Assembly: GCA_963804085.1 (NCBI GenBank) | Contig: CAWDOQ010000016.1 | Coordinates: 75,288 to 139,287 of the forward strand | Direction of reading: 5' to 3' | Length of the DNA stretch: 64,000 bases | Source: Chlamydiia bacterium | GTDB lineage: Bacteria > Chlamydiota > Chlamydiia > Chlamydiales > Rhabdochlamydiaceae | In this document: one piece after another, positions 1-64,000 of the stretch | Position numbering within the stretch: the stretch's first letter is position 1 | Layout: the number at the start of each line of letters is the position of its first letter | Notes under the pieces: model-generated | What the model was told of the DNA's origin: nothing | What the model saw: the letters and a program-made list of their open reading frames with translations, nothing else | Database searches by the model: none | Translations under genes and position numbers: made by a program

Positions 1-1879
1 CGCCTTGCACGGCAGGGCTGTTGAGCAGATAGAGGCGTACAGCATCTGCACCATACTGATTGAACATCACGTCAGGTTCCGGATAATTCTTTAGCCGCTT
101 GGACATCTTGTTGCCATCTTCGGCAAGCAGTATCCCGTTTACGACCACATTCTTGAAGGCGGGTTTATCGAAGAGCGCAACAGAGAGCACCGTAAGCGTA
201 TAGAACCAGCCACGCGTCTGATCGAGACCTTCTGCAATAAAGTCTGCCGGAAAGCCATCTTCCGTCTCTTTGCGATTTTCAAATGGATAGTGGTTTTGCG
301 CGTAAGGCATCGAGCCCGACTCAAACCAGCAGTCGAACACTTCGGGAATGCGTTTAAAAACAGTTCCATTCTCAGTAAAAGTGAGATCGTCGATGAAGTG
401 TCGGTGTAGATCGTCCAGTTTTTTCCCGATGCGATCTTCCAACTCTTTTTTCGAGGAGATGACGATACAATCGCCTCTCTCATTTCTCCAGATCGGGATC
501 GGCGTGCCCCAGTAGCGATTTCTGGAGATCGCCCAGTCGCGTGCATTTTCTAGCCACTTGCCAAAACGTCCATCTTTTATGTGCTCCGGCACCCAGTGAA
601 TCTCTGCGTTAGCGGATAAAAGCCTCTCTTTGATCTTCTCAACTGCAACAAACCAAGTTTTCACAGCTTTGTAGATGAGTGGCGTGTCCGAGCGCCAGCA
701 AAAGGGATAGCGGTGGCGGATCTGGCCGTGATGGAAAACCTTCTTTTCCGCTTTAAGACGCTTGATGATCTCCTTGTCTGCGTCTTTTACGAACATCCCC
801 TCGTAGTCGGGAACCTCGCGCGTGTATTTGCCGTTGTGATCGATTGGACAGACAACCTGAATCCCTTCGCGCGCGCAAACGTAAAAGTCGACCTCTCCAA
901 ATCCCGGAGCTGCATGTAAAACCCCCGTTCCCTCTTCGCTCGACACACACTCGTCTACGAGAATGTGGAACGCCTTTTTGTCTTTCATCGTTGCAAAATA
1001 GGAAAAGAGCGGCTCGTAGCGTTTACCCTTGAGAGACTCTCCCTTAAAACGTGCAAGAACTTCGTAGGAAGCCGGATCTGAAAAATAGGTGGCGAGACGC
1101 GAGGCTGCCAGGATGTAGATATTTCCTGTTTTAGCCTCTTTGATCTTCACATACTCCAGATCTCCACGGACGATTAGAGCCAAATTCATCGGAAGTGTCC
1201 AAGGAGTCGTCGTCCAGACAAGAAGCGTAGTGTCCGGCTCCTCTTGCAGTTGGAAGCGCACAGTTAAAGAGGGATCGTCTACATCTTTGTAGTTGAGATT
1301 CGCTTCAAAGTTAGAAAGAGGTGTGCCCAGCTGTGCAGAGAAGGGCATCACCTTAAACCCTTCGTAAACTAACCCGCGCGCATAGAGTTCGCCAAAGACC
1401 CACCAGACAGACTCCATGAAAGAGGTGTCCATCGTGTGCCAGGTGCGAGAAAAGTCGACCCAGCGCCCCATGCGATTGACTGTCCTCTCCCACTCCTGCG
1501 TGTAGCGAAGGACGATCTTGCGGCACTCCTCGTTAAACGCAGCTATTCCAAACGTCTCAATCGATGCTGCGCCCGAGAGCTCTTTTGCTTTTTCAATCTC
1601 ATTTTCTACGGGAAGACCGTGGCAGTCCCAGCCAAAACGGCGCGGCACATAAAAGCCCTGCATCGTGCGAAAACGCAAAACGACGTCCTTAATCGTGCCC
1701 GCTAAAATGTGACCGTAGTGAGGAAGCCCCGTTGCAAACGGAGGACCATCATAGAAGGAAAAGAGAGGCGAGCCTTTGCGTCCAAGAAGAGATTTTTGGA
1801 AGATCTCCTCCCGTTTCCAAAAGCTCAGAATGCGCTCTTCTCTTACAGAAAAACTCTCGTCTGTGTGTGTCTCAAACAT
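1..1879 (-). CDS. ileS: Isoleucyl-tRNA synthetase (type 2), 3' end beyond left edge of window
   Basis: Manual translation from ATG at 1879: FYDGPPFATGLPHYGH, GWDCHGLP, WTTTPWTL; KMSKR at ~95-109 is in the same frame. Missing from the ORF track because no stop falls in the window. Confidence 0.97.
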   Translation of the reverse strand, partial: MFETHTDESFSVREERILSFWKREEIFQKSLLGRKGSPLFSFYDGPPFATGLPHYGHILAGTIKDVVLRFRTMQGFYVPRRFGWDCHGLPVENEIEKAKELSGAASIETFGIAAFNEECRKIVLRYTQEWERTVNRMGRWVDFSRTWHTMDTSFMESVWWVFGELYARGLVYEGFKVMPFSAQLGTPLSNFEANLNYKDVDDPSLTVRFQLQEEPDTTLLVWTTTPWTLPMNLALIVRGDLEYVKIKEAKTGNIYILAASRLATYFSDPASYEVLARFKGESLKGKRYEPLFSYFATMKDKKAFHILVDECVSSEEGTGVLHAAPGFGEVDFYVCAREGIQVVCPIDHNGKYTREVPDYEGMFVKDADKEIIKRLKAEKKVFHHGQIRHRYPFCWRSDTPLIYKAVKTWFVAVEKIKERLLSANAEIHWVPEHIKDGRFGKWLENARDWAISRNRYWGTPIPIWRNERGDCIVISSKKELEDRIGKKLDDLHRHFIDDLTFTENGTVFKRIPEVFDCWFESGSMPYAQNHYPFENRKETEDGFPADFIAEGLDQTRGWFYTLTVLSVALFDKPAFKNVVVNGILLAEDGNKMSKRLKNYPEPDVMFNQYGADAVRLYLLNSPAVQG

Positions 1880-1914
1880 GCCTGCACATACTAACAAAAG
1901 TTAATAGATAAAAT

Positions 1915-2427
1915 CTAGCGAGCGTCGCCTAAAAAATTACGAATCCCCTCTTTGCTCTCCCATAAACAATCCGCAAGATTCTTGTAGACCCGGTCAGCCA
2001 AAGTGGGAGAAAAGAGCCCTAAAACACAAATACCTATGGAAGCTCCTGACATACCTGAAACTAGAAGCAGCTGCTTGGCTGTGAAATTGATCTTCGGATC
2101 CTTGCATAAACTCACTAAAGCCGAGAGAGCAAAAATAAGAGCTAAAATGCAATTGTGCACCAGGCAGACAAACGAGATAAACCCCGCCTCAAAATGGTGC
2201 GCACGCGAGGTTAGCAATGCCGGATCCCAGCCGCTTACCTCTCTACTTAAATAATCTTCATTTTTTTCGGAGACTCGAGACACTGTGTGTAGTGCGACAG
2301 AACCGATCATTTGATGTAAGGTTGCATTTTTAGCCTCTAGACTAGTCAGAGCTTTTTCGCCTAACTCCTCTACTTTTTTTAGTACTTGTGTAGCCGTGTC
2401 TACTACTCCTGGAACAGCCGTTGTCAT
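1915..2427 (-). CDS. Hypothetical protein with two closely spaced hydrophobic segments (Inc-like candidate)
   Basis: 170-aa ORF, GGAG RBS upstream, bilobed hydrophobic region in C-terminal half; no family recognised. Confidence 0.55.
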   Translation of the reverse strand: MTTAVPGVVDTATQVLKKVEELGEKALTSLEAKNATLHQMIGSVALHTVSRVSEKNEDYLSREVSGWDPALLTSRAHHFEAGFISFVCLVHNCILALIFALSALVSLCKDPKINFTAKQLLLVSGMSGASIGICVLGLFSPTLADRVYKNLADCLWESKEGIRNFLGDAR

Positions 2428-2529
2428 ATTTCCATCTCCTCATTGTAATTAATTAAGCTACAGAGCATTATAGGCAAAACTCTCATTTATTGAGAGAATT
2501 AAATTATTGCTTTTGTTATGTTAATTTGT

Positions 2530-2900
2530 GGGGGTGTAAAGGTTTCGACTTAGGGACAAAGTATCAGTGGCATGCGGAGGATGTCGGTTGGCCTCCTTAA
2601 TCATCCGATAAAAAAAGAATTGATACTAACGAAGAATATCAATTAGCTGCTTAAGACCTAACAGTCTTAAACGCTCGTGTAATCTAGTGCCTGACCAGGA
2701 GCGCTAGAACTACATGTCATCAACCCTGGTATGAACCTGCTCTGTCCTGCTTTTACAGAGTAGAATTCGAGACAGAAAAAGCAAGGCGGCCCGAAGTGGG
2801 GCGTCTTTCAGCACGGCCGCCTAAAACTACAAAGACGATAAGCATGTAGTCATTGATATAGAGTTTGCTAAGGACGAGAGTTCGATTCTCTCCACCTCCA
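2530..2900 (+). ncRNA. ssrA: tmRNA (SsrA); tag (A)DTNEEYQLAA* at 2622-2654
   Basis: 5' GGGGGTGTAAAGGTTTCGAC pairs with 3' CACCTCC-A giving a tRNA-Ala-like acceptor stem with G3.U wobble; T-arm GAGAG-TTCGATT-CTCTC; internal short ORF ending LAA-stop. CCA not encoded. Confidence 0.97.
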
Positions 2901-2901
2901 A
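2880..2901 (+). repeat. attL core (tmRNA 3' end)
   Basis: Identical to 13240-13261. Confidence 0.92.
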
Positions 2902-2939
2902 AATTCAGACTAAACCAAATCAAATAAGATTAAGATCAT

Positions 2940-2973
2940 AAGGGACTTACGGGAAACCGATAAGTCCCTTTTT
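2940..2973 (+). terminator. Intrinsic terminator after tmRNA, located inside the island
   Basis: AAGGGACTTA...TAAGTCCCTT stem followed by T run. Confidence 0.8.
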
Positions 2974-3003
2974 ATTTCTTTAAGCTACTTTTTTCCGGCC
3001 AAG

Positions 3004-3021
3004 TGCGTAAAATTTGCGTAA
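3004..3021 (+). promoter_or_regulatory. Putative integrase arm-type site (tandem TGCGTAA, 11-bp period)
   Basis: Same tandem pair recurs at 13162-13179 (+) and 11755-11772 (-). Confidence 0.6.
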
Positions 3022-3243
3022 TCGAAAACCCTTCGACTGGAGGGACTCATATCGCGTCCTCCTCTCTATCAATTTTTCAAAGAGGAACCATGTCCATAAA
3101 ACTGAATTTCAAACCGAAAACCCTTAAGTATGACCTAAATGCTAAGGATTACTCGCCGCTCATTCTGGGCGAGGCTACCGAACTCATCCCCGATATCGAA
3201 AAGTACCGAGAGAAATTTCCGAACAATTCAAACTGTTTTCTGT

Positions 3244-3843
3244 TTATGTGAAATTGGCATACCCTATGTAGATGGCTGTTGCAATCAATAATAAACCAGT
3301 CAAAAGATTAAATATGCGCAAACGAAACCGACTCTTTAATAACAAAGATAGTTTCTCCCCCAAAAATGCCCAAATAGCCAGTGAAATATAACAAATAAAA
3401 AAATAGATGCTAACGAATGTTAAAAAAGATCCGTAACTTTCTGGGTTAGAAAAGATTGAAACACCAGATACACATGCAATCCATGCTTTAGGATTTACCC
3501 ACTGAAGCACAAAGCCTTCATAAAATTTAGGGATATCCGTTTTTTTTACTTTTATTTCAGGATGTGAAGAAGCTATTTTATATCCCATATAAATAATATA
3601 TAAAACCCCCGCAACAGAAATGAAGGTGAGCAGAAATGGGTACGCTTCAATAAATTTTTTAAAAAAAAGTCCCACAAAAAGCAAGAGCAACGTAAAGCCT
3701 ATCGTTGCTCCTGATACATAAGGAATTGTTTTCTTTACGCCATAATCAACACCAGATGAAAGAATAATCATGTTCACGGGTCCTGGGGAAATTGACATTG
3801 CTAAAGAAAACGAAAACATTGCAAATATAAGGGAAAGGGACAT
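3244..3843 (-). CDS. LysE/RhtB family exporter
   Basis: SISPGPVN, YIIYMGYKI, GFVLQWVNPKAW motifs; six hydrophobic segments. Confidence 0.92.
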   Translation of the reverse strand: MSLSLIFAMFSFSLAMSISPGPVNMIILSSGVDYGVKKTIPYVSGATIGFTLLLLFVGLFFKKFIEAYPFLLTFISVAGVLYIIYMGYKIASSHPEIKVKKTDIPKFYEGFVLQWVNPKAWIACVSGVSIFSNPESYGSFLTFVSIYFFICYISLAIWAFLGEKLSLLLKSRFRLRIFNLLTGLLLIATAIYIGYANFT

Positions 3844-3964
3844 CAGTACTCCTACGTGTTTTCTTTTTCGACTTTGTGTAATTTGGTGATCAACTCGCTA
3901 CTAGAATCGAGGAGATCGGAAAAATGCAGGTCAGTCAAATCGAAAGCTATGATGAATGAATCAA

Positions 3965-4375
3965 TCATCTGAGCAACCCCAGCGAACCTGTATATTTATT
4001 GACGAGTTTGCGATTGCCATAAATGGCGATACCGTAATAGTTCAAGACCTCTTTTGCGCTCTTTTTCAGCTGCGCGGCATATTCCTCATAGGAAGCAGTG
4101 TTTGAAGTTGCGTCAATTAAATCTACCACTGTCAATTCTCCTTCATGAAGTTTAAGCCCCTCCCGAATTTCTTTGAGCTTGCCTGCTCCTTTTAAGACGG
4201 GCAGAGGTACAGTTGTGATCCCCTGATGCTCATGGCCCGAGCCATCCTCTAAATTGCGGCCGACTAAATCGGGGTGGAGCTTGCCAATACTCATCATTAG
4301 AACGGCGGCCGAATTCACCAACAGACCTAAGGACAGGTTCTCATCTAACACTATAACACATTTATTCTCCGACAT
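3965..4375 (-). CDS. DUF2000 family protein
   Basis: KCVIVLDENLSLGLLVNSAAVL...D.SG..H.GI...P.PVL...GIAIYG.RKLVNKYTGSLGLLR pattern. Confidence 0.85.
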   Translation of the reverse strand: MSENKCVIVLDENLSLGLLVNSAAVLMMSIGKLHPDLVGRNLEDGSGHEHQGITTVPLPVLKGAGKLKEIREGLKLHEGELTVVDLIDATSNTASYEEYAAQLKKSAKEVLNYYGIAIYGNRKLVNKYTGSLGLLR

Positions 4376-4465
4376 GCTTCCCCCTGTTTTTTCTCCACTC
4401 TACCATGTTGTAGATTAAGTGATAATATGCTATAACTTGAATTCACTGTTTTATGAGATCGATCA

Positions 4466-5338
4466 ATGTTTGATGAACTTAGGGCGATTGCCGTCTTCGC
4501 CAAAACTATTGAGACTGGCTCTTTTAGGGGATGCGCTAAAGCTTTAGGACTATCTCCTTCTGTAGTGAGCCATCACATTGCACAACTCGAGCACAAACTA
4601 GGTCTGACCCTTTTATATCGCTCCACGCGCAAAATGTCTTTAACAGCGGAAGGAGAACAGCTTTATGAAGCATCAAAAAAAATGCTAGAAGCTATCGAAT
4701 TTGGCCTCGACGCAATCTTACCAGCAGCAAAAAAGCCTTCTGGAACATTAAAAGTGACTATGCCTTCGATTCTGGTGCGCAGCGGCCTGATGCAGAAAAT
4801 TGCCCAGTTTTGTTGTGAGCTTCCGAATGTCAAACTTGATCTCAACTTTACCGATAAAACCGTTGATTTAATAGAAGAGAGGTTCGATATCGGAATTAGG
4901 ATTGGCACACTCAAAGAGAGCGGTTTAATGGCAAAAAAATTATTCTCCTTTGGCCGAAAGCTCGTCTGTTCCCCTTTGTTTTTTAAAAAACAGGCCAAGG
5001 CTAAAATACCTGAAGATCTGGGCACTTGGCGTTGGATCGGGACGAGATGCGCCCCTTTGTCGCGCCGGTTTAGAAACAGCGCAGGACAGAGTGTTGTTGT
5101 CGACTACCAACCGAATTTAATGTGCGATTCAGTGGATGCCGCCTACCAGCTTGCCGTTGCAGGGGTCGGTTTGAGTTCGCCTCCCGATTTCTTGGTTGAG
5201 AAAGATATCAAAGAAGGAAAACTCGTGGAAGTTCTTCCGGAATGGCAAATGGAGCCGTTGAATGTCTATGCAATCTGGCCCAAAAACCTCTTAAAAAACA
5301 ACCTAGCTTCCAGATTTAGATGCAGTCTTGCAAGCTAA
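4466..5338 (+). CDS. LysR family transcriptional regulator, divergent from DUF2000-lysE
   Basis: N-terminal HTH GSFRGCAKALGLSPSVVSHHIAQLE...LLYRSTRKMSLT; DLIEERFDIGIR substrate domain. Confidence 0.95.
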   Translation: MFDELRAIAVFAKTIETGSFRGCAKALGLSPSVVSHHIAQLEHKLGLTLLYRSTRKMSLTAEGEQLYEASKKMLEAIEFGLDAILPAAKKPSGTLKVTMPSILVRSGLMQKIAQFCCELPNVKLDLNFTDKTVDLIEERFDIGIRIGTLKESGLMAKKLFSFGRKLVCSPLFFKKQAKAKIPEDLGTWRWIGTRCAPLSRRFRNSAGQSVVVDYQPNLMCDSVDAAYQLAVAGVGLSSPPDFLVEKDIKEGKLVEVLPEWQMEPLNVYAIWPKNLLKNNLASRFRCSLAS

Positions 5339-5427
5339 TTCTGATCAATATGTCCTGTGTGCACCGCTTGTTATAAGAGCCGTATACCATCTTCTTCCAG
5401 GGGATTACAATGAATGGTGTTCTATGC

Positions 5428-5679
5428 TTAAGACTCTTGAAATTGAAATAATACATCTTTGCTAGTTTTGATGAGTTCCATTACCTCTTTATGCTTTGCC
5501 TTGGCTTCTTTGGTATAACCCCCATGCTTGATAACAGAGCGACGTGCCCTTTCTTTGCCTGCTTGAGATCTAGGCCCTCTAGAACGCCCACCGTGCATCC
5601 GACAGGTTGACTTCTTCCGGATAGCCCAATTTCGACATTGCCGTCTTGATCTTTTGCTGGTAGCTGTACACTGTCCCAT
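5428..5679 (-). CDS. HGGxSTG-domain small basic protein
   Basis: C-x10-C-x10-CRMHGGRSRGP...KHGGY pattern. Confidence 0.8.
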   Translation of the reverse strand: MGQCTATSKRSRRQCRNWAIRKKSTCRMHGGRSRGPRSQAGKERARRSVIKHGGYTKEAKAKHKEVMELIKTSKDVLFQFQES

Positions 5680-5691
5680 GATGCAAGGGGT

Positions 5692-6321
5692 TTAATCCAA
5701 GGATTTTTTCCCAATCCCTCCCCCAGCCGCCGAAACGTTCTGAGCAACAATTGCCTGCCCCTCATTGTAAACATGGACTACTTGCACGGTTTGTTGCCCC
5801 TTGGATCGATATTTCAACAGGGCTTGCATAGTCTGATTTGCCACGTTGAAGAGTTTGGTCGCTAAATTGATGTAGCGCTCTATATGGTAAAAACCCTCTT
5901 GAAAGTGAGCTTGGCGTAAGCAGTCCATAGCCGAGTTTTGCAAAGTCAAAAATTGTCCTGCAAGGAGTGCCTCAGTCTCATCTTGTGGCCTGAGCGTTGG
6001 AAGCAAAGAGGACATGCGTGTCAAGCGCTGTTCTTCCGTCGAGTCACACATACCACGGGATACTTGAGCAAGCAGAGCAACGGAATAGTTGAAATCACCA
6101 GTACCCGTTGTTTTTTTGAAAGCCTCAACAAACCGTCCCTTTGATTCGTGGGTCAGTCTCGTACCATCTGACAAAACTAAATCCAACTGCCCCTTGCTTG
6201 ATTTATCATCCGATCCTTTCTGAAATTTTAGGGATGGCCCTAACGGCTCTACACTCATCGGTAACTTTTGCGTAAGGTCAGCATTAACAACAGCCTTTTG
6301 CTCTTGTACATTCTCTTTCAT
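5692..6321 (-). CDS. Hypothetical protein immediately upstream of HGGxSTG gene
   Basis: 209-aa ORF; PQDETEALLAGQ and C-terminal KGQQTVQVVHV.NEGQAIV; 12-bp gap to the HGGxSTG gene. Confidence 0.7.
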   Translation of the reverse strand: MKENVQEQKAVVNADLTQKLPMSVEPLGPSLKFQKGSDDKSSKGQLDLVLSDGTRLTHESKGRFVEAFKKTTGTGDFNYSVALLAQVSRGMCDSTEEQRLTRMSSLLPTLRPQDETEALLAGQFLTLQNSAMDCLRQAHFQEGFYHIERYINLATKLFNVANQTMQALLKYRSKGQQTVQVVHVYNEGQAIVAQNVSAAGGGIGKKSLD

Positions 6322-6334
6322 ATTTTTCGCTCCC

Positions 6335-6577
6335 TCGGTAACGCTTCAAAGTTACCGCTTAACAGTTTCATAAATAATATATTACACATGTCGGTAGCTG
6401 GTAACATCAACTTACACCTGTTCTTTGCACAATGTGGCAGTAACCTTAACCCGCGCCTCCCTTTCGCTTTGCCACAGACATTCTCTGCTACCGCGCTACC
6501 GAAAAAACATAACAATCTAAAAAAACAATACATTACACCTAAAAATCAAGCGTTACTCTGGGGTAACATAGTAGCGC
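6335..6577. other. Putative element replication origin (iteron-like cluster)
   Basis: Clustered GGTAAC/GTTACC, GGTAGC/GCTACC and TTACAC hexamers in both orientations around an A-rich tract, directly downstream of the helicase gene. Confidence 0.5.
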
Positions 6578-8494
6578 TCACACTCCCAAAACCCGTTCCA
6601 CAGGAATCAAGACACACCGCTGATTGACACCGGCCATTTTCACCTGGGCACTCCCGACTGCTCCTTCGATCCTTGCTAAAGGACTTCGGATGTCCAAGAC
6701 AGCGTACTCCGTATCCTTGAGCAGATGCCTCGTCACACTCTCACATCGAAGTGCCAAAAAATCTTTCGATTTGTGCATTACGATTTTCAGTCCGTGCCGC
6801 TCTAATTCATCAACATAGCGCCCGGCTTTTTGTAGCATCTCCCCGACAGAAACCTTGTTGCCTTCGACATAAATAAGGCTCGCTAAAATCGTATCAAGGA
6901 GCTTATCACCGTCATCTTCTGATTGAAGGGTCGCCCATCTTGGAAAAATATCCTCTATTCCCTCAGGGGCCGCTATCGCTAACAGCGCAGAAGCATACAT
7001 GAAGTTTTCCACAGTACGAACCTCGATCCCCTGCTGCTCTTGTATGAATACCTGTCGATCTGCATTGATCTCTTGCGCCTTTGCCTCAATCTCAAGCCAC
7101 GCAAGAATCATTGTCACCACGATTTTGGCTGCAATAACAGCCCCTTCTCCAACACCAAATCGTTCAAGAGGAGGCGAAGCATTCGTCAGCTTTTTCAGCT
7201 CAAATTTGATCATCCTCGATTCCTGTGCTGCATCCTGCATGACCTTCTTAGGCAAATAGATCGACCCGAACCAAGGTATGTGATGCAAATGAAACCGATG
7301 TGCCTTATCAGACCCCGTGCCGCTGGTTTTTTGACCACCTCGGTTGAAGAGTTTAGCCAGCTCAAGGATGTCTGGAATATGCTTATGCTTCTCGAACTCG
7401 TCGAACACGGGAATGCGACCGCTGTTGCCGATGGTTTGGGCAGTAGCATGTGCCGTACTCTTATCCAAACGCTCAACTTGCCCGCCATAGATGCCCTGCA
7501 AAATGTCCTCGAAAAAAGTGGACTTGCCGGTTGACTTCGCCCCCGTTAGATAAATCCAAGGCCGCCAGGGCATGGCTTGTTGCATAATCGACAACATGAC
7601 AAAAGCCGTTACAAAGGCACTCATTGATGGGTCTAACCAATTCCACTGTTTTACCCTGGCATAAATAAGACTGAAAACGCTCTTTAGGTCGCTCTGCTCC
7701 ATTCGCATAGCCTCTTCAACTATTGACCAATTCAACCAAGACGCCCCTTCTGTTTCGATCAATTTACCTTCAAAGATAGGCTCTTCGAGATACTGCAACC
7801 GATTTCCTTCGACAATGGCAGCTTTCTTGCCAGAGATAATCAACCACCTCTTATTGATGTACCAAACACCCGCTTTCAAAGGCGCCTGATCGTCGATAAA
7901 TCCCTTCTTATGCGCCGTGTCGATCAGTTGGAGCTTGAGTGCCTTTTCTGCACCCTCCTCCCGAAACCATTCGGAATCGCCCCCAACGTAGAGCCGAAGT
8001 TCATCCTTGTTCAACCTCCCTGCAGGAAGCGCTATGAGACGTCCATCCTTCCAAATCAAAATCTCGCGTTGGGCATTATGGCCAAGGACATAGAAAGGTA
8101 GCTTGACCTCCGTCTCTTCAGCCATCTCAAGCAACCGCACACTATTCCGCAGCTCTATGATTTCTTCCATCAAAACACCCTGCTCTTTGTCGCGGACATC
8201 CAATTGTTCCGACCTCATTTTTACGTCAGGGTCTTCTAGAGAAAGTCCTCTTGCCTCCATCTCGCGTTCAAAGGCCGTGCGATCAACGAGCAAGGCGGTA
8301 GATTCAACGTAATGCCTCTTCTCCAAGATATCGATTTGCGTCCATACTTTGTCCGCTTGTTGACCTCTCTCATCCTTGCAAAAATAGTCATCCTGAAAAG
8401 ACGTTAAGGTAACACCAATGTGCTTCTCATTTAAAAATGCTTCAATCGTCTCTTTAGTCCTCGAGGGACAGCTCCACGCTCCTGCTGCCATCAT
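6578..8494 (-). CDS. Phage/satellite-type P-loop helicase (replication protein); true start may be ~8633 if a frameshift is corrected
   Basis: Walker A GAKSTGKST, Walker B PVFDEFE, QESR candidate arginine finger; upstream frame reads VKDDLKAAGCHW leading into AWSCP. Confidence 0.75.
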   Translation of the reverse strand: MMAAGAWSCPSRTKETIEAFLNEKHIGVTLTSFQDDYFCKDERGQQADKVWTQIDILEKRHYVESTALLVDRTAFEREMEARGLSLEDPDVKMRSEQLDVRDKEQGVLMEEIIELRNSVRLLEMAEETEVKLPFYVLGHNAQREILIWKDGRLIALPAGRLNKDELRLYVGGDSEWFREEGAEKALKLQLIDTAHKKGFIDDQAPLKAGVWYINKRWLIISGKKAAIVEGNRLQYLEEPIFEGKLIETEGASWLNWSIVEEAMRMEQSDLKSVFSLIYARVKQWNWLDPSMSAFVTAFVMLSIMQQAMPWRPWIYLTGAKSTGKSTFFEDILQGIYGGQVERLDKSTAHATAQTIGNSGRIPVFDEFEKHKHIPDILELAKLFNRGGQKTSGTGSDKAHRFHLHHIPWFGSIYLPKKVMQDAAQESRMIKFELKKLTNASPPLERFGVGEGAVIAAKIVVTMILAWLEIEAKAQEINADRQVFIQEQQGIEVRTVENFMYASALLAIAAPEGIEDIFPRWATLQSEDDGDKLLDTILASLIYVEGNKVSVGEMLQKAGRYVDELERHGLKIVMHKSKDFLALRCESVTRHLLKDTEYAVLDIRSPLARIEGAVGSAQVKMAGVNQRCVLIPVERVLGV

Positions 8495-8800
8495 GCCAAT
8501 GACAACCGGCCGCCTTTAAATCATCCTTTACCACCTTTAAAGCCTTCACTGCCCCTTTCTTAGGTTGGATCAAAAAGGCCTTTGCCGATATTGGGTCTGG
8601 TGGTGTATCCGTAGGTGTAGTATTATTGGTCATTAAAAATCTCGTTCTTGTGGTTGATAAAAGTCCCTCCCAAGTTGACGCTTGGGAGGAACAAGGCTTA
8701 AAGTCCTAAGATTTCAGCCACTTTGCGCGCTTCAGTTTCGTACTTTTCTGGGCACTGACTGAGGCGCTTTTTTTGCCATTCGTATTCGATCCAGACACTT

Positions 8801-9124
8801 TTACGAGTGCTGTGCACAACCCGATTGTATCTTGATCTTTCCTGACATTTCCTTAGCATCCTCTACCTCCTTTATGGGCATATTGGTTTTGAGTTGAGAA
8901 AGACGAGCCAAACAGGCATCCCATGCAACCTGATCGATAAGAACCCGTCTGTGATATCTGAGAATAGCGGAGGCAAAAGGACTTTGCGCCCCTTGTTGAA
9001 CGATGGCACGCACTGCGTGCTCGCTAGAAGGCCATGCCCCCGTCTCACGGTTTTTTTGGCAAAACTCGCGTACAGTGCGAACGATTTTGTTATTGGTAAT
9101 TTCTAATGTTTGAATTGTTGTCAT
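8801..9124 (-). CDS. Small DNA-binding protein, excisionase/AlpA-like
   Basis: AVRAIV...ILRYHRRVLIDQVAW winged-helix-like pattern; lies between integrase and helicase; AAGGAG RBS. Confidence 0.55.
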   Translation of the reverse strand: MTTIQTLEITNNKIVRTVREFCQKNRETGAWPSSEHAVRAIVQQGAQSPFASAILRYHRRVLIDQVAWDACLARLSQLKTNMPIKEVEDAKEMSGKIKIQSGCAQHS

Positions 9125-9426
9125 TACACGCTCCTTTATTTGATTTTTCCGCGTATGCCCTCATTTTACTTATTTTAGGCCAGCGGCAAAGGAGTCGTCT
9201 AAAAATAGACGTTTAAATAGGAGGGGATTGCATAGAGAGGAAAATTTTTATAAAAAATCCCCTCTTCTAAATTTAAACACCCCCCTCTTCGATAGAATAG
9301 CCTTTCTTGAAGCCTAGGCAACGACCGTTTTCCCAATGACGAGGATCGGTTGCTTTGGCCGCTTTAGCATAACGAGAAGACACATCACGGTACAAGTCGA
9401 ATACCACGAGCTTTAACCTCTTTATT

Positions 9427-10557
9427 CTATGCGCTGATACTATATTTCGCGATTTCGTTCTGAGAGAGGTTCTTTAGCGCTTGCAACGGAACGTTCTGTA
9501 CGGCCTGACGCCAAATTTCCTTGCCAATGGAAAAAAGCACTTTTTGATCGGCTTCTTCTTTCCACGTATGACCATGCGACTTTTTAGCGACATCGGATGA
9601 AGCTGGCTCTACACTCTCTTGCGAAGTAGATTGTGTTGTTGCTGCACCCGTCTTCGTTCTCTCTGAAAAGAAAAAGAATTGATTGATGACAATATTGACC
9701 TGTATGGGAGATTTTCCATCGTTCGGTGTATCAAACTCAAGCCTTTGCTCGAGCATATACAGAAACCGATCTATCCATTTGATCAATTCGACAATGGATA
9801 GAGGATGCTTCCTAGAGTCGGGCGATCTGAATGCGCTGAGGTAATACCCTACAGTAGCTTGGTATTGCCTCTCCTCCAATTGGAGTAGATTTTTTGGCAA
9901 ACTATCGATAGTCGGTCGAGCTGGTAGTGTAAGAGGGGTGAACGTTGGATAGAGAGATAATATTTTCAAAAATCGAAGTAGGCACGGTAGAGAAGTATCC
10001 GCCTTTTCTTTCCATTGGCGCAACTGTTGATCAGGAGGAAGTGAGTTAAGGCTCTTGTCCACATAATCGGGCCAATCAAAAACCTCCACAGAGCAACCAC
10101 GCTTTTTCTCGGTCCGCATCCAACCTTCGAATAGGAGGCAATTTTTTTCTTCTTTGGCAACTTCCGAATACAAGTGTCTGAGTTGAAAAAGAAGGCTGCC
10201 AGCATAGCCATTGGCATTAAGAGACAGGGTATGAAAGTTGAGCAGCGCGTTTACATCAGCCATTGCAAATGAGTCAGGCGCCCATTTGACGTGCGGCAAC
10301 AAAATTTTGATTTTCTCATGGAACCATGCCACGGCTTTTTCGAGATTTTCAAAAGCAATGCGATCTTCTTCTGCTAGCTCGGTTTCTGCGGAAGCTATGA
10401 TACAATCGATATGGGGCTGGCGGCGAACCTTTGCAATGAGAACCCCGAGATGGGTTAGCGCCCCTCCAATCGTTTCCGAGGTTTTGATGAGGTTGAATTC
10501 CGTAGAGATCGCATCTCGTAAACAGCGCCTATCCTTTTGCTTCGCTTCCATTGCCAC
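9427..10557 (-). CDS. Hypothetical protein, co-oriented directly downstream of integrase
   Basis: 376-aa ORF starting 2 bp after the integrase stop; no family recognised. Confidence 0.6.
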   Translation of the reverse strand: MAMEAKQKDRRCLRDAISTEFNLIKTSETIGGALTHLGVLIAKVRRQPHIDCIIASAETELAEEDRIAFENLEKAVAWFHEKIKILLPHVKWAPDSFAMADVNALLNFHTLSLNANGYAGSLLFQLRHLYSEVAKEEKNCLLFEGWMRTEKKRGCSVEVFDWPDYVDKSLNSLPPDQQLRQWKEKADTSLPCLLRFLKILSLYPTFTPLTLPARPTIDSLPKNLLQLEERQYQATVGYYLSAFRSPDSRKHPLSIVELIKWIDRFLYMLEQRLEFDTPNDGKSPIQVNIVINQFFFFSERTKTGAATTQSTSQESVEPASSDVAKKSHGHTWKEEADQKVLFSIGKEIWRQAVQNVPLQALKNLSQNEIAKYSISA

Positions 10558-10559
10558 TC

Positions 10560-11624
10560 CTAATTCAATAAATTTGCCTGTGTGCGTTCCATCACGTTTG
10601 CGATGTGCTTTTGGCTATAGTGGGCATACCGCCTAGTCATTGTCGGCGTTTTATGTCCCAGAATGGCCATTAATTCCCCTTGCGTCGCGCCACTCATTGC
10701 TAAAAAAGACGCAGCAGCATGCCTGAGGTCGTGAAACCGAAAATTTGGAATTTTTGCTCGATGAAGAGCTTTTACAAACGCATTCCGAATGTCTACCAAC
10801 CCTGATCGATTGGTTGGACTGGTCGGTTTGAAAATTAGACCAGATGCTATATCGGTCTTCTGCCAATTGACCAAAATCTTTTCTACCGTATCAGTTAAAG
10901 GGAGAATTCTTCTTTCCCCATTTTTTGTTTTTTCAAGAGTGATAGTCCGATTCTGACGATCGACGTCTTCCCACTTCAATCCAACAATTTCTCCAAATCG
11001 CATGCCTGTCAAAAGCGCCAAAGAAACAATAGGAAAAAGATGGGGATTAGGGGAAAGCTTGCATTCTTGTAAAAGACGATCTTTCTCCTCTAAACTAAGA
11101 AGACGATTCCTTCCATTCCCTTCAGATGGCTTTGAGACTTTTCTCATGGGGGTATCATCAATCCAGCCCCACTCTTTCATCGCAATAGTCAAAGCCCTGG
11201 AAAAAGCAGCTAAATATCGATTCACCGTCGCTGGGTTTCGTAATTTTTGCCTAGTAGTGACCTCCGAGAGCAAAGCATCTCTCGCTTCAGCGATAACGGC
11301 TGGAGTTAAATCCGCTAGGAGCAAATGGCCAAGCCTCTCTTTCCACCAAGCAAGATAAGCCGTTTGTCTCACTACCCTATCAGGAAACTGTGGCAACCAC
11401 TGAGAAATGAATCTATCTATTAAATCTTTAACTGTGTGCTTTTTGGCTTCGGCGATTCGAAAATGCCTACCGTCTCGAATCGACGATTCCGTGTCTTGAA
11501 TCCATTTCTTTGCTAATGTCCTGGTTCGGAAATTCTCCCTTTGAGGAGGGTAACCTTTTAGGCGGACTTCTGCATGGTAAGTGATTGTTCCGTCGTCCTT
11601 CTTGTACTCCCGAATTGTTGCCAT
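10560..11624 (-). CDS. Tyrosine recombinase/phage integrase
   Basis: Complete catalytic set: TGMRFGEI (R), KTKNG (K), FHDLRH (HxxR), LGH, RRYAH (Y); N-terminal arm-binding-like beta domain. Confidence 0.96.
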   Translation of the reverse strand: MATIREYKKDDGTITYHAEVRLKGYPPQRENFRTRTLAKKWIQDTESSIRDGRHFRIAEAKKHTVKDLIDRFISQWLPQFPDRVVRQTAYLAWWKERLGHLLLADLTPAVIAEARDALLSEVTTRQKLRNPATVNRYLAAFSRALTIAMKEWGWIDDTPMRKVSKPSEGNGRNRLLSLEEKDRLLQECKLSPNPHLFPIVSLALLTGMRFGEIVGLKWEDVDRQNRTITLEKTKNGERRILPLTDTVEKILVNWQKTDIASGLIFKPTSPTNRSGLVDIRNAFVKALHRAKIPNFRFHDLRHAAASFLAMSGATQGELMAILGHKTPTMTRRYAHYSQKHIANVMERTQANLLN

Positions 11625-11754
11625 GATCCTCCAGATGCAAATGGATCATTCTAGAAAACACTGGAATAAACAGCAACAAGAGACGAATATTCTCACAGCC
11701 TTCAAGATGCATATACCTGATATTCAATGATAAATAGATATTGCTATGTGCTGA

Positions 11755-11772
11755 TTACGCACTTATTACGCA
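11755..11772 (-). promoter_or_regulatory. Tandem TGCGTAA site upstream of integrase
   Basis: TTACGCA at 11755-11761 and 11766-11772 on the + strand. Confidence 0.5.
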
Positions 11773-11960
11773 TTACAAGAATGTTTTACCATGTCCTATC
11801 GCAAGGATTCCAGAGGGAGATGCTAAATCTCCGAAAAACGAGTTGTTAAAATTCCTATCCTTGTATACCATCGTATTTAGCTGTTTTTGAGACACTTACA
11901 ATATTTTGTGTTAAACTTTTAACGCTACGGATGTTAAAGACCGAAGGGAAGGGATGTTAA

Positions 11961-13118
11961 ATGACAAAGGCCGAATTTAAACACTATGACTTGACTTTGG
12001 TAGAGCCTACTTTTGACTCTCCTCTAACAGACCTTATTATCGATTTGAACCATCTTCGGAAAAAACGTTTAGATGGGACGACTCCTTCCCAGGTTTTTTT
12101 CAATCTCAAGAGCATTTTCCATATGCTGGAGAGTATCGGCTCGGCGCGCATCGAGGGAAATAACACTTCGCTTCTTGAGTATATAGAGACCAAGCTGGAA
12201 GAGAAGGTTGATGTGCCTATGGGAGTCAAAGAGATCCAAAACATCGAAAGTGCCATGGATTTCATTGAAAACAACGTAAAAAAGCATCCGATCAATCGAG
12301 CTTTTGTCAGCGAAATTCATAGGATGGTTGTCGAGGGATTACCCACTTCGCCAAAGGGAGAGGGGGATAAAACTCCAGGTCAATACAGGAAGTCAAATTT
12401 ACAAATCACAAAATCTAAGCATCTACCGCCAGAGTGGGTACTCGTTGATGAATATATGAATGAATTATTCGACTTCATCAATCAGGACAGCGGCGCAAAA
12501 TTCGATCTGTTAAAAACAGCGATTGCTCACCATCGATTCGTATGGATACATCCATTTGGCAATGGCAACGGACGGACAGTACGTTTATTCACTTACGCAA
12601 TGTTGATCAAGCTCGGCTTCAATGTAAACGTAGGGAGAATCATCAATCCTACGGCCGTTTTCTGTAATCACCGAAATAATTACTACAAGTATCTCGAGCA
12701 GGCTGATACTGGAGAAAAATCGGGCATTCTGGCTTGGTGTGAATACGTACTCCGTGGTCTAAAAGAGGAGATCGAAAAAATCGACAAGCTTCTCGACTAT
12801 GACTATCTGGCCAAGGAAATTTTGGTGCCCACAATCAACTATTCTCTCGAAAGAAAGTATATCACAGATGTCGAAGCAAAAATATTGAAAATGGCTGTCG
12901 AGAAAAAAATGATCCAATCGAGTGACTTAAAAGAGATCTTTCAAGGAAAACACGGCGCAGAACTATCCCGACAAATCAAGAGGCTTGTGGATAAGAAAAT
13001 GCTTCAACGCATCGGCTTCAAAGACTACGTCATCAGTTTCGGCGACAACTACCTGCTTCGGGGCATCATGAAGGTGCTGGGAGAAAAGGATTTTCTGCCT
13101 CACCTTGATGGAAAATAG
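11961..13118 (+). CDS. Fic family protein (class II-like, with inhibitory helix)
   Basis: HPFGNGNGRTVR catalytic motif; SARIEGN matches the (S/T)xxxE(G/N) inhibitory motif. Confidence 0.93.
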   Translation: MTKAEFKHYDLTLVEPTFDSPLTDLIIDLNHLRKKRLDGTTPSQVFFNLKSIFHMLESIGSARIEGNNTSLLEYIETKLEEKVDVPMGVKEIQNIESAMDFIENNVKKHPINRAFVSEIHRMVVEGLPTSPKGEGDKTPGQYRKSNLQITKSKHLPPEWVLVDEYMNELFDFINQDSGAKFDLLKTAIAHHRFVWIHPFGNGNGRTVRLFTYAMLIKLGFNVNVGRIINPTAVFCNHRNNYYKYLEQADTGEKSGILAWCEYVLRGLKEEIEKIDKLLDYDYLAKEILVPTINYSLERKYITDVEAKILKMAVEKKMIQSSDLKEIFQGKHGAELSRQIKRLVDKKMLQRIGFKDYVISFGDNYLLRGIMKVLGEKDFLPHLDGK

Positions 13119-13161
13119 AAGATTTTTCGAGAAAATTTTACTCCAGTTTCACCCTATTGAG

Positions 13162-13179
13162 TGCGTAAAAATTGCGTAA
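13162..13179 (+). promoter_or_regulatory. Putative integrase arm-type site near attR
   Basis: AGTGCGTAAAAATTGCGTAA, one mismatch to 3002-3021. Confidence 0.6.
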
Positions 13180-13239
13180 ATGAATGGCATGAAATTTCGA
13201 GTTGAGTTGTCTATGGAAAATAAATAGATACAAAAAAGC

Positions 13240-13261
13240 GTTCGATTCTCTCCACCTCCAA
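13240..13261 (+). repeat. attR core (duplicated tmRNA 3' end)
   Basis: Identical to 2880-2901. Confidence 0.92.
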
Positions 13262-13264
13262 TCG

Positions 13265-13296
13265 AAAAGGCTAGGCCCACAGGCCTAGCCTTTTTT
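13265..13296 (+). terminator. Intrinsic terminator (probably the pre-insertion tmRNA terminator)
   Basis: AAAAGGCTAGGCC-CACA-GGCCTAGCCTTTTTT immediately after attR. Confidence 0.85.
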
Positions 13297-13362
13297 ATTG
13301 GAGGCGAGCAAGCGAACAGTTTGGCTCGCGAGAAAATCGAGTTCAGCTCGATGTTTTGCCTT

Positions 13363-13432
13363 GCAAAACCGAAGCGAAAGATCCGCCAGCCGGAAGACTA
13401 AGGGGCAACCGCCCCGAGCGCGAGGGCTTTCC
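13363..13432 (+). repeat. tmRNA-linked repeat unit, copy 1
   Basis: GCAAAACCG...CCGGAAGACTA(A)GGGGCAACCGCCCC.AGCGCGAGGGCTT, repeated at 17372-17440. Confidence 0.75.
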
Positions 13433-13513
13433 TTAAAGTCAAAAATCAGAATGCAAAATGAGAAGTAAGCCCGGGAAAAGATTGGCCTGTTTAACGATTA
13501 GAATAACAATTTA

Positions 13514-13795
13514 AGGCCCGAAGGGCTGCAATACCATAGCCCAGGTCGAAGCGCAGCGGAGGCCTGGGTTTCGGAAAAGTTTATCGAACCATTTTTAGGC
13601 CCGAAGGGCTGCAATACCACGAGGTCGTAGCGCAGCGGAGGCCGGGATTCGAAAACCTACTTGAGTTGGAGGACGGTATTTTTAATCGATAAGATGAAAA
13701 TGCTGTCTTAACAGGACTCCAGATGGATTATTTGTAAACGAGACTTTCGCTGTGCTTCAACCTGGGCTATGATATTATAGCTCTTTGGGCCGAAA
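13514..13795. repeat. REP-like palindrome cluster (GGCCCGAAGGGCTGCAATAC family)
   Basis: Copies at ~13515 and ~13598, inverted copy at ~13757-13792, another at ~14860-14905. Confidence 0.7.
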
Positions 13796-13982
13796 AACAG
13801 GAATCTTTTCTGCTAAACGGGGAGCTAATTTAAGAAAATTCCTAGTTTTTTCAAGTCAAAGCTTCGAATGGAAAAGGAAAAAGTAAAGCCCAGGCCATTG
13901 GAGATAAAATATTTTAATAGTTATAAAAAAACCGCCTTCAGTAAAAGACAAAGGCAGAAATTTTAATTAATCAGAGAAAATT

Positions 13983-14858
13983 ATGACGTCGATTGTAAAA
14001 AACAGTTCAAAATTAGCATGGAACGGAATGTTTCAAAAAGTTGGGCACGATATCGATCGGATCGTGACCTCTTATTTGGACGAAAAAGGTTTGAATGTAG
14101 CACTTACTGTATGCAAAAGATGGAGAGACAACACCCCTTTGGCTTCGTTGAAAAAGCGCTGCATCGTCGAATGGCGCAAAGACCAAGCCGCCATTGCCGC
14201 TGGTTGCGATGAATTGCTAGTCAAATTCTTACGTAGAAATCACATCTGCTTCTGGGACCTGCCTCTTCATCCACACGATTGCTGGCCTACGTAACGACCA
14301 AATTGATATGCCGATAATCAACAACACGTCTTGTTCAATTGCCAAAGTCTACAGTCGCGCAAGGGATAGTGTGGGGCTCATACTTGCTCTACAAAGCAAA
14401 AAAAGCGGGGTGTTGTAGCGGACCTCTGGAATTTGTCCGCCATCTTGAGAAACTATCGATAGGACATCCACATTATTATCTCCAGGAAAGATCGAACCAG
14501 AACCAATATTGAACTCCCCCCTCTAGTTTATATAATGCCAGTCAGCCATTTGATGAGATTTACCGCGCATCGCACAGCCTCGAATGACGGCCCGATTTAT
14601 TTAAAATGGTACGGTAGCTCTTCTTCGTGCCATTGCTCCTCTTTATCCGACACAAACCAGGAAATTGGCCTTGCTAACAGAGTAATGCACGTTTTGCCCG
14701 AAAATTCACCGCCGATCCCAGACGCTATCCCGCTCTTCCTCCCACGGTCAACCAGCTCTACCACTTTTACCAAGAAAAACATCGTTGCCATCTTGCTTGT
14801 CTTATGCCTTGCGAGCTTCATCCGGTTCCATTGGAATCTTTCCAGAGAAGATTTGTAA
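13983..14858 (+). pseudogene. Frameshifted paralog of the F-box-like protein at 16458
   Basis: ORFs 13983-14294 and 14535-14858 match the N- and C-termini of 16458-17342; several indels between them; ~55 bp upstream also duplicated. Confidence 0.8.
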
Positions 14859-14932
14859 AGGCCCGAAGGGCTGCAATAACATAGACCAGGTCGAAGCCTG
14901 GGTATTCTCGAAAACCCATCTTGAGTCCGGCA

Positions 14933-15116
14933 AGAGCCACTTGCAAGAATATCTTGCCCCAGAAAAATCGAAGATTTTGAGTCGGTTTGCCGGGGCTGCA
15001 AAGCAGCCAGAATCCCGCTATTGGGACATACTCGATGAAGAGTAGGACCCCATGGCGGCACGGGAAATGGCTCAAAAGGGCGATTTCGCTGCGGCGGGAA
15101 TTTTGGAAGTGGCTCT
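14933..15116. mobile_element. MITE-like element with long imperfect terminal inverted repeats
   Basis: Left AGAGCCACTTGCAAGAAT..AAATCG..TTTTGAG versus reverse complement of right end AGAGCCACTTCCAAAATT..AAATCG..TTTTGAG. Confidence 0.55.
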
Positions 15117-15318
15117 GTAAGGACGGCATTTCTAATCTCATAGATACTTTTCATCATAATCGACTTGCGCTCGAGCAACATGTTCAAAAAGGCCCGTTCC
15201 ATTTTCCGTTCATTTTTCGCTCTCAAAGTCATTCTTCCATACTTTTCACGCCTAAAAATGTCTTGCAACTCACACAATTTTTGAATATTCTGTGGGGCAA
15301 CTAAAATAGGGAGTTGAA

Positions 15319-16391
15319 ATGGATAAAGTTTTTCGTTTTTTTGCGGGCGCGTTAACTATCATTGCATGCGCAGGATTTGCGGAATCTGCTCAGAATCCAA
15401 AGATAGATTGTTGTAAAGCTAGCTGTCCTTCTATTAGGCCTGATCTTAAATGCGATGTGGGGATTTCATTCTCCTCCGATTTTCTCTATTGGCAAACGAG
15501 CCAAACTGGGAACTGGTATGGCCAGGTTGCTAATTTCCATACGTCGATTCCGAACCCAGCCGGCGGCGACAACAATTTTTTTGGTGATTACAAGAACCCC
15601 AAATATAAATTCGATCCAGGAGTACGCGTTTCTTTGGGATTTAGACCGCACTATGATCACTGGCAAATCGACTTTGTCTGGACTCACATGAATTCGAAAG
15701 CTTTGGGATTTTCTGATCTCCCTGGGCATTTGAAACCTCGGTCATAATCCCGAATCCTCTTTTTTTCGTTCCTCAAATTCTTAACAATAACAGCGTGAAC
15801 GCAAACGCTATCTGGAGATCTAACTACAATACGATCGATTTGGATATCAACAGAGAGATTCCCTTGGGTAAATATTTTGGACTCAAAGGCCACTTTGGTC
15901 TTAAAAATCTATGGCTCAATGAAAAATATCATATTTTTGCCCTCGCCGCTTACACAGCTGAACTTCCCGAACCACTCTTTGTCGTCAATTCCGAATCCAA
16001 TATGGTGCAAAAGATCTGGGGAATAGGTCCTATGGTTGGTTTGGACTCGTATTGGAAGGTCTATAAAGGGTTCAATCTGTTCGGAAAAGCTGCGGTTTCT
16101 CTGGTATGGAGCCATGTCAAATCTACTGTTTTGGGACAATTTTTTAATGGAACCGAGCCCGTTGTCGTTACAGCTATGACCTCAAATTTCCACACTGTTT
16201 TACCTGAGATCGATCTAATTGTAGGCGGAGAATACGATATCAACTTTTGCGACAACAGATATCACCTAACTCTCCGGGCCGGATGGGAATTGATCACTCT
16301 ATTCAATGCAAACTTTCTGGGAGCTTCCTACAGTTCACTTGGCGATTTCAACATGAGCGGATTGACTACTGGCTTCATCTTTAATTTCTAG
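15319..16391 (+). CDS. Lpg1974/MOMP-like outer-membrane porin, split by a frameshift near 15720-15790
   Basis: Signal peptide, DFLYWQ, P.Y.FDPGVRVSLG, WGIGPMVG, LRAGWE, C-terminal GFIFNF; two consecutive ORFs (15319-15747, 15795-16391). Confidence 0.8.
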
Positions 16392-16457
16392 AGAGTGTAG
16401 TAGACCCGCTTTTCAGCAAAATACAAAGTGCGAATTTTTAATTAACCTGAGAAAATT

Positions 16458-17342
16458 ATGGCGTCGATTGTAAAAAACAGTTCAAAATCAGCTTGGGATG
16501 GAATGTTTCAAAAAGTCGGGCACGATATTGATCGGATCGTGACCTCTTATTTCGACGTAAAAGATTTGAATGTACTTGCTGTATGCAAAAGATGGAAAGA
16601 TAACGCCTCTTTGGCTTCATTGAAAGGGCGCTGTATTCTCGAATGGCGCAAAGACCAAGCCGCCATTGCTGCTGGTTGCAATGAATGGCTAGTCCAATTC
16701 TTACGTGGAAATAACATCTGCTTCTGGGATCTACCTCTTCATGCACACGATGGCTCTCCCCTACCCAAGACGAAAATTGATATGCCGATAATCAACGGCA
16801 CATCTTGTTCAATTGCCCAATTCAGAAATGGAAGGGATCTTGTGGGGCTCGTGTTTGCTCTACAAAGCAAAAAAAAGGGGTTTATTTTAGCGGACCCTCT
16901 GGGATTTGTCAGCCGCCGTCGTTACGAAAAATTTAAATTGCAATTCACATTACTCTCTCCAGAAAATATTGAACCAGGAACCAACATTGAGAATCCCCTT
17001 CAAGTTTATATAATGCCAGTCATGGGGGGGACGAGAATGATGATGAAATTTACCGCGTACCACACAGCACCGTGTTGTTTAGATGTTAGTTCTTTAGATG
17101 CTTGGGAAGCTCTTGACGCCATTGCTCCTCTTTTATCCAACACACACCAGGAAATTGGCCTTGCTAACAGAGTAATGCACGTTTTGCCCGAAAATTCACC
17201 GCCGATCCCAGACGCTATCCCCCTCGTTCTTCCACGGCCAACCAGCTCTACCACTTTCACCAAGAACAACATTGTTGCCATCCTGCTTGGCTTATGCCTT
17301 GCGAGCTTCATCCGGTACCTTTGGAATCTTTCCAGAGAGTAA
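16458..17342 (+). CDS. F-box-like protein with C-terminal transmembrane anchor (candidate effector)
   Basis: HDIDRIVTSYFDVKDLNVLAVCKRWK resembles the F-box consensus; C-terminal IVAILLGLCLASFI. Confidence 0.65.
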   Translation: MASIVKNSSKSAWDGMFQKVGHDIDRIVTSYFDVKDLNVLAVCKRWKDNASLASLKGRCILEWRKDQAAIAAGCNEWLVQFLRGNNICFWDLPLHAHDGSPLPKTKIDMPIINGTSCSIAQFRNGRDLVGLVFALQSKKKGFILADPLGFVSRRRYEKFKLQFTLLSPENIEPGTNIENPLQVYIMPVMGGTRMMMKFTAYHTAPCCLDVSSLDAWEALDAIAPLLSNTHQEIGLANRVMHVLPENSPPIPDAIPLVLPRPTSSTTFTKNNIVAILLGLCLASFIRYLWNLSRE

Positions 17343-17371
17343 TCTCCTATCAAAAGTTCTGAATGCATCTC

Positions 17372-17440
17372 GCAAAACCGAGCGAGGCCGCCGGTCCGGA
17401 AGACTAGGGGCAACCGCCCCTAGCGCGAGGGCTTCTCTCC
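17372..17440 (+). repeat. tmRNA-linked repeat unit, copy 2
   Basis: Similar to 13363-13432; ends in TTCTCTCC, part of the tmRNA 3' motif. Confidence 0.75.
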
Positions 17441-17506
17441 AAGCCTCGCAAAAAATAATGACAAAAGGCACACATTAGGCTACACTAGGTTAAAAGGTGG
17501 AGGTTG

Positions 17507-17783
17507 ATGCCAATTTACATTTTTTCTCCTGAAAAAACCTAGCACTGATAGAAGAGAGAAATATTAGTTTTGATGAAGTGATTGCCGCCATTGAAAATGA
17601 TCAAATATTGGATATTGTGGAGCACCCGAATAAGCAAAAGTATGGAAATCAAAAAATGTACGTGATTTGGGTAAAAGAATATGTATACCTGGTTCCATTT
17701 GTGATTGATATGAATGGAGATATCTTCCTTAAAACCATTATCCCAAGCAAAAAGCAAAACGAAAATATATTCAGGAGCACTGA
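17507..17783 (+). CDS. BrnT-like type II toxin (two apparent 1-bp deletions in A-runs)
   Basis: Reconstructed MPIYIFSPEKNLALIEERNISFDEVIAAI...EHPNKQKY.NQ...YVYLVPFV...FLKTIIPS; TGATG coupling to the next gene. Confidence 0.75.
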
Positions 17784-18073
17784 TGAAAAAAAGCAGAAAA
17801 TCGATGCGAAAAAAACTCGATCCTGATGAGAATGATCTCCTATCCTCTTTTGAAAAAGGTGAATGGAAAACAGTAACCAATGTTAAAAAAGAAAAATCGC
17901 GTGCACGAAAAGCTGCAGCAAAAACACTCCGAAAGGACATACGAATTAATATTCGACTATCCAGCAGCGATGTCATGAATATTAAACAAATAGCAGCTTA
18001 TGAAGGGTTACCCTATCAAACGCTTATCGCCAGCGTTTTACATAAATATGCTGCAGGGCATTTGGCCCTCTAA
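17783..18073 (+). CDS. BrnA/CopG-like antitoxin
   Basis: KDIRINIRLSSSD...IKQIAAYEGLPYQTLIASVLHKY ribbon-helix-helix pattern. Confidence 0.85.
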   Translation: MKKSRKSMRKKLDPDENDLLSSFEKGEWKTVTNVKKEKSRARKAAAKTLRKDIRINIRLSSSDVMNIKQIAAYEGLPYQTLIASVLHKYAAGHLAL

Positions 18074-18185
18074 TCTTTCTTGTTTGATAGAAGATACAGT
18101 GGCTGGCTGGATGCAACTGCAGTAAAAACTATTTAATTTTCACTTCTTTCCTGTTAAACTTCCCGACTTACACCAAGAGAACAAA

Positions 18186-18704
18186 ATGCCATCTAATACA
18201 ATCGAAAAAGTTCAAGCTACAGCCCTCAAAGAATACAAAGCTTTTTTCAAAGAGATTAAAGAAAAAATCCTAACTTCCCAGGTAAAAGCTGCCTTAGCTG
18301 TAAATCACGAACTCATCAATCTTTACTGGGAAATAGGTTCTAAGATTCATCTCAAACAAAAAGATGAAGGCTGGGGTGCCAAGACCGTCGAAAATTTAGC
18401 CAAGGACCTCAAATCTACCTTTCCAGAGATGAAGGGATTCTCTCTAACAAACATCAAATACATGGTTCAATTCGCAAAGGAATATCCAGAATTTGCAATT
18501 AGCCAACAGGTTGTTGGCCAAATTCCATGGGGTCACAACATCCTTCTCCTTCAAAAACTTGAAACTCTCCAGGATAGGCTCTGGTATGCCCATAAAACAA
18601 TTGAACATGGATGGAGTCGAAACGTCTTAATGCATTGGCTAGATAGCGTCTCTCCACCTCCAAGTGAAGAAAGTCAAAAGTCAGAATGCAAAATGCAGAA
18701 CTAA
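18186..18704 (+). pseudogene. DUF1016/YhcG N-terminal domain, truncated at an att-like site
   Basis: VNHELINLYWEIG, GWGAKTVENLAKDL, GFSLTNIKYM, IPWGHNILLL, WSRNVL; similarity ends at 18647, where a tmRNA 3' copy begins; PD-(D/E)XK half absent. Confidence 0.85.
18649..18663 (+). repeat. Third copy of tmRNA 3' end (15 bp)
   Basis: TCTCTCCACCTCCAA identical to 2887-2901. Confidence 0.75.
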
Positions 18705-18727
18705 AGGCCGGAAAATTCCGAGCCTTT

Positions 18728-19987
18728 TTAATGAAATAGCAGCCATTTCCAAATGGGAATCACTGAAATCACAAAACCATTCATCTTGATTGTATCTTGT
18801 TCATTTTCCGTGAGAATGATCCCTTCCCGTAAGTGATACGTATTCATGGCTTCAATCACTCCTTCGATTTCCCGTTTTTTGGTTTCGGGATCTTCGAGGG
18901 TTTTTGCCACTTGGATGGCTTGAACGATTTGATTCCCTTCTCTCAGGATAAAATCACATTCTTTCTTCTCTTTGTGGAAGTAGATTTCCTTCGTCTGCAT
19001 TCTCAGGTGAAGAAATACAATATTTTCCAATAGACGTCCCCGGTCTTCGCTCACCCGAAATCCGGTTATTCGAATCAGAGCCGGATCAATCATGTAACAC
19101 TTTTTGTTATATTGAATTTGTTTTTTGAGGGAGTGGCTGTAGCGGTTGACAAAGAAGTAGAGATAACATTGCTCCAAATAGTTGCAATAGTTCGCAATGG
19201 TGTGAGGACTGCTCAGCCCAACAGTTTTAGCTAGATTTGTGTAGCTAAATTCTTTTCCAATATTGCTCGCTAAATAGTAGACCGTTTCTCGCAATGCTTT
19301 TTCATCCTGAATTTTGTAACGCACAATGATGTCGCGGTAGAGAATGCCTTCCAGCAGGTCTTTCAAATATTCTGTTTTTTCAAACTTTACATACTCTGGA
19401 ATTCCACCATTTTTTAAATAATTGGAAAAATGATGCAGAATCATGCCGATATCGGTCGTCGATAGAGCTTTTTTAGAAAGCACTTCAGGGTAGTTATGAT
19501 CTATGATTTCCCGAAAGGAGAGCGGATACACCTCAAGTTGAATATACCTGCCTGTTAAATGGGTACCCAATTCCATGCTCAAGAGTCTTGCATTCGATCC
19601 GGTAATGTAGATCTTTTTCCCCTGCTCATACAATCTTCGGATAAAACGTTCCCATCCTTCGATATTTTGGATTTCATCAAAGTAAAAAGTGGACTGATCC
19701 CCGAACAGTTCGATGAGAACCTCCAACAGCATTTGAAAATCCTTCACTTGAAACTGCACGAGCCGTTCATCATCGAAGTTAAAATAGTAATCTGATTTGG
19801 CCAATTCCAATTGCAACATGCGTTGAATTGTAGATTTTCCAGATCTTCTGAGGCCGCTGATGATGATGATGTTTGGGTCGGCTACAAAACGGTGGACGGT
19901 TTCGGTCAATGTCCGGGTATAAAAATTCTTTGGGGGTCTATACTCCTGTTGATCGGCGATGATTTGTTTGAGGGTCTCCCGTTCCAT
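18728..19987 (-). CDS. AAA_14 ATPase with DUF4143 domain
   Basis: GLRRSGKST, FDEIQ, ITGSNA, GGIPE, K.Y.IDPAL, LLENIVF, KECDF, AIQV. Confidence 0.93.
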   Translation of the reverse strand: MERETLKQIIADQQEYRPPKNFYTRTLTETVHRFVADPNIIIISGLRRSGKSTIQRMLQLELAKSDYYFNFDDERLVQFQVKDFQMLLEVLIELFGDQSTFYFDEIQNIEGWERFIRRLYEQGKKIYITGSNARLLSMELGTHLTGRYIQLEVYPLSFREIIDHNYPEVLSKKALSTTDIGMILHHFSNYLKNGGIPEYVKFEKTEYLKDLLEGILYRDIIVRYKIQDEKALRETVYYLASNIGKEFSYTNLAKTVGLSSPHTIANYCNYLEQCYLYFFVNRYSHSLKKQIQYNKKCYMIDPALIRITGFRVSEDRGRLLENIVFLHLRMQTKEIYFHKEKKECDFILREGNQIVQAIQVAKTLEDPETKKREIEGVIEAMNTYHLREGIILTENEQDTIKMNGFVISVIPIWKWLLFH

Positions 19988-20119
19988 GCTTCTTCTTCCT
20001 TTTTCTGGATTATATCATAAAACCGTGCATTGTCAACGCACGGTTTTGCTTTATAACCATGCATTATTAGCGCACGATATTCGTAAGTTTTTGTTTTCTA
20101 AGACGTTACAAGCATACCA

Positions 20120-20139
20120 CGATTCTTTTCCACCTCCAA
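20120..20139 (+). repeat. Fourth, degenerate copy of tmRNA 3' end
   Basis: CGATTCTTTTCCACCTCCAA versus tmRNA CGATTCTCTCCACCTCCAA. Confidence 0.65.
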
Positions 20140-20224
20140 TTTGGAAGAGGCCCCAACGGACACACGGACTTCCACGGAGAAAACACGGACGTCCGTTCTC
20201 TAGAAGGAATTTCCAGCTCTGAGC

Positions 20225-20815
20225 TTATGACGAGCTGAGGTTCAAATTAGGAATATTCCATACGCCTAGGACTTGCTGAAGATTTAGATTTTCTGGCTGC
20301 CCCTCGATTTTATCAGCCAATCCACAAAGGCTCATGATAAATTGTTGTTGTGCTTCAGTAAAAGAATCGGGGCTGCCTGCGCGCAAACTGCTAACAATGC
20401 TATCAAATGCTCGATAGTAATGCAAAAAAGCTCCCGGATCATCATCGAATTGAAACTCTCCGCGTTCACCCATCTCGCAGGTTTTCTCACGAGGTGTAAT
20501 CAAATCTGCAAATTTCACCAGTCTGTTAGAAGCGTGTATATTCACGTTTCCTTCTTCCGATGCAATTTCGTTAAGGCAAATGACATTGATCGCCGAAATC
20601 ACAATATTTGTCTTACTCTTAATCGGAGCTAAAAGAACCAGACTCCAGCTTTCACAGTACAGTCGAATTGGCCCAAGTGATTCTAAAGGAGAATGAAGAA
20701 TGGCAAAAATGGAGCCGTTGATTTCCACTAATTGCAACCTGTGATCTTCGTTGCTTTTGGGAAAAACCACGCGCAATTTGACATCTGTCGGCATGCTACT
20801 ATTTGAACTTTGCAT
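20225..20815 (-). CDS. Hypothetical protein
   Basis: 196-aa ORF, Ser-rich N-terminus, co-oriented 14 bp after the glycosyltransferase-like gene. Confidence 0.6.
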   Translation of the reverse strand: MQSSNSSMPTDVKLRVVFPKSNEDHRLQLVEINGSIFAILHSPLESLGPIRLYCESWSLVLLAPIKSKTNIVISAINVICLNEIASEEGNVNIHASNRLVKFADLITPREKTCEMGERGEFQFDDDPGAFLHYYRAFDSIVSSLRAGSPDSFTEAQQQFIMSLCGLADKIEGQPENLNLQQVLGVWNIPNLNLSSS

Positions 20816-20829
20816 AATATTTTAAAAGC

Positions 20830-22155
20830 TTAAGCTATAGCACTATCTGTTGCGAGATTAATCTTGGCGACAAATGTACCAGGAGAGACGATTTGAGCGC
20901 CTAAATGCCGTTTCAAATAACGAGCATTTCCTGCTTCCCATATAGGCATGCCCTGTGTCAAAAGCGTTTCCTCTTCGGTAGCGGTAGACCCTACGGGAGG
21001 AGCGGCATGGATAAATACATCGCCTTGAGGAGGCAATGCTAGGACTTCCATCGCAGTTGCTCCTCCTGATTTGATAATATCTAGATCGCTGCGGTGTGCA
21101 AGAGGCGCAATGTGCTTGTCATCTTGGAAAGCAAGAGGAAGAACATATACGCGTTCGTAGCCGCCTTCTCGCCTCTTTTCATCTACAAGATCGCAAATGT
21201 GTTGAAAGAGAGAGTTTGCCCCCTTATCGCCGCCACATAAAACAAAGACAAATTGACGTTCGTTCCCATGGCGCGCATTGTCCATAAGGGTGCGCACATA
21301 AGACTTTGCAGCTTCTAGGCAAGATTGACCTCCTAGACGAATTGTTGCGACTGCATCTTGGGGGTTAATAGTTATAGCGATCTCCTCTTTTTCCCGATCC
21401 AAATTAAGTCCCGCACATTTTTGAATAGCCTGGAGCTGATCTGATGGAGCTTTTAGCATCAGACGCACCGGAACGCCTGTCTTGTACTGCTGTTTAAAAG
21501 CAGCGCGTACGGGTAGCTCTCCGGGGCCTACGTAATCTAGATTCTCTAATGGAAGATCGCACGTTCTTTGCCAAAAAGTTGCCTCGTCTTCTCCATTTTC
21601 CAAGAGTGGACGCGCGGCAACGAGTTTAAATATGCTCCTGTCTGCATCGGAAAGATATCGGAGATTGTAAAAGAAGTTTTCCGTATAGCTCGTAGGAAGC
21701 TCTGTCAGCACCATAGTCACCGTGATAGCTTCCTTTTTTAACCCGAATAACCAATTAACGAAATTTGCAACACGAGCAGCGGTGAGCAAACCTCCGGTAG
21801 ATATGGGTTGCACGGTAACAATCGCATCAATATCGTCTCTAAAGATTCTGTAGAGAAAGGCAAAAAAGGCAAAAATGCTGAGTAGATACCTATCGAGACA
21901 TTGGAGAGAGAGATAACCATTGAGACCAGCAACATCCCCCTCTTTTTGCTTTTGCGCCCAACTTTCAATAATGTAATTGCCGATAGTTTCGCCAAGAGTG
22001 TTTTTATACACATCGATGGAGACCGTGCGCAAATTGGGATTGCTGTCCGTCAATACCTTTGCGACATATCTTTCTGTTTGAATATGGCCGCCGCCGCATC
22101 CATTCGATACAATTAAAATATTGTCTTTACTCGACAAAGCAGTGATTGAGCTCAT
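20830..22155 (-). CDS. GT-B glycosyltransferase-like protein (GT28/MGDG-synthase-like)
   Basis: N-terminal GCGGGH, LPVRAAF, DIIKSGGATAME, WEAGNARYL motifs. Confidence 0.7.
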   Translation of the reverse strand: MSSITALSSKDNILIVSNGCGGGHIQTERYVAKVLTDSNPNLRTVSIDVYKNTLGETIGNYIIESWAQKQKEGDVAGLNGYLSLQCLDRYLLSIFAFFAFLYRIFRDDIDAIVTVQPISTGGLLTAARVANFVNWLFGLKKEAITVTMVLTELPTSYTENFFYNLRYLSDADRSIFKLVAARPLLENGEDEATFWQRTCDLPLENLDYVGPGELPVRAAFKQQYKTGVPVRLMLKAPSDQLQAIQKCAGLNLDREKEEIAITINPQDAVATIRLGGQSCLEAAKSYVRTLMDNARHGNERQFVFVLCGGDKGANSLFQHICDLVDEKRREGGYERVYVLPLAFQDDKHIAPLAHRSDLDIIKSGGATAMEVLALPPQGDVFIHAAPPVGSTATEEETLLTQGMPIWEAGNARYLKRHLGAQIVSPGTFVAKINLATDSAIA

Positions 22156-22257
22156 AGATCCCTTATGTTTTTGAGCTATTTATAATAAAACAATTAGCAA
22201 TTAATTGATATTAATATTGATTAAAAACATGTTACTAATTGAAATTAACAATAAATA

Positions 22258-23310
22258 ATGATAATATCTTCGGATATGTCTTTAGAAGCCCTAGTCAAAT
22301 ACTGCTCTTTCGAAACCTCCATTCCTGAATATGGAAAGGTTCAAAATCCTACAGAACTGGCAGCAAATCTTTTTCTTCATCCGACAAGGATTTTTTTGGG
22401 CGTTCTTGTCATTAAAGAACCAAGCTACGAACTGCTCTCTCTCGTGAAGAAGGCAGGAGCTGTTGCTATACTAATTATTTTAACTCCCCTCGCTCTCATA
22501 GGCATGATATTAAGAGGCATCGGGTATCTACTACCCCATGAAACTTATGGAGACGATCGCACAGATCTCAGCGACTGCGTAAAAGCAAGATACACTTCGC
22601 CTACTAAGATTGAGCTGTGTTACGAACTTGCGGAGACGTTTACTAGAGTATGTAAAGAGAATGGTTTTGTAGATGCTCAAGGGATTCCTCTATTTTGCAT
22701 ACAAGGGGGAAATACATTAGGGTCTCTCCGTCATGGTGGCATGATTCCTGGAGACGATGATATTGATCTCTTTGTAAATAGCGAGCACGAAGCGCGCATA
22801 GTTGAACTTAAAAGCGCTTTTTCAGCTGCCGGTTTTGAGTGGGATGACTCGATGCGCAGCGTACATGGACTATACAAACTGCGCTTTAGTCGAGAAAAAT
22901 TAGATAAATTTCCATTCCCTGTCGAAGAGAACGACAATCCCGATATTGATGTTGCCATATGCGATAGAATGTCCGACGGAAGCTACACCTATTCATCCAC
23001 TTTGAGAAGAGCGACATATCCCAATGATTATTTCTCACGAGAAGAGTTTGAAGGAGGCTTTGAAGAAGCTCCCTACGGTCCTCCTCATTTAGGCTTAAGA
23101 CTCCCCGGATTAAAGCGAGCACACGGGGAATCCTATGTCAAACGCTATTACGGCGAAGACTGTTTAGATTATGGCATCCTAACTCATGGACATTTCAGAC
23201 TTAATCTAGGTTGCTGCGAACTCGCTTTGCCATTTTTCAAAAAGGATGCCCACCGTTTTAGAATTACAAACCACACCCCTGCTCAGGGTTGTTACCGCTG
23301 GAAAGAATAA
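22258..23310 (+). CDS. licD: LicD-family phosphotransferase with N-terminal membrane segment
   Basis: GNTLGSLRHGGMIPGDDDIDL, DIDV, YVKRYYGED. Confidence 0.85.
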   Translation: MIISSDMSLEALVKYCSFETSIPEYGKVQNPTELAANLFLHPTRIFLGVLVIKEPSYELLSLVKKAGAVAILIILTPLALIGMILRGIGYLLPHETYGDDRTDLSDCVKARYTSPTKIELCYELAETFTRVCKENGFVDAQGIPLFCIQGGNTLGSLRHGGMIPGDDDIDLFVNSEHEARIVELKSAFSAAGFEWDDSMRSVHGLYKLRFSREKLDKFPFPVEENDNPDIDVAICDRMSDGSYTYSSTLRRATYPNDYFSREEFEGGFEEAPYGPPHLGLRLPGLKRAHGESYVKRYYGEDCLDYGILTHGHFRLNLGCCELALPFFKKDAHRFRITNHTPAQGCYRWKE

Positions 23311-23316
23311 GAAAAT

Positions 23317-23455
23317 AACAGGATGGCAGGATGAACAGGATGAAGAAGAAAGAACGAAAATCGGATATTTTTTCCTTCTACATCCTTGCCATCCTGTTAT
23401 TTGCTTCTTTTCTTTCCTATCCTGCTCATCCTGCCATCCTGTTTTAACTCTTTGC
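23317..23455. repeat. Inverted short-tandem-repeat element (ACAGGATG/CATCCTGT family)
   Basis: AACAGGATGGCAGGATGAACAGGAT ... ATCCTGCTCATCCTGCCATCCTGTT; second copy at 36981-37095. Confidence 0.75.
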
Positions 23456-23598
23456 CTTCGAAACGATCTCTCAAACCTGTCGCACTATCCAACCTCCAAA
23501 TTCATCATGAATTTTGATAAATGGTATTAGTTGTTGCATGGATTTCCGTTATCTACTATTTTCTTCTAAAAAAGAGTTTAACTTACGGAAAATCCAAG

Positions 23599-24777
23599 AT
23601 GGTAAAAAAATCAAGGGCCTATGCGGTAGCTTTTTTCTGTTTATGGTCAATAGTTTCATGTGCAACTGAGCCTAATACAGTTATTAAAACCATTCCGGTA
23701 GGAGATACTCCGGCTGGGATAGCGGTTACACCCAACAATCTCTTCGCGTATGTTGCGAACAACAACAACGATTCACTCCCTAATGGAAACACCGTTAGCG
23801 TAATAAATCTAACGTTTAACACTCTCGAACAAACCATTAGCGATAGCAGTTTTAACGAACCCTACACAGTAACCATAAACGCAGCCGGGACAAAAGCTTA
23901 TGTGACCAATAGCTTTGGTACAACGGTGACGATCATAGACATCGCGACGAATACGGTTTTAGGTACGATTAATGGTTTGAATGGCCCGTCGGGTTTTGTC
24001 ATCTCCTCTGATGGGAATTTTGCCTATGTTAATAATTATGGTGCAGGCGGAGGTAGCGGCACCGGCACAACAGTAAATGTCGTTAACCTAAACACTAATA
24101 CGATTGTTGGCTCGCCACTTACAGTGGGACTCGCTCCTGCAGCAATGGCCATCACACCGGATGGCGCATATGTCTACGTTGTCAGTTATGTCGACGGTAA
24201 TCTAGGCACTGGCACAATAAGCATCATAAACACAAGCGACAACTCTGTACGGCTCAATGCCATCACAGGTTTTTCCGGACCATTTGCAATTGCAATAACA
24301 CCTGATGGCAAATATGCTTATGTGACTAATTTTGGGAGCAACAACTTTTCACCTGTAGGCACCACAGTGAGCGTTGTAGATCTAAGCAGCAATACCATTG
24401 TTGCAACGATTACCCTCGGAATACAGCCCTCGGGCATTGCCATTACGCCCGATGGTTCCTTTGCATATGTTTCAAATTACAGCACTGTTTACAATGGCGC
24501 CGGGTTTACCGATCTAACAGCTAGCCAGGGAACCGTTAGCGTTATCGAAACTAAAACCAATACTGTAGTCTCTCAAATAGTAGGATTGGGGCTCTCTCCC
24601 GATGCAATTGCTATATCACCCAATGGCCAATTTGCCTACGTCACTAATTACAGCTCCAATACTGTGAGCATCATAGCATTGCCATCAGAGCTCTATGACA
24701 TTAATCGATTGACACCCATCTACAATCTACAACTTGACCGAACATTAAAAAAATTGAATAAAGCAGGATTACTATGA
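23599..24777 (+). CDS. YVTN beta-propeller repeat protein (YncE-like), probable lipoprotein
   Basis: About seven P.GIAITPDG..AYVTN...TVSVID repeats; lipobox-like IVSC after hydrophobic leader from ATG 23599. Confidence 0.9.
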   Translation: MVKKSRAYAVAFFCLWSIVSCATEPNTVIKTIPVGDTPAGIAVTPNNLFAYVANNNNDSLPNGNTVSVINLTFNTLEQTISDSSFNEPYTVTINAAGTKAYVTNSFGTTVTIIDIATNTVLGTINGLNGPSGFVISSDGNFAYVNNYGAGGGSGTGTTVNVVNLNTNTIVGSPLTVGLAPAAMAITPDGAYVYVVSYVDGNLGTGTISIINTSDNSVRLNAITGFSGPFAIAITPDGKYAYVTNFGSNNFSPVGTTVSVVDLSSNTIVATITLGIQPSGIAITPDGSFAYVSNYSTVYNGAGFTDLTASQGTVSVIETKTNTVVSQIVGLGLSPDAIAISPNGQFAYVTNYSSNTVSIIALPSELYDINRLTPIYNLQLDRTLKKLNKAGLL

Positions 24778-25535
24778 ACCACTGGCGCCAGTTTTTATCC
24801 CTATTTTTATTTTCGGCAAGCGCGATCTTTGCTGATACGCCCGAAAATAAAGAAACACCTCAGCACAAGACTTACAAGCCAGAAGGCTGGTCTTTGGATA
24901 TAGGGGGTGACTACACCTGGATGTCATTTTCAACTCCTCCTACCTATTCAGGAAGTACTGGCGGAGTTCTGGGCAAACTCACCTATCAGAAACCAAATGC
25001 CTTCTTTGGCCAAGCACGTTCTGTTTACAATCTCGGATGTCTATCGAGTTCATTAAACAGAGCAAAAGTGCATGAGTGGTACTTAGAATTTGTCGGAGGA
25101 TACTGTTTTTCTGCTCTTAAGAATTGGACGATCACTCCCTATGCAGGCATCGGCCTTGATTTTCTCTCTGATCGTCACACAGGTTATGCCCACACCGCTC
25201 CTATCCACCTGAAGTACACCATTTACTACGCCATTGCCGGGTTAGAGACTCACTATACCTGGCGAAATTGGATGCTAGGGTTGCAAGTCGATTGCCTACC
25301 TACTTTCAATCAGTACCTCAGAATCACAAGTCTATCTCAAGCTGCCTGGATACTTAAAAATAGAACAGGCGCAGCCGTACATCTTCCAGTTGCCTACAGA
25401 TACGTGAAGAATTTCTGGTTAGAACTTGCTCCTTACTACCGATTTCTGCCTGTAGGGGCTTCACATACTCTGAATCTACCCAAAAGAAATCTCAACGAAT
25501 GGGGAGCTTTTCTAACCTTTCGCTTCTTTCTTTAG
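24774..25535 (+). CDS. Outer-membrane beta-barrel protein
   Basis: Signal peptide, alternating aromatic beta strands (TPYAGIG, LELAPYY), C-terminal WGAFLTFRFFL; ATGA overlap with the YVTN gene. Confidence 0.75.
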   Translation: MNHWRQFLSLFLFSASAIFADTPENKETPQHKTYKPEGWSLDIGGDYTWMSFSTPPTYSGSTGGVLGKLTYQKPNAFFGQARSVYNLGCLSSSLNRAKVHEWYLEFVGGYCFSALKNWTITPYAGIGLDFLSDRHTGYAHTAPIHLKYTIYYAIAGLETHYTWRNWMLGLQVDCLPTFNQYLRITSLSQAAWILKNRTGAAVHLPVAYRYVKNFWLELAPYYRFLPVGASHTLNLPKRNLNEWGAFLTFRFFL

Positions 25536-25596
25536 ACTGTTTGACAGAAAAATAGAGATCGCCTATCAGGAAGATAAATCTTCATGAGGATGCGAT

Positions 25597-25962
25597 ATGT
25601 TTAAACTCTGCCTGCTTGGTTTGTTTGCAACAGCTGCACTATATGGCGTTGAAGGCACTTATGCCGGTTCTGGTACTGACCCCCTTACAAAAGAGGCATA
25701 CATGGTGACTGCCACCTTTACCCAAGATGACAATGGTATCTACCAAGCAACATGGGACGAGGCGCAAAAGGGAAAAGACACACACTATACAGGGACAGGC
25801 TTGCAGCAGGGCGATTTCATGAGCTTTGTATACCAAAATGAAGACGACGCTTCTGACACCGGGCTCCAAATCTACAAAATCAAAGGGAATGCCCTAGAGG
25901 GTCGATTTGTCATGATAGGTGAGAACGCCGTAGGCAATGAGAAGCTCTCTCTGAAGAAATAA
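25597..25962 (+). CDS. Small exported beta-rich protein
   Basis: Signal peptide, GAGGA RBS, 121 aa. Confidence 0.65.
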   Translation: MFKLCLLGLFATAALYGVEGTYAGSGTDPLTKEAYMVTATFTQDDNGIYQATWDEAQKGKDTHYTGTGLQQGDFMSFVYQNEDDASDTGLQIYKIKGNALEGRFVMIGENAVGNEKLSLKK

Positions 25963-26110
25963 TTCCCTTAAAACTGGACGCCAAGCTCCGTCGCAAACGA
26001 ACTTTGCACCCATGCGCAGCAAAAAAGCAGATACTTAAATTTGAAGAACATCCTGCGTAAACGCAGGAGATTCTCCCCATGTAAGGGGCTCCTGCTTCGC
26101 GTCGCATTAT

Positions 26111-26218
26111 CTATATAGCTCGGCTTACTCGCGCTTGTTCAAGCATGGGATCACGCCCAACCAACTCGGGCGGTGGAGAACCAGCGCCAGGCGAAAATGG
26201 GTTTTTGATTAGATCCAA
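26111..26218 (-). pseudogene. N-terminal remnant of an AAA ATPase gene
   Basis: Manual translation from TTG: DLIKNPFSPGAGSPPPELVGRDPMLEQAR, then a stop after 35 codons. Confidence 0.65.
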
Positions 26219-26493
26219 GTTTTACTCCAGTTATACCAACTTATACACACTTATACTCAAAACCTGCAATAAGTAGGTATAGCTTTTCATAAGCAGATTA
26301 TAATTAATAAGATAGAAGAAAGTTTCAGAAAAAATATAGTAAAGGTTACCCTGATTTTCAATTTTGTTTTGGGCCCAATGGACAGAAAGGACACGGACGA
26401 AAATGGATGTGAAACGGACACAAAAGGACGGGCCCAAAAAACTAGCTAACGTTTAATCTTGTGTCCATTAAGCCCCCTCTTGCTCTGGACTTT

Positions 26494-26964
26494 TCACGCT
26501 TGCTCCTTTTTCCCAACAGGCACATACAGATTGATCCGCGCGTTCCACTTTTTGCCAAGCGCTTCCACTCCTCCTCCCACTTGATTATAGGGATGTCTGC
26601 TAGTCTGGAGATAATCATACATTACATTGATGCCCCACACCTGTTTAAAGCGCTCGCTGAGATAACGAAAGCCGAGACCTCCATTTGCAGCATATTTGCC
26701 ATCGTTAAAGATATGCCCCCTTAAATCTAAAAGAGGAACCAGCTGCTCTTGTGAAAAAGGCTGAGAGAGAAAAAGATCAAGAGAAGAATAGCCCTTCGAA
26801 TAGCCAAGGCCTTTGCCCTTAATGTGCCCCACACTAATGTGCTCAGGAGCGGGATTTTTTATAGGAGAATGCGCTGCAGGCTCTGGAGTAGAATTTTCTT
26901 CCGCACCGCAGCTTCTATAAACGAAACACAGACAAGAAGTAAGCGCACAAACAACTCGTTTCAC
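26494..26964 (-). pseudogene. Truncated inverse-autotransporter (intimin/invasin-like) beta domain
   Basis: GLGYSKGYSSL, DLRGHIFNDGKYAANGGLGFRY, WGINVMYD, QVGGGVE, RINLYVPVG, then stops. Confidence 0.7.
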
Positions 26965-27052
26965 AGCTAGTAGATAGTGAGCAAAAAAAATATTGATGTC
27001 AATTTTAGCAGCTCACAAAAACTAAAAAAACGAATGCCCGATCTCTTGAATT

Positions 27053-27292
27053 TCACTTGAGTCCTGCTAATTCTCGAGTCAAAAGAGCGATTACGGACCA
27101 ATCAAAATCAGCTCTTCCTAAATTCATGCAAGTGAGCATTTTTTCATGAATATCAGAAAGAAAGGGCATGGGAACCTGCGCCTTGTCAGCGCACTCTTGA
27201 AGAAGCCGCATATCTTTTAACCCAAGATTCAAGGCAAAACCCCCATCGGCGAAATTGCGACCCAGTCCAATAAACCCGACTTTCTGTTTCAT
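27053..27292 (-). pseudogene. Beta-hydroxyacid dehydrogenase (3-HIBADH-like) with large in-frame internal deletion
   Basis: N-terminal KVGFIGLG fused directly to C-terminal GGFALNLGLKDMRL...G..DFDWS. Confidence 0.8.
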
Positions 27293-27300
27293 AAATCCTC

Positions 27301-28152
27301 CTAAGGCCTTCCTTCTTTCAAAAACATGCGCATATAATCATCAAATGCAGCGATGACAGATTGAGGATTTTCTATCCAAGGAAAATGGCCTGCGTTACTG
27401 ATCTCCCTCATGAGAATATTGCTGCGCTTATATTCTTGTTTCTCTGCAAAGTGTTTGAGAGGGATAGCAATATCTTTTTCCCCTGACAAAATAAGGGTGG
27501 GAATCTTAGGAATCCATTTTGCTTGATAAGTGGGATCAAAATGCTCTTCTGCCCATTGAAATACTTCATAATTAAAGGGCAGTTTATTCAAGAATTGCAC
27601 ACCTCTTTTCAATCCATCTTCTGTGAAAAACATGCGAGGAGCTGCGGCAACGATGCACTCGCGGAGCGCAGTATTGCTTGGATTTTTTTTGTAACTTCTA
27701 TCTGCCCGATCCGCTTCTGGAAGAGGAAAATACACAAGTTTCCCTGTGAGTTCTTTTTGCCAAGACATATCAGGAGCCGAGGTCATAAGCGCCAAGCCCG
27801 CTAGATTTTTTTCCAAGCCGGGAGTAGCTAATGCAAACATTCCCCCTCTTGAATGAGCGACCAAGACTACATTTTTCAAAGCTCCTGTAGCTTCGATTAA
27901 AGCTTGGGACCAATGGCTAAACGATTGCTTGTTGTTAACAGTGACATTAGAGCCATCACCCGGCAGATCGAGGAGCCACATATTTCCGGGTAATTCAAGA
28001 ACGTCTATCAACGGGAGTAACGATTCTGATCCTAACCCTGGTCCTCCCGGAAGAAAAAGCCAATGCAGGCTGCTCCCTTCCTCACTGCGCACCAACTGTA
28101 AGCGCGCACCTGCTCGCGTCCAAAGATATGGTTTATTCATAGTGAATTCCAT
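27301..28152 (-). CDS. Alpha/beta hydrolase
   Basis: LPGGPG, DLPGDG, AHSRGG nucleophile elbow, GEKD, AGHFPW. Confidence 0.9.
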   Translation of the reverse strand: MEFTMNKPYLWTRAGARLQLVRSEEGSSLHWLFLPGGPGLGSESLLPLIDVLELPGNMWLLDLPGDGSNVTVNNKQSFSHWSQALIEATGALKNVVLVAHSRGGMFALATPGLEKNLAGLALMTSAPDMSWQKELTGKLVYFPLPEADRADRSYKKNPSNTALRECIVAAAPRMFFTEDGLKRGVQFLNKLPFNYEVFQWAEEHFDPTYQAKWIPKIPTLILSGEKDIAIPLKHFAEKQEYKRSNILMREISNAGHFPWIENPQSVIAAFDDYMRMFLKEGRP

Positions 28153-28164
28153 GCTTTGGACTTT

Positions 28165-28677
28165 TCATACTGTCTCCTTTTTTAACCATAATGCTACGCC
28201 GATTATCACGGCGCTGAGTATCGTGATTGCGATGACCAGCAGATACATGTATTGGACTAAAAGAGCGGTGAGCAGTGCAAAAAGGGCAAGTACAATTCCC
28301 ACCATTAGGAAGATGGAGTCGATATAGATTCCAGCAAGAAAGACGCCAAGACTCAATAAAATGAGATGGAATATTCCAGCGATGAATCTGCTGATCGTTC
28401 CTAGATGCACCAAGTAGGTAACCAAAAATATAACACCGGTCAACCCGATCCAATGGAGGAGTTCATGCCATAAAGTAATTGGGCTAACGACGGAGCGCTG
28501 CCTTTTATCGTACCAACTTAGCCAGAGAGCAAGCAGGGCGTAGATGGGCACCATCCATTTCCAATAATTCCATCCCCCTGTCTCATGCGTATTTGTAAAT
28601 ACCATTCCAACAAAAGCGAGGAATAGCATAATAAGTCCAACAACTAATCGAGCTCTCCATGGATGTGCAGCTTGCAT
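28165..28677 (-). CDS. Multi-pass membrane protein
   Basis: 170 aa, about six hydrophobic segments. Confidence 0.75.
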   Translation of the reverse strand: MQAAHPWRARLVVGLIMLFLAFVGMVFTNTHETGGWNYWKWMVPIYALLALWLSWYDKRQRSVVSPITLWHELLHWIGLTGVIFLVTYLVHLGTISRFIAGIFHLILLSLGVFLAGIYIDSIFLMVGIVLALFALLTALLVQYMYLLVIAITILSAVIIGVALWLKKETV

Positions 28678-28855
28678 AAATCTCTGTTTACTTCACTTCG
28701 ATCGCAAAGTCCACAATCAACTTCCTATCGCTACGAACCTAGCCACCGAATTTTATTTTTAATATTAAAGCAAAATATTAGTTAATTAATACAAACTAAT
28801 TAACTAATTTAATATTCAGGACAAATGTAAAATCTCCGTGTAAAAGGAGTTTTTT

Positions 28856-29359
28856 ATGACATCTTTGATAAAAAATGAGACGCCCAAGTATTCATTCGAA
28901 TTCACGGGAGCCATGGTTGAGCTAATGACAAGCGATACATGGACGGATTTTATTGAACTAAGCATGGAAGAAAGAGAGGTACGTCTTACAATCGAGGACA
29001 TTGATAAACAGAGAACAAAAATCATCGATTACTTAAAAACAGAAAATGCTCTTTATCCAAGCCCTGAGGATCTCCATTTTTTTGTTGTGTATGCAAAACA
29101 ACAAAAACTGGTCGATCTCACAAAACAAAGAAAGGAGCTAAACAGCTACTTTAATGACACGCTCCGATCCAAACTGAATACCATATGGAATGAGATGGAT
29201 GCTACACTCGGAAAGATCGACCATGCACAAACGAAGTTATTCATGGGCAATGACGTCAATGCGCTTGTAAGAAATCTCTGGCAAAAAAGAATCTCTCCTC
29301 TTCCGAAGGCTCACACTCCAAAGGAAGAGACTAAAGAGTCTAAATCTCCCTCGGGTTAA
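28856..29359 (+). CDS. Hypothetical helical protein
   Basis: 167-aa ORF with AAGGAG RBS. Confidence 0.65.
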   Translation: MTSLIKNETPKYSFEFTGAMVELMTSDTWTDFIELSMEEREVRLTIEDIDKQRTKIIDYLKTENALYPSPEDLHFFVVYAKQQKLVDLTKQRKELNSYFNDTLRSKLNTIWNEMDATLGKIDHAQTKLFMGNDVNALVRNLWQKRISPLPKAHTPKEETKESKSPSG

Positions 29360-29398
29360 TTGCTTCTTCTACTATACTCTTCGAAAAGGTTGTAAAAG

Positions 29399-31144
29399 AT
29401 GATTAAACTTAGCGACATTGGTATTTCTTTTGCCGGCCACTTCTTGTTTGAAGGGGTCTCACTTACGCTTCAGAAAGGAGAACGATGCGGGCTAATCGGG
29501 CGCAACGGCTCCGGCAAATCTTCACTCATACGGATCATGACGGGCGAGATGGAAGCCGATCGCGGCTCGGTGTCGATCCCTAAAAATTACCGAATTGGTT
29601 ATTTGGAGCAACACATCCGCTTCACGCAGCCTACACTTCTGGAGGAAGCCGCATTAGGGCTGCCGGAAGATGAGAAGGAGATGCTGTATAAGGCCGAAAA
29701 AATTCTGTTTGGTTTGGGCTTTACGGAAGAGGATTTGGCAAAGCCTCCCCAACTCTTCTCCGGCGGCTACCACCTGCGTTTGCATCTTGCGAAGGTGATC
29801 ATCTCAGAACCAGATTGTCTTTTGCTCGATGAGCCCACCAACTATTTGGACATCGTTTCGATTCGCTGGCTGATGGACTTTTTAAACGAATGGCCGGGCG
29901 AGTTTATTTTAATCTCGCACGATCGTGATTTTATGGATCGGGTGACGACGCATACAATTGGTATCCATCGAAGTAAAGTACGTAAAATAAAAGGGAGCTC
30001 GCTCGATTTCTTTGGTCAGATTCTTATAGAGGAAGAAGTGCACCAAAAAACGCTTGTGAAGATGGAAAAAAAGCGCGCACACATGCAGAGTTACATCGAA
30101 CGTTTTGGAGCAAAAGCGAGTAAAGCCTCTCAGGCGCAATCGCGTGCAAAAATGCTCGCAAGAATCCCAGCGATAGAGCAGTTGAACGCACTATCAGAGC
30201 TCTCCTTCTCGTTTCAAGAGGCTCCCTTTCCGGGTAGAAAAATGGTGGAGGCGAAACATCTCGCTTTTTCTTATGGACCAGACCCTCTTATTGCAGATTT
30301 TTCTGCCGAGGTTGAAAGAGGTGAACGAATCGCGATCATCGGAAAAAACGGGTATGGAAAGTCGACGCTTCTTCGTCTCATTGCAGGTGAATTAAATCCG
30401 CAAACCGGACTAATCGAAATCTCTGAAAACACGCGCATCGGTTATTTTGGACAAACCAATATCGACACCCTCAACAAGCAGCACACAATCGCCCAAGAGA
30501 TTTCTTCGGCCAATCCCCTGCTCAATGATACAGCGGTCAAATCGATCGCAGGGACGATGATGTTTAGCGGCGATGCATCGTTAAAAAAGATCGGAGTGTT
30601 GTCAGGTGGCGAAAAGAGCCGCGTGCTCTTAGGAAAGATTCTGGCCAAGCATTGCAACCTGCTCCTCTTAGACGAGCCTACGCACCATCTGGACATCGAA
30701 TCGATCGAAGCACTCATCGATGCACTCGAAGAGTTTTCGGGGACGATTGTGATGGTAACGCATAGCGAACTGATTTTAAGACGCCTTAATTTAAATAAGC
30801 TCGTCGTCTGCAAGCAAGCGCACCAGTCCCTCTTTTTAGGAAACTATGATGAGTTTCTAGAAAAAGGGGGATGGGATGAAGAGCAAAAAGAGGCTTCTCC
30901 TATCAAACAAAAAGCTGCTGCACCCTCGACCCCTAAAAAACCCTCCTCCCGACATCTGGAAAAAGAGATCGAAGCTTGTGAAAAACAGATTGCAGATCTG
31001 GAGAAGCTACAAGCAGAAGCTCAAGCCGCATTCGAACGCGGCGAGCACAACCCCGAATTCTTAAAGACTTTGACTGAGCGGCAAAAAGAACTCGACGCCC
31101 TCTTGGCCAAGCGCGACGCCCTCTACATTAAATTGTCTGAGTAG
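29399..31144 (+). CDS. ABC-F family ATPase
   Basis: Two ABC domains (GRNGSGKS/FSGG/LLLDEPTN; GKNGYGKST/LSGGE/LLLDEPT), no TM segments, C-terminal coiled coil. Confidence 0.95.
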   Translation: MIKLSDIGISFAGHFLFEGVSLTLQKGERCGLIGRNGSGKSSLIRIMTGEMEADRGSVSIPKNYRIGYLEQHIRFTQPTLLEEAALGLPEDEKEMLYKAEKILFGLGFTEEDLAKPPQLFSGGYHLRLHLAKVIISEPDCLLLDEPTNYLDIVSIRWLMDFLNEWPGEFILISHDRDFMDRVTTHTIGIHRSKVRKIKGSSLDFFGQILIEEEVHQKTLVKMEKKRAHMQSYIERFGAKASKASQAQSRAKMLARIPAIEQLNALSELSFSFQEAPFPGRKMVEAKHLAFSYGPDPLIADFSAEVERGERIAIIGKNGYGKSTLLRLIAGELNPQTGLIEISENTRIGYFGQTNIDTLNKQHTIAQEISSANPLLNDTAVKSIAGTMMFSGDASLKKIGVLSGGEKSRVLLGKILAKHCNLLLLDEPTHHLDIESIEALIDALEEFSGTIVMVTHSELILRRLNLNKLVVCKQAHQSLFLGNYDEFLEKGGWDEEQKEASPIKQKAAAPSTPKKPSSRHLEKEIEACEKQIADLEKLQAEAQAAFERGEHNPEFLKTLTERQKELDALLAKRDALYIKLSE

Positions 31145-31284
31145 CGCAACTCATCTTCAATGATTTGAGATTTTCTTTCTTACTCTGTGGCCTCTGTTTC
31201 GACTTTAGGATTTTTTTAAGAAATTGAAGAGTAAACGCTACGCGAAGCCCTAATCTTGTCATCTCTGAAGTATTCATGGTTTCG

Positions 31285-31561
31285 AATTTCATAAACGCAG
31301 AGGAGACGCCCGAGACACTAAGACGCTGAGATCGCCCCTTTTACATAGTAAACAGAAGAAGAACGAAATGTTTTTAAGAAAGCAAGGAAGTTCAAGGGTT
31401 TTGCCGGCGATTAGCTTCCTTGCTTTCTTAAAAACATTTCGTTCTTCTTCTGTTTGAACTTCGTTCAAAAGGGACGATTGGAGCTCCTATGCATTCTGTT
31501 TAAGTCCCTCGCATTTCTCAGCGTTTTAGTGTCTCGTTTTTTTCTCTGCGTTTATGAAATT
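31285..31561. repeat. Nested long inverted repeat
   Basis: Perfect 41-bp arms 31350-31390/31415-31455 inside imperfect outer arms 31285-31331/31516-31561. Confidence 0.85.
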
Positions 31562-31691
31562 TTTGGGCTAATTAGAAAAGCTGATTTTCCTGATGGTTAC
31601 TGCTTAAAATTTCCTAAAGTCGAGTCTGTGCTCTCTAGTTGATAAGAGGTTTTAGGTGTCATGCACATCCTGTTTATCCCATAATTTATGG

Positions 31692-32546
31692 CTAAAAGCG
31701 TATGACACGACGGTGGCAATAGGGGCTCTTGCCGGTTTTATCGTAGTAGTGTTGGTGGTAATCTTCTGCGGGGTAGAAGGGGCCGGCGGGCTGCACCTCT
31801 GTGACTACTGAAAGACCTGATTTCTTAAGCTGCTGGATCAGCTTTTCTGCCTCCCTCCTCTGCTTTTCAGTCAGGTAGAAGATAGCAGAGCGGTACTGCG
31901 GACCAATGTCGGGTCCTTGCCCATTTTTTTGCGTCGGGTCATGGATCTCGAAAAAGAGTTTGGCGAGCGTCTCATAATCGGTCTTTTCGGGATCAAAAAG
32001 AATCTCAAGCGCCTCCGCATGCCCTGTAAGGCCCGTGCACACCTCTTCGTAGCTAGGATCTATCACATGCCCGCCTGTGTAGCCCACCTGCGACCGGATG
32101 ACGCCGGGCATACCCTTTAAAAGATGCTCGACACCCCAAAAGCAGCCTCCTGCAAATAGAGCTCTCTCATATCCCTCCTCTGTAAATGCGGGAACAAAAG
32201 AGAGGGAGAGGGAGTTGACACAGTGACGCGTATTCTTCGGTGTGAGCTGCTCTCCTAAAAAGACGTGCCCTAAATGGGCTCCGCACCGGCTACAGCGGAT
32301 CTCTGTGCGCATCCCGTCTTTGTCGGTAAGTCTCTGGATACGGCCCGGAATTTCATCTTCAAAACTGGGCCAGCCGCATCCGGAAGAGAACTTATCTTTA
32401 GAGAGGTAGAGAGGGGTGTCGCACTGCTTGCAGACAAACACCCCTGCTCGGTCGAACTGATCATACGTGCCACTTCCCGGCGGTTCCGTTTTACCAAAAC
32501 GGATGATCGCCTCCTCTTCTGGCGACAGACGGTGATAACGTCTCAT
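31692..32546 (-). CDS. msrAB: Bifunctional methionine sulfoxide reductase MsrB-MsrA
   Basis: MsrB GCGWPSF...HLGHVF...RHCVNS followed by MsrA GGCFWG...GHAE...YRSAIF...AEDYHQ. Confidence 0.96.
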
Positions 32547-32547
32547 C

Positions 32548-33165
32548 TTACTTATCTACCGGCTTGAAAACGAGTGCAGCGCATGCGCCTCCGAGCAGGT
32601 TTGCCACAAAAAAGATCCAGAGATTGGATAATGCACTGAGCTTCATAACGGTCACGCCCACGGCAACAGCAGGGTTAAAGGCAGCACCGGAAATAGGGCC
32701 CACAGCATAAGCACCGGCAACCACGATAAAACCGATCGCCCATCCGTAGAAGGAGTTGCCCTTTGTCGCTTTGGCCACTGCCACGTTTAAAACTGTGAAG
32801 CAGAGAGCAAAGGTAAAGAGAAACTCTGCAATAAAAGGCTTTAGGAATTCTAATGTCATCGGCGCTTGAGGAGGAGATCCTTTGCAGAAGATCGTCACCC
32901 AGCCCGCTATGATTGCTGCAAGAGTTTGAACTCCCCAGTATGCGGCTAGATTCTTTGAAGAGAGCTTACCGCGTAAAAAAACAGCAAAAGAGACAGCTGG
33001 ATTGTAATGGCCGCCAGAAACATGACCTCCTGCAAAGATCAAAGCTGCAAGCACACCCCCAATTGCAAGCGGCGCAAGCATCCCTGCACTATTGGGATCG
33101 AGCACTGTCATGCCCACAGTAAACACTAAGAAAAAAGTTCCGATAAACTCGTATAGATACTTCAT
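32548..33165 (-). CDS. Aquaporin (MIP family)
   Basis: [24 protein letters not shown] (two NPA motifs). Confidence 0.95.
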
Positions 33166-33188
33166 AGATCCTCCAAGGTTAAAAAAAT

Positions 33189-34385
33189 TTATCTTAGAGA
33201 ATTTGCCGCTGAAGTGCCAGCTAAAAAACCTGTCGTCCAGGCATTTTGAAAATTAAACCCGCCTGTGATGCCATCGATATCGAGGATCTCTCCGGCAAAA
33301 TAAAGACCGGGACAGATGCGGCTCTCCATCGTTTTAAAATGGATCTCTTTGAGTGTGACGCCCCCACACGTGACAAACTCCTCCTTGTGGGTAGTCTTGC
33401 CCTGCGTCTCATACGGGTCGGCATGCAGCCTCTCGGCTATTAGATGGAGCTCTTTTAACGAATAGTCATTGAGCCTCTTCTCCTCTTTGAGAAAAAGTTT
33501 CCAGAAGCTCTTGGGCAGGTGAAAGGGATTTTCTGCCAGAAGTGTTTTATGAGGCGCTCGTTTCTTTAATTCTGCAAGCGTTTCTTTTGCAGAGTAAGAA
33601 GGAACCCAATTGATCAGAAGGGTGACTCTATACTCTTGTTCATGCAAATGGCGCGCTGCCCATGCAGAGAGCTTCAATGCTGCAGGCCCGCTAAACCCAA
33701 AGTGGGTGATCAAAAGAGGTCCTCTTTGCGTATGTTCTGTTCCTTTGATCTTTATCTCGACCAGATCAAATGAGACACCACTGAGCTCTTGCAAAGGAGA
33801 ATTAGGAACATTGAATGTGAAGAGCGAAGGAACCGGCGACTGGATTGAGTGGCCGAGACTGCTTGCCCAAGCATGGCCTTCGGGCTTGCTTCCAGAAGCA
33901 AGGATAAGTTTTTTGCATGCAAAGAGGCTGCCGGCTTTTGTATGCAAAATAAATCCAGCTTCTGTTTTTTCGATTCTTTCGATCCACTCTCTTAAACGGA
34001 TTTCGACTCCCAATTTTTTTGCTTCATCCAGAAGAGCCGTGATAACCGTCTCTGAGCTATCCGTGATAGGAAACATCCTCCCATCCTCTTCGGCTTTTAA
34101 AAAGACGCCTCTGGATTCAAACCACTTTATCGTCTCTTTGGCTTGGAAACGGTTAAACGGCCCTAAAAGCTCCTTTTCACCGCGTGGGTAGTGTTTTGAA
34201 AAAAGATGCGGGTCGAAACAGGCGTGCGTCACATTGCACCGCCCCCCTCCAGAGACGCGGACTTTTGAGAGCAGAACGGCGCTCTTTTCTAAAATGAGCA
34301 CTGCTGCTTCCGGATTGGCTTCTTTAGCTGCAAGCGCTGCAAAAAAGCCCGCAGCACCCCCGCCTATTACAATTAGGTCATACAT
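33189..34385 (-). CDS. HI0933/YhiN (BaiN-like) flavoprotein
   Basis: IGGGAAG, KVRVSGGGRCNVT, THFGFSGPA, VTCGGV, GGFNFQNAWTTG; start taken at MYDL (34385). Confidence 0.95.
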   Translation of the reverse strand: MYDLIVIGGGAAGFFAALAAKEANPEAAVLILEKSAVLLSKVRVSGGGRCNVTHACFDPHLFSKHYPRGEKELLGPFNRFQAKETIKWFESRGVFLKAEEDGRMFPITDSSETVITALLDEAKKLGVEIRLREWIERIEKTEAGFILHTKAGSLFACKKLILASGSKPEGHAWASSLGHSIQSPVPSLFTFNVPNSPLQELSGVSFDLVEIKIKGTEHTQRGPLLITHFGFSGPAALKLSAWAARHLHEQEYRVTLLINWVPSYSAKETLAELKKRAPHKTLLAENPFHLPKSFWKLFLKEEKRLNDYSLKELHLIAERLHADPYETQGKTTHKEEFVTCGGVTLKEIHFKTMESRICPGLYFAGEILDIDGITGGFNFQNAWTTGFLAGTSAANSLR

Positions 34386-34453
34386 AGGGTTAACAGGATA
34401 GCATAGACATGAAATAGAAAGAATTGTATGTATTAAAAAAATAATTAATAAAT

Positions 34454-35476
34454 ATGCGCTCAATAATTTTTGCACTACTTCTACTTATCTCTCCCGCTCT
34501 GATGCATGCGGCCAAGGTGGAAACTGGTTATACCACCTCACCCCCTCAGCCTCTTCCGGTGCCGGTTGAAACGTCGATCTATCTTTGGAAAATCGAAAAT
34601 ATCGACGAAAAAAACCAGACCTTCACGGCCTATATCTATCTGGACCTAAAGTGGCACGATCCGCGGCTTGTCTTTGAAGGTGAATCGGGTAAGCCCATGA
34701 TCTTCACAGAAGACAGCATCGATGAAAAATTTAAAGAGATCTGGTGGCCAGAAACTGACTTTGTCAATGCGATCGAGACATCTGTAAATAACAAGTCTCT
34801 TGCCATCTATCCGGATGGAGAAGTCAACTACTCTTTAAAAATCAGCGGCACCTTTTTCACGCCGATGAACTTCGAGAAATTCCCTTTTGACAGCCAGAGC
34901 TTCCAAATCCACCTCGAATCTTTTTTCTGGATGGAAAATTCACTCAAATTTGTAGTCGATCAGAAAAACACAGGATTTGCACAGGACCTCTATCTGGATA
35001 GATTTGATCTGGAATCGATCGATACTACCGTAAAGGAGAGGAATTATTTAGACCAGACCTACTCCCAGTATGAGTATTCTATCAACCTGAAACGCCACAC
35101 CAAGTTTTACCTCTATCAGATTCTGGTCCCCATGTTCATTCTCCTCGCAATCACTGGCGGGATGTTCTTTATCGATGTCGATGATCTTAGCACCAGCCTA
35201 TTCCTCGGTCAGGGCGCCATCCTGGTCTTGATCGCGATGAAATTTATGATCAATGAGAGCCTGCCTCACATCGACTATTTGACGATCATCGATTATGTCT
35301 TCTTTGCTGCCTATTTCTGTTGCGGCACAGCGACTGCGATCGCGTGCATCCACCACTATATGTGGAGGAAGAAACACCATAAAGCAAAGCTTGCCCAACG
35401 TATCATCTGGATTCCTGTCGTTCTATTCTTGATATTATACTTCTTAATTTTCTATTTTATGCTCACCCGTAGCTAA
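34454..35476 (+). CDS. Prokaryotic pentameric ligand-gated ion channel (GLIC/ELIC-like)
   Basis: Signal peptide; IDEKNQTF...W.DPRL, WWPE.DFVN, FPFDSQ Pro-loop, pre-M1 R, four TM helices, LP..DYLT M2-M3 loop. Confidence 0.9.
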   Translation: MRSIIFALLLLISPALMHAAKVETGYTTSPPQPLPVPVETSIYLWKIENIDEKNQTFTAYIYLDLKWHDPRLVFEGESGKPMIFTEDSIDEKFKEIWWPETDFVNAIETSVNNKSLAIYPDGEVNYSLKISGTFFTPMNFEKFPFDSQSFQIHLESFFWMENSLKFVVDQKNTGFAQDLYLDRFDLESIDTTVKERNYLDQTYSQYEYSINLKRHTKFYLYQILVPMFILLAITGGMFFIDVDDLSTSLFLGQGAILVLIAMKFMINESLPHIDYLTIIDYVFFAAYFCCGTATAIACIHHYMWRKKHHKAKLAQRIIWIPVVLFLILYFLIFYFMLTRS

Positions 35477-35545
35477 AATTATTGATTTCCTTCTAAAAGT
35501 TCTAATCTGTACAATCGCCCTAAAACCTAAATAGGGGTGAATAGA

Positions 35546-36836
35546 ATGGAGAAAACAAAGTCTGGACGCATTGCGCATTTCCGTTGGGTCATTGCAAGTC
35601 TAATTTTTTTTATCACTCTAGTAAATTTTATAGACCGCTCTGCGATCTCCTTTGTCATCGGGCCATTAAAAGAAGAGTTCCACTTTTCTGATACCCAGTT
35701 TGGGATGATCCTCTCCGCCTTTGGCGTAGGTTATATTTTGCTGACAGCCGTCGGAGGTTGGCTAGTAGACAAATGGGGCACGCGCATTGTGTGGCCGCTC
35801 GCTGCTATCGGCTGGTCTTTATGCGTTGGATTTTTAGGCTTTGCCGTCGGTTTCTGGAGCTTTATTTGGCTCCGCTTTCTTCTGGGACTCACAGAAGGAC
35901 CCCACTTCCCTGCGATGTCTCGCGCAATCAGCGACTGGCTCCCCACATCGGAGAGAGCACGCGCCCTCTCTTTGGGGCTTGTCGCCATCCCTCTCTCCTC
36001 CGTAGTCGGCTCCCCCCTCACCTCCTATCTCGTCTCAGATTTTGGTTGGAGAACCATGTTTTTTGCAATCAGCGCCGTAGGTGTTATTTGGGGATTTGTC
36101 TGGTACTGGCTATTTAGAGATAAACCCCAAGACTCTGCCTACATGGGTGAAAAAGAGAAGCAGCTTCTGGCAGCTTCGCACGCCGAAAGAGCCAAGAGTC
36201 AGGACGCCTCTATCGATTGGCGTTTTATCCTCACCCATCCCGCACTTATTGCCAACAATATCGCCTACTTTGCGTTTGGCTACATGCTCTTCTTTGCCAC
36301 GCTCTGGCTGCCCGGGTATTTCTTATCGCAGCACGGCCTTAATTTGAAAAGCGTGGGCTGGTATCTGACCATCCCCTGGCTTGTCGGCGCTCTCTTCTTA
36401 AAATTAGGCGGGATCCTCTCCGACTGGCTCTACAAAAAGACAGGCAAGAGCCGTCTTGCACGCTCTCATATCATTTGGAGCAGCCAACTTGTCGCAGCGA
36501 TCTGCTTCGTCGCTTTAGGCTACACAGAGTCGCTTAGCTCTTCTATCATCTTCTTAAGCTTAGGCTTAGGGTTTGGCCTGATGCCGCAGCCCGCATTTTT
36601 TAGCATCAACATCGACGTCGCAAAAGAGCGCGCAGGCTCGGCTCAAGGCATAACCTCGAGCTGCCTATCAGTTGCGGGCGTCTCTAGCTCCCCTGCTCAC
36701 CGGCTGGCTGATCGACCTGACCGGCAACTACCAGGGAGCCTTCTTCTTGCTCGCGGGCTTGACAGGAATCGCGGTCGTCACCGTCATTCTCTTTCATCAC
36801 CCCGATCGCAAGTGGTGCTGCACAGCAAAGACTTAA
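35546..36836 (+). CDS. MFS transporter (anion:cation symporter-like); frameshift near 36682
   Basis: NFIDRS, GWLVDKWG.R, RFLLG..EGP.FP, WLP..ERA; alternate frame gives LAPLLTGWLID.TG.Y...stop at 36836. Confidence 0.9.
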
Positions 36837-36868
36837 AACAATTGCTGAGTTATTCCCTCTTTCTCAAC

Positions 36869-36906
36869 GTGCCCGTGCCCGTGCCCGTGCCCGCGTGCGT
36901 GCCCGG
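36869..36906. repeat. GTGCCC hexamer tandem repeat
   Basis: (GTGCCC)n; same family with inverted arm at 50612-50690. Confidence 0.7.
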
Positions 36907-36980
36907 CTTCCCGTATAAATTAAAATTTAAATTACAATCCAGGGAGAAACTCCTCCGTTTCACGAAGGAGTTCTTCAAAT

Positions 36981-37095
36981 GCAAAGAGTTAAAACAGAAC
37001 AGGATGGCCAGGATGGATGGGCAGGATGAAGAAAGAATCCTGTTTTTTCTTTCTTTCCTATCCTGCCCATCCTGGCCATCCTGTTTAAACTCTTG
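36981..37095. repeat. Inverted short-tandem-repeat element (ACAGGATG family), copy 2
   Basis: Arms similar to 23317-23455; GCAAAGAGTTAAAAC is the reverse complement of 23441-23455. Confidence 0.75.
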
Positions 37096-37212
37096 TTCTT
37101 TCTTATCCTGTCATTCTGCAGAAACTCTTCTACATTAATTTTTTGTCCGGTAAAGAGATGGCTTTTAAGCCTTTAAAAGGGTAAAATATTAGCTCTATTT
37201 TAAGGAATTTTT

Positions 37213-38655
37213 ATGACTGGAATGCATGCACTAGCTCCAATACCCGATGCTGTCACCAAGATCTCTTGCGGCTATCTAGATCTTATCAGCTTAGGCAAGC
37301 TTGCGCGCGCAAGCTCCAGATTCCATGCACTTGTTGATGCTCCCGACTCTGATTTTGCCAAGATCCAGATCGTCGCCAAAAAATACAGACCGCGCGATCT
37401 TGGCCTTCATATAGAAGATCCTGCCGCCATGCAACCCTCGATGGGTAGTATCGGATTTAATTCTCGCGTAGTAACCTGGCTTGTCGGCTTCCTTCTCGAA
37501 TCCAATTTACATTTTCTTCCCGACCACCTAGTTCTTACGAACTCATCCTATGTTGGAAGATCTTCTAATCGCTTATTCACCCAAGATAGGTTTCGCAACT
37601 TCCACGTGCGTGACCTACAAGGCAACGTGCTTACCACTTATAAATTCGGCTCCTTTATCGCAGATACTCTTGTGGGTTATCAGTCATGCTATGAATTAAA
37701 TCCCCCATTAGGACGAGCACAGATTGCTCTATTAGATGTGACGCCCAAATTACACATTTGGGATATCACTCAACCAGAGGCTCCTCAAAAAGTTCAAGAG
37801 CATAATTTTGAGCATAGCTATCCTCTTGTTGACAACCCTTATCAGTTTGGCAATCTTCTCATTCTAATTCCTAATATTCATAGAGGTAAGGCATTTCCTT
37901 ACACTTACGATCTCTCCCATCCGGAAAATCCACCCCGTCAGCTTTTGCATCCCAAAAGCCACCCATTTTTCTGCACGAGCGCTCGCAACTCCAACCAGTT
38001 CTTTATTCTAGCAGATGCGCGCAAACAGGCGATCGCTTACAGAATTGAAAATGATACTGCTGCACCCGCCTGGGAAGCTGATCTGGTAGCTCTTGGCATT
38101 ACAAAGCCCACCATCATGCTTGCAAATGATCGTTGGCTACTCCTTGGCTCTGACTCTGTAGGAGGAGAAGACAACAGCGGAATAATAACAACTTTTAATC
38201 TCACCATCCTCGATGCAAAAACAGGAGAAAAAAGAGGCGCTTTTTCCCCTTCTCTTCTCCTCACCTCCATGAATCCTAACCACACCCTGCACATTTGGGG
38301 CCACGATATCTTAGTGATAAAAGATGAGAAGATCCTGCACATGTATCAGCTCCCCGATGGAGTCCCCCTTCCTGCTCTTGAGCCAGAAAGCAATGAACTC
38401 ATTCAAGCCCTAACAGACACGCAAGAGCTTACCCTTCTCTACCGCGAAAAAAACACGCTCCACGTCCGCGCCTGCACCTGGACCACTCCCCTTGATGCAG
38501 CGAGCAAAGTGAGCTTGCCGGCTAAGGCAGCCCCTGCCACTCCCGCTCCTGCTCCTCTTGTAGATCCCACCTTCTTGGAAAATCTCTACAGCTGCTTCGC
38601 CGGATTCTTATCCTACTTTACAGACTTCTGGCACTGGCTAAGGAAGCTCTTATGA
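37213..38655 (+). CDS. F-box-like protein 1 of tandem triplet (beta-propeller-like core)
   Basis: IPDAVTKISCGYLDLISLGKLARASSRF; IWD-type repeats; aromatic C-terminal helix. Confidence 0.7.
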   Translation: MTGMHALAPIPDAVTKISCGYLDLISLGKLARASSRFHALVDAPDSDFAKIQIVAKKYRPRDLGLHIEDPAAMQPSMGSIGFNSRVVTWLVGFLLESNLHFLPDHLVLTNSSYVGRSSNRLFTQDRFRNFHVRDLQGNVLTTYKFGSFIADTLVGYQSCYELNPPLGRAQIALLDVTPKLHIWDITQPEAPQKVQEHNFEHSYPLVDNPYQFGNLLILIPNIHRGKAFPYTYDLSHPENPPRQLLHPKSHPFFCTSARNSNQFFILADARKQAIAYRIENDTAAPAWEADLVALGITKPTIMLANDRWLLLGSDSVGGEDNSGIITTFNLTILDAKTGEKRGAFSPSLLLTSMNPNHTLHIWGHDILVIKDEKILHMYQLPDGVPLPALEPESNELIQALTDTQELTLLYREKNTLHVRACTWTTPLDAASKVSLPAKAAPATPAPAPLVDPTFLENLYSCFAGFLSYFTDFWHWLRKLL

Positions 38656-39965
38656 GTGTCACACATGCGCTATCTCCCTTACCCGATGCAATAACCAAGA
38701 TCTCCTGCAGCTACCTGGATCTCGGGAGCTTGCTGAGGCTAGACTGCGTAAGCAGCAAGTTTCATGCCCTAACCCCCTTGATCGAAAAAGATCTGCCCAA
38801 AATCCGCGCGCTTGTACGGAATAGAGGATGGCATGACATAGGGATTAGCCTGATCAGCGAAAGCAATGGAGAATCGCGCATTCATCCCATCGGCAAAGAG
38901 AGTGTTATCGTCGATCCGTTTGAAGCAGATGATCCCAGGATGTTCCTCTTTCGTAAGGGCTCAACCGAAAAACCATTACTATTCGAAAATGAGTCTTTAG
39001 CCGGAAAGTCCGAAAAGCGGATCTTCTCTCTTACGAATGAGAAAGTGCATGTGCGTGACCCCCAAGGCACCTTATGGTGTGCGATTCCTTACTCAGATGG
39101 ATGTGCAGTATATCCCCTCTCTTCTTCTGATGGCCAAGAGCGCGTTCTGCTCTCTCTTAACGATAGGATAGAAGTTTGGGATATCTCAGAAAAGCAAGCG
39201 CCAAAAAAAATCCAAAGTCATAAGCTTCTCCTTCCCATAAACGACGAAATACTACTCGGCGCTGTTTTAGCCATTCTTACCAATAGGAATGGAGAGGAAG
39301 ATAGAGTCACGCTCTTCGCCTTTGATCTGAAAAATTTGGAAAAACGCCCTACGCTCATTTCCCATCCTAAACATGGTAGATTTTACAAAAAAGATCACTA
39401 TTCATCTAACAACTCGAGCCATCTCTTTTTACAAGGAGAGCAGAATAGTCTAGTTGCTTTCAAAGCGATAAATGGCACTTTAGAATACATGTGGGAAATT
39501 CCCAACCCCAGCGGGATATGCTGCGCAAGTGAGAAGTGGCTTATTATTTTGCGTAAAGACACCGCGGGTTTTTTAAACAATTTGCAAGTTTTAGAGCTTC
39601 AAACAGGTGAAATTTCCATGTATAAAAAAAGAGAGCGCAGCACATTAGATTTCTGGGGTGATAATATCTTATCAAAGAGAATTGGAAGGAACATTGACTT
39701 CTTCTATCTTCCCGAATGGAGGCATATCTATACTTACGAAATCGAAGACACCCTTAAAATCGAAGACATCTCTTTTCAAGATGACCAGCTACTCATCCTA
39801 CACAAACTCTCCACAGAAGAACAGCGCGCCACGAGCCTCCCCATCTTCATCTCAACTCAATCCGAAAACAGCAGCCTCTGCGACAAGATATACGCCGCTT
39901 TTTCGCTCCTTTGTTCCTGGCTCCAAGCCCTCTGGCAATTCATTACAAATAAGGGATGTTTATGA
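38652..39965 (+). CDS. F-box-like protein 2 of tandem triplet
   Basis: LPDAITKISCSYLDLGSLLRLDCVSSKF; ATGA-coupled to protein 1. Confidence 0.7.
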   Translation: MSVTHALSPLPDAITKISCSYLDLGSLLRLDCVSSKFHALTPLIEKDLPKIRALVRNRGWHDIGISLISESNGESRIHPIGKESVIVDPFEADDPRMFLFRKGSTEKPLLFENESLAGKSEKRIFSLTNEKVHVRDPQGTLWCAIPYSDGCAVYPLSSSDGQERVLLSLNDRIEVWDISEKQAPKKIQSHKLLLPINDEILLGAVLAILTNRNGEEDRVTLFAFDLKNLEKRPTLISHPKHGRFYKKDHYSSNNSSHLFLQGEQNSLVAFKAINGTLEYMWEIPNPSGICCASEKWLIILRKDTAGFLNNLQVLELQTGEISMYKKRERSTLDFWGDNILSKRIGRNIDFFYLPEWRHIYTYEIEDTLKIEDISFQDDQLLILHKLSTEEQRATSLPIFISTQSENSSLCDKIYAAFSLLCSWLQALWQFITNKGCL

Positions 39966-41332
39966 CTGGAATGCATGCACTATCTCCAATACCCGATGCG
40001 GTCACCAAGATCTCCTGCAGCTACATGGATTTGAAAAGTCTAGCTAATCTTGCGAATGCGAGTAGGCGCCTTTCTGTGATGGCCCATACTTGTAACTCGG
40101 ACCTGGCAAAGATTCAGGCCGTAGCAGGTAAATGCGGCCGCGATCTGGGATTTGGCGTTACTCATGATTTTAAATCTGCTGCCCATTTCGGAATTCACAA
40201 CCAAAAATCGGATTTTAAACATTTAGCATGGAAAGAAGAGAGCGTACATTGTATGCAGCTTTTTCCTGATCAGATCCTGCTCCAAAACGCATATTCCCTA
40301 GGATCTTGTGCTCGTTATCTATTCACAAGCAATAGCGATCGCAAGAATGTGCAAGTACGCAATAGAAAAGGCGATATACTCTCCACAATAGAAGCAAAAG
40401 GGCCTCAACAAGCGATTTATTTTGCCCCTTCTCAAGGACGGGAGCAGGTCACAGTGACGGAATCTTGGACGCATAAACTCATGGTTTGGGAGATCACTCA
40501 AATAAATGCACCTCAAAAATTGGTTGAGCACTCTCTACAAGACTTAGTAAAAGATGATTCTGACTTTCAACTTACTGAAGGCTTTGAATTTGGTAATTTG
40601 CTGATCGGATCCGTGTTCTTTAATAAAACATTTCTTAAGCTTCTCTATACTTTTGATTTAAGCAACCCCGAGCTTCCACCCAAGAAGCTCGGGCATCCTA
40701 AAAACCACTTATTTGATGACGTCAAAAAACATTCCGACCAGTTATTCGGGATGACGAATGACCGAACACATATGGTTGCCTATCAGATAGTAAATGGAAG
40801 AGTAGAGCTCCTCTGGGAAACCGATGTAAAAACTTATGGCGTTGCTCGAGCATACTTGCGCCGTGTCAATGACCGGTGGGCAGTCTGCGAGCATGATAAA
40901 AGAGGTAAAAAAGACGGCATTTTGGTACTAGATGCAAAAACCGGTCAAAAACGAGGCGATTTTACCCCCTCTTTTGACGCTTACCTTTACAACTGCGAGA
41001 TATGGGGTAATGACATCCTAGTTGCAGACTTGCGAACTGGAAATAAAGTGGCTATGTGCCAGCTTCCCCTAGGAGAACCTCTTTTTGTTCTAGAACAAGA
41101 GCAATGCAAGCATCTCCTAAATAAATCTGCGAATAAACAAGAATTGACACTCGTATACCAGCAAAAGGAGAGCGAACTTGTCCGCGGCGTCAGCTGGAGC
41201 GCTCCTCTTGCTGAGACAAGCATAGCGAGCTTGCCCGCTACAGATCCTAGCTTCTTGGAAAACATCTATAGCTGCTTCGCCAAACTCTTATCCCACTTTA
41301 CGGACTTCTGGCGCTGGCTCTTCACATTCTAG
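39962..41332 (+). CDS. F-box-like protein 3 of tandem triplet
   Basis: MTGMHALSPIPDAVTKISCSYMDLKSL; termini nearly identical to protein 1; ATGA-coupled. Confidence 0.7.
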   Translation: MTGMHALSPIPDAVTKISCSYMDLKSLANLANASRRLSVMAHTCNSDLAKIQAVAGKCGRDLGFGVTHDFKSAAHFGIHNQKSDFKHLAWKEESVHCMQLFPDQILLQNAYSLGSCARYLFTSNSDRKNVQVRNRKGDILSTIEAKGPQQAIYFAPSQGREQVTVTESWTHKLMVWEITQINAPQKLVEHSLQDLVKDDSDFQLTEGFEFGNLLIGSVFFNKTFLKLLYTFDLSNPELPPKKLGHPKNHLFDDVKKHSDQLFGMTNDRTHMVAYQIVNGRVELLWETDVKTYGVARAYLRRVNDRWAVCEHDKRGKKDGILVLDAKTGQKRGDFTPSFDAYLYNCEIWGNDILVADLRTGNKVAMCQLPLGEPLFVLEQEQCKHLLNKSANKQELTLVYQQKESELVRGVSWSAPLAETSIASLPATDPSFLENIYSCFAKLLSHFTDFWRWLFTF

Positions 41333-42651
41333 AGGACTTCCGCGGCCAAAGCTGCTAGCTGCGATCTTTCCGTACGCTCTAAAAAGATATGCCCGAAGAT
41401 TGGAAACTTTTTAAATTTGCCAACGATGAATGTGAGCGCGTTGGAGTCCTTGTCCAGATAGGGATTGTCGATCTGGGTGGCATCTCCCGTAAGAATCACC
41501 TTTGTTCCTTGACCTGCGCGCGAGACGATCGTCTTTACCTCGTGAGGAGTTAGGTTTTGCGCCTCATCGATGATTATGTACATTTTGGGGAGCGATCTTC
41601 CGCGGATGTAGGTGACCGCTTCCATCTCGATTTTGCGGCTCTCCATGATCCACTTTTGCGTCTCGACACCGTTGCCCTCTCCACTCGTCGACTGGCAGAG
41701 AAACTCCAGGTTGTCATAGATCGGCTGCATCCAGTGAAAGAGCTTCTCCTCTTTTGTGCCGGGAAGATAGCCGATATCTTTTCCAAGTGGGATGACAGGC
41801 CGGCTGACTAAAATACGTGTGTAGAGCGCCTCGTCGAACACCTTGCGTAAACCTGCGGCTAGCGCCATCAACGTCTTGCCTGTTCCTGCCGGCCCGACTA
41901 GAGTTACAAGTTTTATATCATCGCGTAAAAGAAGATCGAGCGCGCACTTTTGTTCTAGGTTAAGTGGCAAAATTCCCCAGATATCACGCGCGATTTTGAG
42001 GAGAGGCTCCAACCGCTTTGTAGTGGGGTTATATTTGGCAATAGCTGAGGACTGCTCGGGAGAGGTAAGCATGCAGTATTCGTTGGGAAGAAAGTCTGTG
42101 ATTTGTGTAGCAAGAGAGCCATCTTTAAAAAATAGATCGATATCTCTTTTTGGGACCTCTATTTTTCTGTATCCGCGATACATCTTCTCATAGGAGTCCT
42201 TCATGCTTTCATAGTCTTGCGCTTCGATGCCGATCGCTTCGGCTTTAAGACGCATGACAGAGTCTTTTGAGACGAGGACCACCTTTTGCCCTGCACCCTG
42301 AAGCTGAAAGGCATTATATAAAATGCGATGGTCGTTGCGATCTTGTGAAAGAGGGAAGGGCCTTTTATCACCCGCTATTCCCTTCATCTCTATCAGGACG
42401 CGGACCACGATCCCATTTTCGATCTCGATCCCTGTGTGGAGATTGGCACCCGGCCGTTTTAGCTTAAGACTATCTAGATAGCGGACCACATGGCGCGCAT
42501 TCTTCCCAAGCTCATCGGAGAGGCGCTTCATCTTATCGAGCTCCTCTAAAACGGCAAGAGAGAGAACCACATCATTGCCCTTAAATTTTCCAATAGCATC
42601 GGGATCTTGTAATAGAACGTTGGTATCGACGACAAAGGTTTTCCTATCCAC
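41329..42651 (-). CDS. phoH: PIN-PhoH (PhoH2) ATPase
   Basis: VVDTNVLL PIN domain, GPAGTGKT, IGYLPG, YIRGRS, IIDEAQN, GD..QID; GTG start after AAGGAG. Confidence 0.93.
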   Translation of the reverse strand: MDRKTFVVDTNVLLQDPDAIGKFKGNDVVLSLAVLEELDKMKRLSDELGKNARHVVRYLDSLKLKRPGANLHTGIEIENGIVVRVLIEMKGIAGDKRPFPLSQDRNDHRILYNAFQLQGAGQKVVLVSKDSVMRLKAEAIGIEAQDYESMKDSYEKMYRGYRKIEVPKRDIDLFFKDGSLATQITDFLPNEYCMLTSPEQSSAIAKYNPTTKRLEPLLKIARDIWGILPLNLEQKCALDLLLRDDIKLVTLVGPAGTGKTLMALAAGLRKVFDEALYTRILVSRPVIPLGKDIGYLPGTKEEKLFHWMQPIYDNLEFLCQSTSGEGNGVETQKWIMESRKIEMEAVTYIRGRSLPKMYIIIDEAQNLTPHEVKTIVSRAGQGTKVILTGDATQIDNPYLDKDSNALTFIVGKFKKFPIFGHIFLERTERSQLAALAAEVL

Positions 42652-42916
42652 TAAAGACTCCTTAGAGTGTGTTTGCAAAGTCATTTCATTTATCTGTAGC
42701 ACCGGGTATACACTCGCTTAAAATTATTACTACCACAAGCTGGAGCATATACAGCTCGATATCACAAAACAATCATTTTTACTAATGTATTTACAATCAA
42801 TAACTTATAAAACAAATTCAGCAATCCAAACAGGCAACTGCTAAATTTATTGACCTTGAAAACCCCTTTCTGTAGAATGGCATTTAAAATGATCTAATTT
42901 TTATTGAGGAGACTCT

Positions 42917-43597
42917 ATGAAAGTAAACAATAAAGTATTAAGCATCCCTCCTTACATTTCTACTTCATGGCAAAACGTCGCTTCCCTACACGTCGAAAAC
43001 AGACAGTCTCACCCACTTCTCGTGATCAATCTTCATTCGGGTGCGCACATTGAGATACCCCAATTGGACTTTCCGCTTATCGACGCCATCTTTAATGCGC
43101 ACGCTAAGTTCTTAGAACAGGAGCAGCTCTCCATCTCCTTTAAAGGTCCTTTTCCTCCGGGCGCTCTTGCTATGGGTGGACCTGCCGGCATGGAAAGTAT
43201 CGGTTTTGTGCAGCACAACCCGGATCAAAAAGATGCTCCCGAACTTCCACCCGAAGTGCTCAGCAAGATCGCCCTGCTAGCAAATACCATGAGTCCGCAA
43301 GATCTCGCCTCTTTACCCCAAGCAGAGCCTCATTGCAACTGCCCGCACTGTCAGATCACCCGCGCTATGCAGGAGGCGATCCAAAATGGAGATCCTGTCT
43401 TATCAGATGAAGAAGCGGTTACAGAAGAGGATCTTCGCTTCCGCACATGGGATATCCACAAAGCTGCGGACAAACTCTACGTTGTTACAAATCCTTTGAA
43501 TGAGAAGGAAAAGTACAACGTCTATCTCGGAAATCCCGTCGGTTGCACCTGCGGAGAGAACGGTTGTGAACACGTCCAAGCTGTCCTGAAAAGTTAA
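42917..43597 (+). CDS. Conserved chlamydial hypothetical protein (CT016-like) with Cys/His metal motifs
   Basis: LSIPPYISTSW, HCNCPHCQI, GCTCG..CEH (SWIM-like); recalled CT015-CT017 gene order. Confidence 0.7.
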   Translation: MKVNNKVLSIPPYISTSWQNVASLHVENRQSHPLLVINLHSGAHIEIPQLDFPLIDAIFNAHAKFLEQEQLSISFKGPFPPGALAMGGPAGMESIGFVQHNPDQKDAPELPPEVLSKIALLANTMSPQDLASLPQAEPHCNCPHCQITRAMQEAIQNGDPVLSDEEAVTEEDLRFRTWDIHKAADKLYVVTNPLNEKEKYNVYLGNPVGCTCGENGCEHVQAVLKS

Positions 43598-43676
43598 GCA
43601 GCTCTCTTTTTTATGGTGTAAAAAAAAGCCACCTCCTAGAATGGCGTTTTAGTATAAATTAGGAGGAGCTACAACC

Positions 43677-44936
43677 ATGTCTAGGTTTTCAACGTTTTTT
43701 GCTGCATCACTTTGCACTTTCTCTTTAACAAGTCTCGTTGCAGATGAGGTAAGCTCTCTGCCCTTAGCAACGGAAGAGATCGCACTGCCTGTCGTGGCCG
43801 CTGACACCTCTTCTGCAACATTGGCAGCTCCCGTTCAAGCAGACGCCAAGCAAGAGGCAGTAGCTGCTGCACCTGCCGCTCCTAAAGCACAAGAGATCCC
43901 CGTCTCCCCTTTCACCGGAAAAGTGAAAGCAAAAAAAGTGAGACTCCGATTAAAAGCCGATCTGGACAGCCAAGTGATCCGCGAGCTTGGCAAAAATGAT
44001 CTTCTCTCCGTTGTTGCAGAGAAGGGAGATTTCTGGGTGGTGCAAGCTCCGGCTGGCATCAAAGCCTACGTCTTCCGCAGCTTTGTACTCGACAATGTGG
44101 TAGAAGGCAACCGCGTCAATGTGCGCTTAAATCCTGCCTTAGACGCTCCTGTCATTGCCCATCTCAATGCGGGCGACAAGATTCAAGGCAACATCTGTGC
44201 TGCTAACAACAAATGGCTCGAGATCGCGCCTCCTGCGCAAACAAAGTTTTATGTGGCTAAAGAGTATATCGAAAATGCCGGTGGACCGGAAGTAATGGCA
44301 CAAACAGAGAAACGCCGCACATCTGCGCATCAGCTCTTTGAGAGCGCTACAGCACTCGGCAAAGCAGAGCTCAAAAAAGCTTTTGCTGATGTGGACATCG
44401 ACCGCCCTTCTCAGTGCTACAAGACGATCATCAACGACTACACAGACTTCCCGGAGTATGTCGAGCAAGCTAAAGAAGCACTTGCCGGCTTGCAAGAGGC
44501 CTATTTGCAAAAAAGGATCTCTGGCTCACATGCAAAAGCAACTTCACTTGATGAAGATTTCTCTTTCAAAAAAGAGGAGCGCACCTCTGTTTCTGCGCTC
44601 GACGCCACAGATAAGATGAAGATGTGGGAGCCGATTGAAGATGCGATCTACCTCTCTTGGACCTCTATGAACGAAGAGCAGAGTATCGACCAGTTCTACG
44701 ATGAGCAGAAGCTGACAGCTGCAACGATCTCCGGCATGCTCGAAGCTTACAGCGATCCTGTGAGAAACAAGCCGGGCGACTTTATCGTGCGCCAAGGCGA
44801 GCTTCCTGTAGCTTACGTCTACAGCACGAGTGTCAATCTGCAAAATCTTGTCGGGAAAAAGGTGACCCTCGTAGGCACACCTAGACCCAACAACAACTTT
44901 GCCTTCCCTGCTTTCTACGTCCTCTCAGCTGAGTAG
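43677..44936 (+). CDS. Exported SH3b-domain protein (CT017/Ctad1-like)
   Basis: Signal peptide, KVRLR and RVNVR..P SH3b-like repeats, C-terminal RPNNNFAFPAFYVL. Confidence 0.75.
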   Translation: MSRFSTFFAASLCTFSLTSLVADEVSSLPLATEEIALPVVAADTSSATLAAPVQADAKQEAVAAAPAAPKAQEIPVSPFTGKVKAKKVRLRLKADLDSQVIRELGKNDLLSVVAEKGDFWVVQAPAGIKAYVFRSFVLDNVVEGNRVNVRLNPALDAPVIAHLNAGDKIQGNICAANNKWLEIAPPAQTKFYVAKEYIENAGGPEVMAQTEKRRTSAHQLFESATALGKAELKKAFADVDIDRPSQCYKTIINDYTDFPEYVEQAKEALAGLQEAYLQKRISGSHAKATSLDEDFSFKKEERTSVSALDATDKMKMWEPIEDAIYLSWTSMNEEQSIDQFYDEQKLTAATISGMLEAYSDPVRNKPGDFIVRQGELPVAYVYSTSVNLQNLVGKKVTLVGTPRPNNNFAFPAFYVLSAE

Positions 44937-44943
44937 TCTTCTA

Positions 44944-45059
44944 TGGAGTGCGGCGACTTGTCGCCGCTTTTCTCCGCCGGGACTTGTCACGGCGCTTTAC
45001 GAAAAAAGAGCAGCGACAAGTCGCTGTCTGTGAAAGCGGTGACAAGTCACCGCACTCCA
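44944..45059. repeat. REP doublet (GGAGTGCGGCGAC..GTCGCCGCTTT family)
   Basis: Palindromic units in inverted orientation; second copy at 48398-48518. Confidence 0.85.
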
Positions 45060-45070
45060 AATTAAGAGTT

Positions 45071-45846
45071 ATGGAATTAGAGAATGGGCGACGCGCATCT
45101 TAAGCGCAGACACATTAGAGGAAAAGCTGCTAGATCCGGGAACTTTCACCGATAACGATCCAGGACCTGCGCTTTTCTGGAAAGAGCCTGTTCGCCCGGC
45201 TAACATGTCCTTCAAACGGCATACAAGCAAAGAAAAACTTCCCACCTTTGCCGATCATGGCGACCCTGACAAGCGCGCGGTCTGTCTGCACCGTTTTGCA
45301 GGGCATGAACTTCTCGCTGTCGAGATCATGGCCTATGCGCTACTCGCATTTCCTGACGCTCCTAAACACTTCAGACGCGGCGTGGCCAATACTTTGCGCG
45401 AAGAGCAGGGGCATGTGATGCTCTACATAAAGAGGATGGAGGAGATGGGGCTAAAATTTGGCGACCTTCCCCTCTATCGCCACTTCTGGTCGCACGTTCC
45501 CTTTCTCACCTCACCTATTCGCTACATCAGCGTGATGAGCCTTACCTTTGAGATGGCAAACCTCGACTTTGCTCCGCTCTACGGCAACTCCTTTTTAAAG
45601 CATGGGGATGAGGCATCCGCGCTCTTAATGAAGCAGATTTTGGAAGATGAGATCGCTCACGTCTCCTTCGGATGGGGCTGGCTGAAAAAATTCAAAAAAG
45701 AGGAGCTCTCCACTTGGGAGGCTTGGCGAGAAAGCGCGCCGCCCCTCCTTACCCCCGATCGCGCTCGCGGCTTGGTCGTATTTGAAGAGAATCGACAAAA
45801 AGCTGGCATTCCGCCAGAATGGATAGAAAATTTTAAAATGCTATGA
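45071..45846 (+). CDS. Ferritin-like DUF455 family protein (1-bp frameshift near 45079)
   Basis: LHRFAGHELLAVE, EEQGH, FEMANLD, DEIAHV di-metal ligands; MEL(R)EWATRIL reconstructed upstream of ORF 45205. Confidence 0.8.
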
Positions 45847-47360
45847 AACTCGCTTCCATCCAGTCTTGTGCCTTTGTCGGATTAGAGGCGCTTGCGGTCG
45901 ATGTGGAAGCAGACACAAAGAAAGAAGAGAAAGGCTTCTTCCTCATTGTCGGGCTTCCCGATACGGCCGTTAAAGAGTCGAAAGACCGCGTCCTGACCGC
46001 TCTTAAAAACTCCCATTTTAAATGCGACGGATGGCAGTGCACACTCAACTTAGCTCCCGCCGACCTTAAAAAAGAGGGAGCGCTCTACGACCTTCCGATT
46101 GCGCTCGCACTACTTCTTTCGCAAGGGATCATCAAAGAAACAAATCAGCACGATTACCTAACCGTGGGCGAACTATCGCTTAGTGGCGAGACGCGCCCGA
46201 TGCGAGGCGCCCTTCCCGCAACTCTTCTTGCGCGCAAGATGGGCAAACGCGGGATCATCCTTCCCAAAGCCAACTACGAAGAAGCGCAAGCTGTTCCCGA
46301 TATCGAGATCATTGGTGTGGGGACACTTTTGGAGGCGGTCGAGTTTTTAAAAAATCCTAGCTTATACTCCCCTCCCAAAAGCAGCACTCTGCAAAAAAGC
46401 CAGTCTAAATCTGCGACTCTGGATCTTGCCGAGATCAAGGGACAGCTACAAGTGAAGCGCGCACTAGAAATTGCAGCAGCAGGAGGACACAATCTCCTCT
46501 TTTATGGACCGCCAGGAACCGGCAAAACACTCATCGCCAAAGCGATGGCGGGCATCTTGCCTCCCCTTTCTCTTGAAGAGGCGCTCGAGGTGACGCAGAT
46601 CCATTCGCTCGCAGGTCTTTTGCAAGAGGGTGGACTGGTTGAGAAGAGGCCTTTTCGCAATCCGCATCATACAATAAGCGCTGTCGGCATGGTCGGAGGA
46701 GGCAAGATGCCGCGCCCGGGCGAACTCTCCCTATCTCATCGCGGCGTCCTCTTTTTGGATGAGCTCCCTGAATTTTCTCGCTACACATTGGAAGTGCTGA
46801 GGCAGCCTTTAGAAAATGGATCTGTCACCGTCTCGCGTGCAAGTGCATCAGTTACATTTCCGACGCAGTGTCTGCTGATCGCTGCGATGAACCCGTGCCC
46901 CTGCGGCTTTCTTGGCCACCCGCAGAAGCCGTGCAAAGACACCCCCTCTCAGATCCAGCGCTACCGCAGCAAGATCTCCGGCCCACTTCTCGATAGGATC
47001 GACATGCACATCGCCGTCTCCCCTCTTTCGTTTGATGAGATGCAGCTTGGAAAAGAAAAGAGCGAGAGCTCAGAGACAGTGCAAGCAAGAGTGATCCTTG
47101 CGCGTGAAAAGCAAAAAGAGCGTTACCGGAGTATAAAGTGCAATGCACACATCTCGCCACAAGAGCTCCAAGAGCACTGCCAACTTCAAAAAAGCTCGCT
47201 CTCGCTCATGCGCCAAGCAATGGACAGCTTGAGCCTATCTGCACGCGCCTACCACCGCGTTTTAAAAGTGGCACGCACGATCGCCGACCTCGCCTCGCTT
47301 CCCCATATCGAAGAGGAGCACCTCATGGAGGCGCTCAGCTACCGCTCTTGGGATAGTTAA
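45843..47360 (+). CDS. comM: YifB/ComM Mg-chelatase-like AAA ATPase
   Basis: IVGLPD.AVKES..RV, NLAPADLKKEG, GPPGTGKT, FRNPHH, LFLDE, AMNPCPCG, SARAYHR. Confidence 0.95.
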   Translation: MKLASIQSCAFVGLEALAVDVEADTKKEEKGFFLIVGLPDTAVKESKDRVLTALKNSHFKCDGWQCTLNLAPADLKKEGALYDLPIALALLLSQGIIKETNQHDYLTVGELSLSGETRPMRGALPATLLARKMGKRGIILPKANYEEAQAVPDIEIIGVGTLLEAVEFLKNPSLYSPPKSSTLQKSQSKSATLDLAEIKGQLQVKRALEIAAAGGHNLLFYGPPGTGKTLIAKAMAGILPPLSLEEALEVTQIHSLAGLLQEGGLVEKRPFRNPHHTISAVGMVGGGKMPRPGELSLSHRGVLFLDELPEFSRYTLEVLRQPLENGSVTVSRASASVTFPTQCLLIAAMNPCPCGFLGHPQKPCKDTPSQIQRYRSKISGPLLDRIDMHIAVSPLSFDEMQLGKEKSESSETVQARVILAREKQKERYRSIKCNAHISPQELQEHCQLQKSSLSLMRQAMDSLSLSARAYHRVLKVARTIADLASLPHIEEEHLMEALSYRSWDS

Positions 47361-47364
47361 AGCT

Positions 47365-48324
47365 TTACGCTGGAAATGTTTCTGCCACGCCGAGCGACGA
47401 ATCATTATATCTGAAGTTTTTGGACGCGTAAACATCAAGAGCACCAAGAGCACCTAGAGTGGAGTTGCCAACAGCCACATACTTAGGATCGTCCGGGGAT
47501 TCTTCGTCTTCTATAATGTCGCAGGTGCGCGTACGGATCCAGTTGGGTGCTCCAGGAAAGAGACAGATCTTATAGCAGGCATAGTGGGCAACTGTGCTTA
47601 CTGTGATCCAGAGCGCTTTTCCAAGCTTTTGCGGGTAATCGCGTCTTACCTGAAAGGCATTCTTTGCGCGACTACCTGGATCTACATCCTTTTGCATCCA
47701 AACCCATAGGGATTTGCCCTGAGCTTCGTGTCCTCTTTTTTGTGAAACAAATGGCCAAATATTCAACCGCATACCGCTCTTTTCTGCAATAGGCGCGAAG
47801 GTGTTAAAGCAAAGCGGCTCTCCATTCACAGTAGCGGGAATCAAGGTCAGCGTATGAGTCTCTTTTAGCTTGGCAACTGTTCTGTGGATGCGAGCAGATA
47901 GGCGCGGTGCGATTCCCGGATCTGCTTTTAAATGCTCTTTCCACTCTTTAACGCCAAAAGCCATAGAAGGAGGGACAGGATTAGAAAAGGCCTCTTTGTG
48001 CTTGCCTTCGGGAAGTGTGTAGCTCACTTGCTCTCGCGTGCATAGGACTTGCCAGACTCTATCCGGCATCTTCCACCCTTTACAAACCGTTTCGCATCTT
48101 CCTATCTCTTCTGGTTCCAGGAACATCATGGTCTGGCGAAAAGCATCCGGATAGTCTCGCGCGATATTAACGCTAGCAGGTAGTTCAGCAAAAAGCTGGC
48201 TTATCCAGGCGCAAATCGCATTCCAGATTGCAGCAATGCGATCGATTAGCTCTAGATAGCAGGGATTTTCTTCTATTATTGTTGAGCCTGATTTTATAGG
48301 ATTTAAACCTATTGCTTGTGTCAT
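47365..48324 (-). CDS. F-box-like protein (candidate effector)
   Basis: YPDAFRQTMMFLEPEEIGRCETVCKGWK F-box-like segment, preceded by an aromatic amphipathic helix. Confidence 0.65.
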   Translation of the reverse strand: MTQAIGLNPIKSGSTIIEENPCYLELIDRIAAIWNAICAWISQLFAELPASVNIARDYPDAFRQTMMFLEPEEIGRCETVCKGWKMPDRVWQVLCTREQVSYTLPEGKHKEAFSNPVPPSMAFGVKEWKEHLKADPGIAPRLSARIHRTVAKLKETHTLTLIPATVNGEPLCFNTFAPIAEKSGMRLNIWPFVSQKRGHEAQGKSLWVWMQKDVDPGSRAKNAFQVRRDYPQKLGKALWITVSTVAHYACYKICLFPGAPNWIRTRTCDIIEDEESPDDPKYVAVGNSTLGALGALDVYASKNFRYNDSSLGVAETFPA

Positions 48325-48397
48325 AGACGAGAATTATACCAGAATGATGAGAAACATCAAAACAGTAACGCGTAGTAATAATAAAGATTTTATTAGG

Positions 48398-48518
48398 TAT
48401 GGAGTGCGGCGACTCGTCGCCGCTTTTCTCTGCCACGACTTGTCGCGGCATATCTTGAAGAGAAGAGCAGCGACGAGTCGCTGTCTATGAAAGCGGCAAC
48501 GAGTCGCCGCACTCCATA
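48398..48518. repeat. REP doublet, copy 2
   Basis: TATGGAGTGCGGCGACTCG...CGAGTCGCCGCACTCCATA. Confidence 0.85.
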
Positions 48519-48578
48519 TAAGAAGGATCAACTCTTCAGGGCTAACAATTCTTTTAATGACCTAAGAGACATAAAGGA

Positions 48579-49730
48579 CTAAAGGACGGAATTAGTGTCG
48601 TTTGCGTCTTTTTGGTCGTTTAGGTCGTTTCTCGGCACTTTATCGATGCGCTCCAAGGTTTCGAAGTCTAGCGTTGTCGAAGCTGCTCCCATCTCTTGAA
48701 ACTTGCGGGCGGTGACGAGCACGCGCGATTCGAGCGAGCCCATCGCCTTGTTGTAGGCGTCGATCGCAGAGGAGAGTCCGCGGCCCATCTTGGTCCAGTG
48801 GCCACTCATGTCGACAAGGCGCTTATACATCTCGTGGCCGAGCTCGCGCACCTCTTCAGCATGGCGCGAAAGACTCTCCTGCTTCCAGCCATAAGCTACC
48901 GAGCGCAGAAGAGCGATCAGTGTGGTAGGTGTTGCCAGAATCACATTGCTATCTGCCCCGACTTCGATCAGAGCGGGATCAAATTCGAGCGCTGCGCTAA
49001 AGAATGTCTCGGCAGGCAAAAAGAGAACGACAAATTCTGGCGTGGGTTGAAAGCGCTCCCAGTAGGCTTTTTTGCTCAAGCTTGCCATGTGTTGTCTTAT
49101 CTGACGCGCATGGTCGCGCATCTTAGCTTCTTTTGCTTTTTCATCTTGCATGTGGATCGCTTCGAGATAGGCTTCGAGCGGTGCTTTTGCATCGACTACC
49201 ACCTGCCTTCCGCCGGGGAGATGCACGATCAGGTCGGGTCTTAGATTTCCCTCTTCATGCATGCCGCTCTGCTGCTCAAAAAAGTCGCAGTGGCTGAGCA
49301 TGCCGGCAAGTTCCACCACACGTCTTAGTTGGATCTCTCCCCATCTTCCGCGCGCGAGTGGCGAGCGAAGGGCTTTCACTAGATTGGCTGTCTCATGGCG
49401 CAGCTCTTTTTCTGTTTGCAAAAGCGCACGCACTTGTTCTTGCAAAACAACATGGTCTCCCTTGCGCTCTTTTTCAAGCTGCTGCATGCCTAGGCTGATC
49501 TTGCTTAAGGTCTCTTTGACAGGGGCGACCATCTCGGTCGCAAGATCTATGAAAGAGCGGTTGTTTTTTTCTAGAGCATCGTGGGAGAGCGCTTTGAATG
49601 TCTCGGCCATGCTCTTATTCTCCTGCTCAGAAAAGGAGAGACGCAAAACTGCCTCCTTCTTTTTTTCTCTTTCACGTATCCAGAGCCACAAAAGAACAAA
49701 AACAGCGAGACATAAAGCGTATAGGAGCAT
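48579..49730 (-). CDS. rmuC: DNA recombination protein RmuC
   Basis: RGRWGEIQLRRVVELAG, RPDLIVHLPG...VDAKAP, FVVLFLP.E, ATPTTL. Confidence 0.95.
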   Translation of the reverse strand: MLLYALCLAVFVLLWLWIREREKKKEAVLRLSFSEQENKSMAETFKALSHDALEKNNRSFIDLATEMVAPVKETLSKISLGMQQLEKERKGDHVVLQEQVRALLQTEKELRHETANLVKALRSPLARGRWGEIQLRRVVELAGMLSHCDFFEQQSGMHEEGNLRPDLIVHLPGGRQVVVDAKAPLEAYLEAIHMQDEKAKEAKMRDHARQIRQHMASLSKKAYWERFQPTPEFVVLFLPAETFFSAALEFDPALIEVGADSNVILATPTTLIALLRSVAYGWKQESLSRHAEEVRELGHEMYKRLVDMSGHWTKMGRGLSSAIDAYNKAMGSLESRVLVTARKFQEMGAASTTLDFETLERIDKVPRNDLNDQKDANDTNSVL

Positions 49731-49732
49731 CT

Positions 49733-50569
49733 TTAGTCGACCTCTTCCTCTTCGGGTTCAAACTCTTCCAAGGTCTTCGACTTTTTACCTGCTATCAAAC
49801 GTATTGCTGACAAGACAAGCGCAAGCAAGATATACCCCCAGGAGACTGTGGCGAGCATGATGGGGAAATAGTAGAGAATGCCATAGAGAACAAAGATCGC
49901 AAAAATGACTGTGAGAAAAACCAGTTGAAAGGAGGGAACGCGGAAGTGGAGTACTTTTAAACTGGGGAATTTCCAGCGGCTGACCATGAAATAGCCGAGG
50001 ATGATCATCAGCGTTGGAAGAATAAACGCCTCAGTTCTTGGTGCTAGATGCGTGATACCCTCTCCAAAGGGCGAGGAGAGAAAGAGGTTGGCAGAAACTG
50101 CGGCAATCGCAGCGGCAGGAATGGGCAGACCGGTAAAATGCTTCTTTTGCGCCTCTGCCATATCCGAGTTGCTCTTCGCTTCTCCTGCTTTTACATTAAA
50201 GCGCACGAGACGGAGCACCCCTCCAATCGAGTAGAGCATTGCACCAATAACTGCAAAAAAAGAGAGGCCGGTACCCTGCTCTAAAGAGAGGCTTTTCAAG
50301 AGAAGAACAGAGGGGGCGACACCAAAAGAGATCGCGTCGGCTAAGGAATCGAACATAAAACCAAACTCGCTCTGCGCACGAAAGACGCGCGCAATCGCCC
50401 CATCTGCAAAGTCGGCAAAGGCAGCGACAAGTAGAAGGAGCGCGGCGGATTGGAGGAGTTGATAAGTCCCCGCACCGGGCTCTACCATGTTGACTTTGAA
50501 AATCACAAAGAGTCCGCAGGCTAGGCCAAATGCTGTGATGATATTGGGGAGGAGATTGATTTGTTTCAT
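49733..50569 (-). CDS. pssA: CDP-diacylglycerol--serine O-phosphatidyltransferase
   Basis: DFADGAIAR...SEFG..FDSLADAISFGVAP CDP-alcohol motif; RLVRFN, FTGLP.P. Confidence 0.93.
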   Translation of the reverse strand: MKQINLLPNIITAFGLACGLFVIFKVNMVEPGAGTYQLLQSAALLLLVAAFADFADGAIARVFRAQSEFGFMFDSLADAISFGVAPSVLLLKSLSLEQGTGLSFFAVIGAMLYSIGGVLRLVRFNVKAGEAKSNSDMAEAQKKHFTGLPIPAAAIAAVSANLFLSSPFGEGITHLAPRTEAFILPTLMIILGYFMVSRWKFPSLKVLHFRVPSFQLVFLTVIFAIFVLYGILYYFPIMLATVSWGYILLALVLSAIRLIAGKKSKTLEEFEPEEEEVD

Positions 50570-50611
50570 ATTGTCAATTTAGCAAAAGCACAGAAAGAAT
50601 GCTCTTAAAAA

Positions 50612-50690
50612 CGTGCCCGTGTGCGTGCCCGTGCCCGTGCCCGAATTAATCCGAATCGGGCACAGGCATGCGGGCACGGCAGCGGGCACG
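50612..50690. repeat. GTGCCC/GGGCAC inverted tandem repeat
   Basis: CGTGCCC units followed by GGGCAC units. Confidence 0.7.
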
Positions 50691-50786
50691 AAAAATGAAT
50701 CGGATTGTGACGTATCTCGCTCAATGAGAGTGCTATAAAAATTCTTTTAAGCTCGATTCTTTTTTTTCTAGACTTTATGATTCAGG

Positions 50787-50834
50787 CTACAATATATGGT
50801 GTATCAAGAAGCAAAACCCTACCAGATGTAGTAG
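50787..50834 (+). promoter_or_regulatory. Tandem NrdR boxes
   Basis: ctaCaAtATaTgGtgt (50787-50802) and ctaCcAgATgTaGtag (50819-50834), 32 bp apart, matching acaCwAtATaTwGtgt upstream of nrdA. Confidence 0.8.
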
Positions 50835-50861
50835 AACCCAACCCTCTTTAGGAGACCCTCT

Positions 50862-53800
50862 ATGCGTAATAAAAGCCCTACTTCCCCAGCAAACCTCCTC
50901 GGAGCAATCAAAGAGAAGGATCAGTCTAATATGAGCGAAAAACAGTTCAGTGTCGTCAAGAGAAATGGCTCTCTTGTCCCCTTCAGAAAAGAGCGGATTT
51001 CTCTAGCGATTGAAGCCGCATTTCGCGACCTGAAAAAGGTGGCAAAAGAAGCTCACCTTCCTACCGACATAAAAGAAGCGGTCGAAGAGGTGACAGATCG
51101 TATAGCCGAACAACTGGTCACACTCGCTGAAAAGGGCGCCTCTATCACGGTAGAAGGCATTCAAGATCTGGTCGAAGTGACTCTGATGAAGTGCGACCAT
51201 CACGATGTCGCAAAGGGCTACATCCTCTATCGCGATCAGCATAAGGCGCTCCGCGAAGACTCTCCACAAAATCTCAAAGTACAGAGAAAAGACGGCACTT
51301 TTGCCCGTTTTAATCCAATGAAGATCGCCTCTTCGATTGAAGAGAGCTTCCGCCGCACACGAAAGCTCGAAACCGCACCCTCTCCTCAAGAGGTGGTCGA
51401 TGGAGTGAATCTTCTCTCGCAGCGCATTGTGGCGCGCGTAGTCGCTCTCTCCAAAGCAGGACAAGTAATAACAGCCGCAGCAATTGAAGATGAGATCGAA
51501 CAGCTCTTAATGCGCGAAGGGTTTTGGAACGTAGCTAAAGAGTACATTCTTCATAGAGCCTCTATAGGCGAGCAGACACAACCTCAGGCTGTATTATCCT
51601 CAGTAGATGAGAGAAAATCCATTCGCACTTTCTCCATCGTGCAAACAGATGGGACAACCCGAACGCTTAATGAATCGGAGCTGCATGCAAGACTCAAATT
51701 TGCCTGCCGTGGTCTAGGAGAGCAGGTCTCCTCCTTTGAGCTTTTCGAGAGCGTGATCATCAACTTCTACGAAGGAATGAAAGAGAGCGAGCTGGACCAG
51801 GCCTATATTTTGGCTGCGCGCTCTAAGATCGAAGTGGAGCCGGCTTATTCACAAGTGGCGTCGCGCCTCCTCTTAGACAACTGCTACCGCGAAACGCTGG
51901 CAACAAATGCATCCGACCCCTCTTTAGAATCCAAGCACCGCGCCTATTTTAAAAGCTACTTCAAGCATGCGATCTCGATCCAGAGGATCCATCCCGATCT
52001 TCTGCAGTTCGACCTGGACATGCTAGCAGGGGCAATCCAGCTGCAGCGCGACGATCTCTTCTCCTACTTAGGGCTGCAAACTCTGTATGATCGCTACTTC
52101 ATCCACGAGATGCAAAAACGGCTCGAGACGCCTCAGATCTTCTGGATGCGCGTCGCAATGGGCCTCGCCCTCTGTGAAAAGGAGCGCAAGAATGAGCGCG
52201 CGATCGAGTTCTACGACGTGCTCTCCAAGTTCCTCTTCGTCTCTAGCACACCGACTCTTTTCAACTCGGGCACGATGCATCCGCAGCTCTCCTCCTGCTA
52301 CCTCTCGACTGTCATGGATGATCTGGGACACATCTTCAAGGTCATCTCGGATGACGCACAGCTCTCCAAGTGGGCAGGCGGCATCGGCAACGACTGGACA
52401 AACGTACGTGCAACAGGCGCAGTCATCAAAGGGACAAACGGCCGCAGCCAGGGCGTGATCCCCTTCTTAAAAGTCGCGAACGACACAGCAGTTGCAGTCA
52501 ATCAGTGCTTTGATCCGCGCACCTTCCTCTATACAAACAGTGGCATCAAGCCGATTGCAGATGTGCATGTCGGCGATCTCGTCCTCGGAATCAGCGGCCA
52601 ATACCGCGAAGTAATGGAAGAGTACTCCTACAAACAAAATGGTCCGATGCTTGAGCTCGATGTTAAGCACTCTCTTGGCCCCATTACTGTTACGACAGGT
52701 CACCCTTTCTATGCTTTACGCGGTGTGCCGATGGAGCAAGCTAATGAACGCACTCTCGAGTGGCTCTCAAAAGGGAAGATCTCTTGCGAATGGGTCGACG
52801 CAGGTGAATTACAAAAAGGGGATTACATCGCTCAGATTATCCCAAAAGAAGTTGTTCCCGTTCCCGGCTTTACGGAAGAGGATGCAAGACTTTACGGCAT
52901 CCTTCTCGGCGATGGCCACCTCTCTAAAAATGTGAGCTCTTCTTACTCCTTTACTCAAGAAGATCTCTGTGACACAAACGGTTCCAAACATATCGCGCCT
53001 CGCTTCTCTCATCTACCAGAACGACAAACACTTGCTCTTTTACATGGAATTTTGGAAACAAGTGGCAATGTTTCTCGCGGCAAAGAGATCATATTTACAA
53101 ATACTTCGCTGCCGCTCATTGAAGGCATTCGTTATCAGCTCTTGAGGCTAGGCATCCCAACAACTGGCAAACTGCGCAATCGTGCTAAAGGTCTTTATGA
53201 GCTGCGCATCCCCGCAGTAAAAGAGATCGCGGAGCGCGTCGGGTGTAAGCCTCTCACTAAAACGAATTGGCTCACTATCGCGGGTCACCTGTTCAGCCGC
53301 GTGCGTAAGACGAGTGCTACCACTCCCCTTTCGACCGTGCGCGACCTACAAGTCGACTGCGACGAGTCTTATATGACAACCGCAGGTCTTGCCCACAACG
53401 GGGGCAAGCGCAAAGGCGCGATGTGCGCCTACTTGGAGACTTGGCACCTCGACATCGAAGACTTCCTCGATCTGCGCAAGAACACGGGCGATGAGAGACG
53501 CCGTACGCATGACATGAATACGGCTAACTGGATCCCCGATCTTTTCATGAAGCGCGTGAGCGAAAATGGCGTCTGGACTCTCTTTAGTCCAAGCGATGTA
53601 CCCGATCTGCACCACCTCTATGGCGCTGCATTTGAAAAGCGGTACAAAGAGTATGAAAAGGCAGTCGATGAGGGCAAAATCAAGCTCTTCAAAAAGATAG
53701 AAGCGCTGCAGCTTTGGCGCAGAATGCTGAGCATGCTCTTTGAAACCGGCCATCCTTGGATCACTTTCAAAGATCCTTCTAACATCCGTTCGCCGCAAGA

Positions 53801-54995
53801 CCACGTGGGTGTGGTGCACAGCTCGAATCTCTGCACAGAGATCCTGCTGAACACAACTGCAGAAGAGACTGCCGTTTGCAACTTGGGCTCTGTCAACTTG
53901 GTTGAGCACATGACAAGCAAGGGTCTAGATGAGAAGAAGGTCTCTCAGACGATCCGCACAGCGGTGCGCATGCTCGACAACGTGATCGACATCAACTACT
54001 ACCCGACAGCCGAAGCCAAGAATGCCAACTTGCGCCATCGTCCGATCGGTCTTGGCATCATGGGCTTCCAAGATGCTCTTTACATGCAGAACATCAGCTA
54101 CGCAAGCCACGAAGCGGTCGAATTTGCAGACTCGAGCATGGAGATGATCTCCTACTACGCGATCCTCGCCTCTTCTGAGCTAGCTCTTGAGCGAGGCACC
54201 TACTCGACCTATAAGGGATCCAAGTGGGATAGAGGCATGCTGCCGATAGACACGATCGCACTCTTAGAAAAAGAGAGGGGCGGCTATCTCGAGATGGACA
54301 GAAGCTCTAAGATGAATTGGGATCTTGTGCGCGAGAAGGTCAAAAAGCATGGTGTGCGCAATAGCAATACGATGGCGATTGCACCAACTGCTACGATCTC
54401 AAATATCACGGGAGTCACTCAGTCTATCGAGCCTATGTACAAGCACCTCTTCGTCAAGTCTAACTTGTCGGGAGAGTTCACGGTCGTCAACACCTTCTTA
54501 GTAAATAAACTGAAGGAGCTCGGCATATGGGACAACGCGATGCTAGACGATCTGAAATACTTCGACGGATCGATTACAGAGATCGAGCGTATCCCTCAAG
54601 AGGTCAAGCAGCTCTTCTTGACTGCTTTCGAAATCGATCCAGAATGGATAATCGAATGCGCAAGTAGACGCCAGAAGTGGATCGATATGGGCCAGTCGCT
54701 CAACCTCTATATGGCAGAGCCGAGCGGGAAAAAACTGCACCAGATGTACCTCTTCTCCTGGACAAAAGGATTGAAGACCAACTACTATTTGCGCACACTT
54801 GCCGCGACGCAGATTGAAAAATCTACGACCGACATCAATGCCCGTGGCTTGCAGCCGCGCTGGATGAAGAACAAGTCCGCATCTAGCGACATCCAGATCG
54901 ATCGCGAGACGCCTGTTGTAGAAGAGATTGTCGAAAAGAAAAAAGATAAACCGATAAGCTGCAGCCTCGAAGAGGGCTGTGAAAGCTGTCAATAA
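50862..54995 (+). CDS. nrdA: Ribonucleotide reductase class I alpha subunit with three ATP-cones and an intein
   Basis: VVKRNG, VQRKDG and IVQTDG cone starts; TPTLFNSG, QLSSCYL, SNLCTEI, VCNLGS, APTATIS, C-terminal CESCQ. Confidence 0.97.
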   Translation: MRNKSPTSPANLLGAIKEKDQSNMSEKQFSVVKRNGSLVPFRKERISLAIEAAFRDLKKVAKEAHLPTDIKEAVEEVTDRIAEQLVTLAEKGASITVEGIQDLVEVTLMKCDHHDVAKGYILYRDQHKALREDSPQNLKVQRKDGTFARFNPMKIASSIEESFRRTRKLETAPSPQEVVDGVNLLSQRIVARVVALSKAGQVITAAAIEDEIEQLLMREGFWNVAKEYILHRASIGEQTQPQAVLSSVDERKSIRTFSIVQTDGTTRTLNESELHARLKFACRGLGEQVSSFELFESVIINFYEGMKESELDQAYILAARSKIEVEPAYSQVASRLLLDNCYRETLATNASDPSLESKHRAYFKSYFKHAISIQRIHPDLLQFDLDMLAGAIQLQRDDLFSYLGLQTLYDRYFIHEMQKRLETPQIFWMRVAMGLALCEKERKNERAIEFYDVLSKFLFVSSTPTLFNSGTMHPQLSSCYLSTVMDDLGHIFKVISDDAQLSKWAGGIGNDWTNVRATGAVIKGTNGRSQGVIPFLKVANDTAVAVNQCFDPRTFLYTNSGIKPIADVHVGDLVLGISGQYREVMEEYSYKQNGPMLELDVKHSLGPITVTTGHPFYALRGVPMEQANERTLEWLSKGKISCEWVDAGELQKGDYIAQIIPKEVVPVPGFTEEDARLYGILLGDGHLSKNVSSSYSFTQEDLCDTNGSKHIAPRFSHLPERQTLALLHGILETSGNVSRGKEIIFTNTSLPLIEGIRYQLLRLGIPTTGKLRNRAKGLYELRIPAVKEIAERVGCKPLTKTNWLTIAGHLFSRVRKTSATTPLSTVRDLQVDCDESYMTTAGLAHNGGKRKGAMCAYLETWHLDIEDFLDLRKNTGDERRRTHDMNTANWIPDLFMKRVSENGVWTLFSPSDVPDLHHLYGAAFEKRYKEYEKAVDEGKIKLFKKIEALQLWRRMLSMLFETGHPWITFKDPSNIRSPQDHVGVVHSSNLCTEILLNTTAEETAVCNLGSVNLVEHMTSKGLDEKKVSQTIRTAVRMLDNVIDINYYPTAEAKNANLRHRPIGLGIMGFQDALYMQNISYASHEAVEFADSSMEMISYYAILASSELALERGTYSTYKGSKWDRGMLPIDTIALLEKERGGYLEMDRSSKMNWDLVREKVKKHGVRNSNTMAIAPTATISNITGVTQSIEPMYKHLFVKSNLSGEFTVVNTFLVNKLKELGIWDNAMLDDLKYFDGSITEIERIPQEVKQLFLTAFEIDPEWIIECASRRQKWIDMGQSLNLYMAEPSGKKLHQMYLFSWTKGLKTNYYLRTLAATQIEKSTTDINARGLQPRWMKNKSASSDIQIDRETPVVEEIVEKKKDKPISCSLEEGCESCQ
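52506..53399 (+). mobile_element. Intein (298 aa) in nrdA with degenerate LAGLIDADG endonuclease; +1 residue Gly
   Basis: AVNQ|CFDPRT..., block B TTGHPF, block C GILLGDG, block E GILETSG, block F/G VRDLQV...AHN|GGKRKGA. Confidence 0.93.
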
Positions 54996-55010
54996 TAGAG
55001 GGATAAAACC

Positions 55011-56054
55011 ATGCAAGCGATTGAAAAAGAGGGCAAGTCCAAACGCGTACAAGTCGCCGAAAAAAGGCTGATCAACTGCCACAAGGTCGACGTCAATCAG
55101 CTCATGCCGCTCAAGTATAAATGGGCATGGGAGCACTATCTCAACGGCTGCGCCAACCACTGGATGCCGACAGAGGTGCCGATGGGAAAAGATATCGAGA
55201 CATGGAAATCGAATGTGCTCAGTCCCGATGAGAAGCGCGTCATCATGCGTAACTTAGGCTTCTTTAGCACAGCGGAGAGCCTTGTCGGAAACAATATCAC
55301 CCTTGCCATCTTTAAGTTCGTGACCAATCCCGAAGTGCGCCAGTACTTGCTTCGTCAAGCTTTTGAAGAGGCGATCCATACGCACACCTTCCACTACATC
55401 GTAGAGTCACTCTCGCTCGATCAGGGCGAGGTGTTCAACATGTACAACGAGATCAACTCGATCCACGATAAAGACGCGTTTGAAATGAAGCTGACGGAAG
55501 CGATGCTCCAAGATGGCTTTACGACATCGACACCTGAAGGAGCGCAGAAGTTTCTAGAAAACCTGATCGGCTTCTACATCATCATGGAAGGGATCTTCTT
55601 CTACAGCGGCTTTGTGATGATCCTCTCCTTCCACCGCCAGAACAAGATGACCGGTATCGGCGAGCAGTTCCAATATATCCTGCGCGACGAGACGATCCAT
55701 CTCAACTTCGGCATCGACCTTATCAACGGAATCAAAGAGGAGAATCCCGATCTTTGGACACCTGCTTTTCAAGCGCATGTAGTTGAACTCATTAGAGAAG
55801 CAGTAGAGCTCGAAGTGCTCTATGCCGAAGACTGCCTGCCAAAAGGGATCTTAGGTCTTACGGCGCCGATGTTCCGCGAATATGTGCAGTATATCGCAGA
55901 CAGACGTCTGGAACGTATCGGACTAAAAGCGATCTACCGCTCTAAAAACCCCTTCCCATGGATGAGCGAGACGATCGACCTCGGCAAAGAGAAGAACTTC
56001 TTTGAAACACGCGTGACAGAGTATCAGTCCTCCTCTACTTTGACTTGGACTTAG
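55011..56054 (+). CDS. nrdB: Ribonucleotide reductase beta subunit, class Ic (R2c, Mn/Fe type)
   Basis: STAES (Glu first ligand), EEAIHTHTF (Phe at the radical-Tyr position), [16 protein letters not shown]. Confidence 0.95.
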
Positions 56055-58945
56055 AAAATTTGAAAAAGAATGAGAAAATTGGCGACTTTGTCGTCACAAA
56101 GGTAATGCCTATCGAGGAGCTGAAAACCACGCTCCTCGAGCTTGTGCATGAACCAACCGGTGCGCAAGTCATGCACCTTGCAAATGAGGATCCGGAAAAT
56201 CTATTTTGCCTCTCTTTTCGCACCCTTCCGACAGACTCGAAAGGTGTGGCCCACATCTTAGAGCACACAGTGCTCTGCGGCTCAAAAAAATATCCGATCA
56301 AAGACCCCTTCTTTGCAATGACACGCCGCAGCTTAAACACCTACATGAATGCGCTAACAGGTTCCGACTTCACCTGCTATCCCGCAGCTAGCCAGGTGGA
56401 AAAGGATTTCTACAATCTGTTCGAAGTCTACATCGATGCTGTCTTTAATCCCGAACTTAAGAAGGTGAGCTTTTTGCAAGAGGGACACCGCCTAGAATTC
56501 GCAGAAGCGAACAACCCCAAAAGCCCTCTGGAATTTAAAGGGATCGTCTTTAACGAGATGAAGGGAAGCATGGCATCACCCGACGCGCGCCTCTGGCACA
56601 CGCTCATGGAAGCCCTCGTGCCCGATCTTCCTTATTCGCACAATGCAGGAGGCGATCCTGTACACATCCCCGAGCTCACCTACGATGAGCTCACGAGCTT
56701 CCATCAAACCTACTACCATCCAAGCCGCTGCCTCTTCTTCTTTTATGGCAACCTCCCCTTGAAGAGACATTTAGACTACCTTGAAGAGCATGCGCTTAAA
56801 AATGTGCGTCCTCTTCCCCCAGTTCCATCACTGCCTCTCCAAAGACGTTTTAAAAAGCCGGTGACCACTTCCGGACACTATCCGATTAATGAAGGGGAAA
56901 GCCTTTCTAGCAAAACCATTCATGCCTTTGGCTGGCTCACCACGCCTGTTCTCGAGCAAGAAGAGGTGCTCGCCTTAAGCGTTTTAGATTCTATTTTGAT
57001 GGACACCGACGCCTCTTTATTAAAACTCCCTCTTTTAAAATCGGGTCTTTGTACGCAAGCAGATGCCTACATGGATATCGAGATGAGCGAGGTGCCCTAC
57101 TTGATCGCCTGCAAAGGATGCGAAAAAGAGAGCGGTGAGAAGTTGGAGAAGCAGCTGTTAGAGACGTTGCATGATATCGTCAAGAAAGGCATTCCTGCTC
57201 CCCTTATCGAAACGGCGATCCACCAGCTGGAGTTTGCAAGGACAGAGATCACAGGCGATGCCTCTCCCTTTGGCCTCACTCTTTTTATGCGCTCGGCCCT
57301 TGCAAAACAGCACGGGTGCCCTCCTGAGAATGCGCTCAAGATCCACTCCCGTTTCCAAGAGCTGATCGCGCATACCAAAGATCCCCGTTATCTACCAATG
57401 CTGATCCAAAAATACTTTTTGGACAACGCGCACCGTGTGCGGCTCGTCTTAACTCCCGACCCGACACTTTCCAATCGAGAGCTTGAAAAAGAAAAAGAGA
57501 CGCTCAGCAAAATACAAAAAAAACTCTCGCCCAAAGAAACAGAGCAGATTTTAAAACAGGCAGAGGAGCTAGAGCACTACCAACAAGAGACAGAGAAACA
57601 GAACATAGAGATCTTGCCTAAGGTGACCCTGGATGATGTGCCTGTTCTAATCCACGATCTTACCCTCAAGCAAGAAAAGGAGGGTGAGCTCAGCGTCTTT
57701 CACCACACCGCTTTTACCAACCATATCCTCTACGCCGACCTGGTCTTTGATATGCCGGAGATTGACGAGGAGGAGCTCCCCTATGTGCAGCTGCTCTTTG
57801 CTCTCATCCCCGAGCTTGGCGCAGGCAAGAGAAGCTACGCCGAAAATCTCGCCTACATCCAATCGCATACAGGCGGTATTGCTATCGCCACGCATCTCCA
57901 TCCACAGGTAGAAGACCACAACCAGTTAAAGCCCTCTTGGAACCTGCATAGCAAGGCCCTCTTTCGTAAACGGGACAAACTCTTCTCTCTAATTAAAGAG
58001 ATAGCCGAAAGCCCGCAGTTAAACGACAAGGAGAGGCTCTCTGAGCTCATTTTGCAGATGAGCACCGCACTCGAAAGCCATTTTAACAAAAATGCTCTAC
58101 GCTATGCACTCCAGCTGGCGCTGAGCGGCATCTCGGTTTCTGGCTATATCAATGAGTGTTGGGGCGGGCTAAACTACTACAAAATGATCCTGGCTCTTGC
58201 ACACGATCTTCCCAAAAAATTGCCCGGCCTCATCGATCGGTTGGTAGCCTTAAAAGAGAAGCTCTTTTGCGTAAACTCTCCCTCTTTAGTCTTGAGCTGC
58301 GATGAGGAGATGTACCAGAAGCTAAAGAGCGAGCGCTTCTTTGACTTGAACAAGCTCCCCTTAAAAAAGGCAAAACCTTGGACAGGAAACTACGCCTACT
58401 CGCCCACCCAGTCCCATGCGCGCGCCATCTCCACTCCTGTTGCATTCACCGTGCAAGCGCATAAATCGGTCGGCTATCTCCATCCTCATGCTCCAGCTCT
58501 TGCTACCGTCATGCACCTGTTCGAAAACAAGATACTGCACCGTTACATACGAGAAAAAGGTGGCGCATACGGTGCCGGCGCCTCTTATGGCGCATCGGCC
58601 GGAGTCTTCTACTTCCACTCTTATCGCGATCCGCACCTAGCCAGCACACTCGCCACCTTTGGCCATGCAATTGACGAGATCGCTCGCGGCGATTTCAATG
58701 AGCGCGAGCTAGAAGAGGCAAAGCTCGGCGTCATCCAGCATCTGGATGCACCCCTTGCGCCCGGAAGCCGCGCCATGCAAGCCTACGGCTGGTTTAAAGA
58801 GGGAAAGACAAAAGAAAGGCGCCAGCACTTTAGAGACACGCTGCTGGCACTCACGAAACAACAGATCATTCACATGGTCCAGAGTGAAATCCTCCCCAAA
58901 AAAAGAGCGGCACGATCGTCACCTTTGCAGGATCCGAGCTCCTAG
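56045..58945 (+). CDS. M16C presequence-protease-like zinc metallopeptidase (C-terminus probably extends to ~59001 after an A-run indel)
   Basis: HILEH, NALT...[32 protein letters not shown]. Confidence 0.93.
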
Positions 58946-59027
58946 ATCGCGAACTTCCCTTACTCAAAAAGCCCCTACCTCTCCTCCCATCTAAATCCTA
59001 GAAGCTCGTTTACGCACGGGCTATTCT

Positions 59028-62000
59028 TTAAAATTTGATTAGAAATTGGGCCAGCACACGATTGTCTTGGAAATGCTCGCCCCACTTGCCTTTGTAGTCG
59101 AGAGAGAGGGTCTGATTTTCATCTGGGAAAAGGAAGGTGAGGCCGCACGAGGCGCTAATAAGTCTGCGGTCGGGGTTCATGCCGTAGGTGGTCATCGTGC
59201 AGGAGGAGCCTGCAAAGCTCGATTTGGTGCGCTTGCCCATAAAGCGCCACTCGCGGATACCGCTTAAACCAATCGTTGGAGAGACCTTGTTCCTACTCAT
59301 CGAGAAGCAGCGCGACACTTGGATGCCGGCTTCTGCATCCAAAAAGTTGGAATTCTTATTTTGCACGCGCAGATTTAGGCTTTTTGCTCCATGCTCTTTG
59401 AAGCTGTTCTCATGGACAAAGATGTAATCGGCTTGCACAAACGGAGAGAACTGCACTTTTTTCCCGAAGAGCAGGCCCCCTTGTGCGTGGCCTGAGCCCT
59501 GCCAGCCGTTATGTGAACCCTTGGCAGTTCTATCGACCAAAATCAAAACCCCATCGCCAAAGGAGATGTTACGAGCAGTGTTGTAGTGGTTGTAGCTTCC
59601 CATTCCGGCAGCAAACAGATAAGCATATTTGCTGTAGAAGCTGGCGTAAAGAGCTCCGTAGCCATTTTGCATGTTGGCGTAGCCCTGATCCTCTTTCCAG
59701 TTTAGATGCTCGTAGCTGTAGCCAACAGCGCCGCCAAAGGTCCAGTGGTGTGCAAGGGAGTAGTCGATGCCCGTTGTGATCCCGCCGGTTCCTGTGTTAA
59801 AGCCTGCTTGACCACTCTGATTTCTCTGGTAAGCAAAGCCACCAAACGGTGACACCCAAAATCCGAGATGCTTTTCCGGTTTGCAGGCCTCTTCTTTTGC
59901 TTCCGATTTCAGAGTTAGAACCGAACCGTTTTTTAGGTGGGGCAACTTTCTTAGCGGGCTGACAGGCAGGAGGACAGATCTCTGTTGTCTCACGCAATCT
60001 GTGGAAGATCGTCCCGCTGGTGTAGAGCGAAGTGTTTTCTTGGGCGATAGCAAGCGCTGTGTACTGCGAGGGTTGTAGCTCATCTAAAGCAAGTGCCAGT
60101 CCTTCCAGTGTGGGAATCTGACGCAGCTCTGCAATGACGAGTTCTCCATCGCTTCCAGAAGCCGGGGTAAGTGTGTCTAGACAAGTAGCAACTGCACCTG
60201 CATTACCTCCCACAACTACCTCTGCAAAAGGAATCGTGCCGATCTCTGTTAGAACAACATCAGTAGGATCATAACTGACCGTTGCTCTGAACGTGGGGAG
60301 CGAGAGCACTACGTTTGCGAACTGATTTGTCACGGTGCCGCCGCCTAGCGTCTGAACGATGGTGTAGCTTTGAGAGGCAGGATAGACTCCGGATCGACTG
60401 TGACACTCAATGTGTCGTTGGATCCAATAGTGAATGAACCGGTGACATTGAGACGGCTTGCTAGCCCTGCAGCATTAATCTCTGTTTGAAATGTTGCACC
60501 ACTTCCCAGGATTACATCGCCGGTGACGTTCATCGTTCCAATGCTATTTCCCGGAGAAATGGTTCCATTCACGGTTACTGTGTTTGGGCCAGTAACAGCG
60601 ATCGTTCCTGTTCCTCCTAAAGTCGCGCCACTTTGCACGGTCATACCGCCCTTAGTCGTAAAGAGTGTTGAATTTACGCTCAAGCGTCCACCCGTAACAG
60701 TAGTGGTTCCATCCAGAGTGCTGTCTGCGGTCAGGATCAAGTTGCCCGAGTTCTGCTTGGTAAGAGAACCGCCAGAGCCCAATGTGCTAGAAATAGTCCC
60801 GGCATAAGTTCCCGTTGCTGCTTGATCAAACACCAATGTCGCATTATTTAGGATGTTTCCTTGGAGGCTGGTTGTGTTGCCTTGCAGTGTGCCGCCTGAG
60901 ACTGTCGTCCCGCCCGAGTAGGTATTCGGTCCAGTCAAAGTGAAGGTACCTGCGCCCTGCTTGGTTAAAGACCCAAGAGAAGTATCAGAAATCACGCCGG
61001 AAAATGTGGAAGTTGGATTGGTCAAGGTCAGGTTCTTGCTTGTTCCTAAGGTGACAAACCCAGAGCTACTTAAATCCACTATGCTGGCAGAGGAGGGAGT
61101 CACCCCACTGATGTCAAAGGTTCCGGTTGCTGCAACAGATGAACTAGTTGCAATGCTTCCTGTCCCGGAAAGAGCAAGCGTACCGGTGCTAATCGTTGTA
61201 GCTCCTGTGTAAGTATTCGCTCCGCTCAAAGTAAAAGTGCCAGCGCCCTGCTTGGTTAAAGACCCAAGAGAAGTGTCAGAAATCACGCCGGAAAATGTGG
61301 AAGTTGGATTGGTCAAAGTCAGGTTCTTGCTTGTTCCTAAGGTGACAAACCCAGAGCTGCTCAAATCGACAATGCTTGCCGATGAGGAAGAGATACCGCT
61401 GATATTAAAGGTTCCAGTCGCTGCAACAGATGAACTAGTTGCAATGCTTCCTGTTCCCGAAAGAGCAAGCGTACCAGTGCTAATCGTTGTAGCTCCTCTG
61501 TAAGTATTCGCTCCGTTCAAAGTAAAGGTACCTGCGCCCTGCTTGGTTAAAGATCCAAGAGAAGTGTCAGAAATCACACCGGAGAATGTGGAAGTTGGAT
61601 TGGTCAAGGTCAGGTTCTTGCTCGTTCCTAGGGTGACGAACCCAGAGCTGCTCAAATCGACAATGCTTGCCGATGAGGAAGAGATACCGCTGATATTAAA
61701 GGTTCCAGTCGCTGCAACAGATGAACTAGTTGCAATGCTTCCTGTCCCGGAAAGAGCAAGCGTACCGGTGCTAATCGTTGTAGCTCCTGAATAGCTGTTC
61801 GTCCCTGCTAAGGTTAGGGTTCCGGCTCCTGTTTTAGCAAGTGCGCTTCCGCTGATCCCGCCTGATAAAGTCCCTGTATTTCCGGTGTCTACAAACATCG
61901 TGCCGGTTCCCGACACTATATTAATGGCATTCGATGCGGAGATCGTATCATTGAGTCCAAGGATAGTGGTATTGCTCATGGAAAGGGTCGCTGTTCCCAG

Positions 62001-64000
62001 GCCCGAGTTGTTGCCAAGGGTAATCTGGCCAGCAGAGAGAGTGGTTCCACCGGAGTAACCGTTTGCTCCGCTTAAAACTAAAGTTCCGCCGCTGGTCTTG
62101 GTCAGCGCACTGCTTGTCCCGCTAATAGCTCCAGACAAAGTCCCTGTGCCCGAGGGAACATCGACGATGGCTGTCCCCGAAGGGGTTAAACTAATGAGAT
62201 TCATCGCCGAGATGGCGTTATTGATTCCGAGAGTCGTTCCTGTGCTGATTGAGAGGATCCCAGTCCCAAGGCCTGTGTTGTTGCCAAGGGTAATCTGGCC
62301 GGCAGAGAGAGTGGTTCCACCGGAGTAACCGTTTGCTCCGCTTAAAACTAATGTTCCAGCACTTGTCTTGGTCAGCGCACTGCTTGTCCCGCTAATAGCT
62401 CCAGACAAAGTCCCCGTGCCGGAGGGGAACATCGACGGTGGCTGTCCCCGAAGAGGCTAAACTAATGGCATTCATTGCTGAGACGGTATCACTCAGCCCA
62501 AGCGTCGTTCCCGTGCTCATGGAAAGAGCTCCTGTTCCAAGGCCTGTGTTGTTGCCAACAGTGATCTGATCAGCAGAAAGCGTGGTGCCTCCTGAGTAGT
62601 TATTCGCTCCATTTAGGGTTAAAGTGCCGGCACTGATTTTTGTGATAGAAGAGCCGGATCCAGATATTTGAGATCCGATTAAGAATGGACTGCCGTTCGT
62701 GTCTAATGTCACAGATCCAAAAAGACTAAGGGGGTGTGCAGAAATGTTAGTCGAACCATTCGCTTGCAGGGTTGTTCCGTCATTGAGAACCACGTTGGCA
62801 TTGGTAATAACTCCAATGTTATCATCGCTTGAGATGGCAAGAGTGCCCGCTTGAACAGTCGTGATACCCTCGTAGCTGTTGGTTCCTGTAAGCGTCAAGG
62901 TTCCTGCACCCAATTTGCTAAGCGCGCTGGCGCCGCCCGAAATGGCAGATGAGATCGTGAAGGAATTGCCATTTGAGTCAAAATTCGCACCAGATCCCAT
63001 CATGGAAATTGGGTGGGTTGAAATTAGAGTAGTACCGATCGCCTGAAGAACTGTAGATTGACTCAAGGTCAAAGTCGTGATGTGCTCCAAGATTGCCATC
63101 GGCTGTGACTGCAAGTGTACCATTATTTATAGCCACTCCACCTGTGTAACTGCTGGTTCCAGATAGCTGAAGAACGCCGGTGCCGATTTTTGTCAAGGTG
63201 CCTCCGTTAGAGATTGCACCGCTGACTTGCATGTCAACTGCGTTCGAGCCGCTCGGAATGTTGAAGGTGCGGCTCTGACCGCCAAAGTCCAAAGTACCCG
63301 AAATGACCACAGGACCCGTGTTGGTTGTTGTATCATAAACGATATCAGTTCCCCCTGTAAAAGGAGTCCCTGTGAAGGCGATGGGGCCAGAAATGGTATT
63401 ACTTCCTTGGATGGTAAGAGGATGTGAGAGAGTAGTTGAATCGGAGCTGAGAGTTAAGAGAGCGCCTCCTTGTGTCAAGGTGCCTGAATCGAATATAAGA
63501 TTTAGGATGGTTTGAGCTTGCCCGTTTAAGTCGAGCGTACCGCCGTTAATGAGGTGAGAAGGAGTCGGAGACAAAGTGTTGGGTATAGCAGTTTGAAGTG
63601 TGCCGGCGCTGATCGTCATGCTGCCGGCGTAGGTGTTTGTTCCTCCAAGGATTAACGTGCCAGCGCCGATTTTTGTCAAAAAATTTCCAGAAATCCCCGA
63701 GGAGATGGATAAGGAATTGCCATTTGTGTCGATCGTAGCGGATCCTGGGCTGGAGATAGGGTGCGAGGAGATGGTGCCCGAGTCGCTAGCCTGGAGAGTT
63801 GTTCCATCGTTTAGAGTTAGGGCGCTCGTGCCAGCTCCGATGTTATCATCGCTTGAAATGGCGAGCGTGCCGCCGCTTACCGTCGTGCCACCCGTGTAGA
63901 TATTTGATCCTGTGAGTTGGAGAACTCCCAAGCCGGTTTTGAATAGTCCCATGCCGTTATCATTTTGGATAGTGTTAAAACACCATGTCAACGGCATTGA
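59028..64000 (-). CDS. Large autotransporter with passenger-associated (PATR) repeats; several frameshifts; 5' end beyond window
   Basis: Many LTK.GAGTL.L.G.NTY.G.TT...GTL repeats, SPGNSIG, C-terminal barrel (GIDY, SPF...DY, ends LIKF); spread over ORFs 62978-63997, 62392-63123, 60345-62432, 59797-60333 and 59028-60083. Confidence 0.9.
60940..61812. repeat. Three tandem 291-bp (97-aa) intragenic repeats
   Basis: CTTGGTTAAAG anchors at 60960, 61251 and 61542. Confidence 0.9.
62011..62550. repeat. Two 270-bp (90-aa) intragenic repeats
   Basis: TTGCCAAGGGTAATCTGGCC at 62011 and 62281; CCAGACAAAGTCC at 62131 and 62401. Confidence 0.85.

Follow-up and report, generated by a model that had tools for sequence, protein, structure and literature searches.

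What kind of element occupies the tmRNA gene (ssrA) of an environmental chlamydia, and how could it pass from host to host? In the window, as we call the whole stretch of 64,000 nucleotides analysed here, that gene is occupied by a 10.4-kb mobile element, which brings an integrase and replication genes of its own (Table 1). The first-pass annotation had taken it for a self-replicating island in need of a helper, either phage or conjugative element; the integrative element with its integration and replication modules was recovered, whereas the helper dependence was not, no helper being found in ten carrier genomes and a capsid gene in none of them.

Table 1. Features of the element and its insertion site, in window positions
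Feature	Position	Strand	Evidence
ssrA (tmRNA) gene	2530..2903	+	ARAGORN 2530-2900; Rfam RF00023, 148.5 bits, full length 1-374
attL core, perfect 22-nt repeat	2880..2901	+	direct-repeat search
Element-borne hairpin and T-run, putative terminator for restored tmRNA	2935..2975	+	inverted repeat
Arm-type integrase-site candidate, two TGCGTAA motifs 11 nt apart, ~120 nt inside attL	3002..3026	+	direct-repeat search
Cargo, LysE/RhtB-type amino-acid exporter	3244..3843	-	PF01810, 8.2e-20
Cargo, DUF2000 protein	3965..4375	-	PF09391, 6.6e-37
Cargo, LysR-family regulator	4466..5338	+	PF03466 and PF00126
HGGxSTG protein, 83 aa	5428..5679	-	NF041373, 36.1 bits (cut-off 29)
p209, helical protein of large unnamed family	5692..6321	-	2607 cluster representatives at E<=1e-3; AlphaFold model pLDDT 84.9
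Origin-like region, GYTAC(C) motifs in both orientations and AT-rich tract	6322..6577	-	motif density
SF3-type (D5/VapE-like) replicative helicase gene, split by +1 frameshift	6578..8633	-	phrog_35358, 9.5e-16; 67 homologues
p107, small winged-helix protein, candidate excisionase/regulator	8801..9124	-	44 homologues; predicted model
p376, variable ORF directly behind int	9427..10557	-	29 homologues
Tyrosine integrase (int), 354 aa	10560..11624	-	PF00589, 5.4e-28; phrog_1, 3.7e-67 over residues 6-347
Cargo, Fic-domain protein of SoFic anti-phage defence type	11961..13118	+	PF02661, 5.2e-18; PADLOC SoFic, 2.1e-47
Arm-type integrase-site candidate, two TGCGTAA motifs, ~70 nt inside attR	13160..13184	+	direct-repeat search
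attR core, displaced 3' end of ssrA	13240..13261	+	direct-repeat search
Native ssrA terminator hairpin and T-run, left behind at attR	13259..13300	+	inverted repeat

Insertion into the tmRNA gene

The perfect 22-bp att repeats reported earlier were confirmed: positions 2877-2901 and 13237-13261 are identical at 24 of 25 positions, and the uninterrupted 22-nt run within them coincides exactly with the 3' end of ssrA (by our own estimate, about 1e-5 such 22-mer repeats would arise by chance in 18 kb). Related islands are bounded by the same 20-nt core. The last ~22 nt of ssrA come from the element, and the gene would stay functional, since a replacement 3' end and a terminator arrive with the insertion. 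The hairpin following the restored gene is kept in a relative (G008, locus L069). In the empty sites of relatives a terminator lies directly 3' of ssrA, and in one of them (G001, L074) the gene is followed by a nearly identical hairpin, whose stem (ggctagg...cctagcc) is that found at the window's attR.

A TGCGTAA pair lies inside attL in all seven loci holding attL, and such sites lie inside attR in 6/6 loci holding attR (one with a single copy), never outside the element. The anatomy of integration can be read from the sequence, and, judging by its family, the tyrosine integrase would recombine the 22-nt core common to attP and the tmRNA gene, guided by these paired arm sites. The integrase was rightly described as intact, matching PF00589 and phrog_1 over nearly its full length. 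With a tyrosine integrase, a split and restored tmRNA 3' end and a displaced fragment marking the far end, the element is a member of the Islander/TIGER class of tDNA/tmRNA islands (PMC4383910) and does not differ from it at that level; the class is silent on replication or transfer. The excision products that the first-pass annotation had proposed as a check did not appear: neither an attP junction nor an empty attB of this strain was seen in short Logan contigs (at most 0.21 of the words were present in any one run), and three attL-to-attR joints in such contigs have sides of 20-21 nt that fall in the arm-site repeat.

Genes for integration, excision and replication

All core ORFs that had been listed on the minus strand (int, the ORFs of 376, 107 and 209 aa, the helicase and HGGxSTG) were found at their annotated coordinates. 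p376 gave no match in Pfam, PHROG, PADLOC or ESM Atlas, and its place is taken in four related loci (L009, L011, L012, L030) by ORFs of 369-425 aa in which no similarity to it could be detected. The 44 homologues of p107 all lie inside this element family. Its earlier label "Xis/AlpA-like" finds no support in sequence, as p107 shows no similarity to any HTH or excisionase family and none of 20 family members matches HTH families. The predicted model, with a beta-alpha-alpha-beta-beta-alpha topology, is a winged helix, and seven chains reach Z>=5, five of them from excisionases, an RDF or a phage P2 DNA-binding protein, at Z values of only 5.0-5.8. p107 may therefore, on fold similarity, act as excisionase or regulator.

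The SF3-type helicase of the core is present, but its gene is interrupted in this copy by a +1 frameshift at ~8494 relative to homologues of 684 aa, so that 8454-8633 holds the N-terminal 46 codons and 6578-8494 the remaining 638 aa. This copy may be impaired, unless the extra base reflects an error of assembly; that base is absent from contigs of two other runs. The helicase matches PHROG DNA primase/helicase families, and some of its 67 homologues are fused to Toprim or RepB-primase domains. In the chlamydial protein we recognised no primase or origin-binding domain, residues 1-178 are without assignment, and a profile search of the PDB returned a P-loop match only.

The "iteron cluster" of the first-pass annotation was not upheld, as there is no tandem array and TRF found nothing; instead, six GTWAC motifs occur in 256 nt, against 0.2 expected, forming the densest such window in the 64 kb. 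The enrichment recurs in 10 of 10 related loci. In an alignment of nine elements the invariant columns coincide with the motifs, which keep their position between elements sharing only 61-64% helicase identity. A 71-aa ORF in this region is not conserved as a frame, its matches being split between frames in relatives. Replication of the excised circle would start at this GYTAC-motif/AT-rich origin, which lies just downstream of the SF3 gene, and the helicase is its putative initiator. Distant helicase homologues are encoded on four circular-looking contigs of 6.7-11.8 kb together with integrase, ParA, toxin-antitoxin and TerS-like HTH genes; no TerL or capsid gene was found on these four.

A family with recent movement between hosts

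Helicase relatives are encoded at 11 genome loci and 39 metagenome loci, and the helicase family is present in 9/400 genomes of the order, spread over at least five GTDB families. At nine of the 11 genome loci int, p107 and helicase follow in the same order (int being cut by a contig end in one), eight of the 11 have matches to p209 and HGGxSTG, and L005, L008, L009 and L030 each have another att core, at a distance of 10.0-12.8 kb from ssrA. The recurrence of core and gene order at ssrA in other chlamydial genomes, within the same repeat bounds, bears out what the first-pass annotation had predicted, and its suggestion of an undescribed family in Chlamydiae agrees with our literature search, which retrieved no description of HGGxSTG or of this chlamydial family; in the main text of the SatelliteFinder paper (PMC10085698) the string "chlamydi" occurs 0 times. 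An integrative, self-replicating element family is well supported, and the island is probably a member of an undescribed family of such 10-13-kb elements of environmental chlamydiae with the ssrA 3' end as attB.

Judged from sequence identities, the element has moved between chlamydial families in recent times: its integrase is 82-93% identical to those of relatives whose neighbouring IleRS is only 68-74% identical (93.2% vs 73.3% in L008, 92.4% vs 74.1% in L009, 90.1% vs 73.6% in L011, 91.5% vs 72.2% in L012 and 82.2% vs 67.8% in L030). Cargo lies at both ends of the island. Next to int, the SoFic gene of the window has its counterparts in PDC-S02 (L009), AbiEi/Eii (L011) and HEC-09 (L030), and PDC-S02 occurs at the same end of L007, a locus showing no int. 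Two slots would hold the cargo, with anti-phage defence adjoining int and transport or surface genes at the opposite end.

The p209-HGGxSTG cassette and possible vehicles

The HGGxSTG family has invariant C4, C15, C26 and H29 in its alignment. The protein is homologous to the N-terminal domain of the annotated phage small terminase phiT1 gp63 (hhalign 97.5%, E 8.8e-12, 55 columns), this TerS gene lying directly upstream of TerL and portal, and further matches of its domain are PHROG TerS families and gene 1 of phage Flasso, next to the annotated pac site. The p209 gene is always located immediately upstream; a fold search returned for p209 generic helical hairpins only, and p209 had no convincing PHROG match and matched no phage record. 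The cassette may bind DNA via a Zn-ribbon-like domain common to the N-terminus of some phage small terminases and, in the weakest step of the proposed mechanism, could act as a transfer or packaging-recognition module. The pair was present in 3/3 plasmids inspected and 3/4 IMG/VR contigs, and was also seen on other integrase/primase elements and a prophage-like contig; in contig L087 it accompanies TerL and a head-tail adaptor. As the pair is also found on alphaproteobacterial plasmids without phage context, its presence need not imply a role in packaging. In Methylobacterium pC, Microvirga unnamed3 and Pseudosulfitobacter pSMR1-1 the same two genes occur in the same order, ~200-280 aa and then ~88 aa, differing from ours in belonging to a plasmid replicon and not to an integrated island, with identities of 33-41% (p209) and ~33% (HGGxSTG) and an unannotated function there too.

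P4-like satellites combine an integrase with a hotspot for defence genes and a large replication protein of the SF3-helicase type, whose gene adjoins the ori, all of which are mirrored here. In contrast to P4, there is no P4-alpha-type primase/D5_N match (Pfam), int is not adjacent to attL, and no analogue of Psu, Sid or Delta was recognised in a comparison with the P4 core genes by description. PICIs (PMC10085698) resemble the element in size class, in the order of int, accessory slot, small DNA-binding protein, replication protein with ori and small packaging-type protein, in lacking virion and lysis genes, and in accessory and defence genes at the ends. Unlike the PICIs described there, the chlamydial element lacks a primase domain, a capsid-morphogenesis gene and, by sequence, AlpA, and its "TerS" is an N-terminal-domain homologue only; moreover, it has no known helper and comes from a new host phylum. 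It would at best be a three-component "Type C" match of SatelliteFinder, a class that PMC10085698 itself treats as ambiguous. VEIMEs of marine bacteria, as described in PMC9618062, are likewise small and integrative, with primase/helicase, AlpA or excisionase, sometimes TerS homologues, Abi-like or defence genes and unknown helpers, but are defined by recovery from virus particles, whereas the chlamydial family is known from genome and metagenome sequences and has no helicase relatives in IMG/VR. The claimed parallel to PICI/P4-like satellites holds for gene order and function classes only, and membership of either is not supported.

We rank helper-phage particles first among the vehicles, then uptake of released DNA, then conjugative mobilisation. 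As a true phage satellite, a plausible but unproven and at present tentative reading, the element would be induced by a tailed helper to excise and replicate, HGGxSTG with p209 would redirect the helper terminase to a pac/cos site of the element, and its ~10-13-kb genome would be packaged in helper capsids. Besides the PICI-like order, the terminase homologies, the pair in L087, the TerS-like genes of the distant circular relatives and the defence cargo point this way, as do HK97-type capsid genes in 6/401 genomes of the order and a report of chlamydial plasmids with genes for phage terminase and tail proteins (PMC7846284). Against it, the element's own genome (91% complete) has no capsid, TerL or portal gene, the HK97 capsid is absent from all nine other carriers, and none of the six capsid-bearing genomes carries the element. 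No helicase relative was found among 2.9 million IMG/VR contigs with single-protein or profile queries, and the plasmid-borne pairs, the lack of phage matches to p209 and the absence of a capsid-remodelling gene and, by sequence, of AlpA also speak against a satellite. To our knowledge, all chlamydial phages characterised so far belong to the Microviridae, whose capsids could not take up 10 kb.

A more doubtful reading is a helper-independent integrative plasmid, which would excise and replicate as a small circle, freed by lysis of bacteria or of the eukaryotic host cell, taken up by co-resident chlamydiae, for example via DNA-uptake machinery, and integrating itself, with p209 and HGGxSTG serving maintenance or regulation. 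For Chlamydia it is established that co-infecting bacteria exchange DNA through uptake and recombination. The complete integration and replication modules, the maintenance genes (ParA, toxin-antitoxin) of the distant circular relatives, the occurrence of the pair on plasmids and the search of carriers, in which no helper of any type turned up, fit this reading; yet the close chlamydial members were met only in integrated form or on linear contigs, none being circular, their core has no partition gene, and the TerS-domain homology is left without explanation.

Mobilisation through an unrecognised oriT by a T4SS, F-type or other, encoded on chlamydial conjugative plasmids or islands, is unlikely. 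Simkaniaceae and Parachlamydiaceae are known to have plasmids with T4SS genes (PMC7846284), and TrwC relaxase remnants occur in the own genome and in the closest carrier relative, but these are pseudogenes with in-frame stops, TrwC being present in only 1/9 other carriers, and neither a T4CP (PF02534) nor a MOB relaxase of PF03432 is present in the own genome. The island itself has no relaxase, coupling protein or T4SS gene; none of its 14 ORFs matched capsid, tail, portal, TerL, relaxase or T4SS families (Pfam, NCBIfam, PHROGs), in agreement with the first-pass annotation, which had seen no capsid, tail, relaxase or T4SS genes.

A deleted prophage does not fit the family, none of whose examined members carries virion genes, and it is most improbable that the element is a decayed remnant of a full prophage or larger island with its mobility lost, as the frameshifted helicase and degenerate extra att copies near ssrA in some relatives might suggest, given the same size (10.0-12.8 kb) and core order in independent genomes, intact integrases nearly identical across divergent hosts, and conserved arm sites and origin motifs.

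An island at the ssrA gene and its chlamydial relatives

The element lying at the 3' end of ssrA has the anatomy of a textbook tDNA island and, judged from its sequence, is a member of the tmRNA-integrating island class. A full-length tmRNA gene was called by ARAGORN and Rfam, and its last 25 nt recur at the far end of the island with one mismatch, including the two perfect 22-nt copies that the first-pass annotation had taken for att repeats. According to the Islander abstract (PMC4383910), islands of this kind split their target gene, regenerate it from island sequence, leave the displaced 3' fragment at the far end and encode a tyrosine integrase. Both the split target and the integrase were found here, the latter (354 aa) matching PF00589 (5.4e-28) and aligning end to end with phrog_1 (3.7e-67), in keeping with its earlier description as intact; the ORF call likewise reproduced the list of genes proposed at that stage. 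A hairpin with a T-run follows immediately after the downstream repeat copy, and the element has its own just inside attL. In element-free relatives, a terminator of the same type stands directly after the tmRNA 3' end, and the stem at the empty site of one of them, G001 (ggctagg...cctagcc), is the same as that at attR of the window.

Coordinates of the island and of other features in the window
Feature	Coordinates	Strand	Remark
tmRNA gene (ssrA)	2530-2903	+	full length
Upstream 25-nt repeat copy	2877-2901		last 25 nt of the tmRNA gene
attL core	2880-2901		perfect 22-nt run
Hairpin and T-run inside attL	2935-2975		
HGGxSTG	5428-5679	-	83 aa
p209	5692-6321	-	
p71	6318-6533		71-aa ORF, rejected as a gene
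Helicase	6578-8633	-	frame broken
Helicase, first 46 codons	8454-8633		separate ORF
p107	8801-9124	-	
p376	9427-10557	-	
int	10560-11624	-	354 aa
SoFic	11961-13118	+	Fic-domain cargo
Downstream 25-nt repeat copy	13237-13261		one mismatch
attR core	13240-13261		perfect 22-nt run
Hairpin and T-run after attR	13259-13300		
GC-rich repeat (about 40 nt)	13513-13552; 13596-13635; 14858-14897		three copies
Direct repeats	13937-14848; 16412-17338		
Legionella_OMP-like gene	15319-15747; 15795-16391		split into two ORFs
294-aa ORF	16458-17342		
DUF1016_N-only ORF and adjoining ATPase	18186-19987		
Ligand-gated channel homologue	34454-35476	+	PF02931
Ribonucleotide reductase, large subunit	50862-54995	+	1377 aa

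Within the island, paired TGCGTAA motifs spaced 11 nt apart occur some 120 nt from attL and some 70 nt from attR. Among the ends of related islands that could be examined, pairs occur at equal positions at 7 of 7 attL and 6 of 6 attR ends (one attR with a single copy), and none was found outside the element in the related loci examined. The 7-mer occurs only 18 times on both strands of the 64-kb window, and the pairs are candidates that fit arm-type integrase sites. Parts of the window are present, as Logan contigs, in 20 public runs from 16 studies (best share 0.21), and the four runs compared with the window yielded only short contigs of relatives. Three joints of 3021/3022 to 13238-13240 have sides of only 20-21 nt within the repeated arm site and were treated as artefacts; neither an attP junction nor an empty attB was recovered from these runs. 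Three other genomes have additional, partly degenerate tmRNA 3' ends 1-1.4 kb past attR or ssrA (loci L008, L068 and L014, at original coordinates 3810, 3166 and 3851), so that ssrA appears to have been struck repeatedly, with the scars kept.

A scan of one genome per species recovered 11 loci with relatives of the helicase. One is in a MAG that bears the label Verrucomicrobiae; the titles of the MAGs with the other ten read Simkaniaceae, Parachlamydiales, Parachlamydiaceae, Rhabdochlamydiaceae, Chlamydiae or unclassified bacterium. The genes int, p107 and helicase follow the order of the window at nine of the 11 (with int cut by the contig end at one), p209 and HGGxSTG are present at eight, and ssrA and IleRS adjoin the element at five; a second att core was located 10.0-12.8 kb from ssrA at L005, L008, L009 and the metagenome locus L030. 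A search for the core at ssrA in other chlamydial MAGs had been proposed as a check, and these same-order cores with adjoining ssrA, together with the bounded copies, are what it returned. The helicase family occurs in 9 of 400 sampled genomes of the order, the element's own genome included, and extends over at least five GTDB families, while L015, a distant member, uses tRNA-Thr as its target and has an integrase only 40% identical. In the loci compared, int is 82-93% identical against 68-74% for the adjoining IleRS, which argues that the integration module crossed hosts long after the hosts had diverged, and the wider range of helicase identity (61-98%) suggests modular exchange.

To our knowledge, few mobile elements are known from chlamydiae, namely plasmids, a tra island, the tet island of C. 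suis and microviruses. The family described here is real and, as the first-pass annotation had suspected, apparently undescribed: our literature searches returned no prior description, and the string "chlamydi" has no occurrence in the main text of PMC10085698 (SatelliteFinder). The clear signs of recent movement between chlamydial families show gene flow, including that of anti-phage defence genes, among obligate intracellular bacteria by an undescribed route. The family combines an intact integrase and a compact candidate origin with a defined attB of 22 nt, placed in a gene that is universally present, and its int/attP pair could serve for site-specific integration in amoeba-associated chlamydiae, in which genetic manipulation is hard. 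Integration and replication functions are well supported by the genes and sites found; excision, replication and, above all, the route of transfer we infer.

Replication region and accessory genes

The earlier identification of a helicase stands for its SF3 helicase part, and its reading frame proved to be broken. Homologues 99% identical comprise 684 aa; here, a 638-aa frame begins at the junction, and the first 46 codons fall in a separate ORF. Contigs of relatives in two public runs have one base fewer at 8494; the frameshift is an assembly error or else a genuine mutation that inactivates the gene. The Walker A site reads GAKSTGKST, and the protein matches a PHROG family named "DNA primase" and one unnamed PHROG family. 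A PDB profile search returned chance-level matches only, and the 638-aa ORF has no Pfam match at E<=0.01, P4-alpha-type Prim-Pol/D5_N included, so that the P4 marker was not found. Across 24 members of the helicase family there are weak Pfam matches to AAA/SF3/D5/VapE-type ATPases, with a RepB-primase domain in three and Toprim domains in one; in the chlamydial helicases, Pfam revealed no recognisable primase domain, residues 1-178 having no family assignment.

Where an iteron cluster had been proposed, TRF detected no tandem iterons. From the stop of the helicase gene to the start of p209 there are 256 nt, which contain six GTWAC motifs against 0.2 expected, making this the densest such window in the 64 kb; related loci show the same enrichment (10 of 10). 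When nine elements are aligned, the invariant columns coincide with eight or nine GYTAC(C)/GGTARC motifs, whose positions about an AT-rich tract are fixed, and we read this region as the putative origin. The ORF p71 was rejected as a gene, its matches in relatives changing frame and the alignment having 1-nt gaps.

Distant homologues of the helicase (35-42% identity) are encoded on four metagenome contigs of 6.7-11.8 kb (L037, L038, L039 and L062), whose ends overlap by 123-127 nt; these contigs are therefore probably circular, which suggests that relatives exist as small episomes. Their other genes include those for integrases, ParA, toxin-antitoxin systems (ParE/RelE toxins), a DnaG-type primase and TerS-like HTH proteins, and no capsid, TerL or relaxase genes were found on them.

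For p107, 44 homologues were found, all within this element family. It had been labelled Xis/AlpA-like, a label that the sequence does not bear out and that the predicted fold weakly favours: none of 20 family members matched Pfam HTH, AlpA or excisionase families at E<=1, and a PDB profile search gave chance-level matches only. In the AlphaFold model (pLDDT 72 for the whole chain and 77-93 for residues 11-80), the topology is beta-alpha-alpha-beta-beta-alpha, as in a winged helix. Foldseek against the PDB returned nothing at E<=1e-3, and among 48,161 PDB representatives only seven reached Z>=5 (range 5.0-5.8), namely a phage P2 DNA-binding protein, chain B of 6hn7 (a PDB entry on PICIs redirecting helper packaging), a putative excisionase, RdfS, BldC, Tn916 Xis and the GIsul2 excisionase, with Pukovnik Xis next at Z 4.8. 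Given the low Z and the lack of significant Foldseek matches, "Xis-like" is a reasonable but weak assignment. The neighbouring p376 had no usable match in the ESM Atlas.

Several members carry candidate anti-phage defence genes in the slot that separates int from attR: SoFic in the window (2.1e-47), with the same Fic gene in L005, L011 and L014, PDC-S02 nucleases in L009 and L007, AbiEi/AbiEii in L011 and HEC-09 in L030. The opposite slot carries transporters (LysE/DUF2000/LysR in the window, MFS in L009), inverse-autotransporter-like proteins and other genes. In four metagenome runs, contig depth, which is a rough guide, over the Fic gene (11916-13217) exceeds that of the element core several-fold (in one run, 112-115 against 10-25), and the Fic gene thus seems to circulate in other contexts too.

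The p209-HGGxSTG cassette and the route of transfer

The HGGxSTG protein scores above the NCBIfam domain cut-off, and its invariant C4, C15, C26 and H29 suggest a zinc knuckle. Four phage records match it: the protein annotated as small terminase in phage phiT1, whose gene immediately precedes those for TerL and portal, gene 1 of phage Flasso, adjoining an annotated pac site, gene 1 of phage Mimi, and HTVC028P gp01. With hhalign, residues 3-58 align with residues 24-80 of the 188-aa phiT1 TerS (97.5% probability, E 8.8e-12, 55 columns), and by this alignment HGGxSTG is a stand-alone homologue of the N-terminal domain of TerS, without the rest of that protein; the remainder of TerS is unrelated to p209.

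The p209 family comprises 2607 clusters at E<=1e-3 with no family name, those in the ESM Atlas being likewise unnamed. Its model is confidently mostly helical; Foldseek searches of the PDB and BFVD had no match at E<=1e-3, the VIA-align matches were all long helical hairpins with Z<=9.9, which falls short of what counts as meaningful among helical proteins, a profile search of the PDB produced chance-level matches only, and a PHROG search gave no informative family match. The two genes are adjacent and in the same order on 3 of 3 alphaproteobacterial plasmids inspected and on 3 of 4 IMG/VR contigs matched by a profile from a 12-sequence p209 alignment. On the IMG/VR contig L085, the stretch 1258-8596 runs from int through further genes to an 809-aa primase-helicase, a p209-like gene and HGGxSTG, and its replication protein is unrelated to that of the window, which indicates that the cassette moves with different replication modules; L087 has the pair together with TerL, a head-tail adaptor and an integrase, and L088 with an Erf recombinase. 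This occurrence on plasmids and on varied IMG/VR contigs argues for a general module of mobile elements, and a widespread one in view of its protein clusters. Gene adjacency is the basis for regarding p209 and HGGxSTG as a functional pair, for which DNA recognition in packaging or transfer is our preferred guess.

In its predicted workings the element resembles the replicative capsid-less integrative elements, of which PICIs, P4-like satellites and marine VEIMEs are the studied examples (PMC10085698 and PMC9618062). With the PICI model of SatelliteFinder it shares the integrase. As to AlpA, p107 offers the fold described above and no sequence match; as to pri-rep, an SF3 helicase is supported and a primase was not found here, Toprim or RepB-primase being fused in some homologues; as to the small terminase, the 83-aa HGGxSTG is homologous to the N-terminal domain only. 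No capsid-morphogenesis or packaging-redirection gene was recognised among the 14 island ORFs by Pfam, NCBIfam and PHROGs families. P4-like satellites carry the hijacking genes Psu, Sid, Delta and Epsilon, and none of these names appears among the island ORFs in the general Pfam/PHROGs annotation. Most PICI markers (AlpA by sequence, primase, full TerS, capsid morphogenesis) are thus missing or in doubt, and the element would be at most a three-component "Type C" cluster in SatelliteFinder terms, a type called ambiguous by its authors (PMC10085698).

The search for a helper covered the carrier genomes, the order and IMG/VR. The element's own genome (91% complete) has no TerL (PF03354), HK97 capsid, portal, T4 coupling protein or relaxase PF03432, and the query for a microvirus capsid gave no hit there, nor in its positive control; a TrwC (MOBF) relaxase lies at G000:C23:128806-129620 in three pieces with in-frame TGA stops. 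Among nine other carrier genomes, TrwC was found in one, the closest carrier relative (G041), also with a stop, and an HK97 capsid in none. Of 401 genomes of the order, 6 have an HK97-type capsid gene, and none of these 6 has the helicase family. IMG/VR returned no relatives of the helicase with either single-protein or profile queries. According to Köstlbacher et al. (PMC7846284), some chlamydial plasmids carry genes for phage terminase and tail, or for a T4SS, so both kinds of helper exist in the phylum, none of them linked to this element.

A phage satellite is an attractive reading because of the TerS-domain homology of HGGxSTG, the anti-phage defence cargo and the TerS-bearing episomal relatives, and we hold it tentatively, as possible and rather unlikely. 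Spelled out in full, it would give the phylum Chlamydiae its first phage-satellite family, a replicon that integrates at ssrA and hijacks an undiscovered tailed or large-capsid phage via HGGxSTG, as a stand-alone TerS N-terminal DNA-recognition domain, and its helical partner p209, a packaging-redirection module also present on plasmids and integrative elements of other phyla; this complete proposal we consider doubtful. If true, p209 and HGGxSTG would constitute a general, so far unrecognised packaging-redirection module. The defence cargo and the terminase-like domain imply phages of environmental chlamydiae yet to be discovered. A relaxase-less IME with nothing but an oriT is a further, less likely possibility. 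The element is not an ICE, nor is it a prophage: among its 14 ORFs, none matches capsid, portal, tail, TerL, lysis, relaxase, coupling protein or T4SS families in Pfam, NCBIfam and PHROGs, in line with the absence of capsid, tail, relaxase and T4SS genes noted at first pass, and no capsid, portal, TerL, tail or lysis genes were found in the cargo of 10 related islands.

Other features of the window

Past attR, two direct repeats about 2.47 kb apart are 88-93% identical; the 294-aa ORF in this region has a truncated paralogue of 103 aa, and a Legionella_OMP-like gene between the repeats is split into two ORFs. The GC-rich repeat just outside attR may be REP- or MITE-like. The DUF1016_N-only ORF represents the N-terminal half of a YhcG/PDC-S02-type nuclease and adjoins an AAA_14/DUF4143 ATPase; the same nuclease family is also cargo in islands L009 and L007, and this region could be what is left of an older island on the downstream side of attR. 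In the large subunit of ribonucleotide reductase, residues 723-783 match LAGLIDADG_3, a domain suggestive of an intein, and a neurotransmitter-gated ion-channel ligand-binding domain (PF02931, 2e-26) marks a homologue of bacterial pentameric ligand-gated channels.

Follow-up and report, generated by a model that had tools for sequence, protein, structure and literature searches.

A glycine-flanked intein in loop 2 of the ribonucleotide reductase NrdA of a chlamydial bacterium and its possible maturation

The nrdA gene, encoding the large subunit of ribonucleotide reductase (RNR), in the window, i.e., the whole 64,000-nucleotide stretch of DNA from a Chlamydiia bacterium analysed here, raises the question of how an intein that is followed by glycine can be removed from its host protein. 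In class 1 inteins the +1 residue Cys, Ser, or Thr is the nucleophile of splicing steps 2 and 4 (PMC4031507), and in reviews the lack of such a residue distinguishes bacterial intein-like (BIL) domains from inteins (PMC4031507, PMC7664689). The original prediction placed a 298-aa insert between AVNQ and GGKRKGA, with GGG as the +1 codon. This is confirmed by the raw sequence, which reads AAT CAG / TGC (N Q / C1) at positions 52500-52508 and CAC AAC / GGG GGC AAG CGC AAA GGC GCG (H N / G G K R K G A) at positions 53394-53414. The features of the locus are compiled in Table 1.

Table 1. Positions of the nrdA gene, its intein, and the neighbouring nrdB gene in the window.
Feature	Position	Strand	Remarks
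nrdA, RNR large subunit, intein-interrupted ORF	50862..54995	+	1377 aa from first ATG
N-extein	50862..52505	+	last residue Gln548 (52503-52505), equivalent of E. coli Q294, loop 2
Intein: Hint splicing domain and LAGLIDADG endonuclease remnant	52506..53399	+	298 aa
Cys1 (TGC), block A nucleophile	52506..52508	+	11/11 relatives; 71/72 wider family
Block B Thr63-x-x-His66, then Pro67	52692..52706	+	His in 72/72 family rows
First LAGLIDADG motif LYGILLGDGHL	52890..52922	+	Asp136 kept
In-frame deletion 1	52930..52986	+	nearest relative +62 residues; related metagenome contig 241 nt vs window 55
Second LAGLIDADG motif remnant ALLHGILETSGNV	53034..53072	+	Ser186 (AGT, 53061-53063) at presumed catalytic Asp position
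In-frame deletion 2	53176..53195	+	nearest relative +18 residues; related contig 72 nt vs window 18
Block F Asp280	53343..53345	+	71/72 family members
Block G His297-Asn298 (CAC AAC), intein C-terminus	53394..53399	+	72/72 family members
Gly+1 (GGG), first C-extein residue	53400..53402	+	equivalent of E. coli G295; without side-chain nucleophile
C-extein including stop codon	53400..54995	+	carries NLCTE, YY pair, C-terminal CESCQ
nrdB, RNR small subunit	55011..56054	+	directly 3' of nrdA

The host protein displays the features of a class I NrdA, comprising an ATP-cone, the all-alpha and barrel domains, and an adjacent nrdB gene. The NCBIfam model PRK12365 scored 1545.6 bits (cut-off 1350), Pfam identified Ribonuc_red_lgC (1.5e-186), two ATP-cone stretches and Ribonuc_red_lgN, and the closest solved structure is the Pseudomonas aeruginosa NrdA 5IM3 (1079.7 bits). 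The 1377-codon frame is uninterrupted. The intein is inserted in the loop-2 motif NQ/GGKRKG between Gln and Gly. In line with the location originally predicted, residue 1 of the C-extein aligns to residue 295 of E. coli R1; the intein is thus flanked by the equivalents of Q294 and G295, and R298 follows four residues on. Loop 2 of RNR is located at the dimer interface, with the specificity site on one side and the active site on the other. According to a figure legend of a bioRxiv preprint, Q294 forms a hydrogen bond with the substrate base, and the substrate phosphates are contacted by R298. Intein-less relatives contain an uninterrupted loop-2 sequence in 7/7 cases, and in 39 of 40 in a larger set, the 40th being a mis-hit of the search pattern; consequently, excision of the segment from Cys1 to the terminal Asn would give back the exact normal NrdA.

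The insert contains the block A Cys, the block B TxxH, the block F Asp, and the block G His-Asn of a class 1 intein and departs from this class by its +1 residue, which is Gly and not Cys, Ser, or Thr. Its initial description as a 298-aa Hint domain was accurate with respect to the anatomy of Cys1, TxxH, and terminal His-Asn; it does not consist of Hint alone, being split by a LAGLIDADG remnant. LAGLIDADG_3 matched the insert alone with 36.1 bits (cut-off 22.5), and the Pfam Hint models scored under their cut-offs. When an AlphaFold2 model of the intein (pLDDT 84.6, pTM 0.85) was used for Foldseek analysis, the best structural matches were PI-SceI (1EF0, 1VDE), TliVMA (7QSU), PhoVMA (7QST), and PI-PfuI (1DQ3), with E values from 1.2e-15 for PI-SceI to 1.1e-9 and TM scores of at most 0.64, the latter obtained for TliVMA; gp41-1 (1.3e-5) and hedgehog 1AT0 (3.4e-4) were matched as well. 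These four share 12-18% sequence identity with the window intein and belong to class 1, and thus by class have Cys, Ser, or Thr at +1 (PMC4031507). The predicted fold is that of the endonuclease-bearing class 1 type. The window insert is a genuine intein.

The type A BIL domains, e.g., that of Clostridium thermocellum (PDB 2LWY), share Cys1, the terminal His-Asn, and the lack of a +1 nucleophile with this element. However, they are devoid of an endonuclease and reside in non-essential proteins, whereas the window element shows the LAGLIDADG_3 match and is inserted in the invariant loop 2 of NrdA, a conserved active-site loop; as reportedly noted by Amitai and colleagues in 2003, BILs are located in variable, non-conserved host proteins. 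By sequence, 2LWY is matched with an E value of 0.007, behind PI-PkoII (6e-4) and gp41-1, and by fold it ranks 28. Judged by sequence and by modelled fold, the window element is thus nearer to true inteins than to type A BILs.

The endonuclease part of the window copy departs from active LAGLIDADG enzymes by the Ser in motif 2 and by the deletions of 62 and 18 residues. The Asp of the second motif, which we take to be the catalytic residue and which is Ser186 in the window, is present in 8/11 relatives, and the same 8/11 keep Asp in both LAGLIDADG motifs; related contigs carry G and A at positions 53061-53062, taken as a GAT codon. Despite this decay, the N-terminal Hint part is ~94% identical to that of the nearest relative. 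The sequence indicates that the homing endonuclease of the window copy is dead, with the splicing blocks intact.

Is the glycine at +1 real? As the original prediction had suggested, the +1 residues of same-site inteins were tabulated. Gly+1 was found in 10/10 inteins at this site in related genomes, with all four GGN codons in use among the 11 alleles, in 120/120 of the best protein matches to the window intein, and in 78/78 parsed species-genome loci (from 80 kept, out of 365 matching species genomes). At 50%-identity representatives, Gly+1 occupies 57/79 junctions, and the tabulation also yielded same-site relatives with Ser+1, which the prediction had missed. The maintenance of Gly+1 through synonymous codon changes shows that it is not a sequencing error. 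Moreover, the C junction is spanned by two metagenome contigs: a 153-nt contig is identical over 53273-53425, and a 151-nt contig shows 2 differences over 53304-53454; both may originate from the source sample. Among the public sequencing runs, the share of the sampled words of the window was at most 0.14, and no RNA run was listed. An apparent frameshift in the allele of genome G004 was rejected, as it corresponds to a run of N in the assembly.

The original prediction mentioned a few Gly+1 RNR inteins listed in InBase, and none known from Chlamydiae. It missed the wider family: 950 database proteins match the window insert at E<=1e-3, forming a very large family to which the window intein belongs by its insertion point and by significant similarity. 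According to the record titles, it is spread over Chlamydiota, Pseudomonadota, Actinomycetota, Acidobacteriota, Chloroflexota, and Armatimonadota, and the many chlamydial members stem from sources named Rhabdochlamydiaceae, Chlamydiota, and Chlamydiae. In the intein tree, Gly+1 covers most branches, and the window intein falls into a supported clade of 17 rows that have Gly+1 throughout; Ser+1 forms two nested clades, where the Ser is retained in 22/22 and 21/21 cases (two counts), suggesting that ligation matters at the NQ/GG site. At a criterion of 80%, none of the alignment columns splits Gly+1 from Ser+1 inteins. A Pro residue follows the block B His in 44/50 Gly+1 rows vs 0/20 Ser+1 rows, a difference supported by no more than 2 independent contrasts (p 0.5 in a sign test). 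The vicinity of +1 contains no conserved Cys, Ser, or Thr; a Cys at +9 is absent in some members, e.g., in P0082.

Relatives of this element have been published. Supplementary file 3 (sheet 'RNR_RIR inteins') of Green, Novikova and Belfort 2018 (PMC5784728) contains the InBase-marked intein of the RNR alpha subunit of Cafeteria roenbergensis virus (CroV), the N-extein of which ends with ...VNQ, the insertion point found in the window. Both inteins start with CF.P.T, end with ...VHN, and contain LAGLIDADG, the CroV intein being ~360 aa long; in contrast to GGKRKG in the window, its C-extein begins with SGRRKG (PMC5784728), so that Ser+1 allows canonical splicing. Ser+1 representatives with a CroV-like SGRRKGSF flank nest inside the family of the window intein, and the CroV intein belongs to its Ser+1 clades. 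The same table shows ...YVDQ / GGGKRKG for Pandoravirus inopinatum, P. salinus (intein 1), and P. dulcis, that is, Gly+1 at the same loop-2 site, although these RNRs are viral and of the eukaryote type, and their inteins are much longer than that of the window (PMC5784728). Hence, Gly+1 RNR inteins have already been printed, without comment as far as the available text goes: at its three occurrences of 'nucleophil', the main text makes no remark on the missing nucleophile (PMC5784728). The RNR intein MCA2543 of Methylococcus capsulatus Bath, a bacterial NrdA intein, has been known since 2004 (PMC517821) and is listed under allele rir1-b in Table 3 of PMC4071816; its +1 residue is not mentioned in the available text of either paper. 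While MCA2543 itself is known here by description, a Methylococcus sp. protein (P0108) is among our matches and reads NQ/CF...AHN/GGKRKGA. The RNR intein of Aquifex aeolicus (PMC8772380) was rejected as a parallel, as it sits in R2 and is followed by Cys.

We looked for other RNR genes as the original prediction had proposed. In genome G000 and 10 other intein-bearing relatives the interrupted nrdA is the only PF02867 locus (11/11), and the PF13597 profile gave no match in these genomes; likewise, the intein-bearing nrdA is the only RNR found in the cultured strains Thiothrix eikelboomii ATCC 49788 and T. caldifontis DSM 21228. RNR is absent in 5/61 related genomes, so that its status as sole RNR is by itself no proof of essentiality in the order. 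The terminal branches of the intein-bearing exteins measure 0.064-0.27, with 0.19 as the median of the whole set of 50 rows, indicating that these exteins show no accelerated evolution in comparison to intein-less alleles. In six pairs of intein alleles dS was saturated throughout (at least 1.6 or undefined), and the dN/dS values, where defined with this saturated dS, were 0.05-0.07 for the exteins and 0.09-0.29 for the intein parts; these ratios are given no weight here. As the host contains no other RNR, the splicing domain would still be needed. Thus, the dead allele that had been envisaged beside a second functional RNR is not what we find: the gene is the sole RNR detected and is under constraint. 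By the sequences compared, many bacteria, among them cultured strains, harbour a bona fide homing intein lacking a +1 nucleophile in their only RNR.

How, then, might NrdA mature? Since the Gly+1 junction occurs in hundreds of other bacteria, a Gly-compatible way of maturing NrdA probably exists. We infer the removal of the intein itself as well as each chemical step. An N-S acyl shift at Cys1 would generate a Gln548-Cys1 thioester, cyclisation of Asn298 would then liberate the alpha-amine of Gly+1, and this amine would attack the thioester directly to form the Gln-Gly peptide bond. The Hint active site together with the already folded RNR barrel would hold the Gly+1 amine beside the thioester. 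The C-extein is no longer covalently attached once Asn has cyclised, which counts against this route. Also unfavourable are the cleavage instead of splicing that canonical inteins undergo when mutated to Ala at +1, and the deamidation of Asn-Gly, which exceeds that of any other sequence. Type A BIL domains, which combine a terminal His-Asn with the lack of a +1 nucleophile, are able to splice by the same route and have been found experimentally to ligate their flanks via thioester, Asn cyclisation, and aminolysis (PMC4031507, citing Dassa 2004 and Aranko 2013). However, they mainly yield cleavage products, and in one BIL splicing required the exchange of Tyr+1 for Cys (PMC4031507); aminolysis is therefore known to be inefficient. 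We consider the chances about even that the window element is a vertically retained member of a LAGLIDADG intein family that homes into the NQ/GG codons of loop 2 and is ligated by Gly aminolysis. That the NQ/GG family adds another mechanistic class to the true mobile inteins, ligating in the absence of a +1 side-chain nucleophile and with the folded RNR barrel as template, is conceivable at slightly less than even chances, and the His-Pro in block B may be an adaptation to aminolysis. Among the openly searchable papers, we found neither experiments on any member of the NQ/GG family nor a discussion of the absent +1 nucleophile in RNR inteins.

Aminolysis after Asn cyclisation and an enzyme consisting of two chains, both named in the original prediction, are still the two leading options. 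In the latter case, hydrolysis of the thioester and Asn cyclisation without ligation would leave the fragments 1-548 and 847-1377, with a nick in loop 2. We regard this as rather unlikely, although double cleavage requires the same conserved Cys1, His66, and Asn298, and HINT domains devoid of a +1 nucleophile predominantly undergo cleavage (PMC4031507, PMC7664689). In phage Aeh1 the RNR large subunit is broken by a mobile endonuclease into NrdA-a and NrdA-b (Crona et al. 2011, PMC3045599), and the two-gene NrdA forms a holoenzyme with full specific activity (PMC3045599, PMC2677866). However, no intein is involved there, the break is found at another place, between the positions equivalent to Cys439 and Cys462, and special tail sequences are required for assembly; moreover, none of 1200 nrdA genes was found otherwise split, which was read in that study as pressure for a continuous chain (PMC3045599). 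In the window protein the nick would separate the equivalents of Q294 and G295, within the loop that reads effector and substrate, and the full retention of Ser in the Ser+1 clades likewise speaks against an enzyme that dispenses with ligation. Were a nick in loop 2 tolerated, nrdA genes split in two at NQ/GG and free of inteins would be expected. Ligation could also proceed by another route, be it a host ligase or transpeptidase, another nucleophile of the intein or extein with a branched intermediate, or a conditional or partial splicing that serves regulation. For all the age and wide distribution of the Gly+1 junction, the intein blocks resemble those of the Ser+1 relatives, and the Pro after the block B His hints at an adaptation. 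We nevertheless deem such a route improbable: the occurrence of the NQ/GG family in the six bacterial phyla named in record titles and, by the printed table, in giant viruses makes a common host factor unlikely, no other conserved nucleophile lies close to +1, and the final Gln-Gly bond would in any case require that the Gly amine be freed first.

That the intein is retained and NrdA is active despite a loop-2 insert of 33 kDa seems very improbable, as the splicing residues are invariant even where the endonuclease has decayed, which would make no sense for a passive insert, and as loop 2 lies between specificity and active sites, at the dimer interface. Practically negligible, and refuted at the level of sequence, is an artefact or dead allele, i.e., a wrongly sequenced codon at 53400-53402 or a pseudogene. 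The relatives without any RNR (5/61) and the low share of the window's words in public runs (at most 0.14) would be compatible with it; against it stand Gly+1 in 10/10, 120/120, and 78/78 same-clade junctions with all four Gly codons, the intact 1377-codon frame with short extein branches, and the status of the gene as sole RNR in the two cultured Thiothrix strains.

Either direct aminolysis is a splicing route open to true inteins, or an essential enzyme functions with a nick in its specificity loop, and each outcome would be new. If the former holds true, a Gly-ligating intein would abolish the Cys/Ser/Thr scar, by which protein engineering with inteins is limited. In addition, intein finders that require a +1 nucleophile would miss or mis-bound NQ/GG elements. 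A search of the genome for other inteins with the profile PF14890 gave 0 matches, and this profile is also blind to the nrdA intein. Finally, the database copy of the window NrdA (P0003) comprises 1354 aa in comparison to the 1377 aa of the ORF, and the protein therefore probably starts at Met24 (50931).

Reading the DNA across both junctions (AAT CAG / TGC ... CAC AAC / GGG GGC AAG CGC) places the insert at 52506-53399, with Cys as its first residue, His-Asn as its last and Gly-Gly-Lys-Arg behind it, exactly the coordinates and residues of the original prediction. Searched by itself, the insert matched the Pfam model LAGLIDADG_3 (8.1e-9, 36.1 bits; cut-off 22.5), and the Pfam Hint models yielded matches below cut-off only. 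An AlphaFold2 model, computed from an 11-row alignment for the insert extended by 12 residues at either end, reached a mean pLDDT of 84.6 and a pTM of 0.85. Its Foldseek neighbours were the endonuclease-bearing class 1 inteins PI-SceI (E 1.2e-15), TliVMA (TM 0.64), PhoVMA and PI-PfuI, followed at lower ranks by mini-inteins, hedgehog and the bacterial intein-like domain 2LWY at rank 28. A sequence search of solved structures returned none that was close, the best being PI-PkoII (6e-4), with 2LWY at 0.007. The insert is a real intein and adds a new member to a large and old family; as a kind, this family is a class 1 intein variant that departs from its class at one defining point.

Location of the ribonucleotide reductase (RNR) genes and their surroundings in the window
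Feature	Position	Strand	Description
nrdA	50862..54995	+	ORF of 1377 aa, RNR large subunit, interrupted by the intein
nrdB	55011..56054	+	small subunit, follows nrdA
nrdA-nrdB surroundings	48579-50569 and 56045-58945		ordinary genes

The host gene carries two ATP-cone stretches together with the all-alpha and barrel domains of RNR large subunits (Pfam). It passes the NCBIfam equivalog PRK12365 (1545.6 bits, cut-off 1350), and the closest solved structure is Pseudomonas aeruginosa NrdA (5IM3, 1079.7 bits). The barrel domain is broken, its Pfam match ending at profile position 72 and restarting at position 65, 298 residues later. The database copy of this NrdA, P0003, comprises 1354 aa instead of the 1377 aa counted from the first ATG, so translation may really begin at Met24 (50931). 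Upstream of nrdA, RmuC and a CDP-alcohol phosphatidyltransferase are encoded on the minus strand; downstream lies an M16C/PreP-type peptidase. NrdB, assigned with Pfam, contains an 11-residue stretch in which a Phe presumably occupies the position of the class Ia radical Tyr, as in chlamydial class Ic R2.

The first C-extein residue aligns to E. coli R1 residue 295 and to 5IM3 residue 443, so that the intein separates the counterparts of Q294 and G295 and lies four residues ahead of R298; its predicted placement in the specificity loop was thus correct. The loop 2 residue Q294 forms a hydrogen bond to the base of the substrate, and the substrate phosphates are contacted by R298, according to a figure legend citing Zimanyi et al. 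2016 (bioRxiv 10.1101/2021.07.31.454598). Relatives without the intein carry an uninterrupted 27-residue stretch at this site (7/7, and 39/40 in a larger set, the 40th row being a pattern mis-match); therefore, excision from Cys to Asn followed by ligation would give a protein that is normal to the residue. Metagenome contigs from other organisms (runs X1 and X7) join AVNQ directly to GG at window position 53403, indicating that intein-less alleles share samples with relatives of the intein allele.

The same intein occupies the same site in 10 of 60 related genomes, nine of them among the 36 of the window's family and one in another family. With the intein part of the protein as query, 950 proteins were retrieved at E<=1e-3, their sources including Rhabdochlamydiaceae, Chlamydiota, Verrucomicrobiota, Burkholderiales, Methylococcus and Thiotrichales, among others. 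The best 120 are all NrdA and all begin with Cys1 (junctions called by pattern in 107, by eye in 13). Moreover, a search of one genome per species found a relative encoded in 365 genomes. Tabulating the +1 residue, as had been proposed, gave Gly throughout: in 10/10 intein-bearing relatives, each reading NQ/C...HN/GGKRKGA, in 120/120 of the best proteins, each with HN/GG, and in 78/78 parsed loci among 80 kept from the 365-genome set (76 HN/G, 2 RN/G; the remaining two comprised a contig end and a locus that could not be parsed). The window and the ten relatives use all four Gly codons, GGG, GGC, GGA and GGT, at +1. Judged by these junctions, Gly+1 is conserved and does not stem from an error. 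Arg replaces the penultimate His (RN/GG) in an otherwise intact Gly+1 intein at loci L130 and L136 (Halochromatium) and in protein P0140, and the protein P0179 has Ser1 in place of Cys1 and continues with GSKRKG after the intein, that is Gly+1 and Ser+2.

When a profile of the 11 inteins from the window and the ten relatives was searched against 1.84 billion cluster representatives, 6389 proteins matched at E<=0.001, and 133 matched at E<=1e-30. The RNR loop-2 C junction was readable in 79 of the best 150 matches, with 56 HN/G, 1 RN/G and 22 HN/S (SGKR.GS). Inteins found at other sites with the same profile carry Cys, Ser or Thr at +1 at 35 of 38 junctions, the three exceptions being apparently truncated, or damaged copies at the RNR site. 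As an internal control, these junctions indicate that the Gly+1 anomaly is specific to the RNR loop-2 site. When 70 complete inteins were placed on a tree, the Ser+1 rows fell into two nested clades (18 and 2 rows) and Gly+1 made up the remainder (2 changes, versus a shuffled mean of 17.6), the window intein lying within a supported all-Gly clade of 17 rows. In the RNR clade hosting the larger Ser+1 group, Ser+1 occurs in 21/21 intein alleles, and the 98 alleles lacking an intein there read QG... in 74 cases and QSGKR in 24; Ser is therefore tolerated in loop 2 of that clade. The residue after the block B His (window 52701-52706) is Pro in 44/50 Gly+1 rows, six lacking it, and in 0/20 Ser+1 rows, which have Gln, Asp, Glu, Lys or Leu. 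This Pro is possibly an adaptation to Gly+1, the tree offering two independent contrasts only.

In the window's own genome (24 contigs, 91% complete), PF02867 matched nothing but the two halves of the interrupted nrdA and no PF13597 match was found, which answers the question of a second RNR in the negative for these two profiles. The same holds for the ten intein-bearing relatives. However, five of 61 related genomes (G038, G040, G041, G046 and G047; 84-100% complete) have no PF02867 match; some lineages of the order may do without any class I/II RNR, and sole-copy status alone is therefore no proof of need in this order. It is rather constraint, as read from an extein tree (barrel domain with the intein cut out, 50 rows), which shows that nrdA works: the end branches of intein-bearing exteins measure 0.064-0.27, the median over all 50 rows being 0.19. 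Intein presence requires 8 changes on the barrel tree, of which supported branches force 3, and its clustering does not exceed that of shuffled labels (82/500 shuffles as low); this distribution fits repeated gain and loss. The Gly+1 gene is the only detectable RNR in cultured Thiothrix eikelboomii ATCC 49788 and T. caldifontis DSM 21228 (genome completeness not given); in three further cultured strains that were checked, PF02867 matched a second locus. An apparent frameshift in the nrdA of one relative (L018, G004:C9; stop 32 codons past the intein) was ruled out as a run of N in the assembly.

Compared with the 378-aa intein of the nearest relative, P0004, the window intein is short of 62 residues behind its first LAGLIDADG motif and of another 18 further on; identity is 498/547 in the N-extein, 260/298 in the intein and 506/531 in the C-extein. 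The same two gaps appear in DNA against a related metagenome contig (241 nt versus 55, and 72 nt versus 18). In addition, the second LAGLIDADG motif carries Ser186 at a position that is Asp in 8 of 11 alleles, and the alleles of G008 and G050 have lost both Asp residues. Given the two deletions and Ser186, the homing endonuclease is very probably dead in the window copy. Cys1, TxxH, Asp280 and the terminal His-Asn are all unchanged, and a dead endonuclease beside untouched splicing residues is the pattern to expect of a host that continues to need the splicing chemistry.

In steps 2 and 4 of splicing the nucleophile is a Cys, Ser or Thr at +1, and the review that states this also outlines a route in which the thioester forms, Asn cyclises and the freed amine attacks the thioester (PMC4031507). 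Applied here, a thioester would form at the N junction, Asn cyclisation would free the Gly+1 amine, and this amine would attack the thioester to make the Gln-Gly bond. With glycine the amine would be the least hindered, and both exteins, as parts of one folded barrel, could keep the ends together. We consider this route the best explanation, with about an even chance of being right, because it is the only described chemistry able to make a Gln-Gly bond here. The main rival, double cleavage leaving a two-chain NrdA, appears rather unlikely. Phage Aeh1 demonstrates that NrdA in two pieces can be fully active; the break in that enzyme lies elsewhere and special tails are required, and the study emphasises that not one of 1200 other nrdA genes is divided (PMC3045599).

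An RNR intein of M. capsulatus was noted in 2004 (PMC517821) and is given under allele rir1-b in a 2014 list (PMC4071816). In supplementary file 3 of Green, Novikova and Belfort 2018 (PMC5784728), three Pandoravirus RNR inteins stand between the N-extein ...YVDQ and the C-extein GGGKRKG, whereas the CroV RNR intein is followed by SGRRKG. The main text of that paper carries no remark on this; a literature search for inteins with Gly+1 found no paper, and further searches found no discussion of the Gly+1 RNR junction. The junction has therefore been printed, yet, as far as can be found, neither noticed nor tested.

Many homologous NrdA proteins contain further inteins (P0054, P0055, P0128, P0130, P0159 and others). 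One extra site recurs at ...SSNL/CVAPET, just ahead of the catalytic Cys, with a canonical junction, and one of these proteins comprises 2297 aa.
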